A stretch of 56,357 nucleotides of DNA, counting the filler, from Sluysia triapertura (taxonomy: Eukaryota): assembly GCA_046118255.1 (NCBI GenBank). It is 4 parts of 4 records of this genome, joined end to end, with 100 filler letters (N's around TTAATTAATTAA, not from the genome) between each part and the next. Parts side by side here need not be neighbours in the genome. Positions count along the whole stretch, not along the records: positions 22,867 to 44,696 come from JBJNIA010242880.1; positions 44,797 to 56,357 come from JBJNIA010183413.1; 2 more parts are not named here. One strand, 5' to 3'. The notes under the pieces were generated by a model. That model was not told the DNA's origin. It did no database searches and was given only the letters and a program-made list of their open reading frames with translations. This document shows, one piece after another, positions 1 to 56,357 of the stretch. The number at the start of each line of letters is the position of its first letter. The stretch's first letter is position 1. Made by a program: the position numbers and the translations under genes.

Positions 1-3000
1 CCTGTAATTCTTTGGCGCCAGGATTGAGACATTCGACAAGCATAGCATAAAGTTTTAAAGACATTTATAAGTTATTAAGTTAAGTTTTGAATAAGTATTT
101 TTCTATCTATTTACGTTTAAACTTGTACTTTGAATTAAATTTCAAGCACAAAGTATATATTTGGAATTATTAGATTTCTTGGATTTGATTAACTTTTAAG
201 AATTGATAAAGAAAACAGAAGCTGATTACGAAGAATTGATTCATTTGAAAATATTAAAACTAAGCAAAATAAGAAAGGTAAGAAAAATATGGCAGAAACA
301 GTTAATGATTTAACAGATTGTATAAGGCAACTAACTTTCAGCATGAAACCCACACTTATACTCTCGGAAATGCTCAAATTCAATGGGGCTCTTTTAGAGT
401 ACAACAGCATTGCTGTAGCCAATGGCTGGTCGGAAATGGAAAAAATTAAACGAATACAGAATTATCTGTCAGGAGTTGCAATCCAAACCCACTAAGAAAT
501 TGATCAGGAACATAAATGAGATTGAATTACTTTTGAAAACACATTCACCGAGGAGATAGATGATATATGCAAATATTATAATAAAATGTTGAACATTAGG
601 AAACAAAAATTAATGAAACGGTATATGAATTCGCTTGTACCAGAGCGAAACTGCCTAACGAAAAGAAAGAAACAACATTAATAGATAAGATTAAAAATAA
701 TATAAGACCCGAACTACATATATTTGTAAGTTTAACGGACAATCAACCATTTAAGGAAATAGTTAAGAAATTAAGGAGTATCGAAATATCCCGAATTGAG
801 GAAAAAGATAATGTAAGTTACGTAAGTAATAGTAATTTTAAGGATAATTCAAAGAGCAGATCCCCTAAAAATAAGTTTAAGAATTCTTTTGATAATAATA
901 ATTATGATTCAAATATAAATAAATTTAAATAAATATAAATACAAGACTGAGAAATTCGACAAACAATGTTTTTTCGTAATAATACTACTAACTATGTTCA
1001 GTTTAAACAGAACTAATGTAATAAATGCATTCGATTGCAATCAACCACAGTAGGTAATTGGTATTTAATATAGTAATCAAGGTGGTCGCATTATGAATTT
1101 ACAAAAAATCAGGATTTACGTGGAAATTGTTAATTGGTTGCTTCCAATTTTTGGCAAAATATCTTTTACATCACCATTCAAATTCACAGAAAAATTGAAT
1201 AAAGAAGGAAAAAAGGCAAACGGAGAATATAGCCTTACAGACCATACAAAATAATGAAAACGAAGAAATTGTAGAATCAAAGGAAAATCAAAAATGTCGA
1301 TTATATCCTCTACTTAGGGCAACCTCACCACAAAAAGACGAATGGTCAATATTAAAATAAGTGGTAAAATAATTTTAGCATTAATAGAGACGAGAGAAGT
1401 AGCCTCGTTAATTAATGAAACTTTACTAACAGAAGAAGAACTCATTTATCTCATTTATCTTGAGTTACAGGAGACGCTATTTATAATGAAAGCTTATTGC
1501 GAAATTGGACAAAATAAAATTGAAGTTAAACTAAGAGTAATGAAAAATGTCCTGATATTAGAAATGGATATCCTATCTCAACTAAAAGGAGTTATGTTGG
1601 ACTTTGACAAAGCCACATTAATGGATAGTCATTCGAATAGACCTATTGATGACGACGACCTATATATAGGTGAACCACTGTGGTTGTTAAATAGAAGGAA
1701 TGCATAATTCCAGCGAGAACGAACAGCTCATTAACTGGCCGAATTATATTCATAGCTTTGGATTCAATATGTAATAATTACGAAGGAACAATACCTGTTC
1801 GAATCATAAATTATACCAATGATAATAAATGGTTATTTGCCGGTACAAAATTAGGAAGATTTTTCAGTAGCAAAATTCCGTCACACATCAATATAATAAT
1901 GGATAAAACAAAAAGTAGTGTGATAAAATTACAATATGACATTCAAGAAGAAGGTTATGGAGAAATCCAAATTACTAATAAAAATCTAACAAAAAGACAA
2001 AAAGAACTTTTATACGAAGTAATAAAGAGAGTGATTGATAATAAAGCATGAGGTACCGTTGACAGAGGACAAAGTAATTCGAAGAAAACCATGTAGAATT
2101 CCTATATGCAATCAGAAGGAAATGCAGAACCAAATAGATACTATGAAAAAGGCTGGAATAATACGACCAGTTTCTCTCCTTTTTCATCTCTAGTTTTGTT
2201 AGTAGAGAAGAAGGATAGTATATTGAGATTCTGTACTGATTTTGTAAAATTAAATAAGATGATGAGAAAAGACGTATTCCCACTACCACGAATAGACGAA
2301 ATGTTGGATAAATTAGGAATTGCTACATATTTTACAGAGTGGATATTGGCAAATAGAAATTGTCGAAAAAGATAAACATAAAACAGCATTCACTTGTGGT
2401 AATGAACTATACGAATGTGAAAAGTGTCATTCGGTTTTGACCGGAGCGCCAGCAACTTTTAAACCTTGCATGAATTTTGTATTGTCAGGGTATAAGAATG
2501 TTATGGTTTATATCGATGTCATAATAATATTCTCAAAAGATTTTAAAAATCATCTAGAAGACAATATTTTAAAAAGATGAGAAGTATCCAGACTTAAAAT
2601 AAAACCCACAAAATGTTTTTTTGGCAGAAGAAAAGATTGAATTCTTGGGACACATAGTATCTAAAGATGGTGTTAAACCAAATCCGTGAAATATTGAGAA
2701 AGCAATCAAGTTTCCACAACCTGACAATGTCAAAACAAATTCAAAGTTTTTTGGGTTTAGCCAATTAGAATTTGTTAAAAATTTTGCTAAAATCTCACAA
2801 TCCCTCAGAAAATTAATAAAAAAGGACGTAAAATTTAGGTGAACTGATGAACAGACAAAAGAATTTAAAGAATTAAAGGAACATCTTTCTTGACGTCAAC
2901 AAACCTTTTATATTAACTACAGATGAAATCAATTATGCTATTGGAGCGATTTTATGTCAAAAAGATAAAACAATTTAGAAGCAGTCATAGCTTATGCCAG

Positions 3001-4520
3001 TCGAAGACTTAACACATCAAAAATGAATTATTAGCCTGTAGAAAGAGAGTCTTTGGCAATTTCATGTGTGTGCAAGCTATTTAGACATTACTTGCTGGAA
3101 CAAAAGGTTTACTTATACACTGATCGCAAACCTTTAACATATTCATATAATCATAGAGATGAAGTTAGCAGATTAAACATGTGGTTCAACAAATTATCAG
3201 AATTTAACTTAGAAATTATTTATAAACCCGGAAATTGAAATAATTGAGCAGATTGCAGGTTAACAAACGTAGATGATAAGAGAAATATCAATTTTGTACA
3301 AATTATGACCATATCTGGTAAAACACAAAATTTTGAAATAACCATAAAGCATCTAAGAGAAGATAAATAAATTTCAGTCATCTTGGATGCAGTGACCAAA
3401 AGTACCTTAAATGAAATGCAAGCTAAACGATTAGCTATTGTGGAAGGGATACTAAGATGCAGAGACTCCTTGATTTTACCTATATGATACAGTTCCATGA
3501 TGGACAATTAGGAGGCCATTTGTCAATGAGAAAGACTTTGTCTAGAATAAAGAATAAGTATTACTGGGAAAATATGGAATCCGATATTAAAAAGTGGTGT
3601 AAAGATTGTTCAATTTGTTATAGACGTAAGAACACTAGACAGAAAACAACAGTACCTTTAAAACCCGTGCCAGTGCCATTATCGCCAATGGAATTTATGA
3701 CTATGGATATCATGGATCCTCTTCCAGAAACAATCAACGGAAATAAATATGTAATCATGTTTGTTGATTATCTGACCAGATGGCCAGAAGTAAATCAAAA
3801 GGCCGAGACAGTTGCACAGATATTGGTAGAGAAGATTATTTATAGATAGGATACACCACGGAAATTATTAACAGATCATGGTACCAATTTCACTAGTGAC
3901 GTGATCATATCAGTAGCAAAAATTTTTAATATCTCCGTACTACCCACAAACTGATGGATTGGTAAAGCGATTTTATCGAACTCTTCTTAATATTATTCAG
4001 TCTTATGTAAATGATAGACAAACAGACTGCGATTTACATATTGCTGCATGTTTCATTGCTTACATGAGCTCAGTGCATCCATCTACTAATTTCATTCCAT
4101 TCTATTTAATGTAAGGGAGACATTCTAATATGCCTGCGGATTTGGATTGGGTGCCACCAACATCTCAATATTTAGAACTTCCGAATATGTAACAACAATG
4201 ATGGAACAATTGCAAGATGCGTGGAAGAGCGCAGGTCTTCAAAATAAGTATTCTCAAGAAATATACAAGGATACTTAAGACCAAAAAAGTAAAGAAACAT
4301 AGGTGATGAAACCAGGTTATCAAAACTAGGTTATTCACCTAAACTAGATAAACCTTTTAAAGGACCTTACTTGGTAACTAAAGTCGCAGATACAAATGTA
4401 TTTGTTAAAGACCCTAACAAAATTGATTCCGAAACTTTTGTAGTACATGTAATAGATGTAAGAAGAATACAACTTAAGAAACAGAAAATTACAAGATTGA
4501 AGGTTAAGCCTAAGTAAAAA
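1..4520 (+). mobile_element. Degenerate Ty3/Gypsy LTR retrotransposon, gag-pol internal region
   Basis: Domain order gag-PR-RT-RH-INT across frameshifts and stops. Gag AVANGWSEMEKIKRIQNYLSGVA (~410-480); decayed protease ALIETREVASLI (~1378); RT RFCTDFVKLNKMMRKDVFPLPRIDEMLDKLG, SGYWQI, KHKTAF, YIDVIIIFS; RNase H YASRRLN, EKESLAI, YTDRKPL; integrase HHCC HDGQLGGH...CKDCSIC, MDIMDPLP, LTDHGTNF, PQTDGLVKRF; GPY/F motif KPFKGPY (~4350). Confidence 0.95.
13..23 (+). promoter_or_regulatory. Probable tRNA primer-binding site of the Gypsy element
   Basis: TGGCGCCAGGA follows cctgtaattc (1-10), which recurs at 11991-12000 immediately before an LTR-type CAACA end. It lies ~270 bp upstream of gag. Confidence 0.6.
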
Positions 4521-5599
4521 GATTGGGACAAACCGCTTTCAATCCAATCATTAAGACACAAACAAGTAGTATTTATGATGCAGCCTTGTATTGATGATTT
4601 AGCTCATACAATGCAAAATGTTCTGTTTAATGAAAGATGGGTCAGATCAGTCAATGACATCGGTGCTACTACATCGAAATTTCTTAACCACATGAGAATT
4701 AGTATTTATAAACCAACCTAGAACAATAACATATAGCGTAAATCCAACATCAATCAACATAAATGGAGTGTTATTTTACTATGCAGATATCTTAGGCCAA
4801 TGTGTATAGGTATCTGTAAATGTGTGGGATAATAGTCCGTTAGAGTTAATTCTAGGATTGAATGTTATCAATAAATTAGAAAATATGGTTATTCATAGTA
4901 AGTATGGTTTATGAAACTTCTACCATGGTCAAGTATAATCATACCACATATTGTTCCACATATTGGCAATGAAATAACTCTTTATCAAACACCATTTTCA
5001 AATCCACCATTACAAGCTTCGGAATTGCCATCACCCGACATTATTGCTTCTACACTTCAACTATGTCATCAGATGAAACCTCGGCTTCATCTGGAATAGG
5101 TTCCATCATCAAGATACATTAATGATCATGACTACTACGAGAAAAGAATTCTATGAGAATAACCTTTTGGCTATAAATACTAATAATATAATTTGTATCT
5201 TTTATAACTAATACTATGGCTACAGAAACTGAAGAACATGACACCGTCGTTAATCATGATAAGAAACAGAAAATTATAATTACTAACATTTACAATCAAT
5301 ATTGGGGATTGGAGCTTCATTGGAACATCACACATTTAGGATTTATCTGAAACCATTATCAATTAATACACCACATAATGTCTACCTTATGGCCAGAGAC
5401 CTTTATTAATAGAGTTCATGAATACGCAGGAAAACATGAAACGCCTATGTACAAGAGATAAACATACTCTGAAGTACTTACTATAACACCAGGTTTGAAA
5501 ATATTTCATGGACAAACAGCTCGACAATCAATATATCAAATACTGTTTATAAATTGTTTGTTATACTCCTATTATTCACCATATTGTGTGTAACTTGGA

Positions 5600-7345
5600 C
5601 TTTATAATATATCGTCAGATTTGGTAGAAAATTGAGTGCAATTAGAAATAAAAAAGGTCGTCTATGATAACTATCGCATATTGCCAAGAACAAACCTATA
5701 AATCTGAATATTTCGAATTTTATAATTTGGAGAGTAAGGTAAAAGTCTACGTCTTAAACAGTAATATTCGTGCTCGATTATTAATTTTAGTTCTTTGATT
5801 GCATTTGAAAATTACATTAGTGATTCGATAGAGATTTCCACTGTATGTTCTAAAGAATTGGAGAAAAAAATTAATAACATAATGTAAATTTTGCAGCTGA
5901 AACAATTATTATGCAAAAAGATATATGAAGATCTAAAAGTAAAAATCTAAGTTATGATAACAGTATATCTAGAGTAATAAGGGGAATCTTGAACAAGGTC
6001 AATATAATGGATCAAAATCACATCAAGGCAACCTGAATTATTTTCATAAGAAGCTTGGTTAAGCAAATAACAACAATGTCGCTTTATATCCTTCGGTATT
6101 CGAAGCCGTTAATAAGGTACTAATGTATTAAAACATAAGATTAAGAATGTCGATTATAAATCTTTTAGAGAAAAATATAACATATATTACGGTCACTTTT
6201 GGCAAAACGAAATAAGACAAAAATGTTGGTTTCAATATCAATATACAACTTCGAAAGAATTTACAAGTTGATAACTTGAAATTTCGTAATGATTTATTAA
6301 CTTAGCAACTTAATATGCTCGAGAACAATTAGAACATGAGAAAATTAAAAAAAATAATCTAAAGATATGACATCTAATAAATCAAAAATTGTCAAAGAGG
6401 GTTTGGTGTGAAAGATCGAAGAGTGTTCGGAAACTCTTTTTAAAATTGAAGAAATTCAATTCAGTCATAAGTTGGAAAACAAGTACTTTGAAATTTGCGA
6501 TAACTCATTTGGAAACACAATTAAAGTTAATGCAGGATCAAAACAATCAGTGAAAATGATATTAAAATTTTATTATCAAAAGAAAATGAGTACTGTCATA
6601 AATCAGAAAACAAAATAAAAAACAAAGAATAAATTATTATTATTATTATTAGACAGAATGAGCAAAATCTGATGAAAGAAATTTCACATTTCAAGATGCA
6701 AATTAAACACTCATCTAATAATTCCATAAGAAATGAAATGAATACTGAGTTTAAAATAATTCAAGATAAAAGCAACGGAGACGATTGATGACTACCTAAT
6801 TCGAATATTATAGGAATGAATGCAGATTATAATTATATTTGTTCAATGATTGATAAAATTGCAACATTAAAAATTGCTGAGTTCTGTTGAATTGAGATGG
6901 GATATTTCACTTAAAAAGATAATAGTTGGAAGAAATAGTAAAGTTTCATCTATTTTGAATAAATTATGAAGCAGTAATAATCAAAAATTTGAATTGAATT
7001 TACAATTCTATGAAAATAAAATAGGAAAATTCACACGATTTACTTATCAATCAATTGCCAAATGTTCGATTTATTGTGACGAATTTGAAACAACTCTGCG
7101 AATTAGAAATAATAGGGAAATTATTTCTGCAATCTGAAAATGAAAGCTTGAAGCAAAAATTAACTATAATAAAGGAAGATTTGAATTTAACAAGACAATA
7201 ATATGAAAATAAAATGAAAGAAATGCCTATCCATATGGCAGATTTATTTAATAATCATTCACATAATACTAGTAGTTATTCGAAATCAGATGCTCCATCA
7301 AATAGTAGCACAAAAGGATTTTCAAATTCATTCAAGGCATTATAA
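5600..7345 (+). pseudogene. PPP1R21: Intronless decayed PPP1R21 (KLRAQ1/CCDC128)-like coiled-coil retrocopy
   Basis: By-eye translation. N-terminal KL(R)VQLEIKKVVYD (~5629-5668, needs a frameshift) resembles the KLRAQ motif; VCSKELEKKINN at ~5843. C-terminal QFYENKIGKFTRFTYQSIAKCSIYCDE (7003-7083) and KEDLNLTRQ*YENKMKEMPIHMADL (7172-7246) are in register with the remembered TTKRSYEDQ domain. Stop at 7343-7345, AATAAA at 7471. Many stops and frameshifts. Confidence 0.65.
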
Positions 7346-7859
7346 TTAATAAATTAAAATAACAATGTTCGTTATTTTATTAGATTATTTTCTTCATTAT
7401 TGTAATTTTTATTATTATTATTATTTATTATTATCTACTCATGTAAAACATCATGTAAAAATTTCATTTTAATAAAAAATGAAATATAAAGCTATCAAAC
7501 AGCAAAATTCAGTTTATAATCGTTTAGCATGGATAGTAAATTTTATTAAGTGGCGCGATCGATGTTCCATGTAATTTTTTTAAGTCTCTATGAGCAATAT
7601 TTGGTGCTGTGCAAAATATGACAAACTGAAATTAATTGTGTGTACTGGGCGCGCAAGAATGAACATAAGACAAGAAAACAATTTATTCTTTACAAAACGA
7701 ATAGTAGGAATACAATAAACTGTTGAAGATAATACTATAAACTACAATAAAACAATTACTTAAAGCAAATAAATTGTCTCATTGTACATTCTACTTTCTG
7801 TTTGTGTAAAATGTGTACAAACATTCTAATTCTTCTCTCTTCTATTTTTTGCATGTACC

Positions 7860-8890
7860 CGTGCTTTGTACACACAATCTAAATCAACCACACCATTACT
7901 TTGAATATAGTTCTTAATTCTTACAATCATGTCCAGATGTACATCACCAATTTAATTTCTTTGCTTGGTTTTAATGGATTTAGTTTTAACTAAATCTCCT
8001 TTCACAGTCTGCGCTTGATGCTATAAATATTCCAGCAATGTCCAACAACTTTGCCAAATCAGAATATTCTTGACTTTTATAAGCAAGTTGCAAAAGTTCT
8101 GGAAAACTCTTCACATATTTTTATTTTAATTTTCTTTGAGCATAAAATTTGAAATTATTGTACTGTTCTCTTATAACTCATTCTGGTGCAGTAAGAAAAA
8201 CTGAATATTTCTTGCACAAAGAAGAGATTTGTCATATCCAAACTCAAAATCGCAATCTGATTTCAACTTTGTCACATTAAAAGGCCATCCAATCTTGAAT
8301 TTCATTTTCTGAAAATGTGTCTTCCAAATGAAAAGTTAATTTATTTAGTAAAAGTTAATTTTAACTCTTTCAATAAAAGTTAAAATAGTTTTTGAATCTA
8401 TTGAAATACATTTTTCTGCTTATTTCAGAACCGTGGATTTGAACTTACCCAAGGTACTAATTTTTTATACTTTGCATGTGTCATGTCTATTGCATCGATG
8501 GGTGTCAATCCACTTGTCTGTAAAGCTTTACACAAGGAAGACAACTTAGAGGACAATTTCTAGTGTAATATAAATTTGTGGATCACTTAATATTTTTGGC
8601 AGTAATTTGCAATATGATCATTTGATGTTTGTAACTCTTCACTGAAGTACTGAATGAGGCTGTCATAATTTAAAGCAAAATGTCATTCAGTTGTCTAAAT
8701 GTTCTAAGGTTGCAGCAATTTCTTTCAAAATCTGTTTTTTGTTGCTTGAGAGGTTGAACATCGTGTAAACTGTACGCATTAGTGTTTCAACTTCAGATAG
8801 CAGTTTAATTCCTTTCCACGTATCAGTAATACCTAAATCCTCTCTAAATGCAACACAGTGTTGTGCAAGATTTCAGATTTCTTTCCATAA
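7860..8890 (-). mobile_element. hAT transposase remnant (ZNF862-like)
   Basis: Minus strand QHCVAFREDLGITDTWKGIKLLSEVETLMRTVY (decayed CxxH region, ~8770-8865) and dimerisation motif ASSADCERRFS...IKTKQRN*IGDVHLDMIVRIK (~7910-8021). Confidence 0.85.
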
Positions 8891-10879
8891 CATTTCTTAC
8901 ATTATAACATTCTTACATACTTATCAAATCAATACAAGAAAATGTATGTGAACATAAAAATTACCAAGAAATGCACAAAAATTAAATTCAATAGTAACAA
9001 TTACTCATTATACTGAATTGAAATTATTTATACTGAAATTAAACAATTATGTTATGATAATAAAGTGAATGGAGCACTAATATTTTATCTTCACACTAAC
9101 GACGCAAATAGTGATAATTTCCAGCAAGAAAATAAAACTTTATATTCTAAAAGAAAATCACTACAGGTAAATTTACTACCCAAAAACTAAAGTTAATAAA
9201 TGGGAGTCTCCCAAAAATCAAAAATTAACTAATTTAAATGAACTAATTTATAAATATCTGAACAAAAATTCTTAATTATAAAATTCTATTAACTTGAGAA
9301 GGGAGTTTCCTAAAAATCAAAAGTGATCCAGTAAAATTAATAATTTATTTATTTATTTATTTTCTTTTTAAAATTAGATTTTATAACAAAAGAAATGAAA
9401 TGAAATGAAATAATAAATAAAATTACCAATACATAGACACCTTCGTAAAAATTAAAATTTCTTTTTTTTGTGTTGTTGATTGTTATAGTAGATTATATTT
9501 GTTGCCTCTTGTTGTGTTTTAAAATTTTCAAGTATTCCCTTTTATACTTTCTTATCATCCAATAATTCCTGAGTTTTATAATCAAACATATTCTCATACA
9601 ATTCATCATAAAAATCGTTAAGAATTAAACAGACAGTAATAACTTCGACAGTTATATGGTACAGTCTGTCAAACTTTATTAGATACAGAATACAAAGAAT
9701 TGATTATTACTTTCCTCTACTCTACTCGATCTACTTTTACTTAATTTACTTATCACATTAAAATAACTCATTAGTACTGTTAACAAACATAAAAATAACG
9801 AATTTAACTTTAGATTTTAGAATTCAATTGATTTTCGCCTTTATACACCCAATTTTCTAAGGAAAAACGTTTAATGTTCTTATTCGCAACCAAATGACTT
9901 TCATAGCAATCATCTCATATTCAATTCATTATCTTTTTATCATTTTAAGTATAAAAATTCAACATTACATAATTAAAATTTGACTTTGCTCAATACGAAC
10001 TTGTTCAAACAATATCTTTATTGAAAGGTCTTTTTTATACAAATACAACCAAAGACATTCAAACCTTATTCATAAAAACGTACTTTTTCTTAATTAAGGT
10101 AAGATTTTAATTAATATGTTTTGGGACTTAATCTTATTTTATTTTTAAATGTTTCATTATAGTTCTAAAATTATTTAGTATTTGATAAAGCATTCAAGGG
10201 CCTCTAAATGCTTTCACCTTCGCCACTCTGATTCCCATTTCTACTTCTTTATGTTAATTATTAATGTATCAAACTTATCTTTAATATTAGCAAAAATGGT
10301 TTTATTTCTCAAATATTTTAAAGATTTCTACTACTTTACTCAAAGGTCACAAATGCTTATCAAGGTTTCAGGATTACCTAAATAATCTCAAGATGTTCAA
10401 AGGTTACCTAATATTTCGAAAGGTTTTCCAAATCCATCTGAAACCTTCAGAAAGGTCTTTGGGAACTCAAACGTATTCTTCAATTCCCAAAATGACTATA
10501 GATGTCTTTACAACCCTCACTTCAATAATATCTCATCACACCTCACCACCACTCCAAAAGAATTCCTCCTGCACTTTCATTTTTCCCTCTTTCCCACTCA
10601 TTTTTGTTTCACAATTTGACAATCTCAACAATTTTCTGAAATAATTTGTACGATAAAAATTACGTTGCAGTTGTCGTCTGAAATGTTGGAAGTTACTGTA
10701 ATCGTATTCAACAACTCTGAAATTCGTTGCAAGTTCATCGTTAGCTTTACGTTGACCATCACGAATAATTATAACTTTAGCTTAATAGTAAGTAATAATA
10801 ATGCTGCAACAATAATATAACTGCCAAAAAATAATGAAAAATTGCTGCCAAAATAGTAATGATGAATTGTGACTTTAAA

Positions 10880-11138
10880 TGAAACACTCTTATTGGCTGT
10901 CCAATATTTTTGAAATTGTAAGATAAAAATTGGTTATCCAACCAAAAACATAAAAGCAATATAGAAATTCATTCTGGTTGAGTAGCCAATAAATGAATAA
11001 AAATTATAATTGATGAGAGAACCACTATCAGTGGTGACATTGATTAGAAGTTTAATGAATCAGCCACTGATAGTGGTAGTTACTGAATAATTTTTGTGAT
11101 TTAAAAATAATAAAATTAAAACGGTGATAATAATAATA
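10880..11138. repeat. Hairpin/CCAAT block, copy A of a dispersed non-coding family
   Basis: Perfect 14-bp inverted repeat ACCACTATCAGTGG (11021-11034) / CCACTGATAGTGGT (11064-11077). Several CCAAT/ATTGG upstream and AAT microsatellite downstream. Similar to 42541-42730. Confidence 0.7.
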
Positions 11139-11238
11139 NNNNNNNNNNNNNNNNNNNNNNNNNNNNNNNNNNNNNNNNNNNNTTAATTAATTAANNNNNN
11201 NNNNNNNNNNNNNNNNNNNNNNNNNNNNNNNNNNNNNN

Positions 11239-11321
11239 TACAATAATAATTAATAATAATAAGTAATTCAATCTACAGTAATAAATTCAATAACAATAAT
11301 TAATAGTAGTAGTTATTCAGC

Positions 11322-11366
<45 letters not shown>

Positions 11367-11400
11367 TAACAGTAATAGTAATGATAGTTAATATAATAAT
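11239..11400. repeat. (AAT)n microsatellite
   Basis: Directly visible AAT run next to an assembly gap. Confidence 0.95.
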
Positions 11401-11899
11401 AGAAAATCTATTCTCTTTTGTCCAAATAATTTTTAATTTTATATAGTTTGTATTTAATCTCATTTCAGTAACGTTTTTGTCGATTAAAATGCTCTTAAAT
11501 TGGGTATAACATTATTCTCTCAATCTTTAATTTAAATTAATTTTGATCGAGAATAATGTTAATAATTTTTAATTGTATACGAATTTTACCTAATCTTAAA
11601 TTAATATAATTTTGACTTTCATATTATAATGATTTTTATGTTCTTAAAATGTAATGTTATAATGTCTTTATAGAATCTCATTTTAATATTAAATGTTATT
11701 TGTTGCTACATTTCGAATTTACATTAATTCTATTAAATCTCATTTTAAATTGACAAAGGCGTTATAATCTTAATAAAAATGATTTTAATTTTACTTTAAA
11801 AATAGTTTTTATTTTAAATAAATTTAAATTAAATTAATTTTAGATTTTAAAATATTATACCACACTATTATTATTATTTCATTTTAATTAAATATTCCA

Positions 11900-12004
11900 T
11901 TAATAAATTTTATTTTTCATAATTTAATCAATCTTTAATTTTTATTATTAAATTAATGTTTATTATTAATTTAATCGACATATGTAAGTCCCTGTAATTC
12001 AACA
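11900..12004 (+). mobile_element. 3' end of an LTR related to the Gypsy element at the window start (left boundary undefined)
   Basis: atgtaagtccctgtaattCAACA; 11991-12000 is identical to window bases 1-10. A similar tatgtaagtcct followed by a PBS-like tgacaccgggatt occurs at ~22952-22980. Confidence 0.55.
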
Positions 12005-13324
12005 GTACAACCGATTAGGATTTTAACAAAATATTTTATATAATCTAACTCTTCAGAACCGTAGGTTTAATGATCAAAGACGACACAATAGTTAATAATA
12101 GTCAACCAAACGCTACATTTTGTAAAATATGTAAAATGACTTATCATTCAATTGCAACAGTTAATTAGATACAATAATCCATAAAAAACAATCTAATGTA
12201 GCAGATACTTCAGATACGATGTGTCTTTATTTAAAATTATTAACAATAACTCACTAACAAAATTAAATTAGTCTCGATGTATTTTTAATAATCCCAATAT
12301 GAATAGAAATTCTCAGTTATAAATCAGTGTCTTTACACGGTTAATTAACAAAATATAATACTTAAATCTAGGTATGACACAACTCACAAAGTTTTAGTAC
12401 CTATATTTAACAAAATAAATATAAAAAACGTGAGTCTACTAGCCTCAACAATAGTAAAAATATCACTTAAAGATAAAGCTTCAATCATAATCTTCACCAC
12501 AAGAGTGTTGAAACGGCTTCCTAATAGCAATAAAATTTTCATTTAAATAGTTTAGTCTGTTACTTTTGTGAATGTTTAACAAATATTCGATCGCTTATAT
12601 AGTAGTTAGATAATTTATGAGATTGAAAATTGGTAAGTTGGATGTTTTTTTTTGAGTCGGTTATAAGTCCATCAATTTTATTAATCAAATTTAGACGATA
12701 ATTTCCATAAATTTCCATTGACTTCCAATTTACTATCTTTCAGCAATTACCCAAAGATAATGAGATTTGTGGCGAACTTTCTCCTTGTCTTATTAACATG
12801 AAAAAATCAAAATTTAACATAACTATCATATTATAAGGTTGTGCAAGTCTATATACCCATCGAAATAATTTTTCAATATATAAAAGTTGACAATAGTATT
12901 AGAAATATGAAATAATATATTTTATATTAAATAAAATTTGCTCTCTCCAGTCATGTTCTGATATTCTATGGAGTCATTCGCAAATTGTGATTTTACTGAG
13001 TTTTAAAATTTATCAACTGCATTTAAACCGATGAGAAAGATAATCAATTGACCGAGTTTATAAAATTTAAAACTATATAAGTTAACTTCCTAAATTTTGT
13101 ATCCTTAATCAAAAAGGATTGTAAAATTTGCGCGAATAAGTTAATATTTTGGATGGTTATGTTGTAACTTTTAATTTTATTTTTCCAAATTATTAGATTA
13201 GAACTCAAAATTTCAATATATTCTTTATGTTATCACAAAATTACAACTAAAATATTCTTTGTAACAACAACGATACAAATTATTCTTTATAACAATATAA
13301 ATCACTCTCAATGACAAATATTAA

Positions 13325-14330
13325 CCAGGGGTGACGCAGCTTATTTAAATTTTCGCACCCGTATTAATGCAAAATATAAACACTAAGAAATATATTACTA
13401 ACCCTTGTTCTAAAAAGTAAAATGATCTATTTACTAAAGAAATAACTTTAGTTTCATCGTTATCCATTGATGGACTAAAGCAGCTTTACTACATTTGAAA
13501 AGTTAATTCGATTTTTCTTTACTCCGTGACTGCTCATACAACAGTTTCATGACAATTAGTGAAATTAAAAATCAGCAACAGTACAGGACGGAAATTAAAG
13601 CTGTCGATTTTCTTTTAGTCGGTAATAAGCCTACTAATTTCGCCGATTAAATGTCGACAGTAATTTCAGTCTATATTCAACTTCATGATCATTCTAATTA
13701 TCTAAAGACAATGGGATTTGTGATAAAAAATCCACTTATCTTCTCAATATCATCTAATTAAAATTTAAAATCACTGTTACATTGCCTTTATAATAATAAC
13801 GTAATTTGTCAACTTAATTTAACGGTAAAATTAATGAAATAATAAATTTATTTCTCACAGAAGTATTTTGCATCGATATGTTGTGCGTCAACCATACGTT
13901 GTACATTCTATAAGCATCAATTTGATATGTACTTTATTAATACTTAGACATCGGGACATATTTAACTTTAATTTTAAATTATAAAAATTAATTAAAATAA
14001 CTAATCTTTACATTATCAACGTTGACATGCTTCGCAGTACTTCATCACTAATCCCAACAAAAGGAATTTAATGATATTCCTTTTTGTAATATCTTTAGTG
14101 ATTTCAAAAGGTTATTATGACAACCTAACAGTTACATCTGTTGTGTCCCTTAATTAAAGTACTTATGAATCCACTTTTGCTTTTAGTTTAATTCACACTG
14201 AGTGTTCTTCTCAATCGCGAACAATTTCCTCAATATGCTATGAGATGATTGTCAAGATTACCGAACAATTTTAATTTTTTAAAATACTTTCCACAATATT
14301 TCTTACATAAAATTTTTCAGATTCATTCTT
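13325..14330 (-). mobile_element. Highly decayed hAT (Charlie/SPIN-like) remnant
   Basis: CAGGGGTG terminus at ~13326. Minus-strand fragments HIEEIVRD (~14205-14230), RDTTDVT (DESTDVT-like, ~14130-14150) and FEITKD. Confidence 0.45.
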
Positions 14331-14906
14331 AAACTTGATTGTAGAATGATACCAAAGATTAACAAAAAACTATAATTTTATTATTTTGAATGTTTACTGT
14401 TTCCTATCTAAATTTTATAATATTGTGCTTTTTCTAAATAATAAATTATATACATAATTAACTTATACCATTGTTTTCTAAAGTTATTTTAATACATTTT
14501 CAGCAGATTAAAATTGGCCAAATACAATTACATTTAATCTAAATAAAAGTTTTCTCACATAATATTGAATTTTGTGTGCGCGTAGAACTATTTATATTAT
14601 TTTATTAAAATTGAAATATATTTTACAACAAAATAAATTTTTTAATGTGTAAACATATTTGTTTAATCATATCATTAACTGAAAAATGTTTGAAATTAAG
14701 TCTCAATGATAAAGCATACTATATATAAAATCAATTGTATTTCTATTAAAATTACAACAAACGATACAAGCTAAACGTTGCAGTAATGGACTTTATAATT
14801 GGCTATTTAGTAAAACAAGTATTAAAAAACAATTTCGTTTCTAATAATTTTTCAGAAAATATCTTAATTTTGCATGCTTATTTAATTTGAACACTACTAT
14901 TGAATT

Positions 14907-15059
14907 ATGTTTTCGAAATATTCTATCGACTTAAAATCTGAATTCAAGAAACAGTTTCGTAAAACTGAAGATTATTTTAAGAAATCATTAGACAAAGAAG
15001 AGGTGCAAGCTATTATTCACTCATGGAACAAATGTGGATTTAGAAATTTTACTGTAATG
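14907..15059 (+). CDS. Candidate exon of an unknown plus-strand gene or pseudogene
   Basis: Open frame FSKYSIDLKSEFKKQ...VQAIIHSWNKCGFRNFTVM ends at a perfect GTAAGT donor (15060). The upstream acceptor at 14855 is not in an open frame with it. Confidence 0.3.
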
Positions 15060-18000
15060 GTAAGTTTCGTTGGTTATGCAACAATGTATTAGAATTAATA
15101 AATTAATTCCTACTGATTTTATCTACGATTGTAAAACAAATTAATTTTAATTTGAATTAATGTTAATTTAATTTAATGTTAAAATAATACAGATTTTATT
15201 ATTAGAAAATCACATTATTAGAAAGATTTATAGTTTATAATTCTTAGAGTGATAATATTGCCTAATTCTCATTTTATACTGATTGATTTGGAACATGAAT
15301 TGGACTACCTTTTTAATCTTATATGACTTTAATGTATTATTATGTACTCTAAAACCTTACTGGAAGATTTGTTCCGGTTTTCTTACAACTTGGGACAGTA
15401 AACATGTTCAAAGAATTCATGATGTGCATTTTACGTCTTGATAAACTGAAATTCTACAAGAACATTTTTAAAAAATTTATTTAAGTTCCTTTACAAAGCT
15501 ATATAACTTCATTCTTCCTAAGATTGTGACTTGTCATTTTAAAAAATTTTATTGCCGATAAATATTCAAGAAATATTAGTACATTTAATTATTTACAAAG
15601 ACTTTAATTAAATTAAAACCATAAAATTTAATTATAATTTCTATTAAATTAAGCTAATAAAATTTGAGTTTTATTTGTTAAACACCTTTTTATGTTTGTC
15701 AGATTTGAGACGTTTAAAGGACCATTTCAAAACATTTTTAGAAAACAAATTTAAAATATAACACTTAGTGCAAAAAGCAATTGAGACTCATTATTTAAAA
15801 TAAACAAATCTGACCTTAACGTGAAGAAACGTTCTTATCAGCACTGTTTGCTAATTAATGCCACATAAAGCAAAAAAATTCCCGAATCGCAGTATTTTTA
15901 GTTTGAGAAGTAGGTTTTTAAAAGGTATTAACATTACTATCTCAATATTTTTTTTGATTTTGTAAAGTAAAAAATTAATTTGTTAGTATATTTGTTAGTG
16001 TGGTTCAATTCATGTATTTGCATAAGTGCACATTGAAATAAATGCATTTAACGAGAAAAAACACAAGGCTGCATTTTATTATGTGGCATAATAAGTGAAA
16101 TTTTTAATGTTTATTTTTTAACACCATTATTCGTACAGGTAGTAATATATGACAATATTATATAAAATGACACAAAATTCTCGAAGCATAAAAATATTAA
16201 ATAAGGTTTTGATTTTAATGAAGTTTTTCAAAATTAGGTACCAACTACACCAGCTTTTTGCGCCAAAATTTAGCAACATAGTTACATTTTAAAAATACGA
16301 ATGGATGAGAGAAATATTCTGCTTAAATTTATATTTGACTATAATAAGTTTCGATGTTTCTTATAATACAAACAAATAACAGAAAACTATTCTTTTTTAA
16401 AATAAGAAAATTTAGAATTATATGTAAAAAAGAATGAATATAAATTATTACCGGAAAGCCAGATAAAAATCCAGGTAAAAGTGTTACGTTCTACCTCTGT
16501 TATTACTTATTTACTTAAAGTTGTGAAGAAAGAATTACTAACATGAAATCTTGCGAAGTAGGTAATTTTCCTATTGTCAAAATGTGTTTCTTGAATAATT
16601 GCATAAACAAATGAATTTAAAAAGCTTAGTAAAATTTTTAAACATAAGTATTTTAGCATTTTAAGCATAAGTTTTTATATTGAAGCATTATAAATCAAAT
16701 AATTGGAATTGCACTTTTATAGAAATTGATTAGTAAATTTTTATGCTCTACCATCATTTTATAATTAAAGAGTCTAGTTGTTTATTTATATCAGTTGTTT
16801 ATTTATAACAACAGTAAATAGTAATTTACTGAATCCAAACATTCAAATAATTAGTTGTTTTAGAAGTGTATTCTTGAAATTTTACGATTTTAAAGAACAT
16901 TTAAGATTAAAACTTTTTCGAACATCATCAACAATGTATTTTTTTACTTTCAAAACTTCTGAACTAAAATCAACTATTTTGTTAGCATCTTCACCATGAT
17001 CACCACTTGTATTTTAAGTAACTTTAAAAAATTAGAAATGTTTAAGCCTTTTACAGTATGGAATTGTAAATGTCGAATAAATATCTAAATATCAGTTTGA
17101 TCTTATTCACCAAGCATATTTCGTACTATCATGAAATAAAAGTAAGGTGAGAAGAGACTATTCAAGGATTTGATAATTTGTGATTTTAGGTAAGTTACAT
17201 GAAATTTGGAAAATTAGGTAATTTGTGACTAATTATAAAACAAAATGTCATTAATTTCATTTATTCTTTATAAAGTCAACTCAAAGAAAAGTTTATTTTC
17301 AGTAAAATAAGCACTAATACTTTTATTTCATTTGAATTGTCTTTATCAGTTATTATGAATTGCTTTAATAAGACCACATATAATTAGTTAATTTACAATT
17401 ACAATTTTTTTAAAATTCAAAAGGTCATTTTAAAACATTAATATTCATTAAAGGAATAAATTGATTCTCTTATTCTGAAATTTAGAATTTCTCTTGATGC
17501 AATTTCTCTTGAGACTGAGATGTATTAATTTATTTACATGTATAAAAATTTATTTACATGAATTTATAACATTCAAACAAGAAGAAATTTTCATTTTCTT
17601 GTTAAATAATTTTTCATTTACAAGATTCACATTCTTTTTAACCAGTTGAAATACACATAAACCGCACTCAGAATTACACAATCCAAACAATTAAAATATG
17701 TGCACTCTTATTTCATAAATTGTGTATCAATCAGTATTCATTGCATTGCACAATTATAAATTAATTTTAGGTTTCAATTATATAAATTTAAATTTTAATC
17801 AAAAATTCTGAATATTTATGTCGAAAGTGGAACTATAATTTAATGTCTTATCTTTTTATTTTGAAGAGCATCTATCCTTTTATTTTATTTCCATCTTCGT
17901 TTTAAGAAAACATTTTAAAAATGTTTTAATAAATTGTATTATGTGGCAAACTTAAAATACTTCACAATTAATTGAAGACATTTTAAATAAAGTACGTACA

Positions 18001-18063
18001 AAATAATGAAGGCCTTTTTAACCACGAAATCAATTTTCTGACTGAAAATAAAGCACTGAATAG

Positions 18064-18290
18064 GTTATTTGAATTTACTGGCGCAGGGAAATTACGAACA
18101 TACGATACTAGATTCAGAGATTGCAATTTACCCTCGACTAAATACTCAAAGCGCAAATACTGGAGATCGATTTTACTTTTATTTTACATATATTAACATA
18201 TTTCTTACAACTTACGCCATATATCTAATTATGCATTTTATGCAATATGTAATTTATAGGACATTAGTGAGTGAATACGTAAATAATTAA
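18064..18290 (+). CDS. Candidate terminal exon with hydrophobic C-terminal segment
   Basis: aatag acceptor at 18063, then open frame YLNLLAQG...YINIFLTTYAIYLIMHFMQYVIY...VNN*. Convergent with the homeobox gene. Confidence 0.3.
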
Positions 18291-19676
18291 TAATGAAAAT
18301 AATTTACAGAACAATAGAGTCCGGACAAGAATTAAATATCATAACAGAATAAAATTTATAAAGTAAAAGAATTATTAATAATTAAATAAATGGAAATATT
18401 ATTATAGAACAAATTTACAAAAAATATAAAACTACTAATAACTACTATTTAGAATGTAATTATTAAACAATAAAATATTTTGCATAGAACAAAATAATAA
18501 CATTTTAATCCATTATAATCATTGCTAATAAGGAGTAGTACTATAAAAAAGTAATAATAAAATAATTTATCATACAAAAGATCATTGTAGTTATACAAAA
18601 TTTAAATATAAATACCCAACATATCGTATTCATGTTATTATTCGAGGTATATATAATTATAAGCAACGAGTTATTATTCAAAAAGCTTCGACTCATTATC
18701 CGAGCAGCGAACTACTATCTTAAGAAAGTTATTATCTCGAAGTTAAAGAAGGTATTTAATTATTACAATTGATAACATTATCCTGTTGATACAAAGATAT
18801 TAATTTTAAAAATAAATTTGATTGTATTTATTTTAGAATAACCATTAACTATTAATAACCATTAGAATAACCATTAAGCTAATTTATAGTAGTTTCATAA
18901 AATATTATTATCATATTCGTTTTTCTTTTATTTTTATTTTGATGATCTTTGCCATAATACATGATTAATAGAGTATTCAGTTTAGTTAGTTTTATCTTGT
19001 TTCGAGGAAGAAAATTTGGATTTTTGTCACATAAATCGGCACTTCCATCTCTTACACCACAGCCCAGTGAACAATAACCTCCAGCTTATATTAAGTGTTA
19101 ACAATAAATTCAAGTATTATACCTAAGATAACTCAAGTTTCAGTGTTAGTTTATAAAATTAAANNNNNNNNNNNNNNNNNNNNNNNNNNNNNNNNNNNNN
19201 NNNNNNNNNNNNNNNNNNNNNNNNNNNNNNNNNNNNNNNNNNNNNNNNNNNNNNNNNNNNNNNNNNNNNNNNNNNNNNNNNNNNNNNNNNNNNNNNNNNN
19301 NNNNNNCCCTCTTGTAATCTGGGTTTGTTATTATTGCACTATATTATGCTCATTTAAGCAACTACAATCTTTTGTTTTTGTTTACATAAGTTCAAAATTA
19401 AAATATAAGACAATAAATATATTTTAAATTAGGTCGACAATTTTTGAGGTAAAGAACGTCTTTTTATTTGTCAAAATTAGCATTTTTTACTTCAACATAA
19501 ATGATTACTCATCAGAAATTGATACATAAGTATTTTATATTCAAATATTGTATAATTTATAATTATTTATGATTTATAATTATTTTTTTCACAATAAATT
19601 TTATCAAACAATCTATTACTAATAAACGAAAATAGTAAATAAAATCTATAAATACAAATTAAATTTATACAATTAT

Positions 19677-20315
19677 TTAATCTACCAATCTAATATTATT
19701 CGTAAAATTAGAATGAGAAATGTTTGTTACAGTATCGTTAATAGATTCGTTTGAATTATAGTAATTGGGTAATAAATCTGGTTCTTCATCAATTTTTTTA
19801 TCATATGAAATGGAATTCGATTCTGAAAAAGCAGAAGAATCGAAAAAATTATTCGAATAAAACTGATATATTGAATTGTAATAGGAATTTGGATAAAAAA
19901 ATGGAATTCCATTATTATTAGTTATAGTGGATGTGGTTGGCGTTGAATGAGAATATTCCGTTGATATAGTACCGTAGTGATGTTGAGTGGTATTAAAAAT
20001 TTTTTGGGTATTATGACAATATGTTTGATGTGGTAAAAATTGTGTTGTTTGTGATTCCGTTGGTAAAGTTGGCTGCTGTTGCAATGATTGCGGATGAAAT
20101 TGTGCGTTGGTCGAGGAATTGTTACTATGGTTACTGTGACCCACTAAAACAGATGCATTAATTGGATTATTGTTGTGATCTAATGGAGAAGACTGATGTA
20201 AAATTAACGAACCATGTGGAGTGCTGGCACGATGCGGAGAATTTGAAAAAAATTTTCGACGTTTTAATTCACTTTCGTCACGTTTTTTTTTCATGCGACG
20301 ATTTTGAAACCAAAC
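19677..20315 (-). CDS. Last exon of an ANTP-class (Hox-like subclass) homeobox gene
   Basis: Acceptor aaatag| then VWFQNRRMKKKRDESE... (homeodomain helix 3), followed by an uninterrupted S/N/H/Q/T-rich tail. 213 codons including the stop; phase-0 intron before homeodomain residue 47. Confidence 0.93.
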   Translation of the reverse strand, partial: VWFQNRRMKKKRDESELKRRKFFSNSPHRASTPHGSLILHQSSPLDHNNNPINASVLVGHSNHSNNSSTNAQFHPQSLQQQPTLPTESQTTQFLPHQTYCHNTQKIFNTTQHHYGTISTEYSHSTPTTSTITNNNGIPFFYPNSYYNSIYQFYSNNFFDSSAFSESNSISYDKKIDEEPDLLPNYYNSNESINDTVTNISHSNFTNNIRLVD

Positions 20316-21475
20316 CTATTTATTTATTGTTTAATAAATGAATAATTGAAATCATAAAATGATAGATATAGTTTAATGACGACAAAATTCCGTCTTTTTT
20401 AAAGCAATACATTTTTAAATAAGCCTCTATTACATAGTTTCCAATTTATTTAATCACTTATTTGCTTATTTACAAAATGTTTAAGTTATTTTATCATTTG
20501 AATTTGAATTTAAATTAAAATTAAAACAAAAATTTATACTCATAGTACAAATATGAACAATAAATATATAAATGTGTATAAGGGCCCTGTCTAACAATGT
20601 TATTTTATTATAGTTTATTATACTCTCATTATTCAAAAAGGTACTTTTATGCCTGTATCTTACAATAAAGGTATAATTATTTATGAAAATATTGTTTAAA
20701 TTTTTAAATTCAAATTAATATGCTTGCCAAATCCTAGGTGGATCTAGCTTGACTTTAGTTTATTTGTCAATTTTAATCTGTTAATCGGATGTACCATCTT
20801 ATAACTACACATGCATAGCGGCCTTGCAGTACATTGAAGGTCATGAAGCAACAGTGGGATAAAAATGCACATTCCATTCGTGTAAGCTCATCACATGTAT
20901 TTAAATGACCTAAGTACAGTGTTTTGTATTTGACGTATTGTTAACTAAAACAATAAATAAAAAGAGAAAATTTGATAAGCTACTGTACATTTTGTTGGAT
21001 AATTTATTATTTCATGTTTAATAATGGTGTTCGAATATTAAAACAATCAAAAAAGGACATGTTTTATATCGGACATATTTGGACCATTTTATAAATCAAC
21101 AAAGATTTACCATAGATTTCTTGAAGAATAATCTCACTTTTCTTGATACAATGCAGTTTAAATTTACATAAATATCCCAGAAATCACAAAACACATAAAT
21201 AAACTTCTACTTGTAACAGTTAAATCACAATTCTTACTTTAATTTCACAAAATTACATTATTCAATGCGGTCACCAAATTCGTAAACATATACAAATGTG
21301 ATATCTAAAATCCAAATGCTAAATAGAGTAAACAAAATATTTAACTTCAATCATCAAATCGTCCACCAAATAGATCATCAAATACACCTTTCCCTGATAA
21401 TAGACTTTTACTGAGCCAAGTACTCAGAGATGCAGGTTTTGAAATAATTATTAGAAATAACTTTTAGAATACATT

Positions 21476-21507
21476 TAATTTTAATTAATTAATTAATTAA
21501 TTAATTA

Positions 21508-21552
<45 letters not shown>
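21476..21552. repeat. (TTAA)n/(AAT)n compound microsatellite
   Basis: Directly visible. Confidence 0.9.
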
Positions 21553-21554
<2 letters not shown>

Positions 21555-22689
21555 TACTTGTATAGCATAATAATAATTCTTGTAATTAATAATAATTGCT
21601 TTTGCTAACTGCTTGTGCAATTCAAATAATCGTTTATTAATATAATTGTTGTTTTTGACAATATTAAATAATTATTGACAAATTATGATTCGTGATTAAA
21701 ATAATTATGTGAAAATTATTTTAATTGTTGAGGAATTGTTTATTGAAAAATAATTATTTGCTGTAAAAGAGTATAAAAGAAGCAGTATTTTTAATAAACC
21801 ACCACAATAACGACGAGTAGATATAATTTGGAGTTTTTTTACAGTCTCGGTTATTGATATTCGATGTAATAATCAGAAAACATATTTTTGGAAAACAATC
21901 TGTCCATAAATATGTAAGATTATATTTATTAAGTTTCATCATTTTTTAACGGAAGGGCTAACATTTTTATAGCTACTTTAATGGTAGCTGTACTAAAATC
22001 ATTACGATATTAAGAGAAATCTTACTATCTATTAAATATTATTTATTATAAAATTTTAAAAGCTATTTTTTGTCCGACAATTTTTTATTTTTGATTGATA
22101 TACTTTAGAAACCAGTTTATTAGAAGAATCATCATAAAGTTTGTAATAATACGACTTGATCCCACGTTTTATAAATTAAACCTTAAAGTTTTAAAAGAGG
22201 TACAACCTTTCTTATGATTTGTCGCACAAAAATCCTATAGACCGTCTTTCTCTAAGGAATATCAATCGACTTCTAAAGGTGTTTACGATTAAAGGTAATA
22301 GTTAGCAAAGGCTGAAAGAAAAAGCTGAATTTAGATTTAGAATTTATAAAATTGTTTACATATTTAAACTCAATGTTAAAATTTTCTCTAGTACTACCAA
22401 ACGATCTAAATCGGTTTTATAATTCTATTCAAAATCTGCGTGATATTTTAGCGTTAACGAGTTATATTATGTAACTGATAAATTGGTCTACTATTTTTTT
22501 AAATTTTGATCAGGTTAGATCTTGACCCATTAATATCAAATTTTTGACTTTGTGTCTTGTGTTATCTCAATATAACCATAAAAAAATTTGTAAAATAAAA
22601 TTAATTTCAAGCTTAGTGATATCTGAACTCTGGATAAGACTTGAAATAAATTCATCCCGATTCTTCATTGAGATTGAAATATATATATA

Positions 22690-22982
22690 TGTTGGGGCAA
22701 AAGGCCTAAAAAGTGCCAAGTAGTATAATTGAATATATTAAAAATGAAATTGTTAGACGGGGCTGANNNNNNNNNNNNNNNNNNNNNNNNNNNNNNNNNN
22801 NNNNNNNNNNTTAATTAATTAANNNNNNNNNNNNNNNNNNNNNNNNNNNNNNNNNNNNNNNNNNNNGAAATTATGGTGTGACTTAAATAGTTTATATTAT
22901 GTGAGAATTTTAGAACACTTAAATATATTTAATTATTTCTTTGTGTTTATATATGTAAGTCCTCTATGACACCGGGATTACA
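22690..22982 (+). mobile_element. LTR-like fragment(s) spanning an assembly gap
   Basis: Starts TGTTGGG and matches 27882-27954 (shared aaattgttagacggggctga). After the gap it ends with gtaagtcct...tgacaccgggatt, resembling the LTR end and PBS at 1-25. Confidence 0.5.
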
Positions 22983-25900
22983 CACTTAAGGGCTGATGCA
23001 TGGATGTCAGCGTTAAGGAAAATGGAGGTCAAAAGATGATACTTTCAATTGTGTATGTTCTCTAATATAAGCGAGGTTACATTTTCAATAATTTGTATAC
23101 GATCTGAAAAGATCTTTTGAATCAGATTTAAATTACTTATGAAATATTATCTTTTATTATACACTTGATTATTTTATTAAAATTATAATTTGGTTGGTTA
23201 CGTGTGTCAAGTAGATATAATTTTTGGATTCCTGAATAGAAATTATTAGAGTCGAATTGATCTCTAATGTATTTTTAATTGTTTGAATGTGATCTGAATA
23301 GATCTGTGGGTAAAATTTATATTTATTACAATAGTACTTTTGATTATAACTGTAGATTTTTGTAACACAATATTATCGTTTATGTATTTAATTCAACAAA
23401 ATTTCTTTGTTTCCTTATTTTGTCTTAAATGAAATAAAACTAAACTTGTCAAATATGTGTATTAAATTTTACAATATAAAGAAAATGGAACAAGAACAAA
23501 TAATTAAAAATTATAAAAAAAATTCAACTTTTTTAATATGCAAATCAATAATGAAATGCTACGATACAAACAGTTTAATGTGTAATAAAACTTGATTTCA
23601 GCTGTGTAATTTTTTATTACCAATCACAAATATAAATAAAAATGAATAATAATTATTATTAGTAAGGATATTATTATATTTAATAATAATAATTTCGTTA
23701 AAATTATTGCGATTTATAAAAGTAATTAAAATTTACTTTGTTTTCAATGTATATTTTGTTATTTGTCTTTAAAAAATCTCTTATTAATTGATACAAATTA
23801 ACGTCATTATTTAAAAATGTTGCAGAAATAAAATTTTCTGTAGTAATTCGACAATAAAATCAAATGAATTACGATTCTCAGTTTAAAAATGTGAATAACT
23901 TGTAACATTAAATAACTTTTGAATGATTTAAGATAAACAATTGAATCAGCGTACAAATTAAATGGTGATTTATTCCTTGAAAATTTAATGAATGATTTAA
24001 AATAACTTGAGTTTAATTACTAAATACCTTCAGCTATATATGTTCTTTCAAAATTTAAGGTTATTTGACCTTTACTAAGTACTACGCCTTAATAATCAAT
24101 TGTTGGACTTTAGCTTTTGTAATTATAATAATAATATTTTGTGCACTAGATAATAATAATAATAATATTAACAATATTTTTAATAATACTTTATAATAAT
24201 AAAATTATTATATTTTTCTTTATAATATAATAATGTTAATTATAATAATAATAATAATAATTACATTTATGACTTGCTAATTTTCTGATCTAAAATTGAT
24301 CTAGTATTTCCAGAAATTGATATGATTATGAAAGCAGAATTAAATTCGAATATTAGGTATCAAGATTAAGTCAAGAAAGTTATTCGAAATTATTAGATTA
24401 TGTATTATTTAGCTTGAATTCCACAAGCATCAATTCATTATTAATGTTTTTCATCAAAACGGACATATATCACTATTGAAACTCATATGTTGACCAAAGT
24501 TTCTTCTTTAAAAGATACTTTTAATCACTTGTTGTTTAAATTAGGAATTATTTAAGGACAATTAATATCTGTATTAATTAAAGAAGTTATTTTCAGTAAA
24601 TGTTTTAATCAAAAATTTTGAAAACATTTAATATTGTTCATTGTGAATAATCTGAAAGATCTTAGCAGTAAATTACCTAAACATGTAAAAATGATTTTTA
24701 GATTTTTGTTCGTAAATTTTATTAGAGAGCTTTTTGAAATAATACTGGAAAACATCCTATAATTGTACTTAAAAGAAATATTAATTATATTATATTATTA
24801 TAATATTTTAATTAAACATGGACCAGATCTAAAAAGCGTTATTGATATAGGTGCGTCTCAGGTCTGTTATATAATAAATTTTTTCTCCAAACTATTTCAA
24901 CGATTCGTTTACTGAAAATAGGCTTTTAGCTAGTACAATATTAATGTATTTCACTAAAACATTTCAATGAAGTTACTGGTTCTAATTATTCAGAAATGTA
25001 TGAGACAGCTTCATCAAATTGTTCAACATCCACTTCAATTTTAGCGATTTTATTAAATATATGACCAAATTTTTTCAAATATTCTACAATTGGACAAACA
25101 ATTTATAATAAATTGTTGATTAAAATTGATGATAATGATAAATCAATTAAATTGACTGCATCTGAACCATTTTATATCAGTTTATATTGTTTACGTGATT
25201 TATTACTATTAAATTATAAATTATAAATAATTAATTAACATTATACGAATATTTGTTTTAACATTACAGAAATTTTATTAATTTTAGAATTAAACTTTAT
25301 GTTTATAATATATCTTCATTGAAGTGATATTTCAATTTAGTACAAGAACGAAATAAAACTGCAGAAAATAACTATAAATAAAAATAAAACAAAGATATAG
25401 TAAATTATTAAGGAAATACTTAATATTTGATTACAATTTTATAAGTAACTTTAAATTAGCTAAATAAATTCTAAATGAATTTGAGTATTTTTTAAACTTG
25501 GCTTAACCTGATAAATAAATTTAATTTATTAAATTACAAATAAAATAATCGTGGAGGATCTGAAATTTAAGAATTCCATTTTCCAATTTGCCTTTCTTTT
25601 CCTGTGTTTGTTTTTAATGAGTATAACTCTTTGGGTTTCTGATCTTGATTTTCTTTACTATTCTTGACTATTGATTTCCAAAAAATCAATCGACATCAAT
25701 AATAAACGAAAGCTTTTATTTAAATATTTTTCAAACAATTTCTAAATTATTCTTATTTATAATCTGGTTTATGTGCTTTGTTTTGTATTATGTTGGCATG
25801 TATCGCGCCATAATGTAGGCTGTAAAATACTACAATTATTGCGCAATGTTCTTATTATAAAATATTATGATTTTCTTTATATTATTAACACAAAAACCTC

Positions 25901-27881
25901 ACACTGTTTTTGTAATTCGTATTTTAATGTGTAATTTTATTTGAATAAGTTTTATACATTGGTTGGAAGTTATATGAAATTAAGTGAACGTGTGAAGTTT
26001 TAAGAAAGATTGGTAATGTATGTTCGATGATTAAGTGAAAATATAAATACTTTAAAGAGATTTGCTTATTCGTGTAAAAGCTCAAAGATCTGAAAAATGG
26101 ATTACTAATATATTTTAAACTTATAATGTCAAGGAATATCAAAGTACCATAATCAGTTAAGCAGCTTATAAATTGATATTAATTGATAATACTAAAATAG
26201 CATAACCTTTATTATGTGTCCTTTCTATCGTTCAACAGAATAATCTATTTCATTCCAAATATTCTCTTAATTACAAAATTTTGCTGCTTGATTTTGAAAG
26301 AAATGTTTAGTTGTTACTTATATTTACACGTGTTAACCAAATATTAGTTTCATTGCATATGATATATACATTATAAATACTGTTCTGCCTTATTGTATAA
26401 TGTGTAATGATAGAACTTATATTATCCAAGACAAACAGCAAATGGTTTGTCCGCAGGATTTATAAGATAAAAATTCTTAAAGATATTGGAAGTCAAATAA
26501 TATTGCTCTCAAAGATGTAAGTAAACATGTCAATTATGTCTTAATAGTAATATTAACTTATTCTAATGTTAAACTGTGTTATAACAAATTAATAAATAAT
26601 TTTACATCAATTTGAAATGAGGGTTTCAAATAGTAATATTTTGAAATGACTTGTGATTTTATTCCACCATTTAAAATGTGGATTAAAAGGTATGCCCTGT
26701 TTTAAGGATTAATAAGATTTAATAACAAAATCAAGTGATAATTAATATTTTTATAGCAATATGTCTGCGTAATTATTAAAATACAAGATAGAAAATTAAA
26801 TGAAATATCTATAGTTTTTTGAGAACATGAAAGTTTTTTGTCTTTAAATTTTTATGTCAAGATTTTAACTGTGATTTTATGTGTCTCTTTAAAATCAAAG
26901 TAATTCGAGTTTAATTTAGGTTTATAAAATAGTCTAATGCTGCTTTTGTCGTGATAAAAGGTATGTATTCAATTCCAAAATAATGTAATTCTCTCCATGA
27001 CTAACTGTTTTGCAATAAAAGTATTTTAAAATTTGCAAACTATTTACGAAAATCTTTAACTTGAGTTCCTTGAATTAAATTTTTTTGCTTTGTGCAATAA
27101 TTGTTTCTTAAAATTTTGGCTAATACTTGAATTTTTAATTGCACAGTTTTTTAGTTGCATTATGTAGTTGTTTAATTACATAGCGCTTTATATAGCTGTT
27201 TAATTGTGCGTGGTGTCATGTAATAATATATCAAAATTTAATGATATAGGCCTTTGTTATTGTCATCGATTTTAATATTAATTATAATAATTATTACTCC
27301 CTCTCTTCAAAAATATGGTATACATTTCTAAAATAGTATATAATTATGCTTATCTACAAATATTGCTTTTTTGAAACATATTTTTCAGGTTTAATTGTCA
27401 TATCAACAAGTTGTATTGATATAAACGTATATAACCAAAAATTAATCCGCAGTTTAAATATATTTAAATTTAAGTCTGAATATTAGAGAGAAATGAATAA
27501 CGAAACAATTATTCTATCAATAAGAGTTAGTAAGGCAAAGCAATTGACGAATAATTATTCAATTCCACATTTTGGTAAAGAAAAACTTCGTCGCGAAAAC
27601 AGATTTCCAGTATCCCTATTATGTAATGAAGAAGCTCTTAATATGGCACGTGGAACTATAAACAATTGATAATAAAAGTAATTTTGAATGTTAAAATTTG
27701 TGACGAATCCTAGTATTTAATTAAACTGAGAATTAAAGTCTATTAAATCCATATTTAACATTTTGTATGCCATGTTTTGGAACAGAGGGAGTATTTTTTT
27801 AAAAGGATTCATTGCTCTTATTAAATATTCGCACGTATGAGTTACAATCCTACTTCCATTCTACAATACTTTTCCCCATTT

Positions 27882-27977
27882 TGTTGGGATACAGGCCTAA
27901 GGTGCCATTTGGTATGGTTGACTATAATAAAATAAAATTGTTAGACGGGGCTGATTGATCTAACAATTTCATCAACA
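27882..27977 (+). repeat. 96-bp TGTTG...CAACA element (mini solo-LTR-like) with internal hairpin
   Basis: Second copy of 22690-22766. Stem aaattgttaga/tctaacaattt at 27935-27969. No TSD visible. Confidence 0.55.
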
Positions 27978-28521
27978 AAAATTGGTTTGTTTTTATCTTG
28001 ACTTAGCAAAAATTGAGCACATGGATTTTCATGGTAATATTTTCATCTGTATTCCTAGCACGTGGAATCAGTGATATTCTTTTAAAAAACTGTAGTTAAA
28101 TGATCCAATTTCTCTTTTTATTGATACTTCTAATAAAAATATATCATTCAGTTTAAGTTTAATAAATTCAAGAGTGATGGAAACATCTTCATTTATAAGT
28201 TCTTTGATATAATTTAACATTTCTTTTACTTATTATATTAACACAGCCATCTTTTAAATATAACCTAACAAATAAAGCGACTGTTTTTTGATTGATATTG
28301 AAATCATTTGCTGCACCATTTTCATATCTTCTGTATAATTTCTAGTCTAATTTCATTTGCTATGCTTACATATTTTTTATGTTAAGAAAAATTCGATAAA
28401 TTTATTAAAATTATGATTAAACTATATGGAAAACCTTGTAACTGGGCACAACAAGACACATAATTATTGCTGTTCAAAATACAGTGAAAATTTAGAGAAA
28501 ACACGCTTTTACCATAAAACA

Positions 28522-28998
28522 TTGGCTTGGTGAATAAATTTGGTGTGGTTTTATTTGTTGTAAAGAAAACACACCAACTTCTTGTTTTAACTGATTTGAG
28601 TTACATTCATTCAGCTGAATTATCTATTTAAATCATTTTAGACTAACTGCCATTTTCATTACCCTCATTAAAATGGAGTGCCAGGTAGATAAAAAATGAA
28701 CATTTCTGACATCTATTTCTTTTCTATTTTCGCTCCATATCGAACTATTTTTCTGGTCTCACATTTGAAAACGAAGAAGCAATAACAACGTGTGGATTGA
28801 AGAATTTTTTGACCAAAATCACCAAGCTTCTTCAAACGTGGCATTGGCAAACTGCCAGGATAGTGGAAGGAAGTAATTGATTATGGCGGAGATTTAATAA
28901 ATTCATTTTGTTTGAAATTTTTTTCTTGGTTTTTATTCTTGATCGGCATATAATTTTCACAATTGTAAAACACCACGCGAACGTGTGCACCAACCGTT
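28522..28998 (+). mobile_element. Internally deleted mariner element
   Basis: Diverged mariner-type TIRs (ttggtg...ggtttta / taaaacacc...tgcaccaacc). N-terminus MECQVDK..EHF*HLFLFYF is fused to C-terminus FRSISNYFSGLTFENEEAI...FFKRGIGKLPG*WKEVIDYGGD. Confidence 0.85.
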
Positions 28999-29108
28999 AG
29001 AAAATAAAGGAAGAACAATATCATTTGTTATTAACTAAAATGACAAATTAATGAGTTAATTTGTGCAATATTTTCTATTTCAAGAAATAAAACCTGTTTT
29101 ATCTTCAG

Positions 29109-29749
29109 CATCAAACAATGCGGCACTGGCACTGCATATTTGAACAGAAGCCCTGAAATAATGTTGGATGAATACTCTTATTTGGAATCAGCTTCACGAT
29201 ACTCCATGCAACATCAAGAACCTCTTATATTGATGGTGTTTCACAGGCGGCCCCCTTGCGACTACAATCAAGGCATTTTGTGTGTAACACTATTGGACAT
29301 TCCACCTGAAAATGAAGATGACGGTGACGGTGATGATGGAGATGAGGAAGGAGACGATGACGGAGATGAAGATGAGTTGGAGGAGGATTTGGATGAGGAT
29401 ATGGAGTATGATTATGAGGAAGAGGAAGTTGGTGGTGGTGAAGATGAAGGCGATTATGGAGAAGACGAAGACAATGAAGTTGGAGAAGCTGGTGGTGGAG
29501 ATGCTGATGATGAAGATGATGAAAAAGACGTTACTGGAGGAAGATCTGAGGATGAATCTTCTAAGAAAACAAACAAAATCACAACAGCAACAAAACAAAG
29601 GCATCAGTGTTCTGCGATAAATTCATTTTCTGGTACTAGTTCTTATAATGTTTTGAATAAACCAATCAGAAGACGAATTGGGAAACAACTCGTTAAACGT
29701 GAAGCCGGTGAATCATTTACATCTCATTCAAATCGAGAGCAAAGTGAAA
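29109..29749 (+). CDS. Internal exon of an unknown protein with a long D/E/G acidic tract
   Basis: cttcag acceptor (29108), open frame IKQCGTGTAYLNRSPE...EDDGDGDDGDEE..., phase-1 donor (gttggt at 29750, or gtgaaa at 29744) compatible with the next exon. Confidence 0.75.
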
Positions 29750-31144
29750 GTTGGTTTTCGATATTAATGTGCTTAAATTTTGAAATCAAAGTAAAATGAA
29801 TATAAGTTATGCTGAACTATTGAGAATGTGCCTAACAAGAATGTGCCTATTGTCACAATTATCTCTAATGTATGTATATTCTTTATGTATATGTTAAGTT
29901 CAATACCGAATCTGCATTCTCTTTATGATCCTTATTCGGTACAGTGTTACAGTTCCATGTAATTAAAAGTTATATCTTTGGTTTCATTTAAAAGTTTAAG
30001 TACGATGTTTGTTCGGTCAACAACTCGCAGAATGCCTCATTCCATTCGAGGATCATTGATTATTTTTCAGTAATCATTATCATTGTTAAATATTTCTCTC
30101 AAAATACTTATAAAGCTCGAAATTTTTAATAAACTAAGCGTACCAATGAGCCAACAAGGTATCTTAAATTAGAACCAAACTTTATTCATAAATGCTGTTT
30201 TAAATTTGCTAAATAGAATATTTAATATAACTCGAAATGGTTCGGTATTCATTTGATTAATTCTACTCAACAAAATGTTTAATATAAATTTAAATCATTC
30301 ATACTTAAATTCAGAAGCAAAGACATGTGCTTCTAAATTATTTTGGGTGCCTAAACCAAAGTAAAAAACAAAATAACCAACTGTAACTTATTTTTATAAC
30401 ATTTATAACAAAGAAAAAATCTAATAACAATAATGAAGAGATGTGCGATTTTATTTTAATATCATGATTATATCATAAATTTTCTGGATCTCAACATATC
30501 TGCCAATTGATTTTCAACTGTTTATTTTTAATGGTTTTAATGGAGGAGGACTGTCAAAAATGTCTCAAATGTACTACCTAATATCCATCATTTTCTTTAA
30601 CTAAAACTCTTAAATATAAATTTCTATACAACCTGAGAATTGTTCAATTACTATAAAGGGTGTGTTTTGTTGTTTGCTTGAAGTTATCACAGATTAGTAC
30701 AACTCATAATTTGAGTCTCATCAACCTTTCGGTAAAGCTATATCAACTACTTTTTTCCATACTTACTTTATATCCGGAATTTGATATGTACCATGTTTAT
30801 CTTAGATATATCTTACTCTGCGCGAAAATTAATGCTCTTCAGATCAATGGAACTTAAAGTTAAATAGATAAATCCAGTTATTCTCATGGTGACATAAGTA
30901 CCAAACAGTATAACATATTTAGCATTTTTCATTATGCTGAATTGGTGCATTATCTCATTAGTACGTTCTAAGTTGTGCAATTTAACATAACCTACTTCTA
31001 CTCAAATTGAATAAAGAGCTTCTCGAATATTGCTGGACACTGATTGAATTCGTAAACTTGCGACTATCCATTGCATTGTTTTCATCAAATAAATATATCA
31101 AACATTTTATTTGACCCAATAAAATTAATTTGAAGCTATTTTAG

Positions 31145-31473
31145 AAAAAGGCGCAACTGTCGGTAACACTAAAGACAGCTGGAAGCGGTATTTGGAGCGT
31201 TATTTATTAACTTGTCATGACAATAATAACGCCCATTTGGCAACAGTGACATCAGAATCAACACAAGTTATGACCGCTACATCAAAATCACAAGATCAAA
31301 CACGAATGTGTTCCGATGGAAATGGTAGTAAACTAGAAAATCGTATTAGCGTTCCTGTATTTTTGTTGCGAGCATTGCGTCGAAATATCATGCGAATTTC
31401 AGCAAATGATAGTAATGACCGAGATCGAAATAATCAGCAAGCTACCTTGAATTCCAGTTCTGAAAATATTGTG
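31145..31473 (+). CDS. Next exon of the same unknown gene
   Basis: ttttag acceptor, phase 1, open frame KGATVGNTKDSWKRYLERYLLTCH...SSENIV, phase-0 donor gttcgt. Confidence 0.75.
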
Positions 31474-32071
31474 GTTCGTTTTTATCTGTAAAAAATTATT
31501 TTCTGGCATGCTTTAGACGTAAGCAGGAATATCTTAATATTAATAAAATTATTACTCTATTCATTTAATTGTATCTCCATTTTATCATAAACCCAGTAAA
31601 ATATTAAAATTTTAAATCTTATGAATCACAGTCATACAGCCACTAACAAATGCCTATTTAGTATGCTTAATTATATAGTAGTTGATCAAATATTCCTACT
31701 GCTGCAACTAAATGTCTAAAATTTGGCTTACTTTTTTATAATAACACTCTCTAAATATAAAAAATATTTATTTTGATATTCCAGATGATAAATATTGTTA
31801 TTGGTTATTTCAGAGGCATTATACAATTAAGAAAAAAACTAAACTATTTGGTAAAATATGTGGATATACTAGCTTGTGATATGAAAGTTACATGGGCCCA
31901 TAGAGAGTTAAATTGATGGATTGTTTTGCACCTTTAAAGAAATTGATAATGCACAAAGTAAAGAGGATGACGTTGTGGAGGATGTTCGATTGTAGAGCAA
32001 ATCAGCAGCTGTTGAAAAATTGATGAAAGAATTTTAGACAAATACAGTGTTCCTTTTAGTTATTGATATTA

Positions 32072-32896
32072 TCGTAAAATCCCGTGTATAAGCCGTGGGA
32101 TTTTAAACTAAATTTTTTTAAAAGAAAATTTAAATAATGTATTCAAAACCACTAAAATCCTCATCAAAACTCGAGCAATCTGAATGTTTGGGTAACTCTT
32201 CTAAACTTTCTTCAACTTCTTTATGATTTAAGTCTTCTCGACATAAAATACTTGACCTATAAAATCCAGCCCTTGATTCTCCTATCCAATTACAAATTAA
32301 ACCATAAGAGGCTTACTTTAAAATGATCTATTAACTGAGATATGGAATGGTTGTAAAATCTTGGTTGACTCATCATACATCACTACTAATCTGGAAACAG
32401 ATTTAATTTATTTTTGACATCTCCAGTTAAATGGGCCTTTGCTGAATCAACTATTAACATTGATAACGGATCGGTCTTTTTCAAACTTCATGTACCCATT
32501 CCATCGTGATTTTACTATCGATCCAACATTTGGAAATTACTTGAACAACTATTCCTCTCGGAAAACTTCTTTCAAACATTATTAATGGTGGTGATTTATT
32601 GCCATCAGCAGAAACACATAGAACAACAGTAAAGTGAGTTTTTTCATGCCTTGTTGAAATTCTGACTGATTTCACACCTTTTGATTCGACAGGAGGTGAA
32701 AACAACAAAAAATAACTTTAGTTTGTGAAAAATGAAGTCTAACATAGGTTTTAAATAAAGATTTAATAGAGGGTGTGACCTATATAAAGTTAAAAAGAAT
32801 CATTAAACTAACTTATATAAATGTGTGTCTAAATGATGCTAAAAATGAAATATTTGTTTCCATGGATAAGCAGAGGCTTATGCATGGGATTATAGG
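32072..32896 (-). mobile_element. Internally deleted pogo/Tigger-family element in an intron
   Basis: DDE_1-type VESKGVKSVRISTRHEKTHFTVVLCVSADGNKSPPLIMF. TIRs tcgtaaaatcccgtgtataagcc / ggcttatgcatgggattatagg, with TA on both flanks. Confidence 0.9.
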
Positions 32897-32979
32897 TATC
32901 AAAGTGGTGTCAAGTTTTACATCATCATGTTTCATTAATTTCAAATTTTAATCGGTCATATATCTCAGTTTTTATTTAG

Positions 32980-33126
32980 ATGAAAACTGAAGATATCGAT
33001 AGCACGGATCTTTCGTTATCAAAACATTTGGTCAACAAGGATTCTTTTTATACACATTGGCACAACACCATCGTTTCGTGTATCACAAATATATTTCCGC
33101 AATCCAATAAAGAGCGACTATTACAG
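32980..33126 (+). CDS. Third visible exon of the same unknown gene
   Basis: tatttag acceptor, phase 0, MKTEDIDSTDLSLSKHLVNKDSFYTHWHNTIVSCITNIFPQSNKERLLQ, donor CAG|gttatt. Confidence 0.7.
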
Positions 33127-35042
33127 GTTATTATTTATTATTATCTGAACAGAAAATAATAATAATTTACGGAACTAAACTAGACATGATAACAAACACC
33201 CTCCACCAAGAACTAGATTATGTAGATGAATTGTATTTGTGTATTAATATTGATCCGATCTTTAAATTGAATGGGGTGAATGGTTTTGATTTGCGTCTTT
33301 TCGTGATTTCTTTGGTATAATTATTCAAAATCTAAATACAGGTTGTCAGACAACCTGTCATAAATTCTTAAAAGTGTGATAAATCACGATACTTGCACCG
33401 TTATTAAGACAAGAATAATCTATTTGTTCATAGTAAAATATAACAATAAGAATTGTGACTCGCAATATTTTATTTCCATGGTTAAAGTGTCATATTTGTA
33501 GAAATTGTGGTGTGGAAGAATTATAAAACGACAAATTTTATTTTAATGATTTTTGACTGTACATTAAATATTAGTTCATTTAATTCTATTGGGTATGTTT
33601 GAAAGTGTGTTATTTTGATCCTTGACTCACCACCACGTATAGAAATTTTATTTGTTTTATACCCTTTTTTAATTTAACAACAATGAATTTTTCGAGTCCT
33701 CAATAACAGTGACCTCTTATCCAATATTGGAGTATAGACAATATGCAAAATAGCAAATGTTGTAGAATATCTTTAGTCGCATAAATTAAATTATTAACCA
33801 CTAATATTAAATATCTAAAAGTTTTATCCAATGAATAAATCTCATTTTTGGTTTCTTGTTTTATTTTTCTTCAAGTACTTTTACTAAATTTAACTTTAAT
33901 TATATTATGGGCAATTAATTTTTAGGTCCTTTGAGGGATGCTGTATTGTTTATTCGTATTAATTTATTTATTAATTTTAATTTAGTTTTAATTTTAAAAG
34001 ATTTGAAGCCGGCTTAATAAAGCCTGGTCAATTATCCATTTATAAACAAAAAACACAAATATAACAAAGATATCTTAATGTTCTTCTAATTGTTCTGAAA
34101 TGGCTTCCATTAAAATTGATCGTGGAATGTCACTAGATGTATTTTTAAATAAATAAACAGTTTCTTGAAAATTAATTAAACGTTGACTATACGATTTAGT
34201 CAACAGAAATTTTAAGTGCTTCTAAAATACGCAGTTTAATAAGAACAGTTGAATCTACTTCACAATGTGATATTTGCACAATAACACATTTAATAATTCC
34301 TATTAATTCAACGTTTGATATTTTCTGTGAAGTAAAATTTAATGATTCGTGCTTCGACGACTGTAAAATTTTTAATAATAACATTATATTATTATAACTA
34401 TTAAATTCACGCGTTATTTATCTCGTGGCACGATTTAACACAATGATGACAAACTAAATCGTCTTTACCATTATGGTAATAATAATAATTATTATATGAT
34501 AATAATAACAATTTTAATAATAATATGATATTTTAGTCTATATCCATGTATAATTGATGAAATATGCATTGTTAACATATTGTGACAGTTATTGTGAATA
34601 TGTACTGAATTTACGTTGCAATGTCATGTGAAGATTGTTTGTGTTTTATGCATGTTATTTGTTGATTTGATATTTTGTGTTAGACTGTGTTGATGTTCGT
34701 CTATAATTGTGTTTATGATAAATATATTTTGGCTTTGAACTCACCACACTATTCTATAGTTAATTTTTCTTTATACAACTTATTTTTGAGTTGTATGTAT
34801 AGTGCTATCAAATCTATGTATTAAAGTATCCCCCTACTCGTCCAGGATTAAGGTCAACAATTGTGACATTTAAATTTTTCTATAAATTAAATTAGGCCTA
34901 AATCCATAAATTAATTTAAGGAAATTGTCACAACATTTAATAAATTAGTGGTGCAACCAAACGTATGTTGATCATTTAGTCCGCACAAAACAGTAAATAA
35001 AAATAAAAATCCTACTATAAATCGAATAAAAAGAAACAACAC

Positions 35043-35043
<1 letters not shown>

Positions 35044-35086
<43 letters not shown>

Positions 35087-35100
35087 TAATAATAATAATA
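35044..35100. repeat. (AAT)n microsatellite
   Basis: Directly visible; it generates the poly-Ile shadow ORF 34911-35135. Confidence 0.95.
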
Positions 35101-35999
35101 CACGATAAGAAAGTGATATCATGCCCAAGTAACAATCATAACAAAGAGGATGGCAGCAATGATGTTTATTTTATTTCTTGATTGAAAGCAAGAAGTGTGT
35201 GTGTGCCAGTGTTTAAGGAGGTGAAAAAGTGAGAATGAGTGCTGTTACAGTGGAAGGTATGCTATAATTTTGAGTTTAGATTGATATTGGTAATTGTTGG
35301 TATGTTTGAATGTAAAATGCGTCATTTTGGGGTTGACATCATCGCACTTATGCTGTGGTTGACTGTGAACTGGGTTTGCAAAATAAACTAACTATGGGTT
35401 CGGCTTCTAATGTTAGGTAGGCCCATACATAACTGTCAAAAATAAAATAATTTAGTGGAAGAAAAAAAATTCTAACTATTATTTGTATGTGCTGCGCTAG
35501 TACTGACTCGATTGTAAATGCATGTTGTAAGTACTGCAGATAAACAGATATACAAACGACAGTAATTATTATTTGTATTAAACGAATAGTATGACACTAA
35601 TATTTATCAAAATATAAACTGTCAAGAAATACAAACAAAATATTAAAAGATTGTTTTTGATTTGTCTTCAAACATGAGTTTTTGATTATAAATTTCTTAT
35701 CAAATCGAAATAAATATAATACAAGAGAATATATCTTGGGGTTTTGTGTGGAAAATGGAAAAATTTATTAAATAAACTAACAATTTATTTACCTATACAA
35801 GTAGTGCTGCGATTAAGTAAAGTACTGTAATAAATCTAGATTGTATCGTGTCCAAATATAATTAAATTTCAATTCAATATAAATTCAACTTTAAACCAGT
35901 TTCAGAACGGCAAAAAATAAAAATAGAACTAGTATTTATATTAGTTTTTTCTTCATTTCGCTGATAAGTGTGATTAGAAAATAAATTCTCTGAAAAGTT

Positions 36000-38150
36000 A
36001 TTAATATTATTATAATGTCTGTTATTATTATTACAATTTTAATTGAGTACTTGGTAATTGGTGAATTGAGGACATTTTAAATTCGGCGGCTTTGAGGACG
36101 GCTATTTTTCAGGAAATAAAATAGCTTCTCTGTAGACGGTATCTTTTTCTTCGTCCGATGAATCCATATAAATATATGTTTCTGAATCACTTTCTTATTC
36201 GGAATTATCAAAATATTCAATAACTTGATTGCTTGATGGTATTTCTTTTGCCGAAAATTGGCAAAACCTTTTGGAATAATTACCTCTTCGTCTCAGCTCT
36301 AAAGCATCTAAAACATGCAATAGTGACAATTTATAATAAACAAACGTTCAAGTTCTTATCGGTTCTAACAAGATCGATGAGGGTCTTGACCATAATTCGA
36401 AGTAAAATGTTTATCAGACAGTTTAAATTTTTTTGAATCAAATTTTGCAAAATTATGTACTTTCAATATTACCTATTTTTAACACTTAGCTGTTAATCTC
36501 TTACAATATCCCTCAAAACATCTTTGGTAAGACACGTTTCATGAGAGTAATATTTGTGTATTTATTTGCAGTACCTGAAAGAAACTCACATGACTGGCCA
36601 GATGTGTCCCAGTTTCGAAGAAGGTCAGAATCTAATTGCGCAATACGAATCCAATAAAATCAGTTGGTCTGTTGGATCCAATAGTATCTTTTGTCATCAT
36701 CAATCATTAATTAATATGAATAATATAATGGTTAGTTTTGTTTGCATCTTTACTACAAGATATCTTTAGCATTGAACAACTCAATAGAAACTTGAATGAT
36801 AACTGTGTTCCCGACTAAAACGTTGTTATTTAAAAATACTCAGCAGCATAGATAATTAAAATATGAATAAACAATTTTAACGTATTCGCATGGAGTTATT
36901 TCACCATTCGGTTAATAATGCAATTTCTGAGTCAAAAGCCTTTTTCTTTTGATATATACACCCTGTTTTAATTAGGACACCCTCTATTAAACACAAATTA
37001 ACAATACTTTTTAATAAATAAAACACGAATAAAATATTACTTATTTATAGTTCCCAATTTTAGCACACTCTTAATTACTATATTGCATTTAGTTAAATAA
37101 ATTTCATTTCAAAAGTATAATAGGACACATTATACAAACTTTTTAAGAGACTACAACGTATTTTATAAAATTAGTATTTTATTGATCCTGTGTTTTTCAA
37201 TACCTCTACACACCTTATTGTCATCGAATTAATCAATGTATTTACACTTTTTATTTCAATCTTTTTCCAAGCATCCAATATTGCATTTTTTAACTCAAAA
37301 AAGGAGAAAGTAATGCAAGTATAGCCAAAAAGTTAAACAGATCAAGACATGCGATATCCAATTAAATGGGCCGCCTTAAAGAACTTTCCAATCGCAGAAA
37401 AGGAGTTTGAAATACAACATTGTCTACAACTCGCATAATGTCAGATTTAGAGCTAAACTACAGTAAAACAAATGTATGGAGAATATTAAAAAATAGTGAT
37501 GAGGTCGAATTCATTAAAATACTTGCTAAACCCCCACTCTCTGATGCTAATAAAATAACAAGAATTAACTTTGCCGAAAATCATTAATAACCACATTGAC
37601 TGGACCAAGATAATATTCTCAGATTAGAAGACATTTAATTTGGATGATCCTGATGGTTATAAATACTATTAGCATCATCTAAAGGATTTAAAAGAAATAT
37701 TTTCTAATAGAATTTGTGGTGGATGATTAGTTATGGTATGGGGTGCCATAATTTATAATAAAAAGCTAGCTTTACGTGTGGTTCCATCAACTCTTAATGG
37801 TGATAAGTACTATGAATTGATAAAAGAAGTAGTAGATCCAGAAAATATCAATGTCATCTTTCATCAGGATAATGTTCCTTGTCATCGATCAAAAACTACA
37901 CTTAATAAGTTCAGTGAAGATTGATTAAAAGTTTATTTTTCTGATGTTCATTTATAAGTTATCGAAATAATTGGAAACAGCTGAATAACTTATCATTGCT
38001 ATTCAAAAAGCGATATCAAAAATAAAAATAAAATAAACTGCGGTATCATGATTTTCATACCATGTTCGTTGACTTAGTGCTTGCATCTGAATAATTTACT
38101 GCTTCCTCAATTTTCAACGTTCGCCGATTGACTATTTTTACTTAATAAAG
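36000..38150 (-). pseudogene. Decayed intronless ORF of unknown identity, interrupted by the Tc3-like element
   Basis: Coding-like, more GC-rich minus-strand stretches with stops (e.g. RIAQLDSDLLRNWDTSGQSCEFLSG; IVNRRTLKIEEAVNYSDAST) on both sides of the transposon. No family recognised. Confidence 0.3.
36957..37925. mobile_element. Tc3-like (Tc1 family) transposon remnant with internal inversion
   Basis: Plus strand WTKIIFSD*KTFNLDDPDG, MVWGAI, FHQDNVPCH (37300-37924). Minus-strand C-terminus ELKNAILDAWKKIEIKSVNTLINSM (~37220-37296). Probable terminus near 36957. Confidence 0.88.
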
Positions 38151-40802
38151 GACTTCAAAAATTCGTGCTAAAATAATTGACAAAAAAGTATAATTATTTA
38201 GTTTATAATAATTAATAATGATAATATTTAGATACGTAATAAGTTGGTGTCGCAAATTCGGAAGAATCGGTTTAATAATTTCAACGAAAAGTGGTATCAG
38301 AATCAATTGAAACTGGGAAATATCGATCTGAATAATCGCTCTAGTTTATTTTATGGACAGGAAAAATTTTCTACAGATTCTGAAGTGGTCAGAACTGGCC
38401 CGTGCCACAGTGTCGTCTCTGACGTAACTTCCATGTGACAGCACTATTCATATCACAAGTTTTATTTCAAATAATTTGCATTCATACATACACACTCGCT
38501 TTCAATTTTGACAACGTGTTCTTTAATTAGAACTTATCGGTAATCCATTATTTTCGACCTTTACAGACCACATTATTACTTTGCGGAAAATCTACTTGAT
38601 CTCTATTTCATAAATGGTTTCTTATTGTTGTATGAAGTTCTTTATTTTCACAATTATTCAGTTCTAATACTGTCTCTCGTTTTTCCGTTTCCTCTAATCA
38701 TGATGCTGTTTCTGGTTATTCTTCGGAATGTGACTTATTCTGATAATTTATATATAATATTAGTTTGTTTCTTGTGGTTTTATTATTAATATTACTATTA
38801 TCATGACACAATTACGAATATTTGTGCAGCTGTGGCTATTGTGCACTTGTAACTAATTGTAAATTTATATATTATTATTATTATTATCATTATCATTATT
38901 ATTATTATACATTAATAGAGACTTGGAGATATTTTTTGTTTTGAATAATATGTCTTATTTTGAATAATTTCATTCTGGAAATATTTCCTCTTACTATGCT
39001 CTCCAATCAGAATTTATACCATGTTATTAATAATAATAAATAATGCTTTTATGATTAAATCTATAATAATACAAAATAACAAATAATATAATAATAGTAT
39101 TTGTATTCTATTCTGTATAAAGAGTGACAACATTGCAATTACTTTGAATAAAACTTCGAAATAATTTATCAATTAAAAAAGACGCCTAAACATCTTAAAG
39201 AAGTATATTGGCTTCCCAATTATAGTAGTGGTATTCGAAATATTTACGGAAATGGTGCATTTATCTAGTCGAAATAAAAAATGTGATAATAAGATCGACA
39301 ACCAATTATCATAGAATGTTAAGAAAGTTACTTGAAGGTTATGAAATATTCAAGAAAACACTTATAATAATAAATATTAGTGCTACATGAATTAATTTAT
39401 TAATAATTTTAGTGTTGTCATTTAAATTTATCAAAATCTAAAAGGCTAACATAATAATAGGACAATAGTAATAATGATCTATAATAATGCATACAATAAT
39501 AATTAATGATAATGTTAAACAAACAAGAAACATAGTTAAATAATATGAAAATAATTTTATAAAAGGCACCTAGGACTTTATTATACGTGACAGTGAGTAC
39601 ATTTGCAGCAGTATATATTCGGTAAGACCGTGTTAATTCGTTATTAATTAAACAATTATTTTTGAATTATTTCTAAAATGGTTATAATTACGAAAAACTT
39701 GAGTAAAAATTTTGGGTAGACAGAGTTAATTATTCGACGAAAGTTGTTACGCATCCAGATACAATTACCTTTAAAAATTAAGTCACGTTAATCTTTTTGA
39801 TTTGACAATTAAAATCATTTTTAACTAAATTTTTGATTTAAAGTAATTATCTAATTTGAATCTTATTGAATAGTAGTTCTTCACCTTTAAATTGTAATCA
39901 TAAACATCTCTTGAAGGACTTTTAAATAAGTCAATAAAATAATAGATCAATTTATATTGTTACAATTTGTATTATTTGTTTTTCACGTCTTATTTTAAAT
40001 AACGACAAAATACGTTTGTATGTAAAGATTTTAATTTTATATTAAACTAAGTTTAACACAATTTTAGACTCTTGTCTTGACTGTAGAGAGACTTTAATAA
40101 TTAATTTCTTGTTAAGTTATTCACATTAATATTATATTAAATTTGAGTAAGCTTGTAATCTCTGTAAACTTCGATACTACATTATTTAATTTAAAAAACT
40201 TTACCTTTTTTGTGGCGGCCCACATCATTATCAGTTGCTTCAGTGCATAAGATAAACATCAAACTATTAAACAACAAATTTACACCTCCAAAACTTTCCA
40301 CACGTTTTACATCTCATTACTTAAACTCCCAACGTAAAAAATTTATAATTAAACCAATATGCCACCAATCGTCGTATTGTCAAAAGTATTATTATTATTA
40401 ACGAATTTCAGAACTCAATTTTACTTTTGAAGTAAAAATTTGCAAATGTTTTTCTATTCTCTTGAGAAACATTATCTATTTATTATTGAATACAAAATTT
40501 TATAACACATTTTAATTTTTTGTGAATAATTTGGGGATTGATGATTTAGATGTTTCGAGGAGCAATACTCCTGACAACATGTTGTGGTTGTTTTGTATAT
40601 TGTACATGGTATAAAATAATGTTTTACGAAAAATTTTTGAAGTAAATAAATGATTTGAATGTGTGGTTTTGTAACTATGGTTCTCTTTGAGGGTTTATTA
40701 ATATTGTTATAAAATTCCAGAATTAAATTTATTATATGATGTACATATTTAATTGATGAGTTTGTTAAGAAGGTAAATGTTTCAAAGTTCGGTACGTGTT
40801 TA

Positions 40803-42282
40803 TTAAGAACAACTATAGTTATAGGTAGAATTGGATTTGAGATAATATATTCTTACAATTTTCATTGAGTGTGTTAATCTTTTGTTTATTATGATCTTAT
40901 AATTTTTCTTAATTCTTTCTTTGACGTAATATGAATTTAGTGGTACCTTAAAATTTATTTCAAAATTACTTACATCGTTTGGGCATGAATTTAGTATGTT
41001 AATATTAAAGTAATAAGCTATAATTAAACAACAACAATCATAAAGTTTTATTTTACAACTAAAAAGGTTAAATATGATTTTTAATTTAAAAACTGCTTTG
41101 ATAATGAATTTTGATTCCAAATTTCTAGCATCTGTTGTCCATCTTCTTTTTGTTGCATTTTTCGGACCCTACAGAACTGTTTGTTATCTAAATTATGATC
41201 ACATAAAATTAAAAACATAAAACTAACAAAATCGAATATAGTACATATTACTTTAACAAATTGGATCACTATACGTGTAATTTTATTTAACAATCTTACG
41301 TCTACGAAGTCACTTAGCTTAACCAAACCAAACAGAAATGGAACGTGATGTAGTATTGTGAATTGATAAACATAGTTTGTAGATCGTATCATCTTCTTCG
41401 TATATTTTAACCAAATTTTTAGTAGCGAGTATTTGTCTAGTACTAAAAGCATATTTTTGTTAATCAGAAAAGTATCTTCTGTAATTGTTTCAACTAAATT
41501 ATCGTATTCTATTCCGAGAAAGAGATTCATGGATATACTGTCGACAGTAATGTATCTTATTTCACGCCTATTCGTAATCACAGGGTTGATAGCTTCTGCA
41601 ATAACACTAATGTTTGACATCTGTTTGAGAAAATGAAAATTTAGTAGGACTCCTTCATAAATTATAGATAAAGAAAAATTTGTTGCAGTTGTGGTTAGAT
41701 TTATTTCAATAATGTTTAAAGCTGAATCGTTATAGCATCTTAAATCAATTGAAGATTCCAACGATAATCTAAAAACTAAAGAAAACAAAAATTGTTTTAG
41801 ATCTGATTTTATATATTGAATTCTTTTATCTTGAACTACTTTACAAGGATTTTTGGTATGTTTTATCATAAGACTAAATGAGAAATTATCTACTTCTGTA
41901 GTCATTAAATTTACGGCTAGACTAACTTTTCTCCATTCTTTACACTGGGAACATCGACACCAAATAAACAACGATTTATTAGAAATGAAATCATTAACCG
42001 AACTGTTATGATGTGACTTCGCAATCCATTCCTTTTTCGACTTCGTAACTTTCTGACACTGTATGTCAAAAATCAAAGATGGTGTTATTTTTCCGTACAA
42101 TTATTACAAATATGTTTACCATTTAAAAAATGATACCATTTTGGATTAGAATCAGAACATTCTTTGGTAAGATATAACAGACACATTGAATAGTTTGAAG
42201 AACATCTGTTTTCATTACATTGGTTAACTAATTTCTTTTTCATAAATTCTGCACCTTTGAAATTTCGAAGTAAATGATCCAT
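40803..42282 (-). pseudogene. KDM1B: Intronless KDM1B/LSD2-like N-terminal module (C4H2C2 zinc finger + zf-CW + probable degenerate SWIRM), no amine oxidase
   Basis: CNENRCSSNYSMC...EC...KWYHFLNGKHICNNC follows the remembered KDM1B C4H2C2 finger (RWYHLSCGEHFCNEC). KKEW...DFISNKSLFIWCRCSQCKEWRKV...NPCKVVQDKRI follows the CW finger. The two ORFs join if one base is added in the homopolymer run at ~42088-42092. No GxGxxG motif downstream. Confidence 0.75.
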
Positions 42283-42483
42283 ACTAAGGTTTTTGGTAAA
42301 TGAAAATTGAAATTTTTATCCTTTTCTCGTTTTTTTAAACTTTTTGTCTGACTTTCTTTTTTAAAATTTGTTTTTATTGTATCTGGCCAAATTTCTTTGC
42401 TGTCTGAAAAATTTTTTTGACAGTAAAACTTCTAATTGTGTCTATATTTTCTGACTATTCTTAATTGATACTATTTTTGTTTG

Positions 42484-42730
42484 CCCAATCAGAGTATTTG
42501 TGAGAGCTGTGGATATGTATACTCTGATTGGGTGCTGAATAAAATTAATTAAAAGTTGATTTTAAATTACTGACCGTCATCAGTAGTGTCACTCGAATGA
42601 CATTTTTTAATGGCGTTGGAAGTACTGATGACGGCAGCAACTATTTTAGTTAAATTAGAGAAAAATATAAAAATTAAAGTTTAATTAACAATAGTAATAA
42701 CAACAGCAATAATAATAATAACAACAATAA
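42484..42730. repeat. Hairpin/CCAAT block, copy B
   Basis: Inverted repeats CCCAATCAGAGTAT (42484-42497)/ATACTCTGATTGGG (42519-42532) and CCGTCATCAGTA (42574-42585)/TACTGATGACGG (42623-42634), then AAT/AAC microsatellite. Confidence 0.75.
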
Positions 42731-42870
42731 GATTACTGTTATTATTATTATTGTTAAGAAACAAAAAAATGGCATAAATCTTTGTAAAATCTTTATAAAA
42801 TCTTTAACACGATCTTATTCTGTCGAATTCTTCTATTCTACATATAAATGAAAAAATAAAAACAAAACAA

Positions 42871-42944
42871 TGTCGTATTGTGAAGGAACAACAATAACTA
42901 AGTATATAATGTATCATTTGTGGTTGTTGCTTCACAGTATGATA
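42871..42944 (+). ncRNA. Pre-miRNA-like hairpin (candidate)
   Basis: 27-position unbulged stem: 21 Watson-Crick, 4 G-U, 2 mismatches; 20-nt loop. Confidence 0.3.
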
Positions 42945-45349
42945 ATGAAACCTTTAAAGTTATCTTAAATCTGTTTTTGAGAGATGTAATGATTTAGGTT
43001 GTAAGTGAAATGAAGAATGTTAGAATGATTTATTGAAACTTGTTGAAGATTTATAATTTGAAAACAAGATTTATGCGTTGGATAGAATGGTTTGAAATGC
43101 TTAATGAAAGGTTGAAGTTATTTTAATTTGAATGACGATTACAAAATAAATCTTAGTATATTATAATGCCATTACGAGTAATTGTTGATATTGAATATGT
43201 GTATATGAAATGGGTTTAAGTTGATGTAGTTGATTGAAGGTTTTGATGTAAATGATCTATGTTTCTGAGGTATTTGTTAGGGTTGTTGAATAATGCTATT
43301 GTGCTTATAGTTTGTATACTTTGTTTTGTGATTGTGGTTTGGTTGTTGAAATATCTTGTGAATGAGTGTTGTAAATTATTCGAGATTAAATATCAGAGTT
43401 TGTTATTTTATAGGTGGTTGAAATATTAGTTGAATTGTTGATGTGTGAGTTGATGAGGTGTTGTGATTATCGAATGTTATTTTATGATGTTTGCGTTGGT
43501 GTAGTTCATAGTAAAAAGTGTGATTATTTTGAAAGTTGAATTTTAGTGAAATTTAATTTGTGAATAATGAACAAGGAATTTTGACTAATTTTTTGAGTTA
43601 TGAGTGTTGGTCACTACAATAATACTAACCTCCTGATTCTCTCAAGTTATTAGCAAAAGATCTAGAATAAAACTAAAATAAATAATTATTAAGATCTGTT
43701 AATACTAAATTGATATAAAAACAACTTATGAAACATAAAAACTTATGATTATAAAAATACGACAGTGGAGTTCTACGATATATTACAAAAATTAACATTA
43801 TTATTTCCAAGAAATTAAGGTTAACGTCAGAGTTTACAAATTTTTTTGAAAACATTAAAGCATTCCATATATAAGGCGACAAAGCAATTGTAGCAATTCT
43901 TATTAACAGATACCAAACTAGCTTAAGAAGATTTAGTCAATTGATTCCTAAACGACAAGATATTTAGAGCATTTTATTAGTAGTTCTTGGTCATTATTAA
44001 CGAATAATTTTGGTTATCCGTGATCAATCGTAAGTTAATTGATCATAAGTTAATTTTTTTAACTGAAAAATAAATTATAGACTTAGTCTTATTAAAATTT
44101 ATTCTAGGTTAATCTAGATATAATAATATTAATTTAACATTTATAAAAAAATTTAGAAATTTTAATAACAATATTTTACAACTTGACAATTATAATTTTT
44201 CTAAAAGACCAATATCTTTTGATTGTTCATTGTATAGAATTTTGCTTAAAGGTTATAAAGATAGTCAATTGACTCAGTAAGTTATGATGCGATGGTATCA
44301 TACAAATGAAATGCTATGCCTGACACAGTGCAACAATAAGATAGATTTACTGTCTTGTGGAGGCATTATTTCGTAACTGTACATTAGAAAGCTAGTATTT
44401 TACGGTACAGAAGTAATTTGTTAATTACAAGAAATTATTATCAAGTTAGAAAGTCCTACTAAGAGATGCAGCAAAGATGTATTGCCTCCAAGTATAAATA
44501 AGTATAAATGAAGCTGCTTTTAAAACTCTAAAGAAATCTGCAGAAATGTTTCGAATACAAAAGTGCATGTTAGATGTTGAAATACTGACGATATTTGTGG
44601 TAATAATCAAGCTCAAAATATGATCTATTATCGAGGACTTTTCACTACTTAATGATTTTATTGATCTAGCACATATTTATAAACTACTAAATTGGTNNNN
44701 NNNNNNNNNNNNNNNNNNNNNNNNNNNNNNNNNNNNNNNNTTAATTAATTAANNNNNNNNNNNNNNNNNNNNNNNNNNNNNNNNNNNNNNNNNNNNTATT
44801 AATCGGAACATTCATGAATCTTTTTTTCGAAACGCAAAGCTAGATCTTTTATAAAGAGAAATTAGAGCTGCAATAAAAATCATCAATAAGGTGCATCAAT
44901 TTTTCATTATTGAATCTGTCTTTTTTGTTGCGATATGAATTAATTTATTTAATCTAATACTGTGGTACAAATTTTTCGCACATTGAAAACGAAGATGATG
45001 GAGAATAATACTATTTAGTAAACAGCTTATAATCAAATGTTTTAATAATATAACATCGACTGAAAGAGGAGATACTAATTTTAATTTCTTTAAAATTGGA
45101 TTAACAATCTAGAAATAATTGTCACCAATTCTTGAATACGAGAAATACAATGTTTTACAATTTCCAATTGAGATTAAACAATTTTAGCAAAATTATCTTC
45201 AAATTCTTTGGAAAAACAAATTCCGAAAATGAAATTAAAATAATCATGATTTTATTAAATAAAAATTGATAAATTTCTGATTGTTTTTATAGTATATAAT
45301 AAATTATTAACCTAAATGTACCAAAAGTACCATAAAAAGTTGAAATTGT

Positions 45350-45700
45350 CGTCATAAAATGATAAAGTAACCTAAGAAATAACAACAAAAATTTCGAGAA
45401 AATCACGAAATTACAGTTTGTAAGGAGTGTTTACGAAACCATTTTGATGTCATATTGTTTGCATTAATGGATAACAAACATCAAAGAAAATAAAAGCGAG
45501 ACACAATTACGTGCAACAACTTTTGGAGTACCAGGAAAATAACACACCTATATAATTTATATGGATGAGACCTACTTCAATTTACTTATAACAAGAAAGA
45601 AAGGAGTTGCCACACAAGTGCTTCTGCTGGATGCAAAAGAGGAAATTTACATGTTATTGGTCAAGTTTATAAACTGATATTAAATGAAATCTAGCCACTC
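45350..45700 (+). mobile_element. Decayed IS630/Tc1/mariner-superfamily transposase fragment
   Basis: First catalytic motif YIIYMDETYFNL at ~45550-45585; surrounding frames are broken. Confidence 0.4.
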
Positions 45701-45749
45701 AAATACAATAAATTTTAACCAATGAAGTCAATATTACAAAGTGAAATTG

Positions 45750-48550
45750 CTTAATCTCAATTTGAATAAAATCATTAAATTATTGGACTGCAAAAGATTG
45801 ATTTAGATCCTGACCTGCGAAATTTCGAATCGCATAATTTAATACCGACTGCTTTATCCAAACCATCGAGCTTGACCACAACTTGCTGTTACCCGATTCG
45901 ATTTGACTTGGTTGTTGCTGGTCAACAAACTAAATAATTTTAAAGTTCATTGTTTTAAAGGTATATTGTTCTTTCGTATCTTGAAATGTCTCCAGTTCAT
46001 CTTGATAAATTTCATCATTTTAAATTTAATTGAAGCCAAAGTTTCCCAGGTTTTCACTCTAATTTTGATAATTTTGGCGATTCAGGATCTGAAGCCATAT
46101 GATCAATCTAGTAAAAAAACTTAAAGTAAAATTATTGTCATTGTGGAGGGCATTAAATAATTTAATTTATTTAAATAATTATTATTTTTGTGTTTTTTTA
46201 ATTTTTTATTAAAAAAGTTTAAAACACTAATTAAGTAAAGACAATTTAACTTTAATTTAAAAACTTTTAACAAAATATGATTAAGGCCTGTCAAAATTAA
46301 CAAATTAAAATCAGTAACAAAGTTTAATATTTTGTTAGAAATAAAAGATAACAAGTGAAGAACAGATACAGACATACTGAATGATAAAACAGCTCTATTC
46401 GTAAATGAACATCCATAAATATGACATGAAATTGTATCAAAATAAATAATACATGATAGAAACGCTATACGAACTGAATTAGTATCTTTATAAAATAACT
46501 GCATTTGAAAATAGTCCCATAATAGAAATGAATACATTAAATTTAATACAGTATAAAATATTACAGAATTGTTTAATATCTTACACCTATGTAAAAAATT
46601 TCTCTGGAATTTGAGAATTAATACAATCAGTTTTTGATTTACATCCAAATTTACAACCAATTTCACCATTTTGTGGATTTCCTAACAAATAATCTCCAAT
46701 ACATTTTCGATAAACTTTTAAATTTTCATCGTATGCATAACGTGGTTTTACAGATCTAATTGATCTCTCATAAGCGGTATAATAAAATTTGTTTTAATAT
46801 TCTCAAAATTAATATCCCTTCGCATAATTTCAGAATAATGAAAATGAATTTTTGGAATACCTGAAATATCGAGTATTATGTTTTCATCTTTCATATATGA
46901 TTCATGTTTACATAACTTTTGCTTATTAATATAGCAAGTTATAAAATATAATAAGCAGAAATTAACAGCAATTGCAATTAGCATGGTTTACAAATCTGAT
47001 TATATTTTTTGGTAAATTTATATCTTTTATTATTAATATTATCAAATGCTCGAAATCTGTCATTATTGGACCTTACTGGCTTGAATGAACCTTCAGACGT
47101 ATGATCATCATAATCATATTCCCATTATCAATTTCTTCATTTGATGAAGTACAACGATGACTATGTGAATGGACGATGACGGTCATTAAATTTTGAATCT
47201 CTTTGATGTCGATTATATTTCGCTGATAAGTATTCGTATGGTTTAAATCGATATTTTTTTGATATCATTAACTGGATGTCGATTTTGTTTGTAACATTTA
47301 TCGTAATAAGGATTGTTTTGATTTTCATTGTTTTTAATTTCATTTTACTTTATAACCCTATATTTTCATGAGTGTGATGCTTTTTTTGGTTGACTTTTTT
47401 TTTGTTAACTAAATCATTTGCTAATAAATCTTTACAACGACCTCCAATTCATCAAGCACATGATTTTTAAATCCTGTAGATCATTGGTGGATTCCATTAT
47501 ATGTTTAATTCTTTCCATTTATGATGGGCGGCTGGGTGATGTATTTTCATATATTATAATTGTCAGAGGTACAAATTTTGGAAATTTTTGATACTAAAAT
47601 TTGTCGATAAAGGGGATTTAATAATCATTTGATTTCATACATATAACACGATTAATGTGATATGTAGCACGATTAAGATTCTGCTTCATTTTTTTAAATT
47701 TCTTAAATGGTTTACATTTGCCTCAAAAAGGTGAAATTTTCCTTGGAGCACTTTTTCTTTTCGTAACTCTCCATGGTGACACAGAGTAACAGTGACGTTG
47801 ATTAAGAAAGCGACTTGTACATGATCGAATTTTTCTAGGTATGCTACATCTCCGCCACGAACACGACAAATCACAATCACTTGAAACAGCTCTTCATAGA
47901 TTGATTGCACTATCACGAAAACGGGGAATATTTCATTTATTCATATAATATGCTCCCGAACTTCCTGAAGCCATTGTTAATTTATTTTCTGTACAAAATG
48001 TTAATTTCGGTGATATTCCCTTGATATGGCTTAACCGGTGTAAGTGTGTTACTACTAGAACAAGAATTTTTGGATGAACTAGATAAAGAATTCTTTTCGA
48101 ATGCATTTGTTGAATAATATTCATTGGACGAAATTTTTTTTGATAATTTTGATCCAAGCGTTTTCGTACGTGTTAAAATGAAAATGGTACTGTGATAAAC
48201 ATTTCCATTTTTATGGATTCTATATCATCTTTAATAACTTACGTACGATACTTCGTGAATATTAGAATAGACTTTTAGCAGTTGAAATACTTTTATCGGT
48301 CACTGAAGAAGTTGATCTAGACGAAGTAGTAGTTGTTGTAGTGGTTTTAACTGATGAAAATATCTCTTCAATCGATTTATCACTATTTTTATCTGTTGTG
48401 CCTTTAGATGTCGAAATTTCCTTTTGAATTGATAATACTTCCGGTTTTCTGAGTTAATATTAATTGTTCCTTGTTCTTTTGAATAAGACAATTCATCAAC
48501 AATAATCTCTTCAATTTTACTGGCTTCAGATTCAGTTTTCGAATGTTTTT
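45750..48550 (-). pseudogene. Decayed intronless ORF region(s) of unknown identity, with a Cys-rich patch
   Basis: Chain of minus-strand ORF fragments (48491-48300, 48157-47933, 47916-47686, 47343-47161, 46984-46748, 46669-46121). An alternative frame reads GCKFGCKSKTDCINSQ at ~46610-46658. Confidence 0.35.
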
Positions 48551-50037
48551 ACTATTATGTGAGACAGTTCGATTGAAATGTTGGAGTTGTTAAAAGATCA
48601 AATTATATAACAGATACTAAATATATACTTTATAGATTGACACTTATATAAATATATATAAAATGGAAAAAATGAAATGATAAGAAGAAAGATTGATAAT
48701 AAGGATAAAAGAAATAATAATGATAACAATAACGTAGTTATTATGTTTATTTATACTGAATTGTTGATCTTGATATGAAATTTTATTATGAAATTTATTA
48801 TTTGATAATCATATTATATAACAATGACAATAATTATTATATGCATATTGTTTAATACGATTTAAATTGTAATAATAATAGCTGTAGTTCGTGATAATTA
48901 TGCGCGATGATTTTGATTGTTTTTTGAATGAGTTTATTAGTTTGTTTAATGATCTGTGTACATGTGAAATGTTTTTATGTGTTGAAGTGTGATGAAGTCA
49001 TAATTTATCCTAATCATAAAATATCTGAAACAGAAGCGATTAAATTTTTGTAAAACTGAAAAAGACTAATATAACTTTTAATTTTAGCATAATAAGTAGG
49101 CTCATATTGAATAAAGAATCTGTTAGATTGTATTCTCTTTCTACATAAGTGATTTGGTTAACATGATTCACACGTTATATGCAACATAGAGTAACGAATC
49201 TACATAGTTAAATATGATTTGCATAGATTATTTCTACTTATTTATTTTGATTATACAGTACTGGAATATATTTAAGATTGTAAGACTTTCTTACAAATTT
49301 TCCATTTTCCAAAGTCCATTATAAATTGATAGTATATTCTATTGTGTTTATAGTTAATTAAAGATAACCTTTGAACTAATACGTTATAAAATTTAATTCA
49401 TATATTTTATTAATAGTGTGAGGTTATAAAAATAATATAAAATATTATACATTTTTTATTTTATTAGCAAGTTTCTTAATAATTTCAAATTTGGCTTTTC
49501 CAAAATAACAATTTACTTTTTCCGATGAGTCTTACATTACGTGGCAGTAAATACCTAGAGACTACTTTTAGATAATATAAATTCTACGACATACCAGTAG
49601 TAAGGAAATGTGAAAACTAAATAATTACACAACAAAGTAAAACTAATTATCAATGTACAACGTTTGTTTGCATTTGTTTAAATGTTTAAAATAAGAATTA
49701 AGAGCTAAATTTTTAATTAATATTAATTTTCAATTAATAAGTATAGTATTATTTTGTAGGTTTTTGTTAGTCTCTTTTAGTGTGTGCAATTCAAAATGAA
49801 TGAAACTACGAAAACATGTTTGATTAAGTTATTCTCGATTGAAAAATTAAAAACACATATGTATATCACTCAAAATCCACAAAAATAAATAATAAATAAA
49901 AATAAATTATTAAATTAAAAATTTTTAATAATGTGTAAGTTATGTGAACCTTAAATTAACAAATAAAACATTAAGAAACTTAATTAAAATTACAATATCC
50001 AAAATCAAAATTATTATTATTTCAATTTGTCATCTAG

Positions 50038-50382
50038 ATCACATTTCACCAGCCGGATCTATTTCTCGAACGAGTGAAGCTGCACGTTATCTTTTGGAAC
50101 AAGGATTAATTCCTCGAGATTTTAATAGTTATGGTTCTCGTCGTGGAAACGATGAAGTGATGGCCCGTGGCACTTTTGCTAATGCTCGACTTCATAATAA
50201 ACTGGTGAATGTTGCTGGAGATCGAACTTTGTATATGACACATACTCCTGAATTGGATGTAGAGTGTCAAGAGATGAGTGTTTATGAGTGTGCTCAAAAA
50301 TACAAAAATGAAGGTGTACAAGTGATCATACTGGCCGGTAAAGAATATGGTTCTGGATCCAGTCGAGATTGGGCAGCTAAAG
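50038..50382 (+). CDS. ACO1: Cytosolic aconitase / iron regulatory protein, penultimate exon
   Basis: (D)HISPAGSI...[24 protein letters not shown]...[17 protein letters not shown]; ctag acceptor and phase-1 donor G|gtaggt. Confidence 0.97.
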
Positions 50383-50982
50383 GTAGGTTTATTTATATTT
50401 ATTAAGTAGTTGTACAAATACATCTAAAAATATGGTATAAATTTTACATTGGCACAAATGTAATAGTTTAAACTTTATAGATAATTATTCGGAATTAATT
50501 AAGTAACTTTTACGGAAAACTGATAAAAAAGAAACTGTTCAATTTATGGAAGAATGATTTCCCAGCCAAAAATGACTATATATAATTGGATGTGCGAATT
50601 TCAATCAAGTAACTTAGTAACAAAGTAATTTAGCGTAAATAGAAATTATATTGAAAAGTAAACACTTTATATTCTCATTATTATAAGTGTAAAATTTGAT
50701 TCTTGTTATTTTAATACGCAAGTCTGAATACTGTGAGCCTCATTCATATATTTAATTTATTCATTATATAATAGGACCTTGTTAAAATTCTTTCTTTTGA
50801 TGATAGTTTCTTGTTCAGGTATTATATTCAAGTGAATGTGCATAAATATTGAGCTATTTAGGCTTAGAATAGACTGAGTTTTATCGAAAATAATGTTAAT
50901 CAAGTAAGCACTAAATGAGGTCTTACTGTATATATGTTTTTATTAATTTTATAGAAATTTATTTAGAATATTAATTTATTAG

Positions 50983-51329
50983 GTCCATATTTGTTGGGTG
51001 TTCGAGCAGTAATCGCAGAAAGTTTCGAAAGAATCCATCGTAGCAATTTGGTGGGTATGGGTATACTACCACTTCAATTTTCTCAACCAGATACCAATGC
51101 TGATTCTTTAGGTTTGACTGGTCATGAATTATTTACGTTGTACGATAAAAACGGAACTCCTTTAAACAATTTGTGCAGTTTGGTGCCTAGACAACAGTTG
51201 TTGATGATAACTGATACATATGTTAAGTTTGAAGTTACTTGTCGCTTAGATACCGAAGTCGAAATTGCGTATTATCGAAATGGTGGTATTTTACGATTTA
51301 TGTTACGAAAATTAATAAATAGTAAATAG
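50983..51329 (+). CDS. ACO1: Cytosolic aconitase / iron regulatory protein, last exon
   Basis: ttag|GT CCA TAT: [33 protein letters not shown]...[24 protein letters not shown]; phase matches the previous exon. Confidence 0.97.
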
Positions 51330-51454
51330 AATTTTTAGTAAATTCAATGGAATTTTAATTAATATATTTTTAGTTATTTATTTACATGTAGTATGCTTTT
51401 ATGATTTTACATTGGATTTAAATTTTTATGTGGTACCTTTTGTACATTTAGGTT

Positions 51455-52400
51455 AATTGATTATCAAGTCGTCACGGATGAAATGCGTAGAAAAAAGGCA
51501 AAGTTGGTTGATAACCTACAAATTTAAAGAATTGTTTTATTCATCAAAGTATGTATGCATCCATAATATATATACAATTTTGCCACATAAGCGGCAGGTT
51601 GTTCAGGCTAGTGGTATAAAACCGTGGATGAGAGTCAGTGAATTATACTGTAATGTCGGAATTAAATTGTTTTCCTATTGTCCAACTTACGGAAGAAGTG
51701 GTAGTCATTGGGACTAAGTCTAGTGGGTATGGAGGATGATGAAGTTTCATCTCGAATGCCTGTAGTTTTGTCACATTCGTTTGTGCAGTATTCTAATGTT
51801 ATCATGAAATATGGTAGGATTTGATCTGTTACTCATTAAGATTTTGCATCGTTCGTCCAATCTGTTACAGTATATTTCTGGTGTGATCATACCTAAACTC
51901 ACCATCAGCTTCTTTTGATAAATATTGTTCTTTGGAGTATTTTGATTCATCCTTTTCTAACGATTGTGCTGAAAAGTAATTGAATCCATTTTTCATCACA
52001 AGAGATAATTCGATTCGAAAATGGGTTAGACTTTTGATAAGAAAGCTTCCAAACGTTTTTGTTTCTGTTTTTCATTCAGTTCACACAGAACCACTTATCC
52101 AACCTTTTCACTTAAGTAATGCGAGCTAAATGAGAATATTGTGTATTTGCAACACCAAACTTTAACGATAATTCGTACGCACTCTAAGATGGATTTTACT
52201 CAGCGGTGACCTTTAATTCATCATTATTGACCGATGATTCGAGTAACCGCGTAGATCATTTGTGAAGTCAAACTTTGGCAAACAAATTTGATACTGTTTT
52301 CTGCGCAATAACACTAGAGTCAAATATGCTATTAATGTTTCACGGGTTCTGCATGAACTCACTTCGACAAAATTAATTAATTAATATTTCAATGATTTCC
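51455..52400 (-). mobile_element. Decayed mariner (DD34D) transposon
   Basis: Minus strand RLDKW (~52100), NRIISCDEKWI (~52000), IFHDN (~51805), HPPYPLDL..DYHFFRKLDN (~51680-51740), LPLMWQNC, YFDE* (~51540). Confidence 0.9.
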
Positions 52401-54249
52401 TTAAATAAGCAAGATATGCATCTTTCTATTAATGTGTGTAAATAGACAATGAGTGTGTGCTAATGTGTGTAAACATTTTATTTTATTGTATAGACATTTA
52501 ATATCGATTATTTTGTTACAATCACTGATTATTGAAAAACATTTTCGAAGTTAATATTATTATTGAATTATTGAAAAACATTTTATTGAAGCATTTTTGG
52601 AAAATTTATCAAATGTAAGTTATTTTATAAATTAAATAATTATTAAATAAATTATTATTAGCATTTTATTTTATAAAAAAGTGAAATAAATAATTAAACT
52701 AACGAAATATTGAATTATTAGAATACTAAATTGATTTGTTTAAATTATTAAAATATTAAATTATTTTGTTTATAGTGTAAAATTTGGTGATGATATTTAT
52801 CTAGATTTTAGTCTACTTAAGTTCTTTAGGATGTTAAGGAAATTAAGGGCTAAAACGTAAGTGACGTAAAAATAATTATTTGGAGGTTTTGTCTGTTTCA
52901 AAATTTCTGCCAACTAGCTAAAGAACTATTTCTATAATGTCAAGGATTCAGTTTCTGTTTTATTGCGATGACAGGTTAAAAATATGTATTTTACGTAGGA
53001 TCCCAATTAAATAGGATCTGCAGAAATGAATTTTAATATTAAACTAACAAAATACGAATGATTTTCGGTCAGTTTGTAACTCTGTAATTTTAATGCTGTC
53101 TTACGAATTAATTTAATCAATCACGAAAACAATTTAATAACTTATATTAAGACAAAAAATTATACCAAAACTTATAAAAATTATATATAATAAGTCTGTA
53201 TAAAGTTTAAAAACTTAAGTACTTTGAGGTAATTAATTTTTTGGATTATTTTTACTTCAATCTTTTAAACTGTTGAAAAAAAATTTTAGTAAGATTTTTA
53301 GTAAGAATTGCATCAAATAAAATGTTATACAACTTAAAGTAAATTAACCAACTGTTCGGTTTTCTATCTACACGAACAATTATAAAAGAAAATTTAATGA
53401 GCTGGGTCCGCCTACGCTAAACGATTAATCTTACCTAGAAGGACGTTTACGTAGGATTTAAAGCTGTCAAAAACTGAAGGTCAGAAGAACTTTTTATGCG
53501 TATAGGATTGATAGTTATCTTATTTAATAACTATGCTCTTTATTTTTTTTAAATTCTTTAATGTATCTCCTAAAGTATACTCCCTATTAACGGTACGAAC
53601 TCTTGTCTATAATAATTTTAATTTATAACTATGTTTCAAAGTCTTTATATGCGTAATATCAATAACTGTATTTTTAGGTTTTAATTCTCTTAACTTAATT
53701 TTCTAATCAATAATTTTTTAATGATTAATAAACTTTTAATCTTGACTAATTCACAACTTTAACACGAGAAAACTTTTATCTGGTAATGTTAATATTAACT
53801 ATTTTTACGAATCTATAATGCTTTACTTTTAATACCGTTTATTAATCGTTTTTTCTTTACTAAATCTTTTGATTTTAATAAACCCTTATTAATGAACAAA
53901 CCAAAATTCACTTAGAAACTTTTATTACTAAATTAAATTATGATACAACAATGTAATTTTATAAAATATTAAAATAAATAATATGAACTTATGGATCAAT
54001 GCAACAAGAAAAACAATAAAATTCAATTATAATAAAAATATAAATTTCAAATTTATAGTCTGATTTTAACCCAGAGGTTACCTTTGGGTTTCACTAAAAA
54101 TGTTACAAAGAGTTTAAGTAATATTTTAAGACCGTAAAAACCGGGTCAAAAACTTAAAAATAAAAGCTTACGTAATCGTATAAAATTAGTCTCCAAATGT
54201 ATATGAGAAGCTGATCGTCAATTGTCGAATTCCCAAATTAAACAATTTA

Positions 54250-54620
54250 TTCCGTTAATCAATATTTTTCCAATAAATCGAATCCAAACACCGTTAAATC
54301 GAATCGTTAATTAATATTTTTCCAGTAAATCGAATGTTCTAATGCCAAGCTTCCAATCAAACGTCAGAAATGATTTTCAAAAAATTCTTTTCTAATCTTG
54401 TGCTTTAAAAATTCTGTCTCTATAAATTCTACAAATTTACTTTATTTTTAAGCACCTTTTATACCTTTTTTAGTTCTTTGATGAATATTACTAATATAAT
54501 ATAAATATCCGTTTATTTTCGATTAAATAAATAAAGATTTCCGTTTAACGTAATAATAAATAAAGATTTAAATAAATTTTCGATTAAATAAATAAAGATT
54601 TCCGTTTAACGTAATAAATT
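54250..54620. repeat. Two short tandem duplications
   Basis: cgttaat(c/t)aatatttttcca(a/g)taaatcgaat twice (~54253, ~54305); ttttcgattaaataaataaagatttccgtttaacgtaataa twice (~54516, ~54577). Confidence 0.85.
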
Positions 54621-56284
54621 AAATAAATATAGTCATCCGTTTTATTATAAACAATTATTCAATTTATTTCCTAAATATTATGATTTTCAATTAAATAAAA
54701 TTAATACTTTTAATAGAATTAATACTTTTAATAATACAAAATTTCTTTAAAAAATTTAATATTTCTAATTTATTATATACAAAAAATTTTTCTAATATTT
54801 TCTTGCTAAGATTATATTATTTTATTTACATTTACAATGGTGTAGGAAATAATTCTATTCTAGTTATATTCGAGTACGTTTCTTGTATTTTGAAAAAATA
54901 ATAAATTATAAAATGATTTATTTATATTTTGTTATAACTTTTGTAAAAACCAATTTGATATTATAGGCACAATATGGAATAATTAGAAAATAATTATAAT
55001 AATCAGTTTATAAGCGAATAATTTGTTTAAATAGGCTAAGATCGAAAGAAATAGCAGCAAAAGTAAAAAACCAAAGAGAAACAAATTATCATCGAGACAG
55101 ATCACAGAAGATAACAGATTCCGCAGAAGTCAAAAGGCAAATTGTACAAGAGTATCGGAACTCAGCGAATAAAAATATAATGAATAATAAAATATATTGT
55201 TGTAAAATATTAATATTATCATTGTTTAAGTCGAGACAAAATCTTGAATTTTTTTAAAAATTTTAAAAATAAATTTATGAATATTGTAGAAAAAATGGAA
55301 TAAATTAAGATAATAAATGACTTTCAAGAGTATATAGATAATAAAATTAAAAAGTAATAAAAAATAATAATACGACTAATTATAATAAAATAATAAATAG
55401 TAAAAAATCAATATTTAATAAAGATGATTTAAAGTAATATTTAACATTCATTGAGCAACAAATAATAATGATAAAAATAAACGTACATCTATGTTACATT
55501 GTTGTTATTATTGAAATTATATTTAAAATTTTAGATGAATCGATGCGTGTTTGTGGTTTAGTGACACATTTAATGAAATCTAAGCTGCCAATTTACTTAT
55601 TCATAATCTACTAAGATTAATACTGTGACCATCTACAATTCACAGAATACGATTGGATAGGACTATATTGTTGGACTGATCGACGATCATGATACATTCT
55701 GCTTTTTGAATTTTAGTAAGTTTAGACATTATTAAACGGCAAAATCCATTTAAAATATTACCAAACAGATGTTAAAAGATTTGTATTAAGTTTCTTATTA
55801 ATCTTTATTATCATCATCATCATCATCGTAAACACTATCGTCTGTTTCATTATCCAATCATCTTCATCAATCAGTTGCTCATAATATAATTACTTCTTTA
55901 TTCAATGAAATGAGGATTGGCATTGATATAATCAAATCATATTTGAATGAATTGTCAGAAAGGGAACCAATTTTTTTAATTAAATTTATGAGGTTAATAT
56001 AATAATAGTAGTAATAATGTTGCTATTATTGCTATTTTTATTATTAACATTGTTGATATTATTATGATTTGTGTCATTATGAGAATGATATAAGATATGA
56101 ATTCTCTTTTTATGAAATGATGTTATTTAATGATCTTAAAAAGAAAAACGTATGGATAATAAATGAATTTAATGAATTATAATCTGAGGCAGCTTTAATG
56201 TTCCAAAATGTGAAGTGCTTGAGTTTGTATATGATCTGCATATGAGTTTGTTTCTTAATACAAGGCTGTTATCGAATGGTTTAA

Positions 56285-56342
56285 CCCTTTGACTACCAAT
56301 GGGACGATGGGTCCCACAGAAACTATGTTCTACATCAATGGG
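56285..56342. mobile_element. 58-bp piggyBac-like miniature element
   Basis: TTAA|CCCTTTGA...TCAATGGG|TTAA, with internal hairpin tgggac/gtccca. Confidence 0.7.
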
Positions 56343-56357
56343 TTAAAAGTAGCTTTA

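What the first reader, a model, noticed from the sequence alone, without database searches (positions are those of the whole stretch)
10998..11100. Covarying hairpin shared with 42541-42657
Seen: copy A cc-ACT-atcagt...actgat-AGT-gg versus copy B cc-GTC-atcagt...actgat-GAC-gg, i.e. three adjacent compensatory pair changes around a fixed atcagt/actgat core. Both loops contain tttaatg, both stems extend to ~100-115 nt with AT-rich outer arms, and both are preceded by CCAAT motifs and followed by an A-rich ...aaaattaaa tract and an AAT microsatellite. Inference: structure rather than sequence is conserved (RNA packaging/processing signal, ssDNA replication hairpin or cruciform).
Basis: seen in the sequence. 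Interest (0 to 1): 0.7.

Follow-up and report, generated by a model that had tools for sequence, protein, structure and literature searches.

The report
Paired hairpins of a dispersed repeat
Two distant spots in an AT-rich animal genome carry the same roughly 200-base unit of two hairpins followed by an A-rich, AAT-repeat tail, with the base pairing kept while the letters changed; it is most likely the folded end of a family of mobile elements, and its exact job is not established.

Summary
Across 33 aligned pairs there are 6 compensatory changes (4 in HP2, 2 in HP1), all double transitions, and 3 one-sided G-U changes. A and B are reciprocal best matches in the window under composition-aware scoring, but not under plain scoring. 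The window is animal nuclear DNA (aconitase, homeobox exon, transposon debris), not viral. No Rfam family, third copy or outside relative was found. B abuts a multi-copy, frameshifted KDM1B/LSD2-like ORF and a very abundant G/T-rich repeat. Best reading (0.30): the structured 3' end of a non-LTR (SINE/LINE-type) RNA. Rivals: amplified pre-miRNA-like hairpin pair (0.25), DNA-transposon or Helentron-type end (0.22), inverted protein-binding sites kept by arm conversion (0.13), chance (0.07). Two copies cannot establish covariation statistically.

The parts
10929..10990 (+).
   Evidence: RNA fold -15.9 kcal/mol, z -4.2; aligns to B-HP1
10991..11020 (+). Locus A A-rich hinge
   Evidence: 15 of 30 identical to B
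11021..11077 (+). Locus A hairpin 2 (HP2), 14-bp perfect stem plus 9 upper pairs
11103..11120 (+). Locus A A-rich tract with ATTAAA
   Evidence: 16 of 18 identical to B in gapless register from the HP2 3' arm; 3 other places among 111,656 18-mers match as well
11128..11138 (+). Locus A (AAT)n run, cut by an assembly gap; AAT runs continue at 11242-11401 beyond the gap
42476..42543 (+). Locus B HP1, 14-bp perfect core 42484-42497/42519-42532, holds the two CCAAT/ATTGG
   Evidence: z -5.4 on +, -7.0 on -
42544..42572 (+). Locus B A-rich hinge
42573..42637 (+). Locus B HP2, 12-bp perfect stem with internal loops above
42661..42678 (+). Locus B A-rich tract with ATTAAA
42686..42753 (+). Locus B (AAT/AAC)n run followed by an inverted (ATT)n run
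42470..42477 (+). Left copy of an 8-nt direct repeat flanking the B two-hairpin core (right copy 42640-42647); no counterpart in A
   Evidence: about 0.8% by chance at fixed ends, noticed post hoc
41084..42282 (-). Neighbour of B: uninterrupted-by-intron, frameshifted KDM1B/LSD2-like ORF (N-terminal zinc finger, then CW finger), in many diverged versions; ATG 194 nt from HP1
   Evidence: PDB phmmer E 0.008 and 0.8, collinear on KDM1B; Pfam zf-CW E 0.051; depth
42871..42944 (+). Neighbour of B: hairpin D, 30 pairs with 6 G-U, strongly + strand; not homologous to HP1/HP2
   Evidence: (z -6.0 on +, -1.5 on -)
42870..43590 (.). Neighbour of B: very abundant G/T-rich repeat, unidentified; unique DNA starts near 43589
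   Evidence: no Pfam hit in six frames

Best explanation
A and B are diverged members of one dispersed repeat family, and the module is its conserved structured end. Most likely it acts as + strand RNA: the 3' end of a non-LTR (SINE- or LINE-type) transcript, in which the two hairpins are the fold that a reverse transcriptase recognises and the A-rich tract plus (AAT)n is the tail at which target-primed reverse transcription starts. Selection on the fold, through G-U intermediates, would give the double-transition compensations. Shown: homology, two hairpins, compensations, fixed distance to the tail, many diverged versions of B. Inferred: transcription, strand, the enzyme and the mode of mobility.
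For: Homology runs from HP1 through the A-rich tract to the AAT run, which starts 51-52 nt after HP2 in both copies. All four hairpin folds are more stable as + strand RNA. 6 of 6 compensations are double transitions and 3 of 3 one-sided changes are G-U; 6 of 6 has probability 0.078 under the 65% transition share of the laid variants. In run X1, summed depth is 113 at 42416, 497 at 42460, about 3100 at 42506-42514 and 2384 at 42612 (36 contigs with a variant), against about 15-50 in most unique bins; a sharp left edge at HP1 fits a short or 5'-truncated element. The 5 listed strong variants inside the module all fall in loops or the hinge (only the best 40 of 548 substitutions and 12 of 63 indels were shown). 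Stem-loops with compensatory changes at 3' ends of stringent LINEs/SINEs, and TAA-type tails, are described in PMC3747384 (passages).
Against: No reverse transcriptase or endonuclease was found next to either copy (Pfam; homologue search). No exact Pol III A or B box and no tRNA head. No target-site duplication around hairpins plus tail in either copy; B's only notable direct repeat brackets the hairpins alone. The shared stems hold 4 G-T and 3 A-C oppositions, so there is no real strand bias in the mismatches, and B's + strand is G/T-rich, which favours + folds anyway. Two 60-nt hairpins 50 nt from the tail are larger and further off than the stem-loops I recall for L2/CR1/RTE (recalled). No RNA evidence at all. 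The 5' part of the KDM1B-like ORF has similar depth (about 4000), so the module may instead be one part of a larger amplified unit.
Confidence: 0.3

Rival explanations
1. A tandem pair (with hairpin D, a trio) of pre-miRNA-like hairpins on one + strand transcript, amplified with a repeat, whose products have diversified by paired changes.
For: Hairpin sizes 57-74 nt with 15-30 pairs and close tandem spacing; the four strongest single hairpins of the window are A-HP2, D, B-HP2 and B-HP1; D's left edge has a depth like HP1/HP2 (3380); the HP2 5' arm is conserved beyond what pairing needs (15 of 21); B-HP2's best Rfam match is mir-184 and includes the invariant core (20.6 bits).
Against: No miRNA family reaches its gathering score; mir-184 needs 54.1 bits and is not among the 11 matches for A-HP2, whose best is another family at the same level (mir-725, 20.2 bits); the changed triplet falls in the would-be 5p seed and the would-be 3p seeds share nothing; A-HP1 has only 15 pairs and a 30-nt loop.
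Confidence: 0.25
2. The terminus of a DNA element, read as folded single-stranded DNA or as inverted transposase sites: a Helentron/HINE-type rolling-circle end (arm plus nearby inverted copy plus microsatellite, carrying a captured KDM1B fragment), or a 162-bp MITE with an 8-bp target duplication.
For: Arm, nearby inverted copy and microsatellite in that order, T-rich flank and gene-fragment capture are features of DINE-1/HINE/Helentrons (PMC4067079 passages); a multi-copy frameshifted KDM1B-like ORF adjoins B; B's core is bracketed by an 8-nt direct repeat (about 0.8% by chance) and the HP1 and HP2 arms share an ATCAG core so that the module aligns to its own reverse strand; the genome holds decayed DDE transposons.
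Against: No distal partner of the HP2 arms or A-HP1 arm in a plausible position within 2 mismatches, and no Rep/helicase motif in the window; arm-to-inverted-copy distances of 29-37 nt exceed the 3-22 nt given for DINE-1; no shared CTRR end; A lacks the direct repeat and homology continues past it.
Confidence: 0.22
3. Inverted protein-binding sites (CCAAT-type and ATCAG motifs) of a bidirectional promoter or origin in an amplified unit; the hairpins are a by-product kept perfect by gene conversion between arms, which also makes apparent compensations.
For: Four CCAAT/ATTGG in 100 nt at A and two at B; the KDM1B-like ATG lies 194 nt from HP1 on the - strand; GC skew flips from negative to positive at 4 of 18 listed AAT/ATT runs; mismatches show no strand bias.
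Against: The CCAAT is not kept at homologous positions (CCAAC in A); conversion does not predict all-transition changes (p about 0.08); A has no KDM1B-like ORF on its left; the runs at A and B are not among those with a clear skew flip.
Confidence: 0.13
4. Two unrelated hairpin regions that resemble each other by chance in AT-rich DNA.
For: Plain alignment score is inside the window background and 84 of 5000 structured shuffles reach it; the log-odds margin over the best unrelated segment is only 2.5 bits; no third copy; tests were post hoc.
Against: Two collinear hairpins, both with matching arms (0.0017 and 3.5e-5), equal spacing, and an 18-nt tract in gapless register.
Confidence: 0.07

Closest known systems
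3' stem-loop plus simple-repeat tail of stringent LINEs and their SINEs (UnaL2/UnaSINE, SART1, I element, plant ME1-type; PMC3747384)
   Same: Structured end with compensatory changes, followed by an A-rich or TAA-type tail, in a dispersed family
   Different: Two large hairpins about 50 nt from the tail; no partner LINE, RT, Pol III head or target duplication found
DINE-1 / HINE / Helentron (HLE2) termini (PMC4067079, PMC11417382)
   Same: 12-14-nt arm with a nearby inverted copy, microsatellite next to it, T-rich flank at B, captured-looking host gene fragment
   Different: Two hairpins in tandem, longer loops, no distal subTIR, no short 3' palindrome, no RepHel in the window
Canonical Helitron (HLE1) 3' end
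   Same: Hairpin near a putative end; gene capture
   Different: Stems are not 16-20-nt palindromes; no shared CTRR; homology continues past the hairpin
Clustered pre-miRNAs, nearest Rfam model mir-184 (RF00657)
   Same: Size and shape of the hairpins; the invariant core of HP2 matches the 3' half of the mir-184 consensus
   Different: 20.6 bits against a threshold of 54.1; seed region unlike; A does not match the model
H/ACA snoRNA (hairpin-hinge-hairpin-tail; features recalled)
   Same: Overall layout and length
   Different: ACT instead of ACA after HP2, 12-14-bp perfect basal stems with no pocket in A, no Rfam match

Membership tests
Non-LTR retroelement 3' end (stringent LINE/SINE) | A-rich or short-tandem-repeat tail at the 3' end | tested here: met
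   A-rich tract and (AAT)n at the same distance in both copies
Non-LTR retroelement 3' end (stringent LINE/SINE) | 3' stem-loop kept by compensatory changes | tested here: inconclusive
   6 compensations in 33 pairs, but only two sequences
Non-LTR retroelement 3' end (stringent LINE/SINE) | Dispersed copies | tested here: met
Non-LTR retroelement 3' end (stringent LINE/SINE) | RT/EN ORF upstream, or a partner LINE with the same end | tested here: inconclusive
   None next to either copy; the genome is not held
SINE (Pol III head) | tRNA-, 5S- or 7SL-derived head with A and B boxes | tested here: not met
   No tRNA, no Rfam match, no exact A/B box (motifs recalled)
Non-LTR retroelement 3' end (stringent LINE/SINE) | Target-site duplication around element plus tail | tested here: inconclusive
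   None convincing; A's tail is cut by a gap
Helentron/HINE (HLE2) | 12-15-nt subTIR pair at the two ends | tested here: not met
   No distal partner in a plausible position within 2 mismatches in the window; gaps could hide one
Helentron/HINE (HLE2) | TT insertion site, empty paralogous sites | not testable with these tools
   No genome held
Helentron/HINE (HLE2) | RepHel-coding autonomous partner | tested here: inconclusive
   No Rep or helicase motif in the window by recalled patterns
Helitron (HLE1) | Short hairpin then CTRR 3' end | tested here: not met
   CTGA 6 nt after A-HP2 but CTAT in B, and homology goes on
hAT-type MITE | 8-bp target duplication and terminal inverted repeats | tested here: inconclusive
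   8-nt direct repeat and loose inverted ends in B; absent in A
microRNA gene | Hairpin of pre-miRNA size with at least about 16 pairs (criterion recalled) | tested here: met
   A-HP2, B-HP1, B-HP2 and D; A-HP1 borderline at 15
microRNA gene | Precisely processed 22-nt reads from both arms | not testable with these tools
   No RNA holder listed
mir-184 (RF00657) | Gathering score and conserved seed | tested here: not met
   20.6 of 54.1 bits for B; no match for A
H/ACA snoRNA | ACA box after hairpin 2 and pseudouridylation pockets | tested here: not met
   ACT in both; no pocket in A-HP2
Hammerhead or HDV-like ribozyme of retroelements | CUGANGA...GAAA core, or HDV loop motif (recalled) | tested here: not met
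   CUGANGA only in B, inside the stem; none in A; no HDV motif

The most novel reading that the evidence does not exclude
An amplified selfish unit that couples a KDM1B/LSD2-derived chromatin-reader module (zinc finger plus CW finger) on one strand with a cluster of structurally conserved hairpin RNAs (HP1, HP2, D) on the other, the hairpins keeping their fold while their small-RNA products diversify between subfamilies: a mobile element carrying both a histone-mark reader and its own small-RNA cassette.
Probability: 0.1. Interest if true: 0.7.

Novelty: new variant of a known kind. Interest (0 to 1): 0.35.

Why it matters
Structured ends kept by compensatory change are a known trait of mobile elements, so the likely answer is an unannotated repeat family in a little-sequenced animal. 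It would matter more if the family alignment shows true covariation in two large tandem hairpins that fit no described LINE, SINE or Helitron end, or if the hairpins are processed to small RNAs from a unit that also spreads an LSD2-type reader domain; with many natural copies, the family would be its own mutational scan of the fold.

Tried and rejected
No genome is held, so no genome-wide copy search was possible. Rfam: nothing at gathering score in the window or in narrowed scans. Covariance model from A and B: no third copy in the window; the best non-self match was 22 bits (E 0.041) with many broken pairs. Pattern scans: 5 metagenome and 41 + 1 + 1 + 1 viral stretches; on inspection none has the two-hairpin layout, and the model's best score on all 49 was 23.1 bits over part of its length. 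KDM1B-like ORF: no relative among longer proteins, one repetitive borderline hit among 1.8 billion representatives, none in viral contigs; a SWIRM-like look of its C-terminal part is by eye only and found no support. A by-eye likeness of 10539-10781 (-) to an RTE-type endonuclease was not supported. A by-eye hAT likeness at 7500-8900 (-) got no Pfam support. No RNA holder listed. Run X2 shows the same profile at about 1/270 of X1 in the abundant repeat and is not independent support. The abundant repeat has no long frame under nuclear or mitochondrial codes, and its likeness to other G-rich segments is marginal. C/D snoRNA, SL RNA (no splice donor or shared Sm site), hammerhead and HDV ribozyme readings were rejected. 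Earlier findings of the scan: none returned. Paper searches for a matching element found none: (open-access library only).

Full report
Setting. The window is AT-rich (most 1-kb bins 20-33% GC) animal nuclear DNA: two exons of a cytoplasmic aconitase (Pfam E 9e-20 and 2e-12; most listed relatives are animal proteins at 63-73% identity), a homeobox 3' exon, a Ty3/gypsy-type integrase piece and a decayed DDE transposase. N gaps at 11139-11238, 19164-19306, 22767-22866 and 44697-44796 put A and B on different contigs, so their 31-kb distance may mean little. No whole genome is held.

Observation. Both stems are as described: 14 perfect pairs in A (11021-11034/11064-11077) and 12 in B (42574-42585/42623-42634), with z-scores of -8.5 and -5.6. 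A fourth compensatory pair lies inside the core. The outer AT-rich arms are weak and are not the shared feature.

The unit is larger. Upstream of each hairpin is a second one: HP1 at 10929-10990 (z -4.2) and 42476-42543 (z -5.4). They align to each other, and the 'CCAAT motifs' are their arms; B's CCAAT corresponds to CCAAC in A. On the 179-column alignment, 33 named pairs give 6 changes on both sides (4 in HP2, 2 in HP1), 3 one-sided changes to G-U, 8 pairs broken in one copy and 16 invariant; slid structures give 0-1 compensations. All 6 are double transitions (probability 0.078 at the 65% transition share of laid variants). Downstream, an 18-nt A-rich tract matches at 16 positions in gapless register from HP2, a match reached by 3 other places among 111,656, and an (AAT)n run begins 51-52 nt after HP2 in both. 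Against: plain scoring does not separate A-B from background and 84 of 5000 structure-preserving shuffles reach it; composition-aware scoring makes them reciprocal best hits at 32.1 bits, but the best unrelated segment scores 29.6. The 5'-arm shuffles (0.0017 and 3.5e-5) used boundaries chosen after the fact. I take homology as very likely. Covariation from two sequences is not a statistical result.

B is a repeat. Two public runs hold part of 41000-44600. Laid on 40600-44690, X1 gave 4528 contigs, of which 427 are 99% alike or more, 962 at 95-99, 1752 at 90-95 and 1387 under 90. A 1.1-kb contig without differences covers the unique flank at depth 14.9. Summed depth is 113 at 42416, 497 at 42460, about 3100 in the HP1 loop, 1824 in the hinge, 2384 in the HP2 loop, 523 at 42857, 3380 at 42868 and 49,000-147,000 in the bins of 42929-43613. 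The tool warns that summed depth is no copy number, and the run type is not on record; the spread of identities and 36 variant contigs at 42612 still show many diverged versions, plausibly tens to over a hundred. The five strong variants listed within the module are in loops or the hinge, but most variant rows were not shown. X2 repeats the profile at low depth and is not independent.

Neighbours. Left of B, on the - strand and 194 nt from HP1, starts a frameshifted ORF whose two pieces match human KDM1B/LSD2 collinearly (E 0.008 and 0.8; zf-CW E 0.051); it is also multi-copy (depth about 330-4300). Right of B lie an inverted ATT run, hairpin D (30 pairs, 6 G-U, z -6.0 on + and -1.5 on -) and a very abundant G/T-rich repeat of unknown class. 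Left of A nothing could be identified by tools.

What it is not. No Rfam family reaches threshold. B-HP2's best match, mir-184, covers the invariant core but scores 20.6 of 54.1 bits, and A-HP2's best is another family at the same level, which is what hairpins of this shape get. A model of the module finds no third copy in the window and nothing convincing in 49 pattern-matched loci from metagenome and viral collections. snoRNA, SL RNA and ribozyme motifs fail.

Mechanism. The fixed order hairpin-hairpin-A tract-(AAT)n, the sharp left edge in depth, the better folds on + and the transition-only compensations point to the 3' end of a retroposed RNA recognised by shape (0.30). Such ends, with compensatory changes and TAA-type tails, are described in PMC3747384 (passages seen). 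No RT, Pol III head or target duplication was found, and the mismatches show no strand bias (4 G-T, 3 A-C). A pre-miRNA-like cluster (0.25) fits the sizes and hairpin D but not the lack of a shared seed. A DNA-element end (0.22) fits the arm-inverted copy-microsatellite order and gene capture described for DINE-1/Helentrons (PMC4067079, passages; PMC11417382, passages) and B's 8-nt flanking repeat, but subTIR partner, CTRR and RepHel tests were not met or were inconclusive. Inverted binding sites kept by conversion (0.13) and chance (0.07) remain.

Novelty and verdict. The feature is real: an undescribed two-hairpin module of a dispersed repeat, not assignable to a named family. Searches found no description (listings only, open-access library; no supplements were read, and repeat libraries such as those in supplements could hold it). 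Structured element ends are a known kind, so I file it as a new variant of a known kind, interest 0.35. The bolder reading, a unit that spreads an LSD2-type reader together with a hairpin-RNA cassette, has about 0.1.

Noticed in passing
window 41084-42282 (-): Frameshifted KDM1B/LSD2-like ORF without apparent introns, present in many diverged versions in run X1; no amine-oxidase domain follows in the frames read.
   Followed up: partly
window 42870-43590: G/T-rich repeat with summed depth thousands of times the unique flank, highest at its left end and truncated near 43589; class unknown, no long ORF.
   Followed up: partly
window 42871-42944 (+): Hairpin D, 30 pairs with 6 G-U, the most pre-miRNA-like fold in the window; no Rfam family.
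   Followed up: partly
window 21511, 34478, 35046, 40388: GC skew flips from negative to positive across these AAT/ATT runs (4 of 18 listed), as at bidirectional promoters or origins.
   Followed up: no
window 19677-20315 (-): Homeobox gene 3' exon starting in helix 3; the upstream exon was not found in the window.
   Followed up: partly
window 50040-51329 (+): Last two exons of a cytoplasmic aconitase (IRP1 type), at most 73% identical to any listed relative: a little-sampled animal lineage.
   Followed up: partly
window 226-4600 (+): Decayed Ty3/gypsy-type element (integrase zinc finger E 2e-18).
   Followed up: no
window 37601-37910 (+) and 32484-32717 (-): Decayed DDE transposase pieces (DDE_3 E 9e-5; DDE_1 E 0.12).
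   Followed up: no
window 7500-8900 (-): Broken frame that looks by eye like an hAT transposase C-terminus; no Pfam support.
   Followed up: partly
window 10821-10905: Further CCAA(T)-bearing short repeats and small palindromes upstream of A-HP1; 10887-10898 matches B's HP1 3' arm at 10 of 12, perhaps a decayed third arm.
   Followed up: partly
window 10340-10460: About five imperfect short repeats with an AAGGT core, seen by eye; could be subterminal repeats.
   Followed up: no
window 11139-11238, 22767-22866, 44697-44796: Assembly gaps written as 44 N, a 12-base all-frame stop linker, 44 N; they create false repeats in repeat finders.
   Followed up: no
window 29044-29796 (+): 251-aa open frame with a long acidic (D/E/G) tract, unassigned.
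   Followed up: no

What the first reader, a model, noticed from the sequence alone, without database searches (positions are those of the whole stretch)
33900..49000. Array of same-orientation units: decayed intronless ORF + conserved hairpin/microsatellite/GT-skewed block (candidate gene-capturing or retrocopy-expressing repeat system)
Seen: four times a coding-like, intronless, broken minus-strand ORF (~33950-34390, 36000-38150, 40800-42282, 45750-48550) has a non-coding block on its upstream (right) side (34400-35500, 38200-38900, 42480-43620, 48600-49000). The blocks share short motifs pairwise (ttgtg..agctgtgg.ta at 38822 and 42498; catgtgaa..tgttt at ~34625 and ~48961) and AAT-rich tracts; three have a C-poor G/T-rich tail. 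A related block at 10.9-11.1 kb lies downstream of another intronless host-gene copy. The ORFs look unrelated to each other and one is a recognisable host gene (KDM1B), whereas bona fide genes here have long introns. Inference: a non-autonomous family that carries or transcribes diverse host mRNA-derived cargo (LTR/TRIM-like transduction or Helentron/HINE-like capture).
Basis: partly seen in the sequence, partly recalled or inferred. Interest (0 to 1): 0.8.

Follow-up and report, generated by a model that had tools for sequence, protein, structure and literature searches.

The report
Repeat family carrying histone-reader fragment
The four "units" are mostly unrelated dead mobile elements lying side by side, but one of them belongs to a multi-copy, hairpin-ended repeat family that carries the histone-reading zinc fingers of a host chromatin enzyme, a plausible new case of a transposon taking up a host chromatin tool.

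Summary
The array is not one family. Three of four minus-strand ORFs are coding-derived, but half of unit 2 is a plus-strand Tc1-type transposase. The four blocks share little beyond AAT tracts and G/T skew. Contigs of one run give summed depths from about 25 (block 2, unit-2 ORF) to 72,000 (block-3 tail). That tail looks like a separate solo-LTR-like insertion (TGTA…TACA, 4-bp target duplication).

The real kernel is unit 3. Its ORF begins with KDM1B-type C4H2C2 and CW zinc fingers (combined E about 6e-4), with no detectable SWIRM or amine-oxidase domain. It is multi-copy (up to 11 variant contigs; tens to about 200 copies by depth), and other copies lack its two frameshifts. A double hairpin sits upstream and recurs at 11 kb with six double-sided changes; a worn relative lies at 38.8 kb. 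The ends resemble a DINE-1/HINE rolling-circle element, but only weakly (2 of 12 shuffles also give such ends).

Best reading: a transposon graveyard holding a defective element family that took up a chromatin-reader module. Capture of diverse cargo by one cassette is not shown.

The parts
42574..42634 (.). Hairpin 2 of block 3: 12-bp perfect arms, 37-nt loop
   Evidence: DNA fold z -6.4, 0 of 200 shuffles
42484..42532 (.). Hairpin 1 of block 3: 14-bp arms with inverted CCAATCAG, 21-nt loop; candidate 5' subTIR plus inverted repeat of a minus-strand element
   Evidence: z -6.0; depth 3119 at 42508, with both listed indels in the loop; layout compared with PMC4067079 passages
40806..42282 (-). 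Unit-3 ORF in three pieces (65 + 315 + about 112 codons); other copies carry one more base at each of the two breaks
   Evidence: table 4 (42087: 350 of 1095 depth, 4 contigs; 41143: 258 of 351, 3 contigs)
41819..42255 (-). KDM1B/LSD2-type C4H2C2 zinc finger followed by a CW zinc finger
   Evidence: colinear PDB hits to KDM1B from two frames (combined E about 6e-4); Pfam zf-CW E 0.094; Atlas CW clusters 0.80, a lead only
39002..39013 (-). Third copy of the hairpin-1 arm; candidate 3' subTIR
   Evidence: weak and post hoc
38977..38988 (.). 12-bp palindrome 13 nt beyond the candidate 3' subTIR; candidate 3' stem-loop
38808..38864 (.).
   Evidence: 0 of 100 shuffles; best of 4409 windows, z 4.9 against 4.2 for the next; fold z -0.3; unique contig 37903-38857
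10935..11077 (.). Second copy of the double hairpin, followed by an AAT tract but no G/T tail
   Evidence: all 24 pairs kept in both copies, 6 double-sided changes
42910..43618 (.). Very high-copy G/T-rich repeat, TGTA...TACA with ATAA on both sides; solo-LTR-like, probably an independent insertion
   Evidence: depth 72,000-74,000, 36-94 contigs per variant site; only candidate (chance 8% with wide bounds, 1% with narrow); not stop-poor
34474..34700 (.). High-copy G/T-rich piece of block 1; perhaps a distant relative of the block-3 tail; bounds approximate
   Evidence: bin depth 6689; 2 of 100 shuffles against the block-3 tail
33950..34390 (-). Unit-1 ORF, coding-derived, unidentified, modestly multi-copy
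   Evidence: 1 of 40; bin depth 395; no Pfam hit
37000..37990 (+).
   Evidence: depth 28,000-41,000
36000..37000 (-). Rest of unit 2: single-copy, coding status unproven, unidentified
   Evidence: depth 24 in 36300-36699
45750..48550 (-). Unit-4 ORF(s), coding-derived, unidentified; copy number not measured
   Evidence: 0 of 40; no useful hit

Best explanation
The region is a pile of independent dead mobile elements in an AT-rich animal genome, not four copies of one cassette. One real family sits in it (unit 3): a minus-strand element that begins at a conserved double hairpin (about 42640/42540) and probably ends near 38950. It carries one intronless ORF of about 490 codons whose N-terminus was taken from the host gene KDM1B (C4H2C2 plus CW fingers) and whose remainder is unidentified.

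Shown: the hairpins, their second copy, the multi-copy state, the zinc-finger match and frame-intact relatives.

Inferred: (1) the hairpins are cis-acting ends for an enzyme supplied in trans, most likely a Helentron-type Rep/helicase (about 0.35 for this class); (2) the ORF was a working accessory gene of the family, since hairpin and fingers are shared by many more contigs than the spacer between them; (3) its product would tether to methylated H3K4, for targeting or to resist silencing. The G/T tail of block 3 is a later solo-LTR-like insertion beside the AAT tract.
For: Depth and contig counts: hairpin 1 3119; zinc-finger bin 3404; then 1411, 1076, 538, 368, 206 and 55 leftwards; spacer 113 from 1 contig; single-copy bins 24-54. 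Variant contigs per listed site in the ORF: 2, 7, 9 and 11. Insertions in other copies fall exactly at the two frame breaks. Double hairpin with compensatory changes. subTIR/IR/subTIR/palindrome layout as defined for DINE-1 and HINE. Lack of block homology. Tc1 in unit 2. Bounded tail with target duplication. Transposons recruiting chromatin readers, and Helitrons amplifying retrogenes, are documented (passages).
Against: The HINE-like 3' end arose in 2 of 12 shuffles, and hairpin 2 has no 3' partner. No Rep/helicase or other transposase was found in or beside unit 3. KDM1B proteins did not reach E 0.001 among 1.84 billion representatives; the single hit was a tandem-repeat protein. Summed contig depth is not a copy number, the run may be the source sample, and only 40 of 506 substitution rows and 12 of 57 indel rows were shown. 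The 11-kb/42.5-kb similarity is marginal by sequence alone (z 4.4 against 4.3 for the next; not found in the reverse search). The pair counts rest on two sequences and a structure derived from them.
Confidence: 0.5

Rival explanations
1. One reading: one non-autonomous cassette (hairpins, AAT, G/T tail) captures or transcribes many different intronless host ORFs and forms same-orientation arrays.
For: Three coding-derived ORFs on one strand. Hairpin-1 relative in block 2. Double hairpin at 11 kb beside different sequence. Weak tail-to-tail similarity: block 1 to block 3, 2 of 100; block 4 to 56 kb, 0 of 100.
Against: Depth spans about 25 to 72,000 across blocks. No masked block-block hit above the null. 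The DNA left of the 11-kb hairpins is not coding on the minus strand (37 of 40). The covariance model finds only its two training copies. The block 1/block 4 motif match is inverted and no better than background.
Confidence: 0.15
2. 42910-43618 is the LTR of an LTR retrotransposon whose internal region includes the hairpins (packaging signals) and the KDM1B-derived ORF, gained by template switching.
For: LTR-like ends; a high terminal to internal depth ratio is what solo LTRs give; the mechanism is described in animals (PMC5131818 abstract).
Against: The 4-bp duplication lies on both sides of the single repeat; no primer-binding or polypurine tract is visible at the junction by eye; there is no second LTR; the 11-kb hairpins have no such tail.
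Confidence: 0.13
3. Unit 3 is a dead member of an expanded host gene family of intronless CW-reader genes, and the hairpins are conserved promoter elements (inverted CCAAT boxes).
For: CCAAT density is about 30 per kb in both hairpin regions against 2 per kb overall; frame-intact relatives and a poorly shared spacer fit selection on a gene; no transposase was seen.
Against: Perfect 12-14-bp arms with compensatory changes are not needed for CCAAT boxes; the same hairpins occur at 11 kb without the ORF; the setting is dense in transposon relics.
Confidence: 0.14
4. A non-LTR or Penelope-like retroposon read on the plus strand ends in the stem-loops and AAT tail; the leftward fall in depth is 5' truncation and the ORF is antisense cargo.
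For: Smooth fall in depth away from the hairpins; stem-loops followed by a microsatellite.
Against: Depth drops to 113 between the hairpin and the ORF; no reverse-transcriptase hit; no Rfam match of note; only one loose CTGANGA..GAAA pattern and no hammerhead fold was shown.
Confidence: 0.08

Closest known systems
DINE-1/HINE, non-autonomous Helentrons (PMC4067079, passages read)
   Same: Arm plus inverted repeat 21 nt away at one end; a third arm copy and a short palindrome at the other; microsatellite nearby; gene-fragment capture is reported for Helentrons.
   Different: An extra, larger hairpin outside the candidate end; 3.6 kb with a long ORF; no partner RepHel seen; TT target and empty sites untested; 3' end statistically weak.
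Bat Helitrons that amplify host fragments and retrogenes (PMC4224331, passages read)
   Same: Host 5' gene parts amplified to tens or more copies, some frame-intact.
   Different: Canonical TC/CTRR ends were not seen by eye; parent gene and intron loss cannot be shown here.
Transposon-chromatin reader fusions, mostly PHD and Chromo (bioRxiv 10.1101/2021.11.30.470311, passages read)
   Same: An H3K4-methyl reader module in a multi-copy element.
KDM1B/LSD2 histone demethylase
   Same: N-terminal C4H2C2 and CW fingers in the same order and similar spacing.
   Different: No detectable SWIRM or amine-oxidase domain; multi-copy; very divergent.
LTR-mediated retrocopies and TRIM-like elements (PMC5131818, abstract read)
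   Same: Intronless host-derived ORF next to an LTR-like repeat.
   Different: Only one LTR-like repeat, with its own target duplication; the cargo is not flanked on both sides.

Membership tests
Helentron/HINE (DINE-1-like) | 5' subTIR of 11-15 bp with an inverted repeat 3-22 bp away | tested here: met
   14-bp arms 21 nt apart at 42484-42532
Helentron/HINE (DINE-1-like) | 3' subTIR followed by a short palindrome near the 3' end | tested here: inconclusive
   39002-39013 plus 38977-38988 fit, but 2 of 12 shuffles gave such a set
Helentron/HINE (DINE-1-like) | Insertion into TT or T-rich sites without target duplication, shown by empty sites | not testable with these tools
   no genome held
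Helentron/HINE (DINE-1-like) | Autonomous partner encoding Rep/helicase with the same ends | not testable with these tools
   no such domain in the scanned parts of the window; genome not held
LTR/TRIM transduction | Cargo flanked on both sides by direct terminal repeats | tested here: not met
   blocks not alike; only 86 of 13,522 contigs fit two places, at microsatellites
LTR/TRIM transduction | Primer-binding site and polypurine tract inside the LTRs | tested here: inconclusive
   none visible by eye next to 42910; no tRNA set of the organism is available
Solo LTR (42910-43618) | TG...CA ends, 4-6-bp target duplication, high copy number | tested here: met
   chance 1-8%
Solo LTR (42910-43618) | A full element with gag-pol between two such repeats | not testable with these tools
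   genome not held
KDM1B processed pseudogene | C4H2C2 and CW zinc fingers | tested here: met
KDM1B processed pseudogene | SWIRM and amine-oxidase domains downstream | tested here: not met
   no Pfam or PDB hit and no GxGxxG in three minus frames; decay could hide them
KDM1B processed pseudogene | Loss of introns relative to the parent gene | not testable with these tools
   parent gene not available
Penelope-like/Terminon | Hammerhead ribozyme in terminal repeats; PLE reverse transcriptase | tested here: not met
   Rfam: 2 chance-level hits only; no RT hit
Tc1/mariner (37000-37990) | HTH plus DDE transposase, high copy number | tested here: met
   both Pfam scores are below the curated cut-offs; no convincing TIR pair

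The most novel reading that the evidence does not exclude
A lineage-specific rolling-circle family uses a structurally conserved double-hairpin 5' cassette to carry and express different intronless host-derived ORFs, lands head to tail in arrays, and has kept the KDM1B C4H2C2+CW module under selection as an H3K4-methyl tether or anti-silencing factor.
Probability: 0.17. Interest if true: 0.72.

Novelty: new variant of a known kind. Interest (0 to 1): 0.42.

Why it matters
Transposons are known to recruit Chromo and PHD readers. A family that amplified and kept the LSD2-type zinc-finger pair, without the demethylase, would be a new reader type in that arms race. It is directly testable by binding to H3K4me peptides and by dN/dS across copies. 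Five literature searches listed no such case; I saw listings only, and most subscription journals are not covered. The four-unit "capture array" itself is mostly a by-product of nested relics in an AT-rich genome, which is ordinary.

Tried and rejected
No whole genome is held. One run holds the stretch; no RNA holder listed.

Unit-3 ORF: none of 1892 longer candidates scored; one spurious representative; 0 relatives among 142 metagenome and 20 viral pattern hits; single-sequence AlphaFold pLDDT 34, so no fold search was run. Recalled likenesses of its C-terminal half to SWIRM, P-element/THAP9 transposase or Helitron N-termini found no support. The Ac102 hit (E 0.3-0.5) is treated as noise.

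Block-3 tail as a LINE ORF2 end (recalled): no Pfam hit, none of 120 candidates, not stop-poor.

Unit 2 as a Rab-like GTPase (recalled motif): no hit. Unit 4 as a kinase: no hit. The 5.7-7.35 kb copy as PPP1R21 (recalled): coding-derived (0 of 40) but not confirmed.

The hairpin pattern has 0 matches in metagenome and viral contigs. No tRNA. AAT-like target duplications around the tail are low-complexity. Crypton was considered (PMC3212892 passages): no recombinase seen. An aconitase exon search gave at most 71% identity, so no close relative was among the 120 listed proteins and the lineage was not placed. Earlier scan findings: nothing in four answered look-ups by place, words and DNA plus one by protein.
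Full report
Setting. The window is about 25% GC. It holds spliced-looking animal genes: a cytosolic aconitase near 50-51 kb (best identity 71% among 120 listed) and a Hox-like exon at 19.7-20.3 kb (label recalled). It also holds many transposon relics. No genome is held, so copy numbers come from one run's contigs laid on 32700-44690 only.

The ORFs. A stop-density test against 40 shuffles supports coding origin on the minus strand for unit 1 (1 of 40), unit 3 (0 of 40) and unit 4 (0 of 40), but not for 36000-37000 (11 of 40) or 37000-38150 (19 of 40). The latter is a plus-strand Tc1/Tc3 transposase with summed depth 28,000-41,000. The units share no protein similarity beyond composition (top 20 of 247 cross-region hits shown). 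Units 1, 2 and 4 stayed unidentified.

Unit 3 and KDM1B. Two neighbouring pieces in different frames each hit KDM1B in the PDB, in order: the C4H2C2 finger (top hit, E 0.25) and the CW finger (second-ranked, E 0.8). Combined, this is about 6e-4 after correction. Pfam zf-CW gives E 0.094. Against this, KDM1B orthologues did not reach E 0.001 among 1.84 billion representatives. No SWIRM or amine-oxidase signal was found downstream. So this is the reader module of KDM1B on an unidentified body, not a recognisable whole gene. That CW fingers read H3K4 methylation is stated in an abstract listed (PMC9043364).

The blocks. Of 12 strand-wise comparisons among blocks 1-4, three beat all 100 local shuffles: block 1 with inverted block 2 (AAT only), block 1 with inverted block 4 (no better than background in a window-wide scan, z 3.8 against 3.6), and block 2 with block 3. 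After masking, no block pair appears in the top 25 self-hits. Only 3 of the window's 7 strong hairpins have stems of 12 bp or more: two in block 3 and one at 11 kb; three shuffles gave none that long. Candidate hairpins in blocks 1, 2 and 4 fold no better than shuffles.

The double hairpin. The 11-kb and 42.5-kb regions align as hairpin 1, spacer, hairpin 2, AAT tract. All 24 pairs are kept in both and 6 differ on both sides (7 of 500 shuffles). This rests on two sequences and a structure taken from them. By sequence alone the match is marginal, and a model built from the two finds no third copy. Block 2 holds a worn likeness of hairpin 1 (best of 4409 windows). The DNA left of the 11-kb hairpins is not coding on the minus strand (37 of 40) and is only faintly like unit 3 (3 of 100).

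Copy number. The tool warns that summed depth is no copy number, and the run may be the source sample, so I use it as an order of magnitude beside contig counts. Long near-identical contigs have depth 15-23. Block 2 (26), 35100-35899 (37-41) and 36300-36699 (24) are single-copy at 80%. The unit-1 bin has 395 and the left part of block 1 has 6689. The block-3 tail has 72,000-74,000 with 36-94 contigs per variant site. In unit 3, depth is 3119 at hairpin 1, 113 (one contig) in the spacer and 3404 over the zinc fingers, then falls stepwise to 55 at 39.5 kb; scaled, that is tens to about 200 copies. Other copies carry one more base at 42087 and at 41143, exactly the two frame breaks, so relatives have a longer open frame of about 490 codons. 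The four listed substitutions in the ORF all change an amino acid, as expected for a dead copy, but only 40 of 506 rows were shown.

The tail. 42910-43618 is the only TGT...ACA candidate with a target duplication (TGTA...TACA, ATAA); chance is 8% with wide bounds and 1% with narrower bounds chosen after seeing it. It is not coding. I read it as a solo-LTR-like insertion independent of unit 3, since the 11-kb hairpins lack it.

Mechanism. On the minus strand, hairpin 1 is an arm plus its inverse 21 nt on. A third arm copy lies 3.5 kb downstream, where the multi-copy region fades, and is followed by a 12-bp palindrome. This is the layout given for DINE-1 and HINE elements (PMC4067079, passages). 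The test is weak: 2 of 12 shuffles produced such a set, hairpin 2 has no partner, and no Rep/helicase is in view. I therefore call it a defective mobile family that works like a HINE with cargo, without filing it as one. Precedents: Helitrons amplify host fragments and retrogenes (PMC4224331, passages); transposons recruit chromatin readers (bioRxiv 10.1101/2021.11.30.470311, passages; its supplementary table of fusions was not seen and could hold CW cases); LTR elements make retrocopies (PMC5131818, abstract); cargo-carrying giant elements are reviewed in PMC6431247 (passages). PMC3212892 (passages) was read for Cryptons.

Verdict. What remains is a multi-copy, hairpin-ended family with a KDM1B-derived reader module: a new variant of a known kind, interest 0.42. 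The bolder reading, one cassette with diverse cargo in head-to-tail arrays, keeps about 0.17.

Noticed in passing
window 229-5130 (+): Decayed Gypsy-type LTR retrotransposon (gag-pol motifs recognised from recall), followed by further coding-like sequence of unknown kind.
   Followed up: no
window 5700-7350 (+): Coding-derived broken ORF (0 of 40 shuffles) whose C-terminus recalls PPP1R21; searches did not confirm this. It ends near a TTA tract.
   Followed up: partly
window 7500-9000 (-), 32100-32900 (-), 51640-52300 (-): Transposase-like relics (hAT-, pogo- and mariner-like by recalled motifs; no matching Pfam hit); depth 1271 at 32700-33099.
   Followed up: partly
window 48700-48975 and 55990-56250: Block 4 resembles a G/T-rich tract at 56 kb (0 of 100 shuffles); block 4 has its own TGTT...AACA candidate with a 4-bp duplication at 48918-49163 (chance level).
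   Followed up: partly
window 12646-12832 and 13608-13783: Diverged direct repeat, 66% over 187 bp.
   Followed up: no
window 20584-20614, 22690-22766, 27882-27954: Small repeat family ending in TTAGACGGGGCTGA, three copies in both orientations.
   Followed up: no
window 29044-29799 (+): Open 251-codon frame with a long acidic tract, no clear family.
   Followed up: partly
window 33338-33358: Isolated 10-bp-arm palindrome in near single-copy DNA left of unit 1.
   Followed up: no
window 11139-11239, 22767-22866, 44697-44796: Assembly gaps contain a TTAATTAATTAA spacer between N runs; adjacency across 44.7 kb, between block 3 and unit 4, is therefore not assured.
   Followed up: no
window 56282-56350: Short TTAACCC...GGGTTAA element, like a piggyBac-type remnant (recalled).
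   Followed up: no

What the first reader, a model, noticed from the sequence alone, without database searches (positions are those of the whole stretch)
40803..42282. Reader-only KDM1B/LSD2 derivative lacking the demethylase domain
Seen: C4H2C2 finger, CW finger and a SWIRM-like stretch (LLKIWLKYTKKMI...HVPFLFGLVKL) in KDM1B order and spacing, with no introns and no FAD-binding motif. The only break in the first ~400 codons is one missing base in a homopolymer (possible sequencing error), and ~1 kb stays open in very AT-rich DNA. The third CW cysteine reads Phe (TTT, one change from TGT). Established: KDM1B is an H3K4me1/2 demethylase and CW fingers are methyl-H3K4-binding-type domains. Inference: a truncated retrocopy that may act or have acted as a chromatin decoy or targeting factor for a selfish element.
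Basis: partly seen in the sequence, partly recalled or inferred. Interest (0 to 1): 0.75.

Follow-up and report, generated by a model that had tools for sequence, protein, structure and literature searches.

The report
Truncated LSD2 zinc-finger-only gene copy
An AT-rich animal-type genome carries an intron-less offshoot of the histone demethylase KDM1B/LSD2 that keeps only its two N-terminal zinc fingers, fused to about 245 codons of unrecognisable sequence, so it cannot demethylate and is either a lineage-specific non-catalytic gene or a very recently disabled copy of one.

Summary
The core observation holds. On the minus strand, 42282-42085 (65 codons, ATG start) and 42100-41081 (339 open codons) encode the KDM1B/LSD2 C4H2C2 finger and CW finger in the native order and spacing. 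Exon-level profiles give E 6e-8 and 4e-9, and tblastn with a full-length invertebrate KDM1B gives E about 1e-8. One frameshift, at an A5 run (42092-42088), separates the two pieces.

The "SWIRM-like" stretch is not supported (z = -0.3 against shuffles, no Pfam or PDB hit). No SWIRM, amine-oxidase or GxGxxG sequence occurs anywhere in the 21.8 kb piece.

The copy reads straight through an intron position that holds an intron in almost all of some 38 genomic KDM1B loci recovered from metagenomes. I found no poly(A) tract or terminal repeats and made no search for target-site duplications.

All eight ligands of the first finger are kept. The third CW cysteine is Phe, and residues invariant in the 20 KDM1B peptides compared (T-S-R, C-F..Y-R) are lost.

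The 339-codon frame cannot be decayed KDM1B. In simulation 7% of point changes create a stop, and only 3.5% of runs stay open after 5% neutral divergence. The sequence therefore evolved under frame-preserving selection.

No relatives were found in 1.8 billion representative proteins. Interest is moderate.

The parts
42085..42282 (-). Piece 1: ATG-initiated 65-codon ORF ending at TAA (42087-42085). It encodes the KDM1B-type C4H2C2 zinc finger. An in-frame stop lies 11 codons upstream of the ATG.
42097..42222 (-). C4H2C2 finger proper (residues 21-62 of piece 1). All eight Cys/His ligands and the W-Y-H, G-x-H-x-C-N-x-C core are kept. The T-S-R and C-F..Y-R residues, invariant in the KDM1B exons compared, are replaced, and there is a 2-residue deletion before W-Y-H.
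42085..42100 (-). Overlap of the two frames, where the single frameshift must lie. The only homopolymer is A5 (minus strand) at 42092-42088. This is either an assembly error or a real disabling mutation.
41081..42100 (-). Piece 2: 339 open codons plus a stop. It is the longest open frame in the 21.8 kb piece.
41843..42049 (-). KDM1B linker plus CW-type finger (residues 18-86 of piece 2). W47, C50, C53, W56 and R57 are conserved. The third Cys column is Phe75 (41878-41876). C86 is a candidate fourth ligand.
41084..41815 (-). Orphan tail (residues 96-339). It is open, with weak first-position G enrichment, and shows no similarity to SWIRM, AOD or anything else searched. AF2 pLDDT is below 50 throughout.

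Best explanation
This is a lineage-specific, intron-less offshoot of the KDM1B/LSD2 gene. It retains only the N-terminal double zinc-finger module (C4H2C2 plus CW), followed by about 245 codons of sequence unrelated to SWIRM or the amine oxidase domain. It cannot bind FAD or demethylate histones. Its sequence was shaped under selection that kept the frame open and kept the zinc ligands of the first finger, while the residues that are invariant in the canonical KDM1B genes compared, presumably the interface with the catalytic body, were free to change. So it is, or was until very recently, a separate non-catalytic protein-coding gene. The copy in this assembly carries one frame break in an A5 run and lacks one CW zinc ligand, so this copy may have just been disabled or may be mis-assembled. 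Inferred mechanism, if it is translated: a small zinc-finger scaffold or interaction protein using the intact C4H2C2 finger. A canonical methyl-lysine reader is less likely.
For: Homology to the KDM1B ZF and CW is significant and collinear. SWIRM and AOD are absent from the ORF and from 18 kb downstream on the same strand, and from both strands of the whole piece. The ORF is far longer than chance allows: 339 codons against a simulated maximum of 187. In simulation 7.2% of point substitutions create a stop; only 3.5% of runs stay open after 5% neutral divergence and 0.3% after 10%. Yet the ZF exon is only 28-41% identical to KDM1B exons that are at least 59% identical to each other. That divergence therefore accumulated under frame-preserving selection. 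All 8 of 8 ZF ligands are kept. An ATG lies 20 codons before the first Cys, with a stop upstream. The copy reads through the intron position after F-x-x-[FYM]-Y-R, where nearly every genomic KDM1B locus examined shows AG|GT.
Against: There is a frameshift between the fingers. If it is real, only a 65-residue peptide is made. The third CW Cys is lost. Codon-position composition is barely more gene-like than in random open segments, and GC is at background level. The protein language model 'recognition' score is low, 1402 against 2300 for typical families. AF2 gives no confident fold. No homologue, paralogue or identical protein was found in the word search, in the exhaustive phmmer over 1.84e9 representatives, or in the metagenome and viral scans. 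There are no expression data. The neighbourhood is gene-poor and holds TE remnants.
Confidence: 0.5

Rival explanations
1. It is a plain dead relic: a processed or partial duplicate of KDM1B that was never functional. Its frame is still open only because the copy is very young.
For: Frameshift in the A5 run. Lost CW ligand. Background-level AT content and weak codon periodicity. No relatives found. TE-rich, gene-poor surroundings. Low language-model recognition score.
Against: A young copy must still resemble its parent. The parent would then itself lack SWIRM after the CW, lack the T-S-R and C-F..Y-R residues that are invariant in the exons compared, and lack the third CW Cys. It would not be a canonical KDM1B. 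Neutral decay sufficient to erase SWIRM would have produced about 10-18 stops. No poly(A) remnant was found.
Confidence: 0.3
2. It is a host-gene fragment captured and carried by a mobile element, or an element-encoded accessory protein.
For: Tc1/mariner remnants (37411-37584, 37727-37921, +) and a weak pogo-like remnant (32484-32717, -) lie in the same piece. The orphan tail could be element-derived.
Against: No TIRs, LTRs or other non-microsatellite repeats flank the ORF within the 21.8 kb piece. No transposase, RT or integrase is adjacent. There is no second copy in the piece. Nothing similar occurs in viral or metagenome contigs.
Confidence: 0.1
3. It is the first exon of an ordinary KDM1B gene whose SWIRM and amine-oxidase exons lie outside the piece.
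For: Only 18 kb downstream could be inspected. Genes in AT-rich genomes can have long introns.
Against: The frame stays open for 245 codons past the CW with no KDM1B similarity, instead of ending at a donor site and closing. No SWIRM or AOD HSP or Pfam hit occurs in 18 kb. Residues invariant in the KDM1B exons compared are lost.
Confidence: 0.04

Closest known systems
KDM1B / LSD2 / AOF1 (FAD-dependent H3K4me1/2 demethylase)
   Same: It has the N-terminal C4H2C2 finger followed by a CW finger, in the same order and spacing, with the same W-Y-H...G-x-H-x-C-N-x-C core and the W-x-x-C-x2-C-x-x-W-R CW core. This finger pair is described as unique to LSD2 (PMC11118440).
   Different: It has no SWIRM, no amine oxidase or FAD-binding domain, and none of the introns. 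The T-S-R and C-F..Y-R residues are lost and the third CW Cys is replaced. It carries a 245-residue orphan tail and a frame break between the fingers.
Stand-alone CW-domain H3K4me readers (ZCWPW1 type and plant CW proteins)
   Same: The three aromatic cage columns are aromatic here (W47, W56, F73). Without SWIRM, the residues that occlude the cage in LSD2 (L340 and I343, PMC5453194) would be absent. The nearest language-model clusters are small CW-domain proteins, at a weak score of 0.80.
   Different: The Pfam zf-CW score is only 14 bits against a cut-off of 27.5, although a genuine KDM1B also scores only 21 bits. One of the four Zn cysteines is missing. No binding data exist.
Retrogenes and processed pseudogenes
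   Same: The coding sequence is contiguous across a conserved parental intron position. It sits in a new genomic context among TE remnants.
   Different: It has no poly(A) tract. It keeps the 5' end and lacks the 3' two-thirds, whereas LINE-mediated copies are usually truncated at the 5' end (my own knowledge). The parent gene has not been identified.

Membership tests
KDM1B/LSD2 demethylase | N-terminal C4H2C2 zinc finger | tested here: met
   8/8 ligands are present. The ZF-exon profile gives E 6.4e-8. The only PDB hits are KDM1B.
KDM1B/LSD2 demethylase | CW-type zinc finger with four Zn-binding Cys | tested here: inconclusive
   Homology is clear: profile E 4.3e-9 and BLASTP E 6e-7. However, the third Cys column is Phe75, so the four-Cys site is not intact.
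KDM1B/LSD2 demethylase | SWIRM domain | tested here: not met
   z = -0.29 against shuffles. No Pfam or PDB hit. Positive control: the genuine KDM1B L006 scores 34.8 bits for SWIRM.
KDM1B/LSD2 demethylase | FAD-dependent amine oxidase domain with a GxGxxG fold | tested here: not met
   No such motif in six frames. No Pfam Amino_oxidase or NAD_binding hit. No tblastn HSP in 21.8 kb.
Pfam zf-CW (PF07496) | Score at or above the gathering threshold (27.5 bits) | tested here: not met
   14.0 bits, E 0.05. The genuine KDM1B L006 also falls below the threshold at 21.3 bits, so this test is weak for the LSD2 subtype.
Processed (mRNA-derived) gene copy | Absence of parental introns | tested here: inconclusive
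   The copy reads through the residue 98/99 intron, where nearly all of about 38 genomic KDM1B loci show AG|GT, and through the common 69/70 intron. The parent gene of this genome is unavailable, so lineage-wide intron loss is not excluded.
Processed (mRNA-derived) gene copy | 3' poly(A) tract and target-site duplications | tested here: not met
   No A run of 7 or more within 2.6 kb downstream. I made no dedicated search for target-site duplications; the repeat scans only reported repeats of 18 nt or more and found nothing flanking the ORF.
Processed (mRNA-derived) gene copy | Intron-bearing parent elsewhere in the genome | not testable with these tools
   No eukaryotic genome collection is available, and the source organism is unknown.
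Transposable-element cargo gene | Terminal repeats, an adjacent transposition gene, and multiple copies | tested here: not met
   Only microsatellite repeats were found. There is no second copy in the piece. Genome-wide copy number cannot be tested.

The most novel reading that the evidence does not exclude
A domesticated, SWIRM-less LSD2 zinc-finger protein. Freed from the SWIRM residues that plug the CW cage in LSD2, the module could have become a stand-alone chromatin binder, or a dominant-negative or adaptor protein that competes for LSD2 partners, with a novel fast-evolving C-terminal domain. The frame break would then be an assembly error.
Probability: 0.12. Interest if true: 0.65.

Novelty: new variant of a known kind. 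Interest (0 to 1): 0.4.

Why it matters
LSD2's double zinc finger is known only as an intramolecular module. It is required for catalysis and, according to a review of earlier work, for demethylase-independent repression (PMC11241480). A naturally occurring gene that keeps only that module would be a natural experiment on what the fingers do on their own. It would also test whether removing SWIRM unmasks the CW cage (PMC5453194). If the locus is instead a freshly dead copy, it is an ordinary case of gene birth and death in a TE-rich, AT-rich genome. The evidence here shows that the sequence was under frame-preserving selection, which is more than a routine pseudogene shows. It is still one locus, with no expression or comparative data.

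Tried and rejected
1. Word-index protein search of the 339-aa piece, of the 65-aa piece and of the neighbouring 251-aa ORF found nothing.

2. Exhaustive phmmer over 1.84e9 representatives gave one hit, P0001. It is an 81-aa tandem-repeat protein whose score comes from the same 44-aa match repeated, so I judged it spurious.

3. The search for related loci in metagenome and viral contigs found nothing.

4. The single-sequence AF2 model had pLDDT 34, so no fold search was worthwhile.

5. An ESM Atlas search gave weak CW-cluster leads for the whole ORF (0.80) and nothing for the tail.

6. An apparent tail-versus-downstream similarity (z 6.8) was my own artefact, caused by overlapping coordinates. 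Redone without overlap, there is no internal duplication.

7. A possible second ZF-end/linker remnant sits at the ORF's C-terminus (about 41197-41084). It had the best score among roughly 855 null windows (46, against a next best of 41). The exon profiles do not support it, so I treat it as unproven.

8. The Ac102 (baculovirus) PDB hit to tail residues 134-207 has E 0.35-0.5 and I took it as chance.

9. A tiny intron in place of the frameshift is rejected. The only GT in the junction lies inside the last Cys codon, and splicing there does not restore the frame (read).

10. A ciliate-type genetic code is rejected. The ORF contains no TAA or TAG to be read as Gln, and no extra KDM1B HSPs appear between stops.

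12. I could not identify the source organism.

Full report
ANATOMY. The feature lies on the minus strand of a roughly 25% GC eukaryotic piece. It has two parts.
- Piece 1 (42282-42085) starts at an ATG that is preceded by an in-frame stop. It runs 65 codons to a TAA.
- Piece 2 (42100-41081) is open for 339 codons and overlaps piece 1 by 16 nt in another frame.
- The frame switch must lie within 42100-42085, where the only homopolymer is A5 (42092-42088 on the minus strand).

HOMOLOGY TO KDM1B. Searched separately against PDB sequences, both pieces hit KDM1B/LSD2.
- Piece 1 hits KDM1B only (E 0.005-0.17, chain residues about 22-70 in 4fwe numbering).
- The first 100 residues of piece 2 hit KDM1B only (E 0.13, residues 83-136).
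- The two matches are collinear and adjacent.

To get non-human comparators I scanned metagenome contigs with a degenerate DNA pattern for W-Y-H-x3-G-x-H-x-C-N-x-C. It returned 47 loci.
- About 43 are genuine KDM1B finger exons.
- L006 and L007 are transcript-like contigs encoding full-length KDM1B. L006 matches the human LSD2 chains at E 2e-241 and has Pfam SWIRM and Amino_oxidase domains.
- L003 and L041 carry an exon peptide identical to the vertebrate/human one. I took them as possibly human and left them out of every later step.
- L033 and L036 are chance matches.

With these comparators the homology is clear.
- tblastn of L006, L007 and L039 against the piece hits only 42141-42097 (ZF) and 42055-41804 (CW), with summed E of 4e-8 to 6e-9.
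- BLASTP gives E 1e-5 for the ZF and 6e-7 for the CW.
- Smith-Waterman scores against shuffles give z 9.5 and 10.9.
- Exon-level profiles, built from 26 ZF-exon and 25 linker+CW-exon peptides and never joined, hit exactly these two segments among 963 open segments of the piece. E-values are 6.4e-8 and 4.3e-9, and the next best is 0.26 or worse.

All eight C4H2C2 ligands are present. In the CW, W47, C50, C53, W56 and R57 are conserved.

WHAT IS ABSENT. The SWIRM claim fails.
- Residues 96-339 against the KDM1B linker+SWIRM score z = -0.29 (p 0.61).
- Pfam and PDB find nothing at E<=10.
- Pfam does detect SWIRM at 34.8 bits in the genuine KDM1B L006.

No amine-oxidase or FAD-binding sequence exists anywhere in the piece.
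- There is no GxGxx[GA] in six frames except an acidic low-complexity run.
- There are no relevant Pfam hits in 237 open segments on both strands.
- There is no tblastn HSP to SWIRM or AOD.

INTRONS. In almost all of the roughly 38 genomic KDM1B loci examined, the finger exon ends ...Y-R-AG|GT(A/G)A. The linker+CW exon follows after 60-1,800 nt. Most also have an intron just before the C-x-G-x-G...W-Y-H exon. The window reads through both positions. This fits an mRNA-derived copy. Lineage-wide intron loss cannot be excluded, because the parent gene of this genome is unavailable. There is no poly(A) remnant and no flanking repeats other than microsatellites. I made no dedicated search for target-site duplications.

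CODING STATUS. Evidence that the frame is or was under selection:
- The 339-codon frame exceeds every one of 200 Markov simulations of the whole piece (maximum 187).
- In a mutation simulation on the ORF itself, 7.2% of AT-biased point substitutions create a stop. The frame survives 5% divergence in 3.5% of runs and 10% divergence in 0.3%.
- Yet the finger exon is only 28-41% identical to KDM1B exons that share at least 59% identity among themselves. The residues not fixed by my search pattern that are invariant in those 20 distinct peptides (T-S-R before W-Y-H, and F..Y-R after C-N-x-C) are all replaced.

That divergence therefore did not accumulate neutrally. Either this sequence evolved as its own coding gene, or it is a copy less than about 5% diverged from such a gene.

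Evidence against present function:
- There is a frame break between the fingers.
- One CW ligand is lost.
- Codon periodicity is weak and GC is at background level.
- The language-model recognition score is low.
- AF2 gives no confident fold.
- No relative was found in any database searched.

CONTEXT. The surrounding region is gene-poor. It holds a Tc1-like remnant (37411-37584 HTH, 37727-37921 DDE_3, +), a weak pogo-like fragment (32484-32717, -), and microsatellites. It contains no tRNA or Rfam hits.

INTERPRETATION.
- Shown: this is a KDM1B-derived double zinc finger without SWIRM or AOD. It is intron-less and in a long frame maintained by selection until at least very recently.
- Inferred: the product, if made, is non-catalytic.
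The CW cage does not bind H3 because SWIRM residues L340 and I343 occupy it (PMC5453194). A review attributes demethylase-independent repression to the N-terminal finger region (PMC11241480). A SWIRM-less derivative could in principle expose the cage. However, the missing Cys makes a canonical CW fold doubtful, so 'reader' remains speculation.
- Phyletic background: LSD2 is ancestral to animals but absent from several phyla and from some arthropods (PMC10721905). The source organism could not be identified.

METHOD NOTES. The two pieces were always searched apart. In my own scripts, stops were read as X only. That joined step was deliberately left out.

Noticed in passing
window 37411-37584 (+) and 37727-37921 (+): Decayed Tc1/mariner-type transposase. 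HTH_Tnp_Tc3_2 scores E 4.8e-6 and DDE_3 scores E 0.0035, in different frames. It is a dead element about 3.5 kb downstream of the ORF.
   Followed up: partly
window 32484-32717 (-): Weak pogo/DDE_1-like fragment (E 0.1), judged mainly by eye from the peptide.
   Followed up: no
window 29044-29796 (+) and 31129-31488 (+): A 251-codon open frame with strong codon periodicity (GC1/2/3 = 0.51/0.36/0.28, chi-square p 3e-13) and a long acidic D/E/G run. A second 120-codon frame lies 1.3 kb further on. These are probably exons of a real gene, but the word search found no relatives.
   Followed up: partly
window about 41197-41084 (-), C-terminal end of the 339-codon ORF: Weak resemblance to the KDM1B stretch from the second finger His to the pre-CW linker (H..D...FC...KDG.Q..E.W..NS.S.Q). 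It was the best of about 855 null windows (score 46; z 2.9-4.9). The exon profiles do not support it. It might be a second, much more decayed finger remnant.
   Followed up: partly
window 41699-41478 (-), tail residues 134-207: The top PDB hit for the tail is baculovirus protein Ac102 (E 0.35-0.5, 74 residues). I took it as chance.
   Followed up: no
loci L001-L047 (metagenome contigs): The KDM1B finger exon ends at the same position, splitting a Ser codon (AG|GTAAG), in animal DNA from many different metagenomes. L040 has CW-to-SWIRM coding contiguous in one HSP (residues 99-400), so it comes from an intron-poor lineage. L003 and L041 look vertebrate or human and were excluded.
   Followed up: partly
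window 35044-35100, 24150-24261, 38865-38908: (ATA)n/(TTA)n microsatellites account for all the long 'inverted repeat' calls in the piece.
   Followed up: yes
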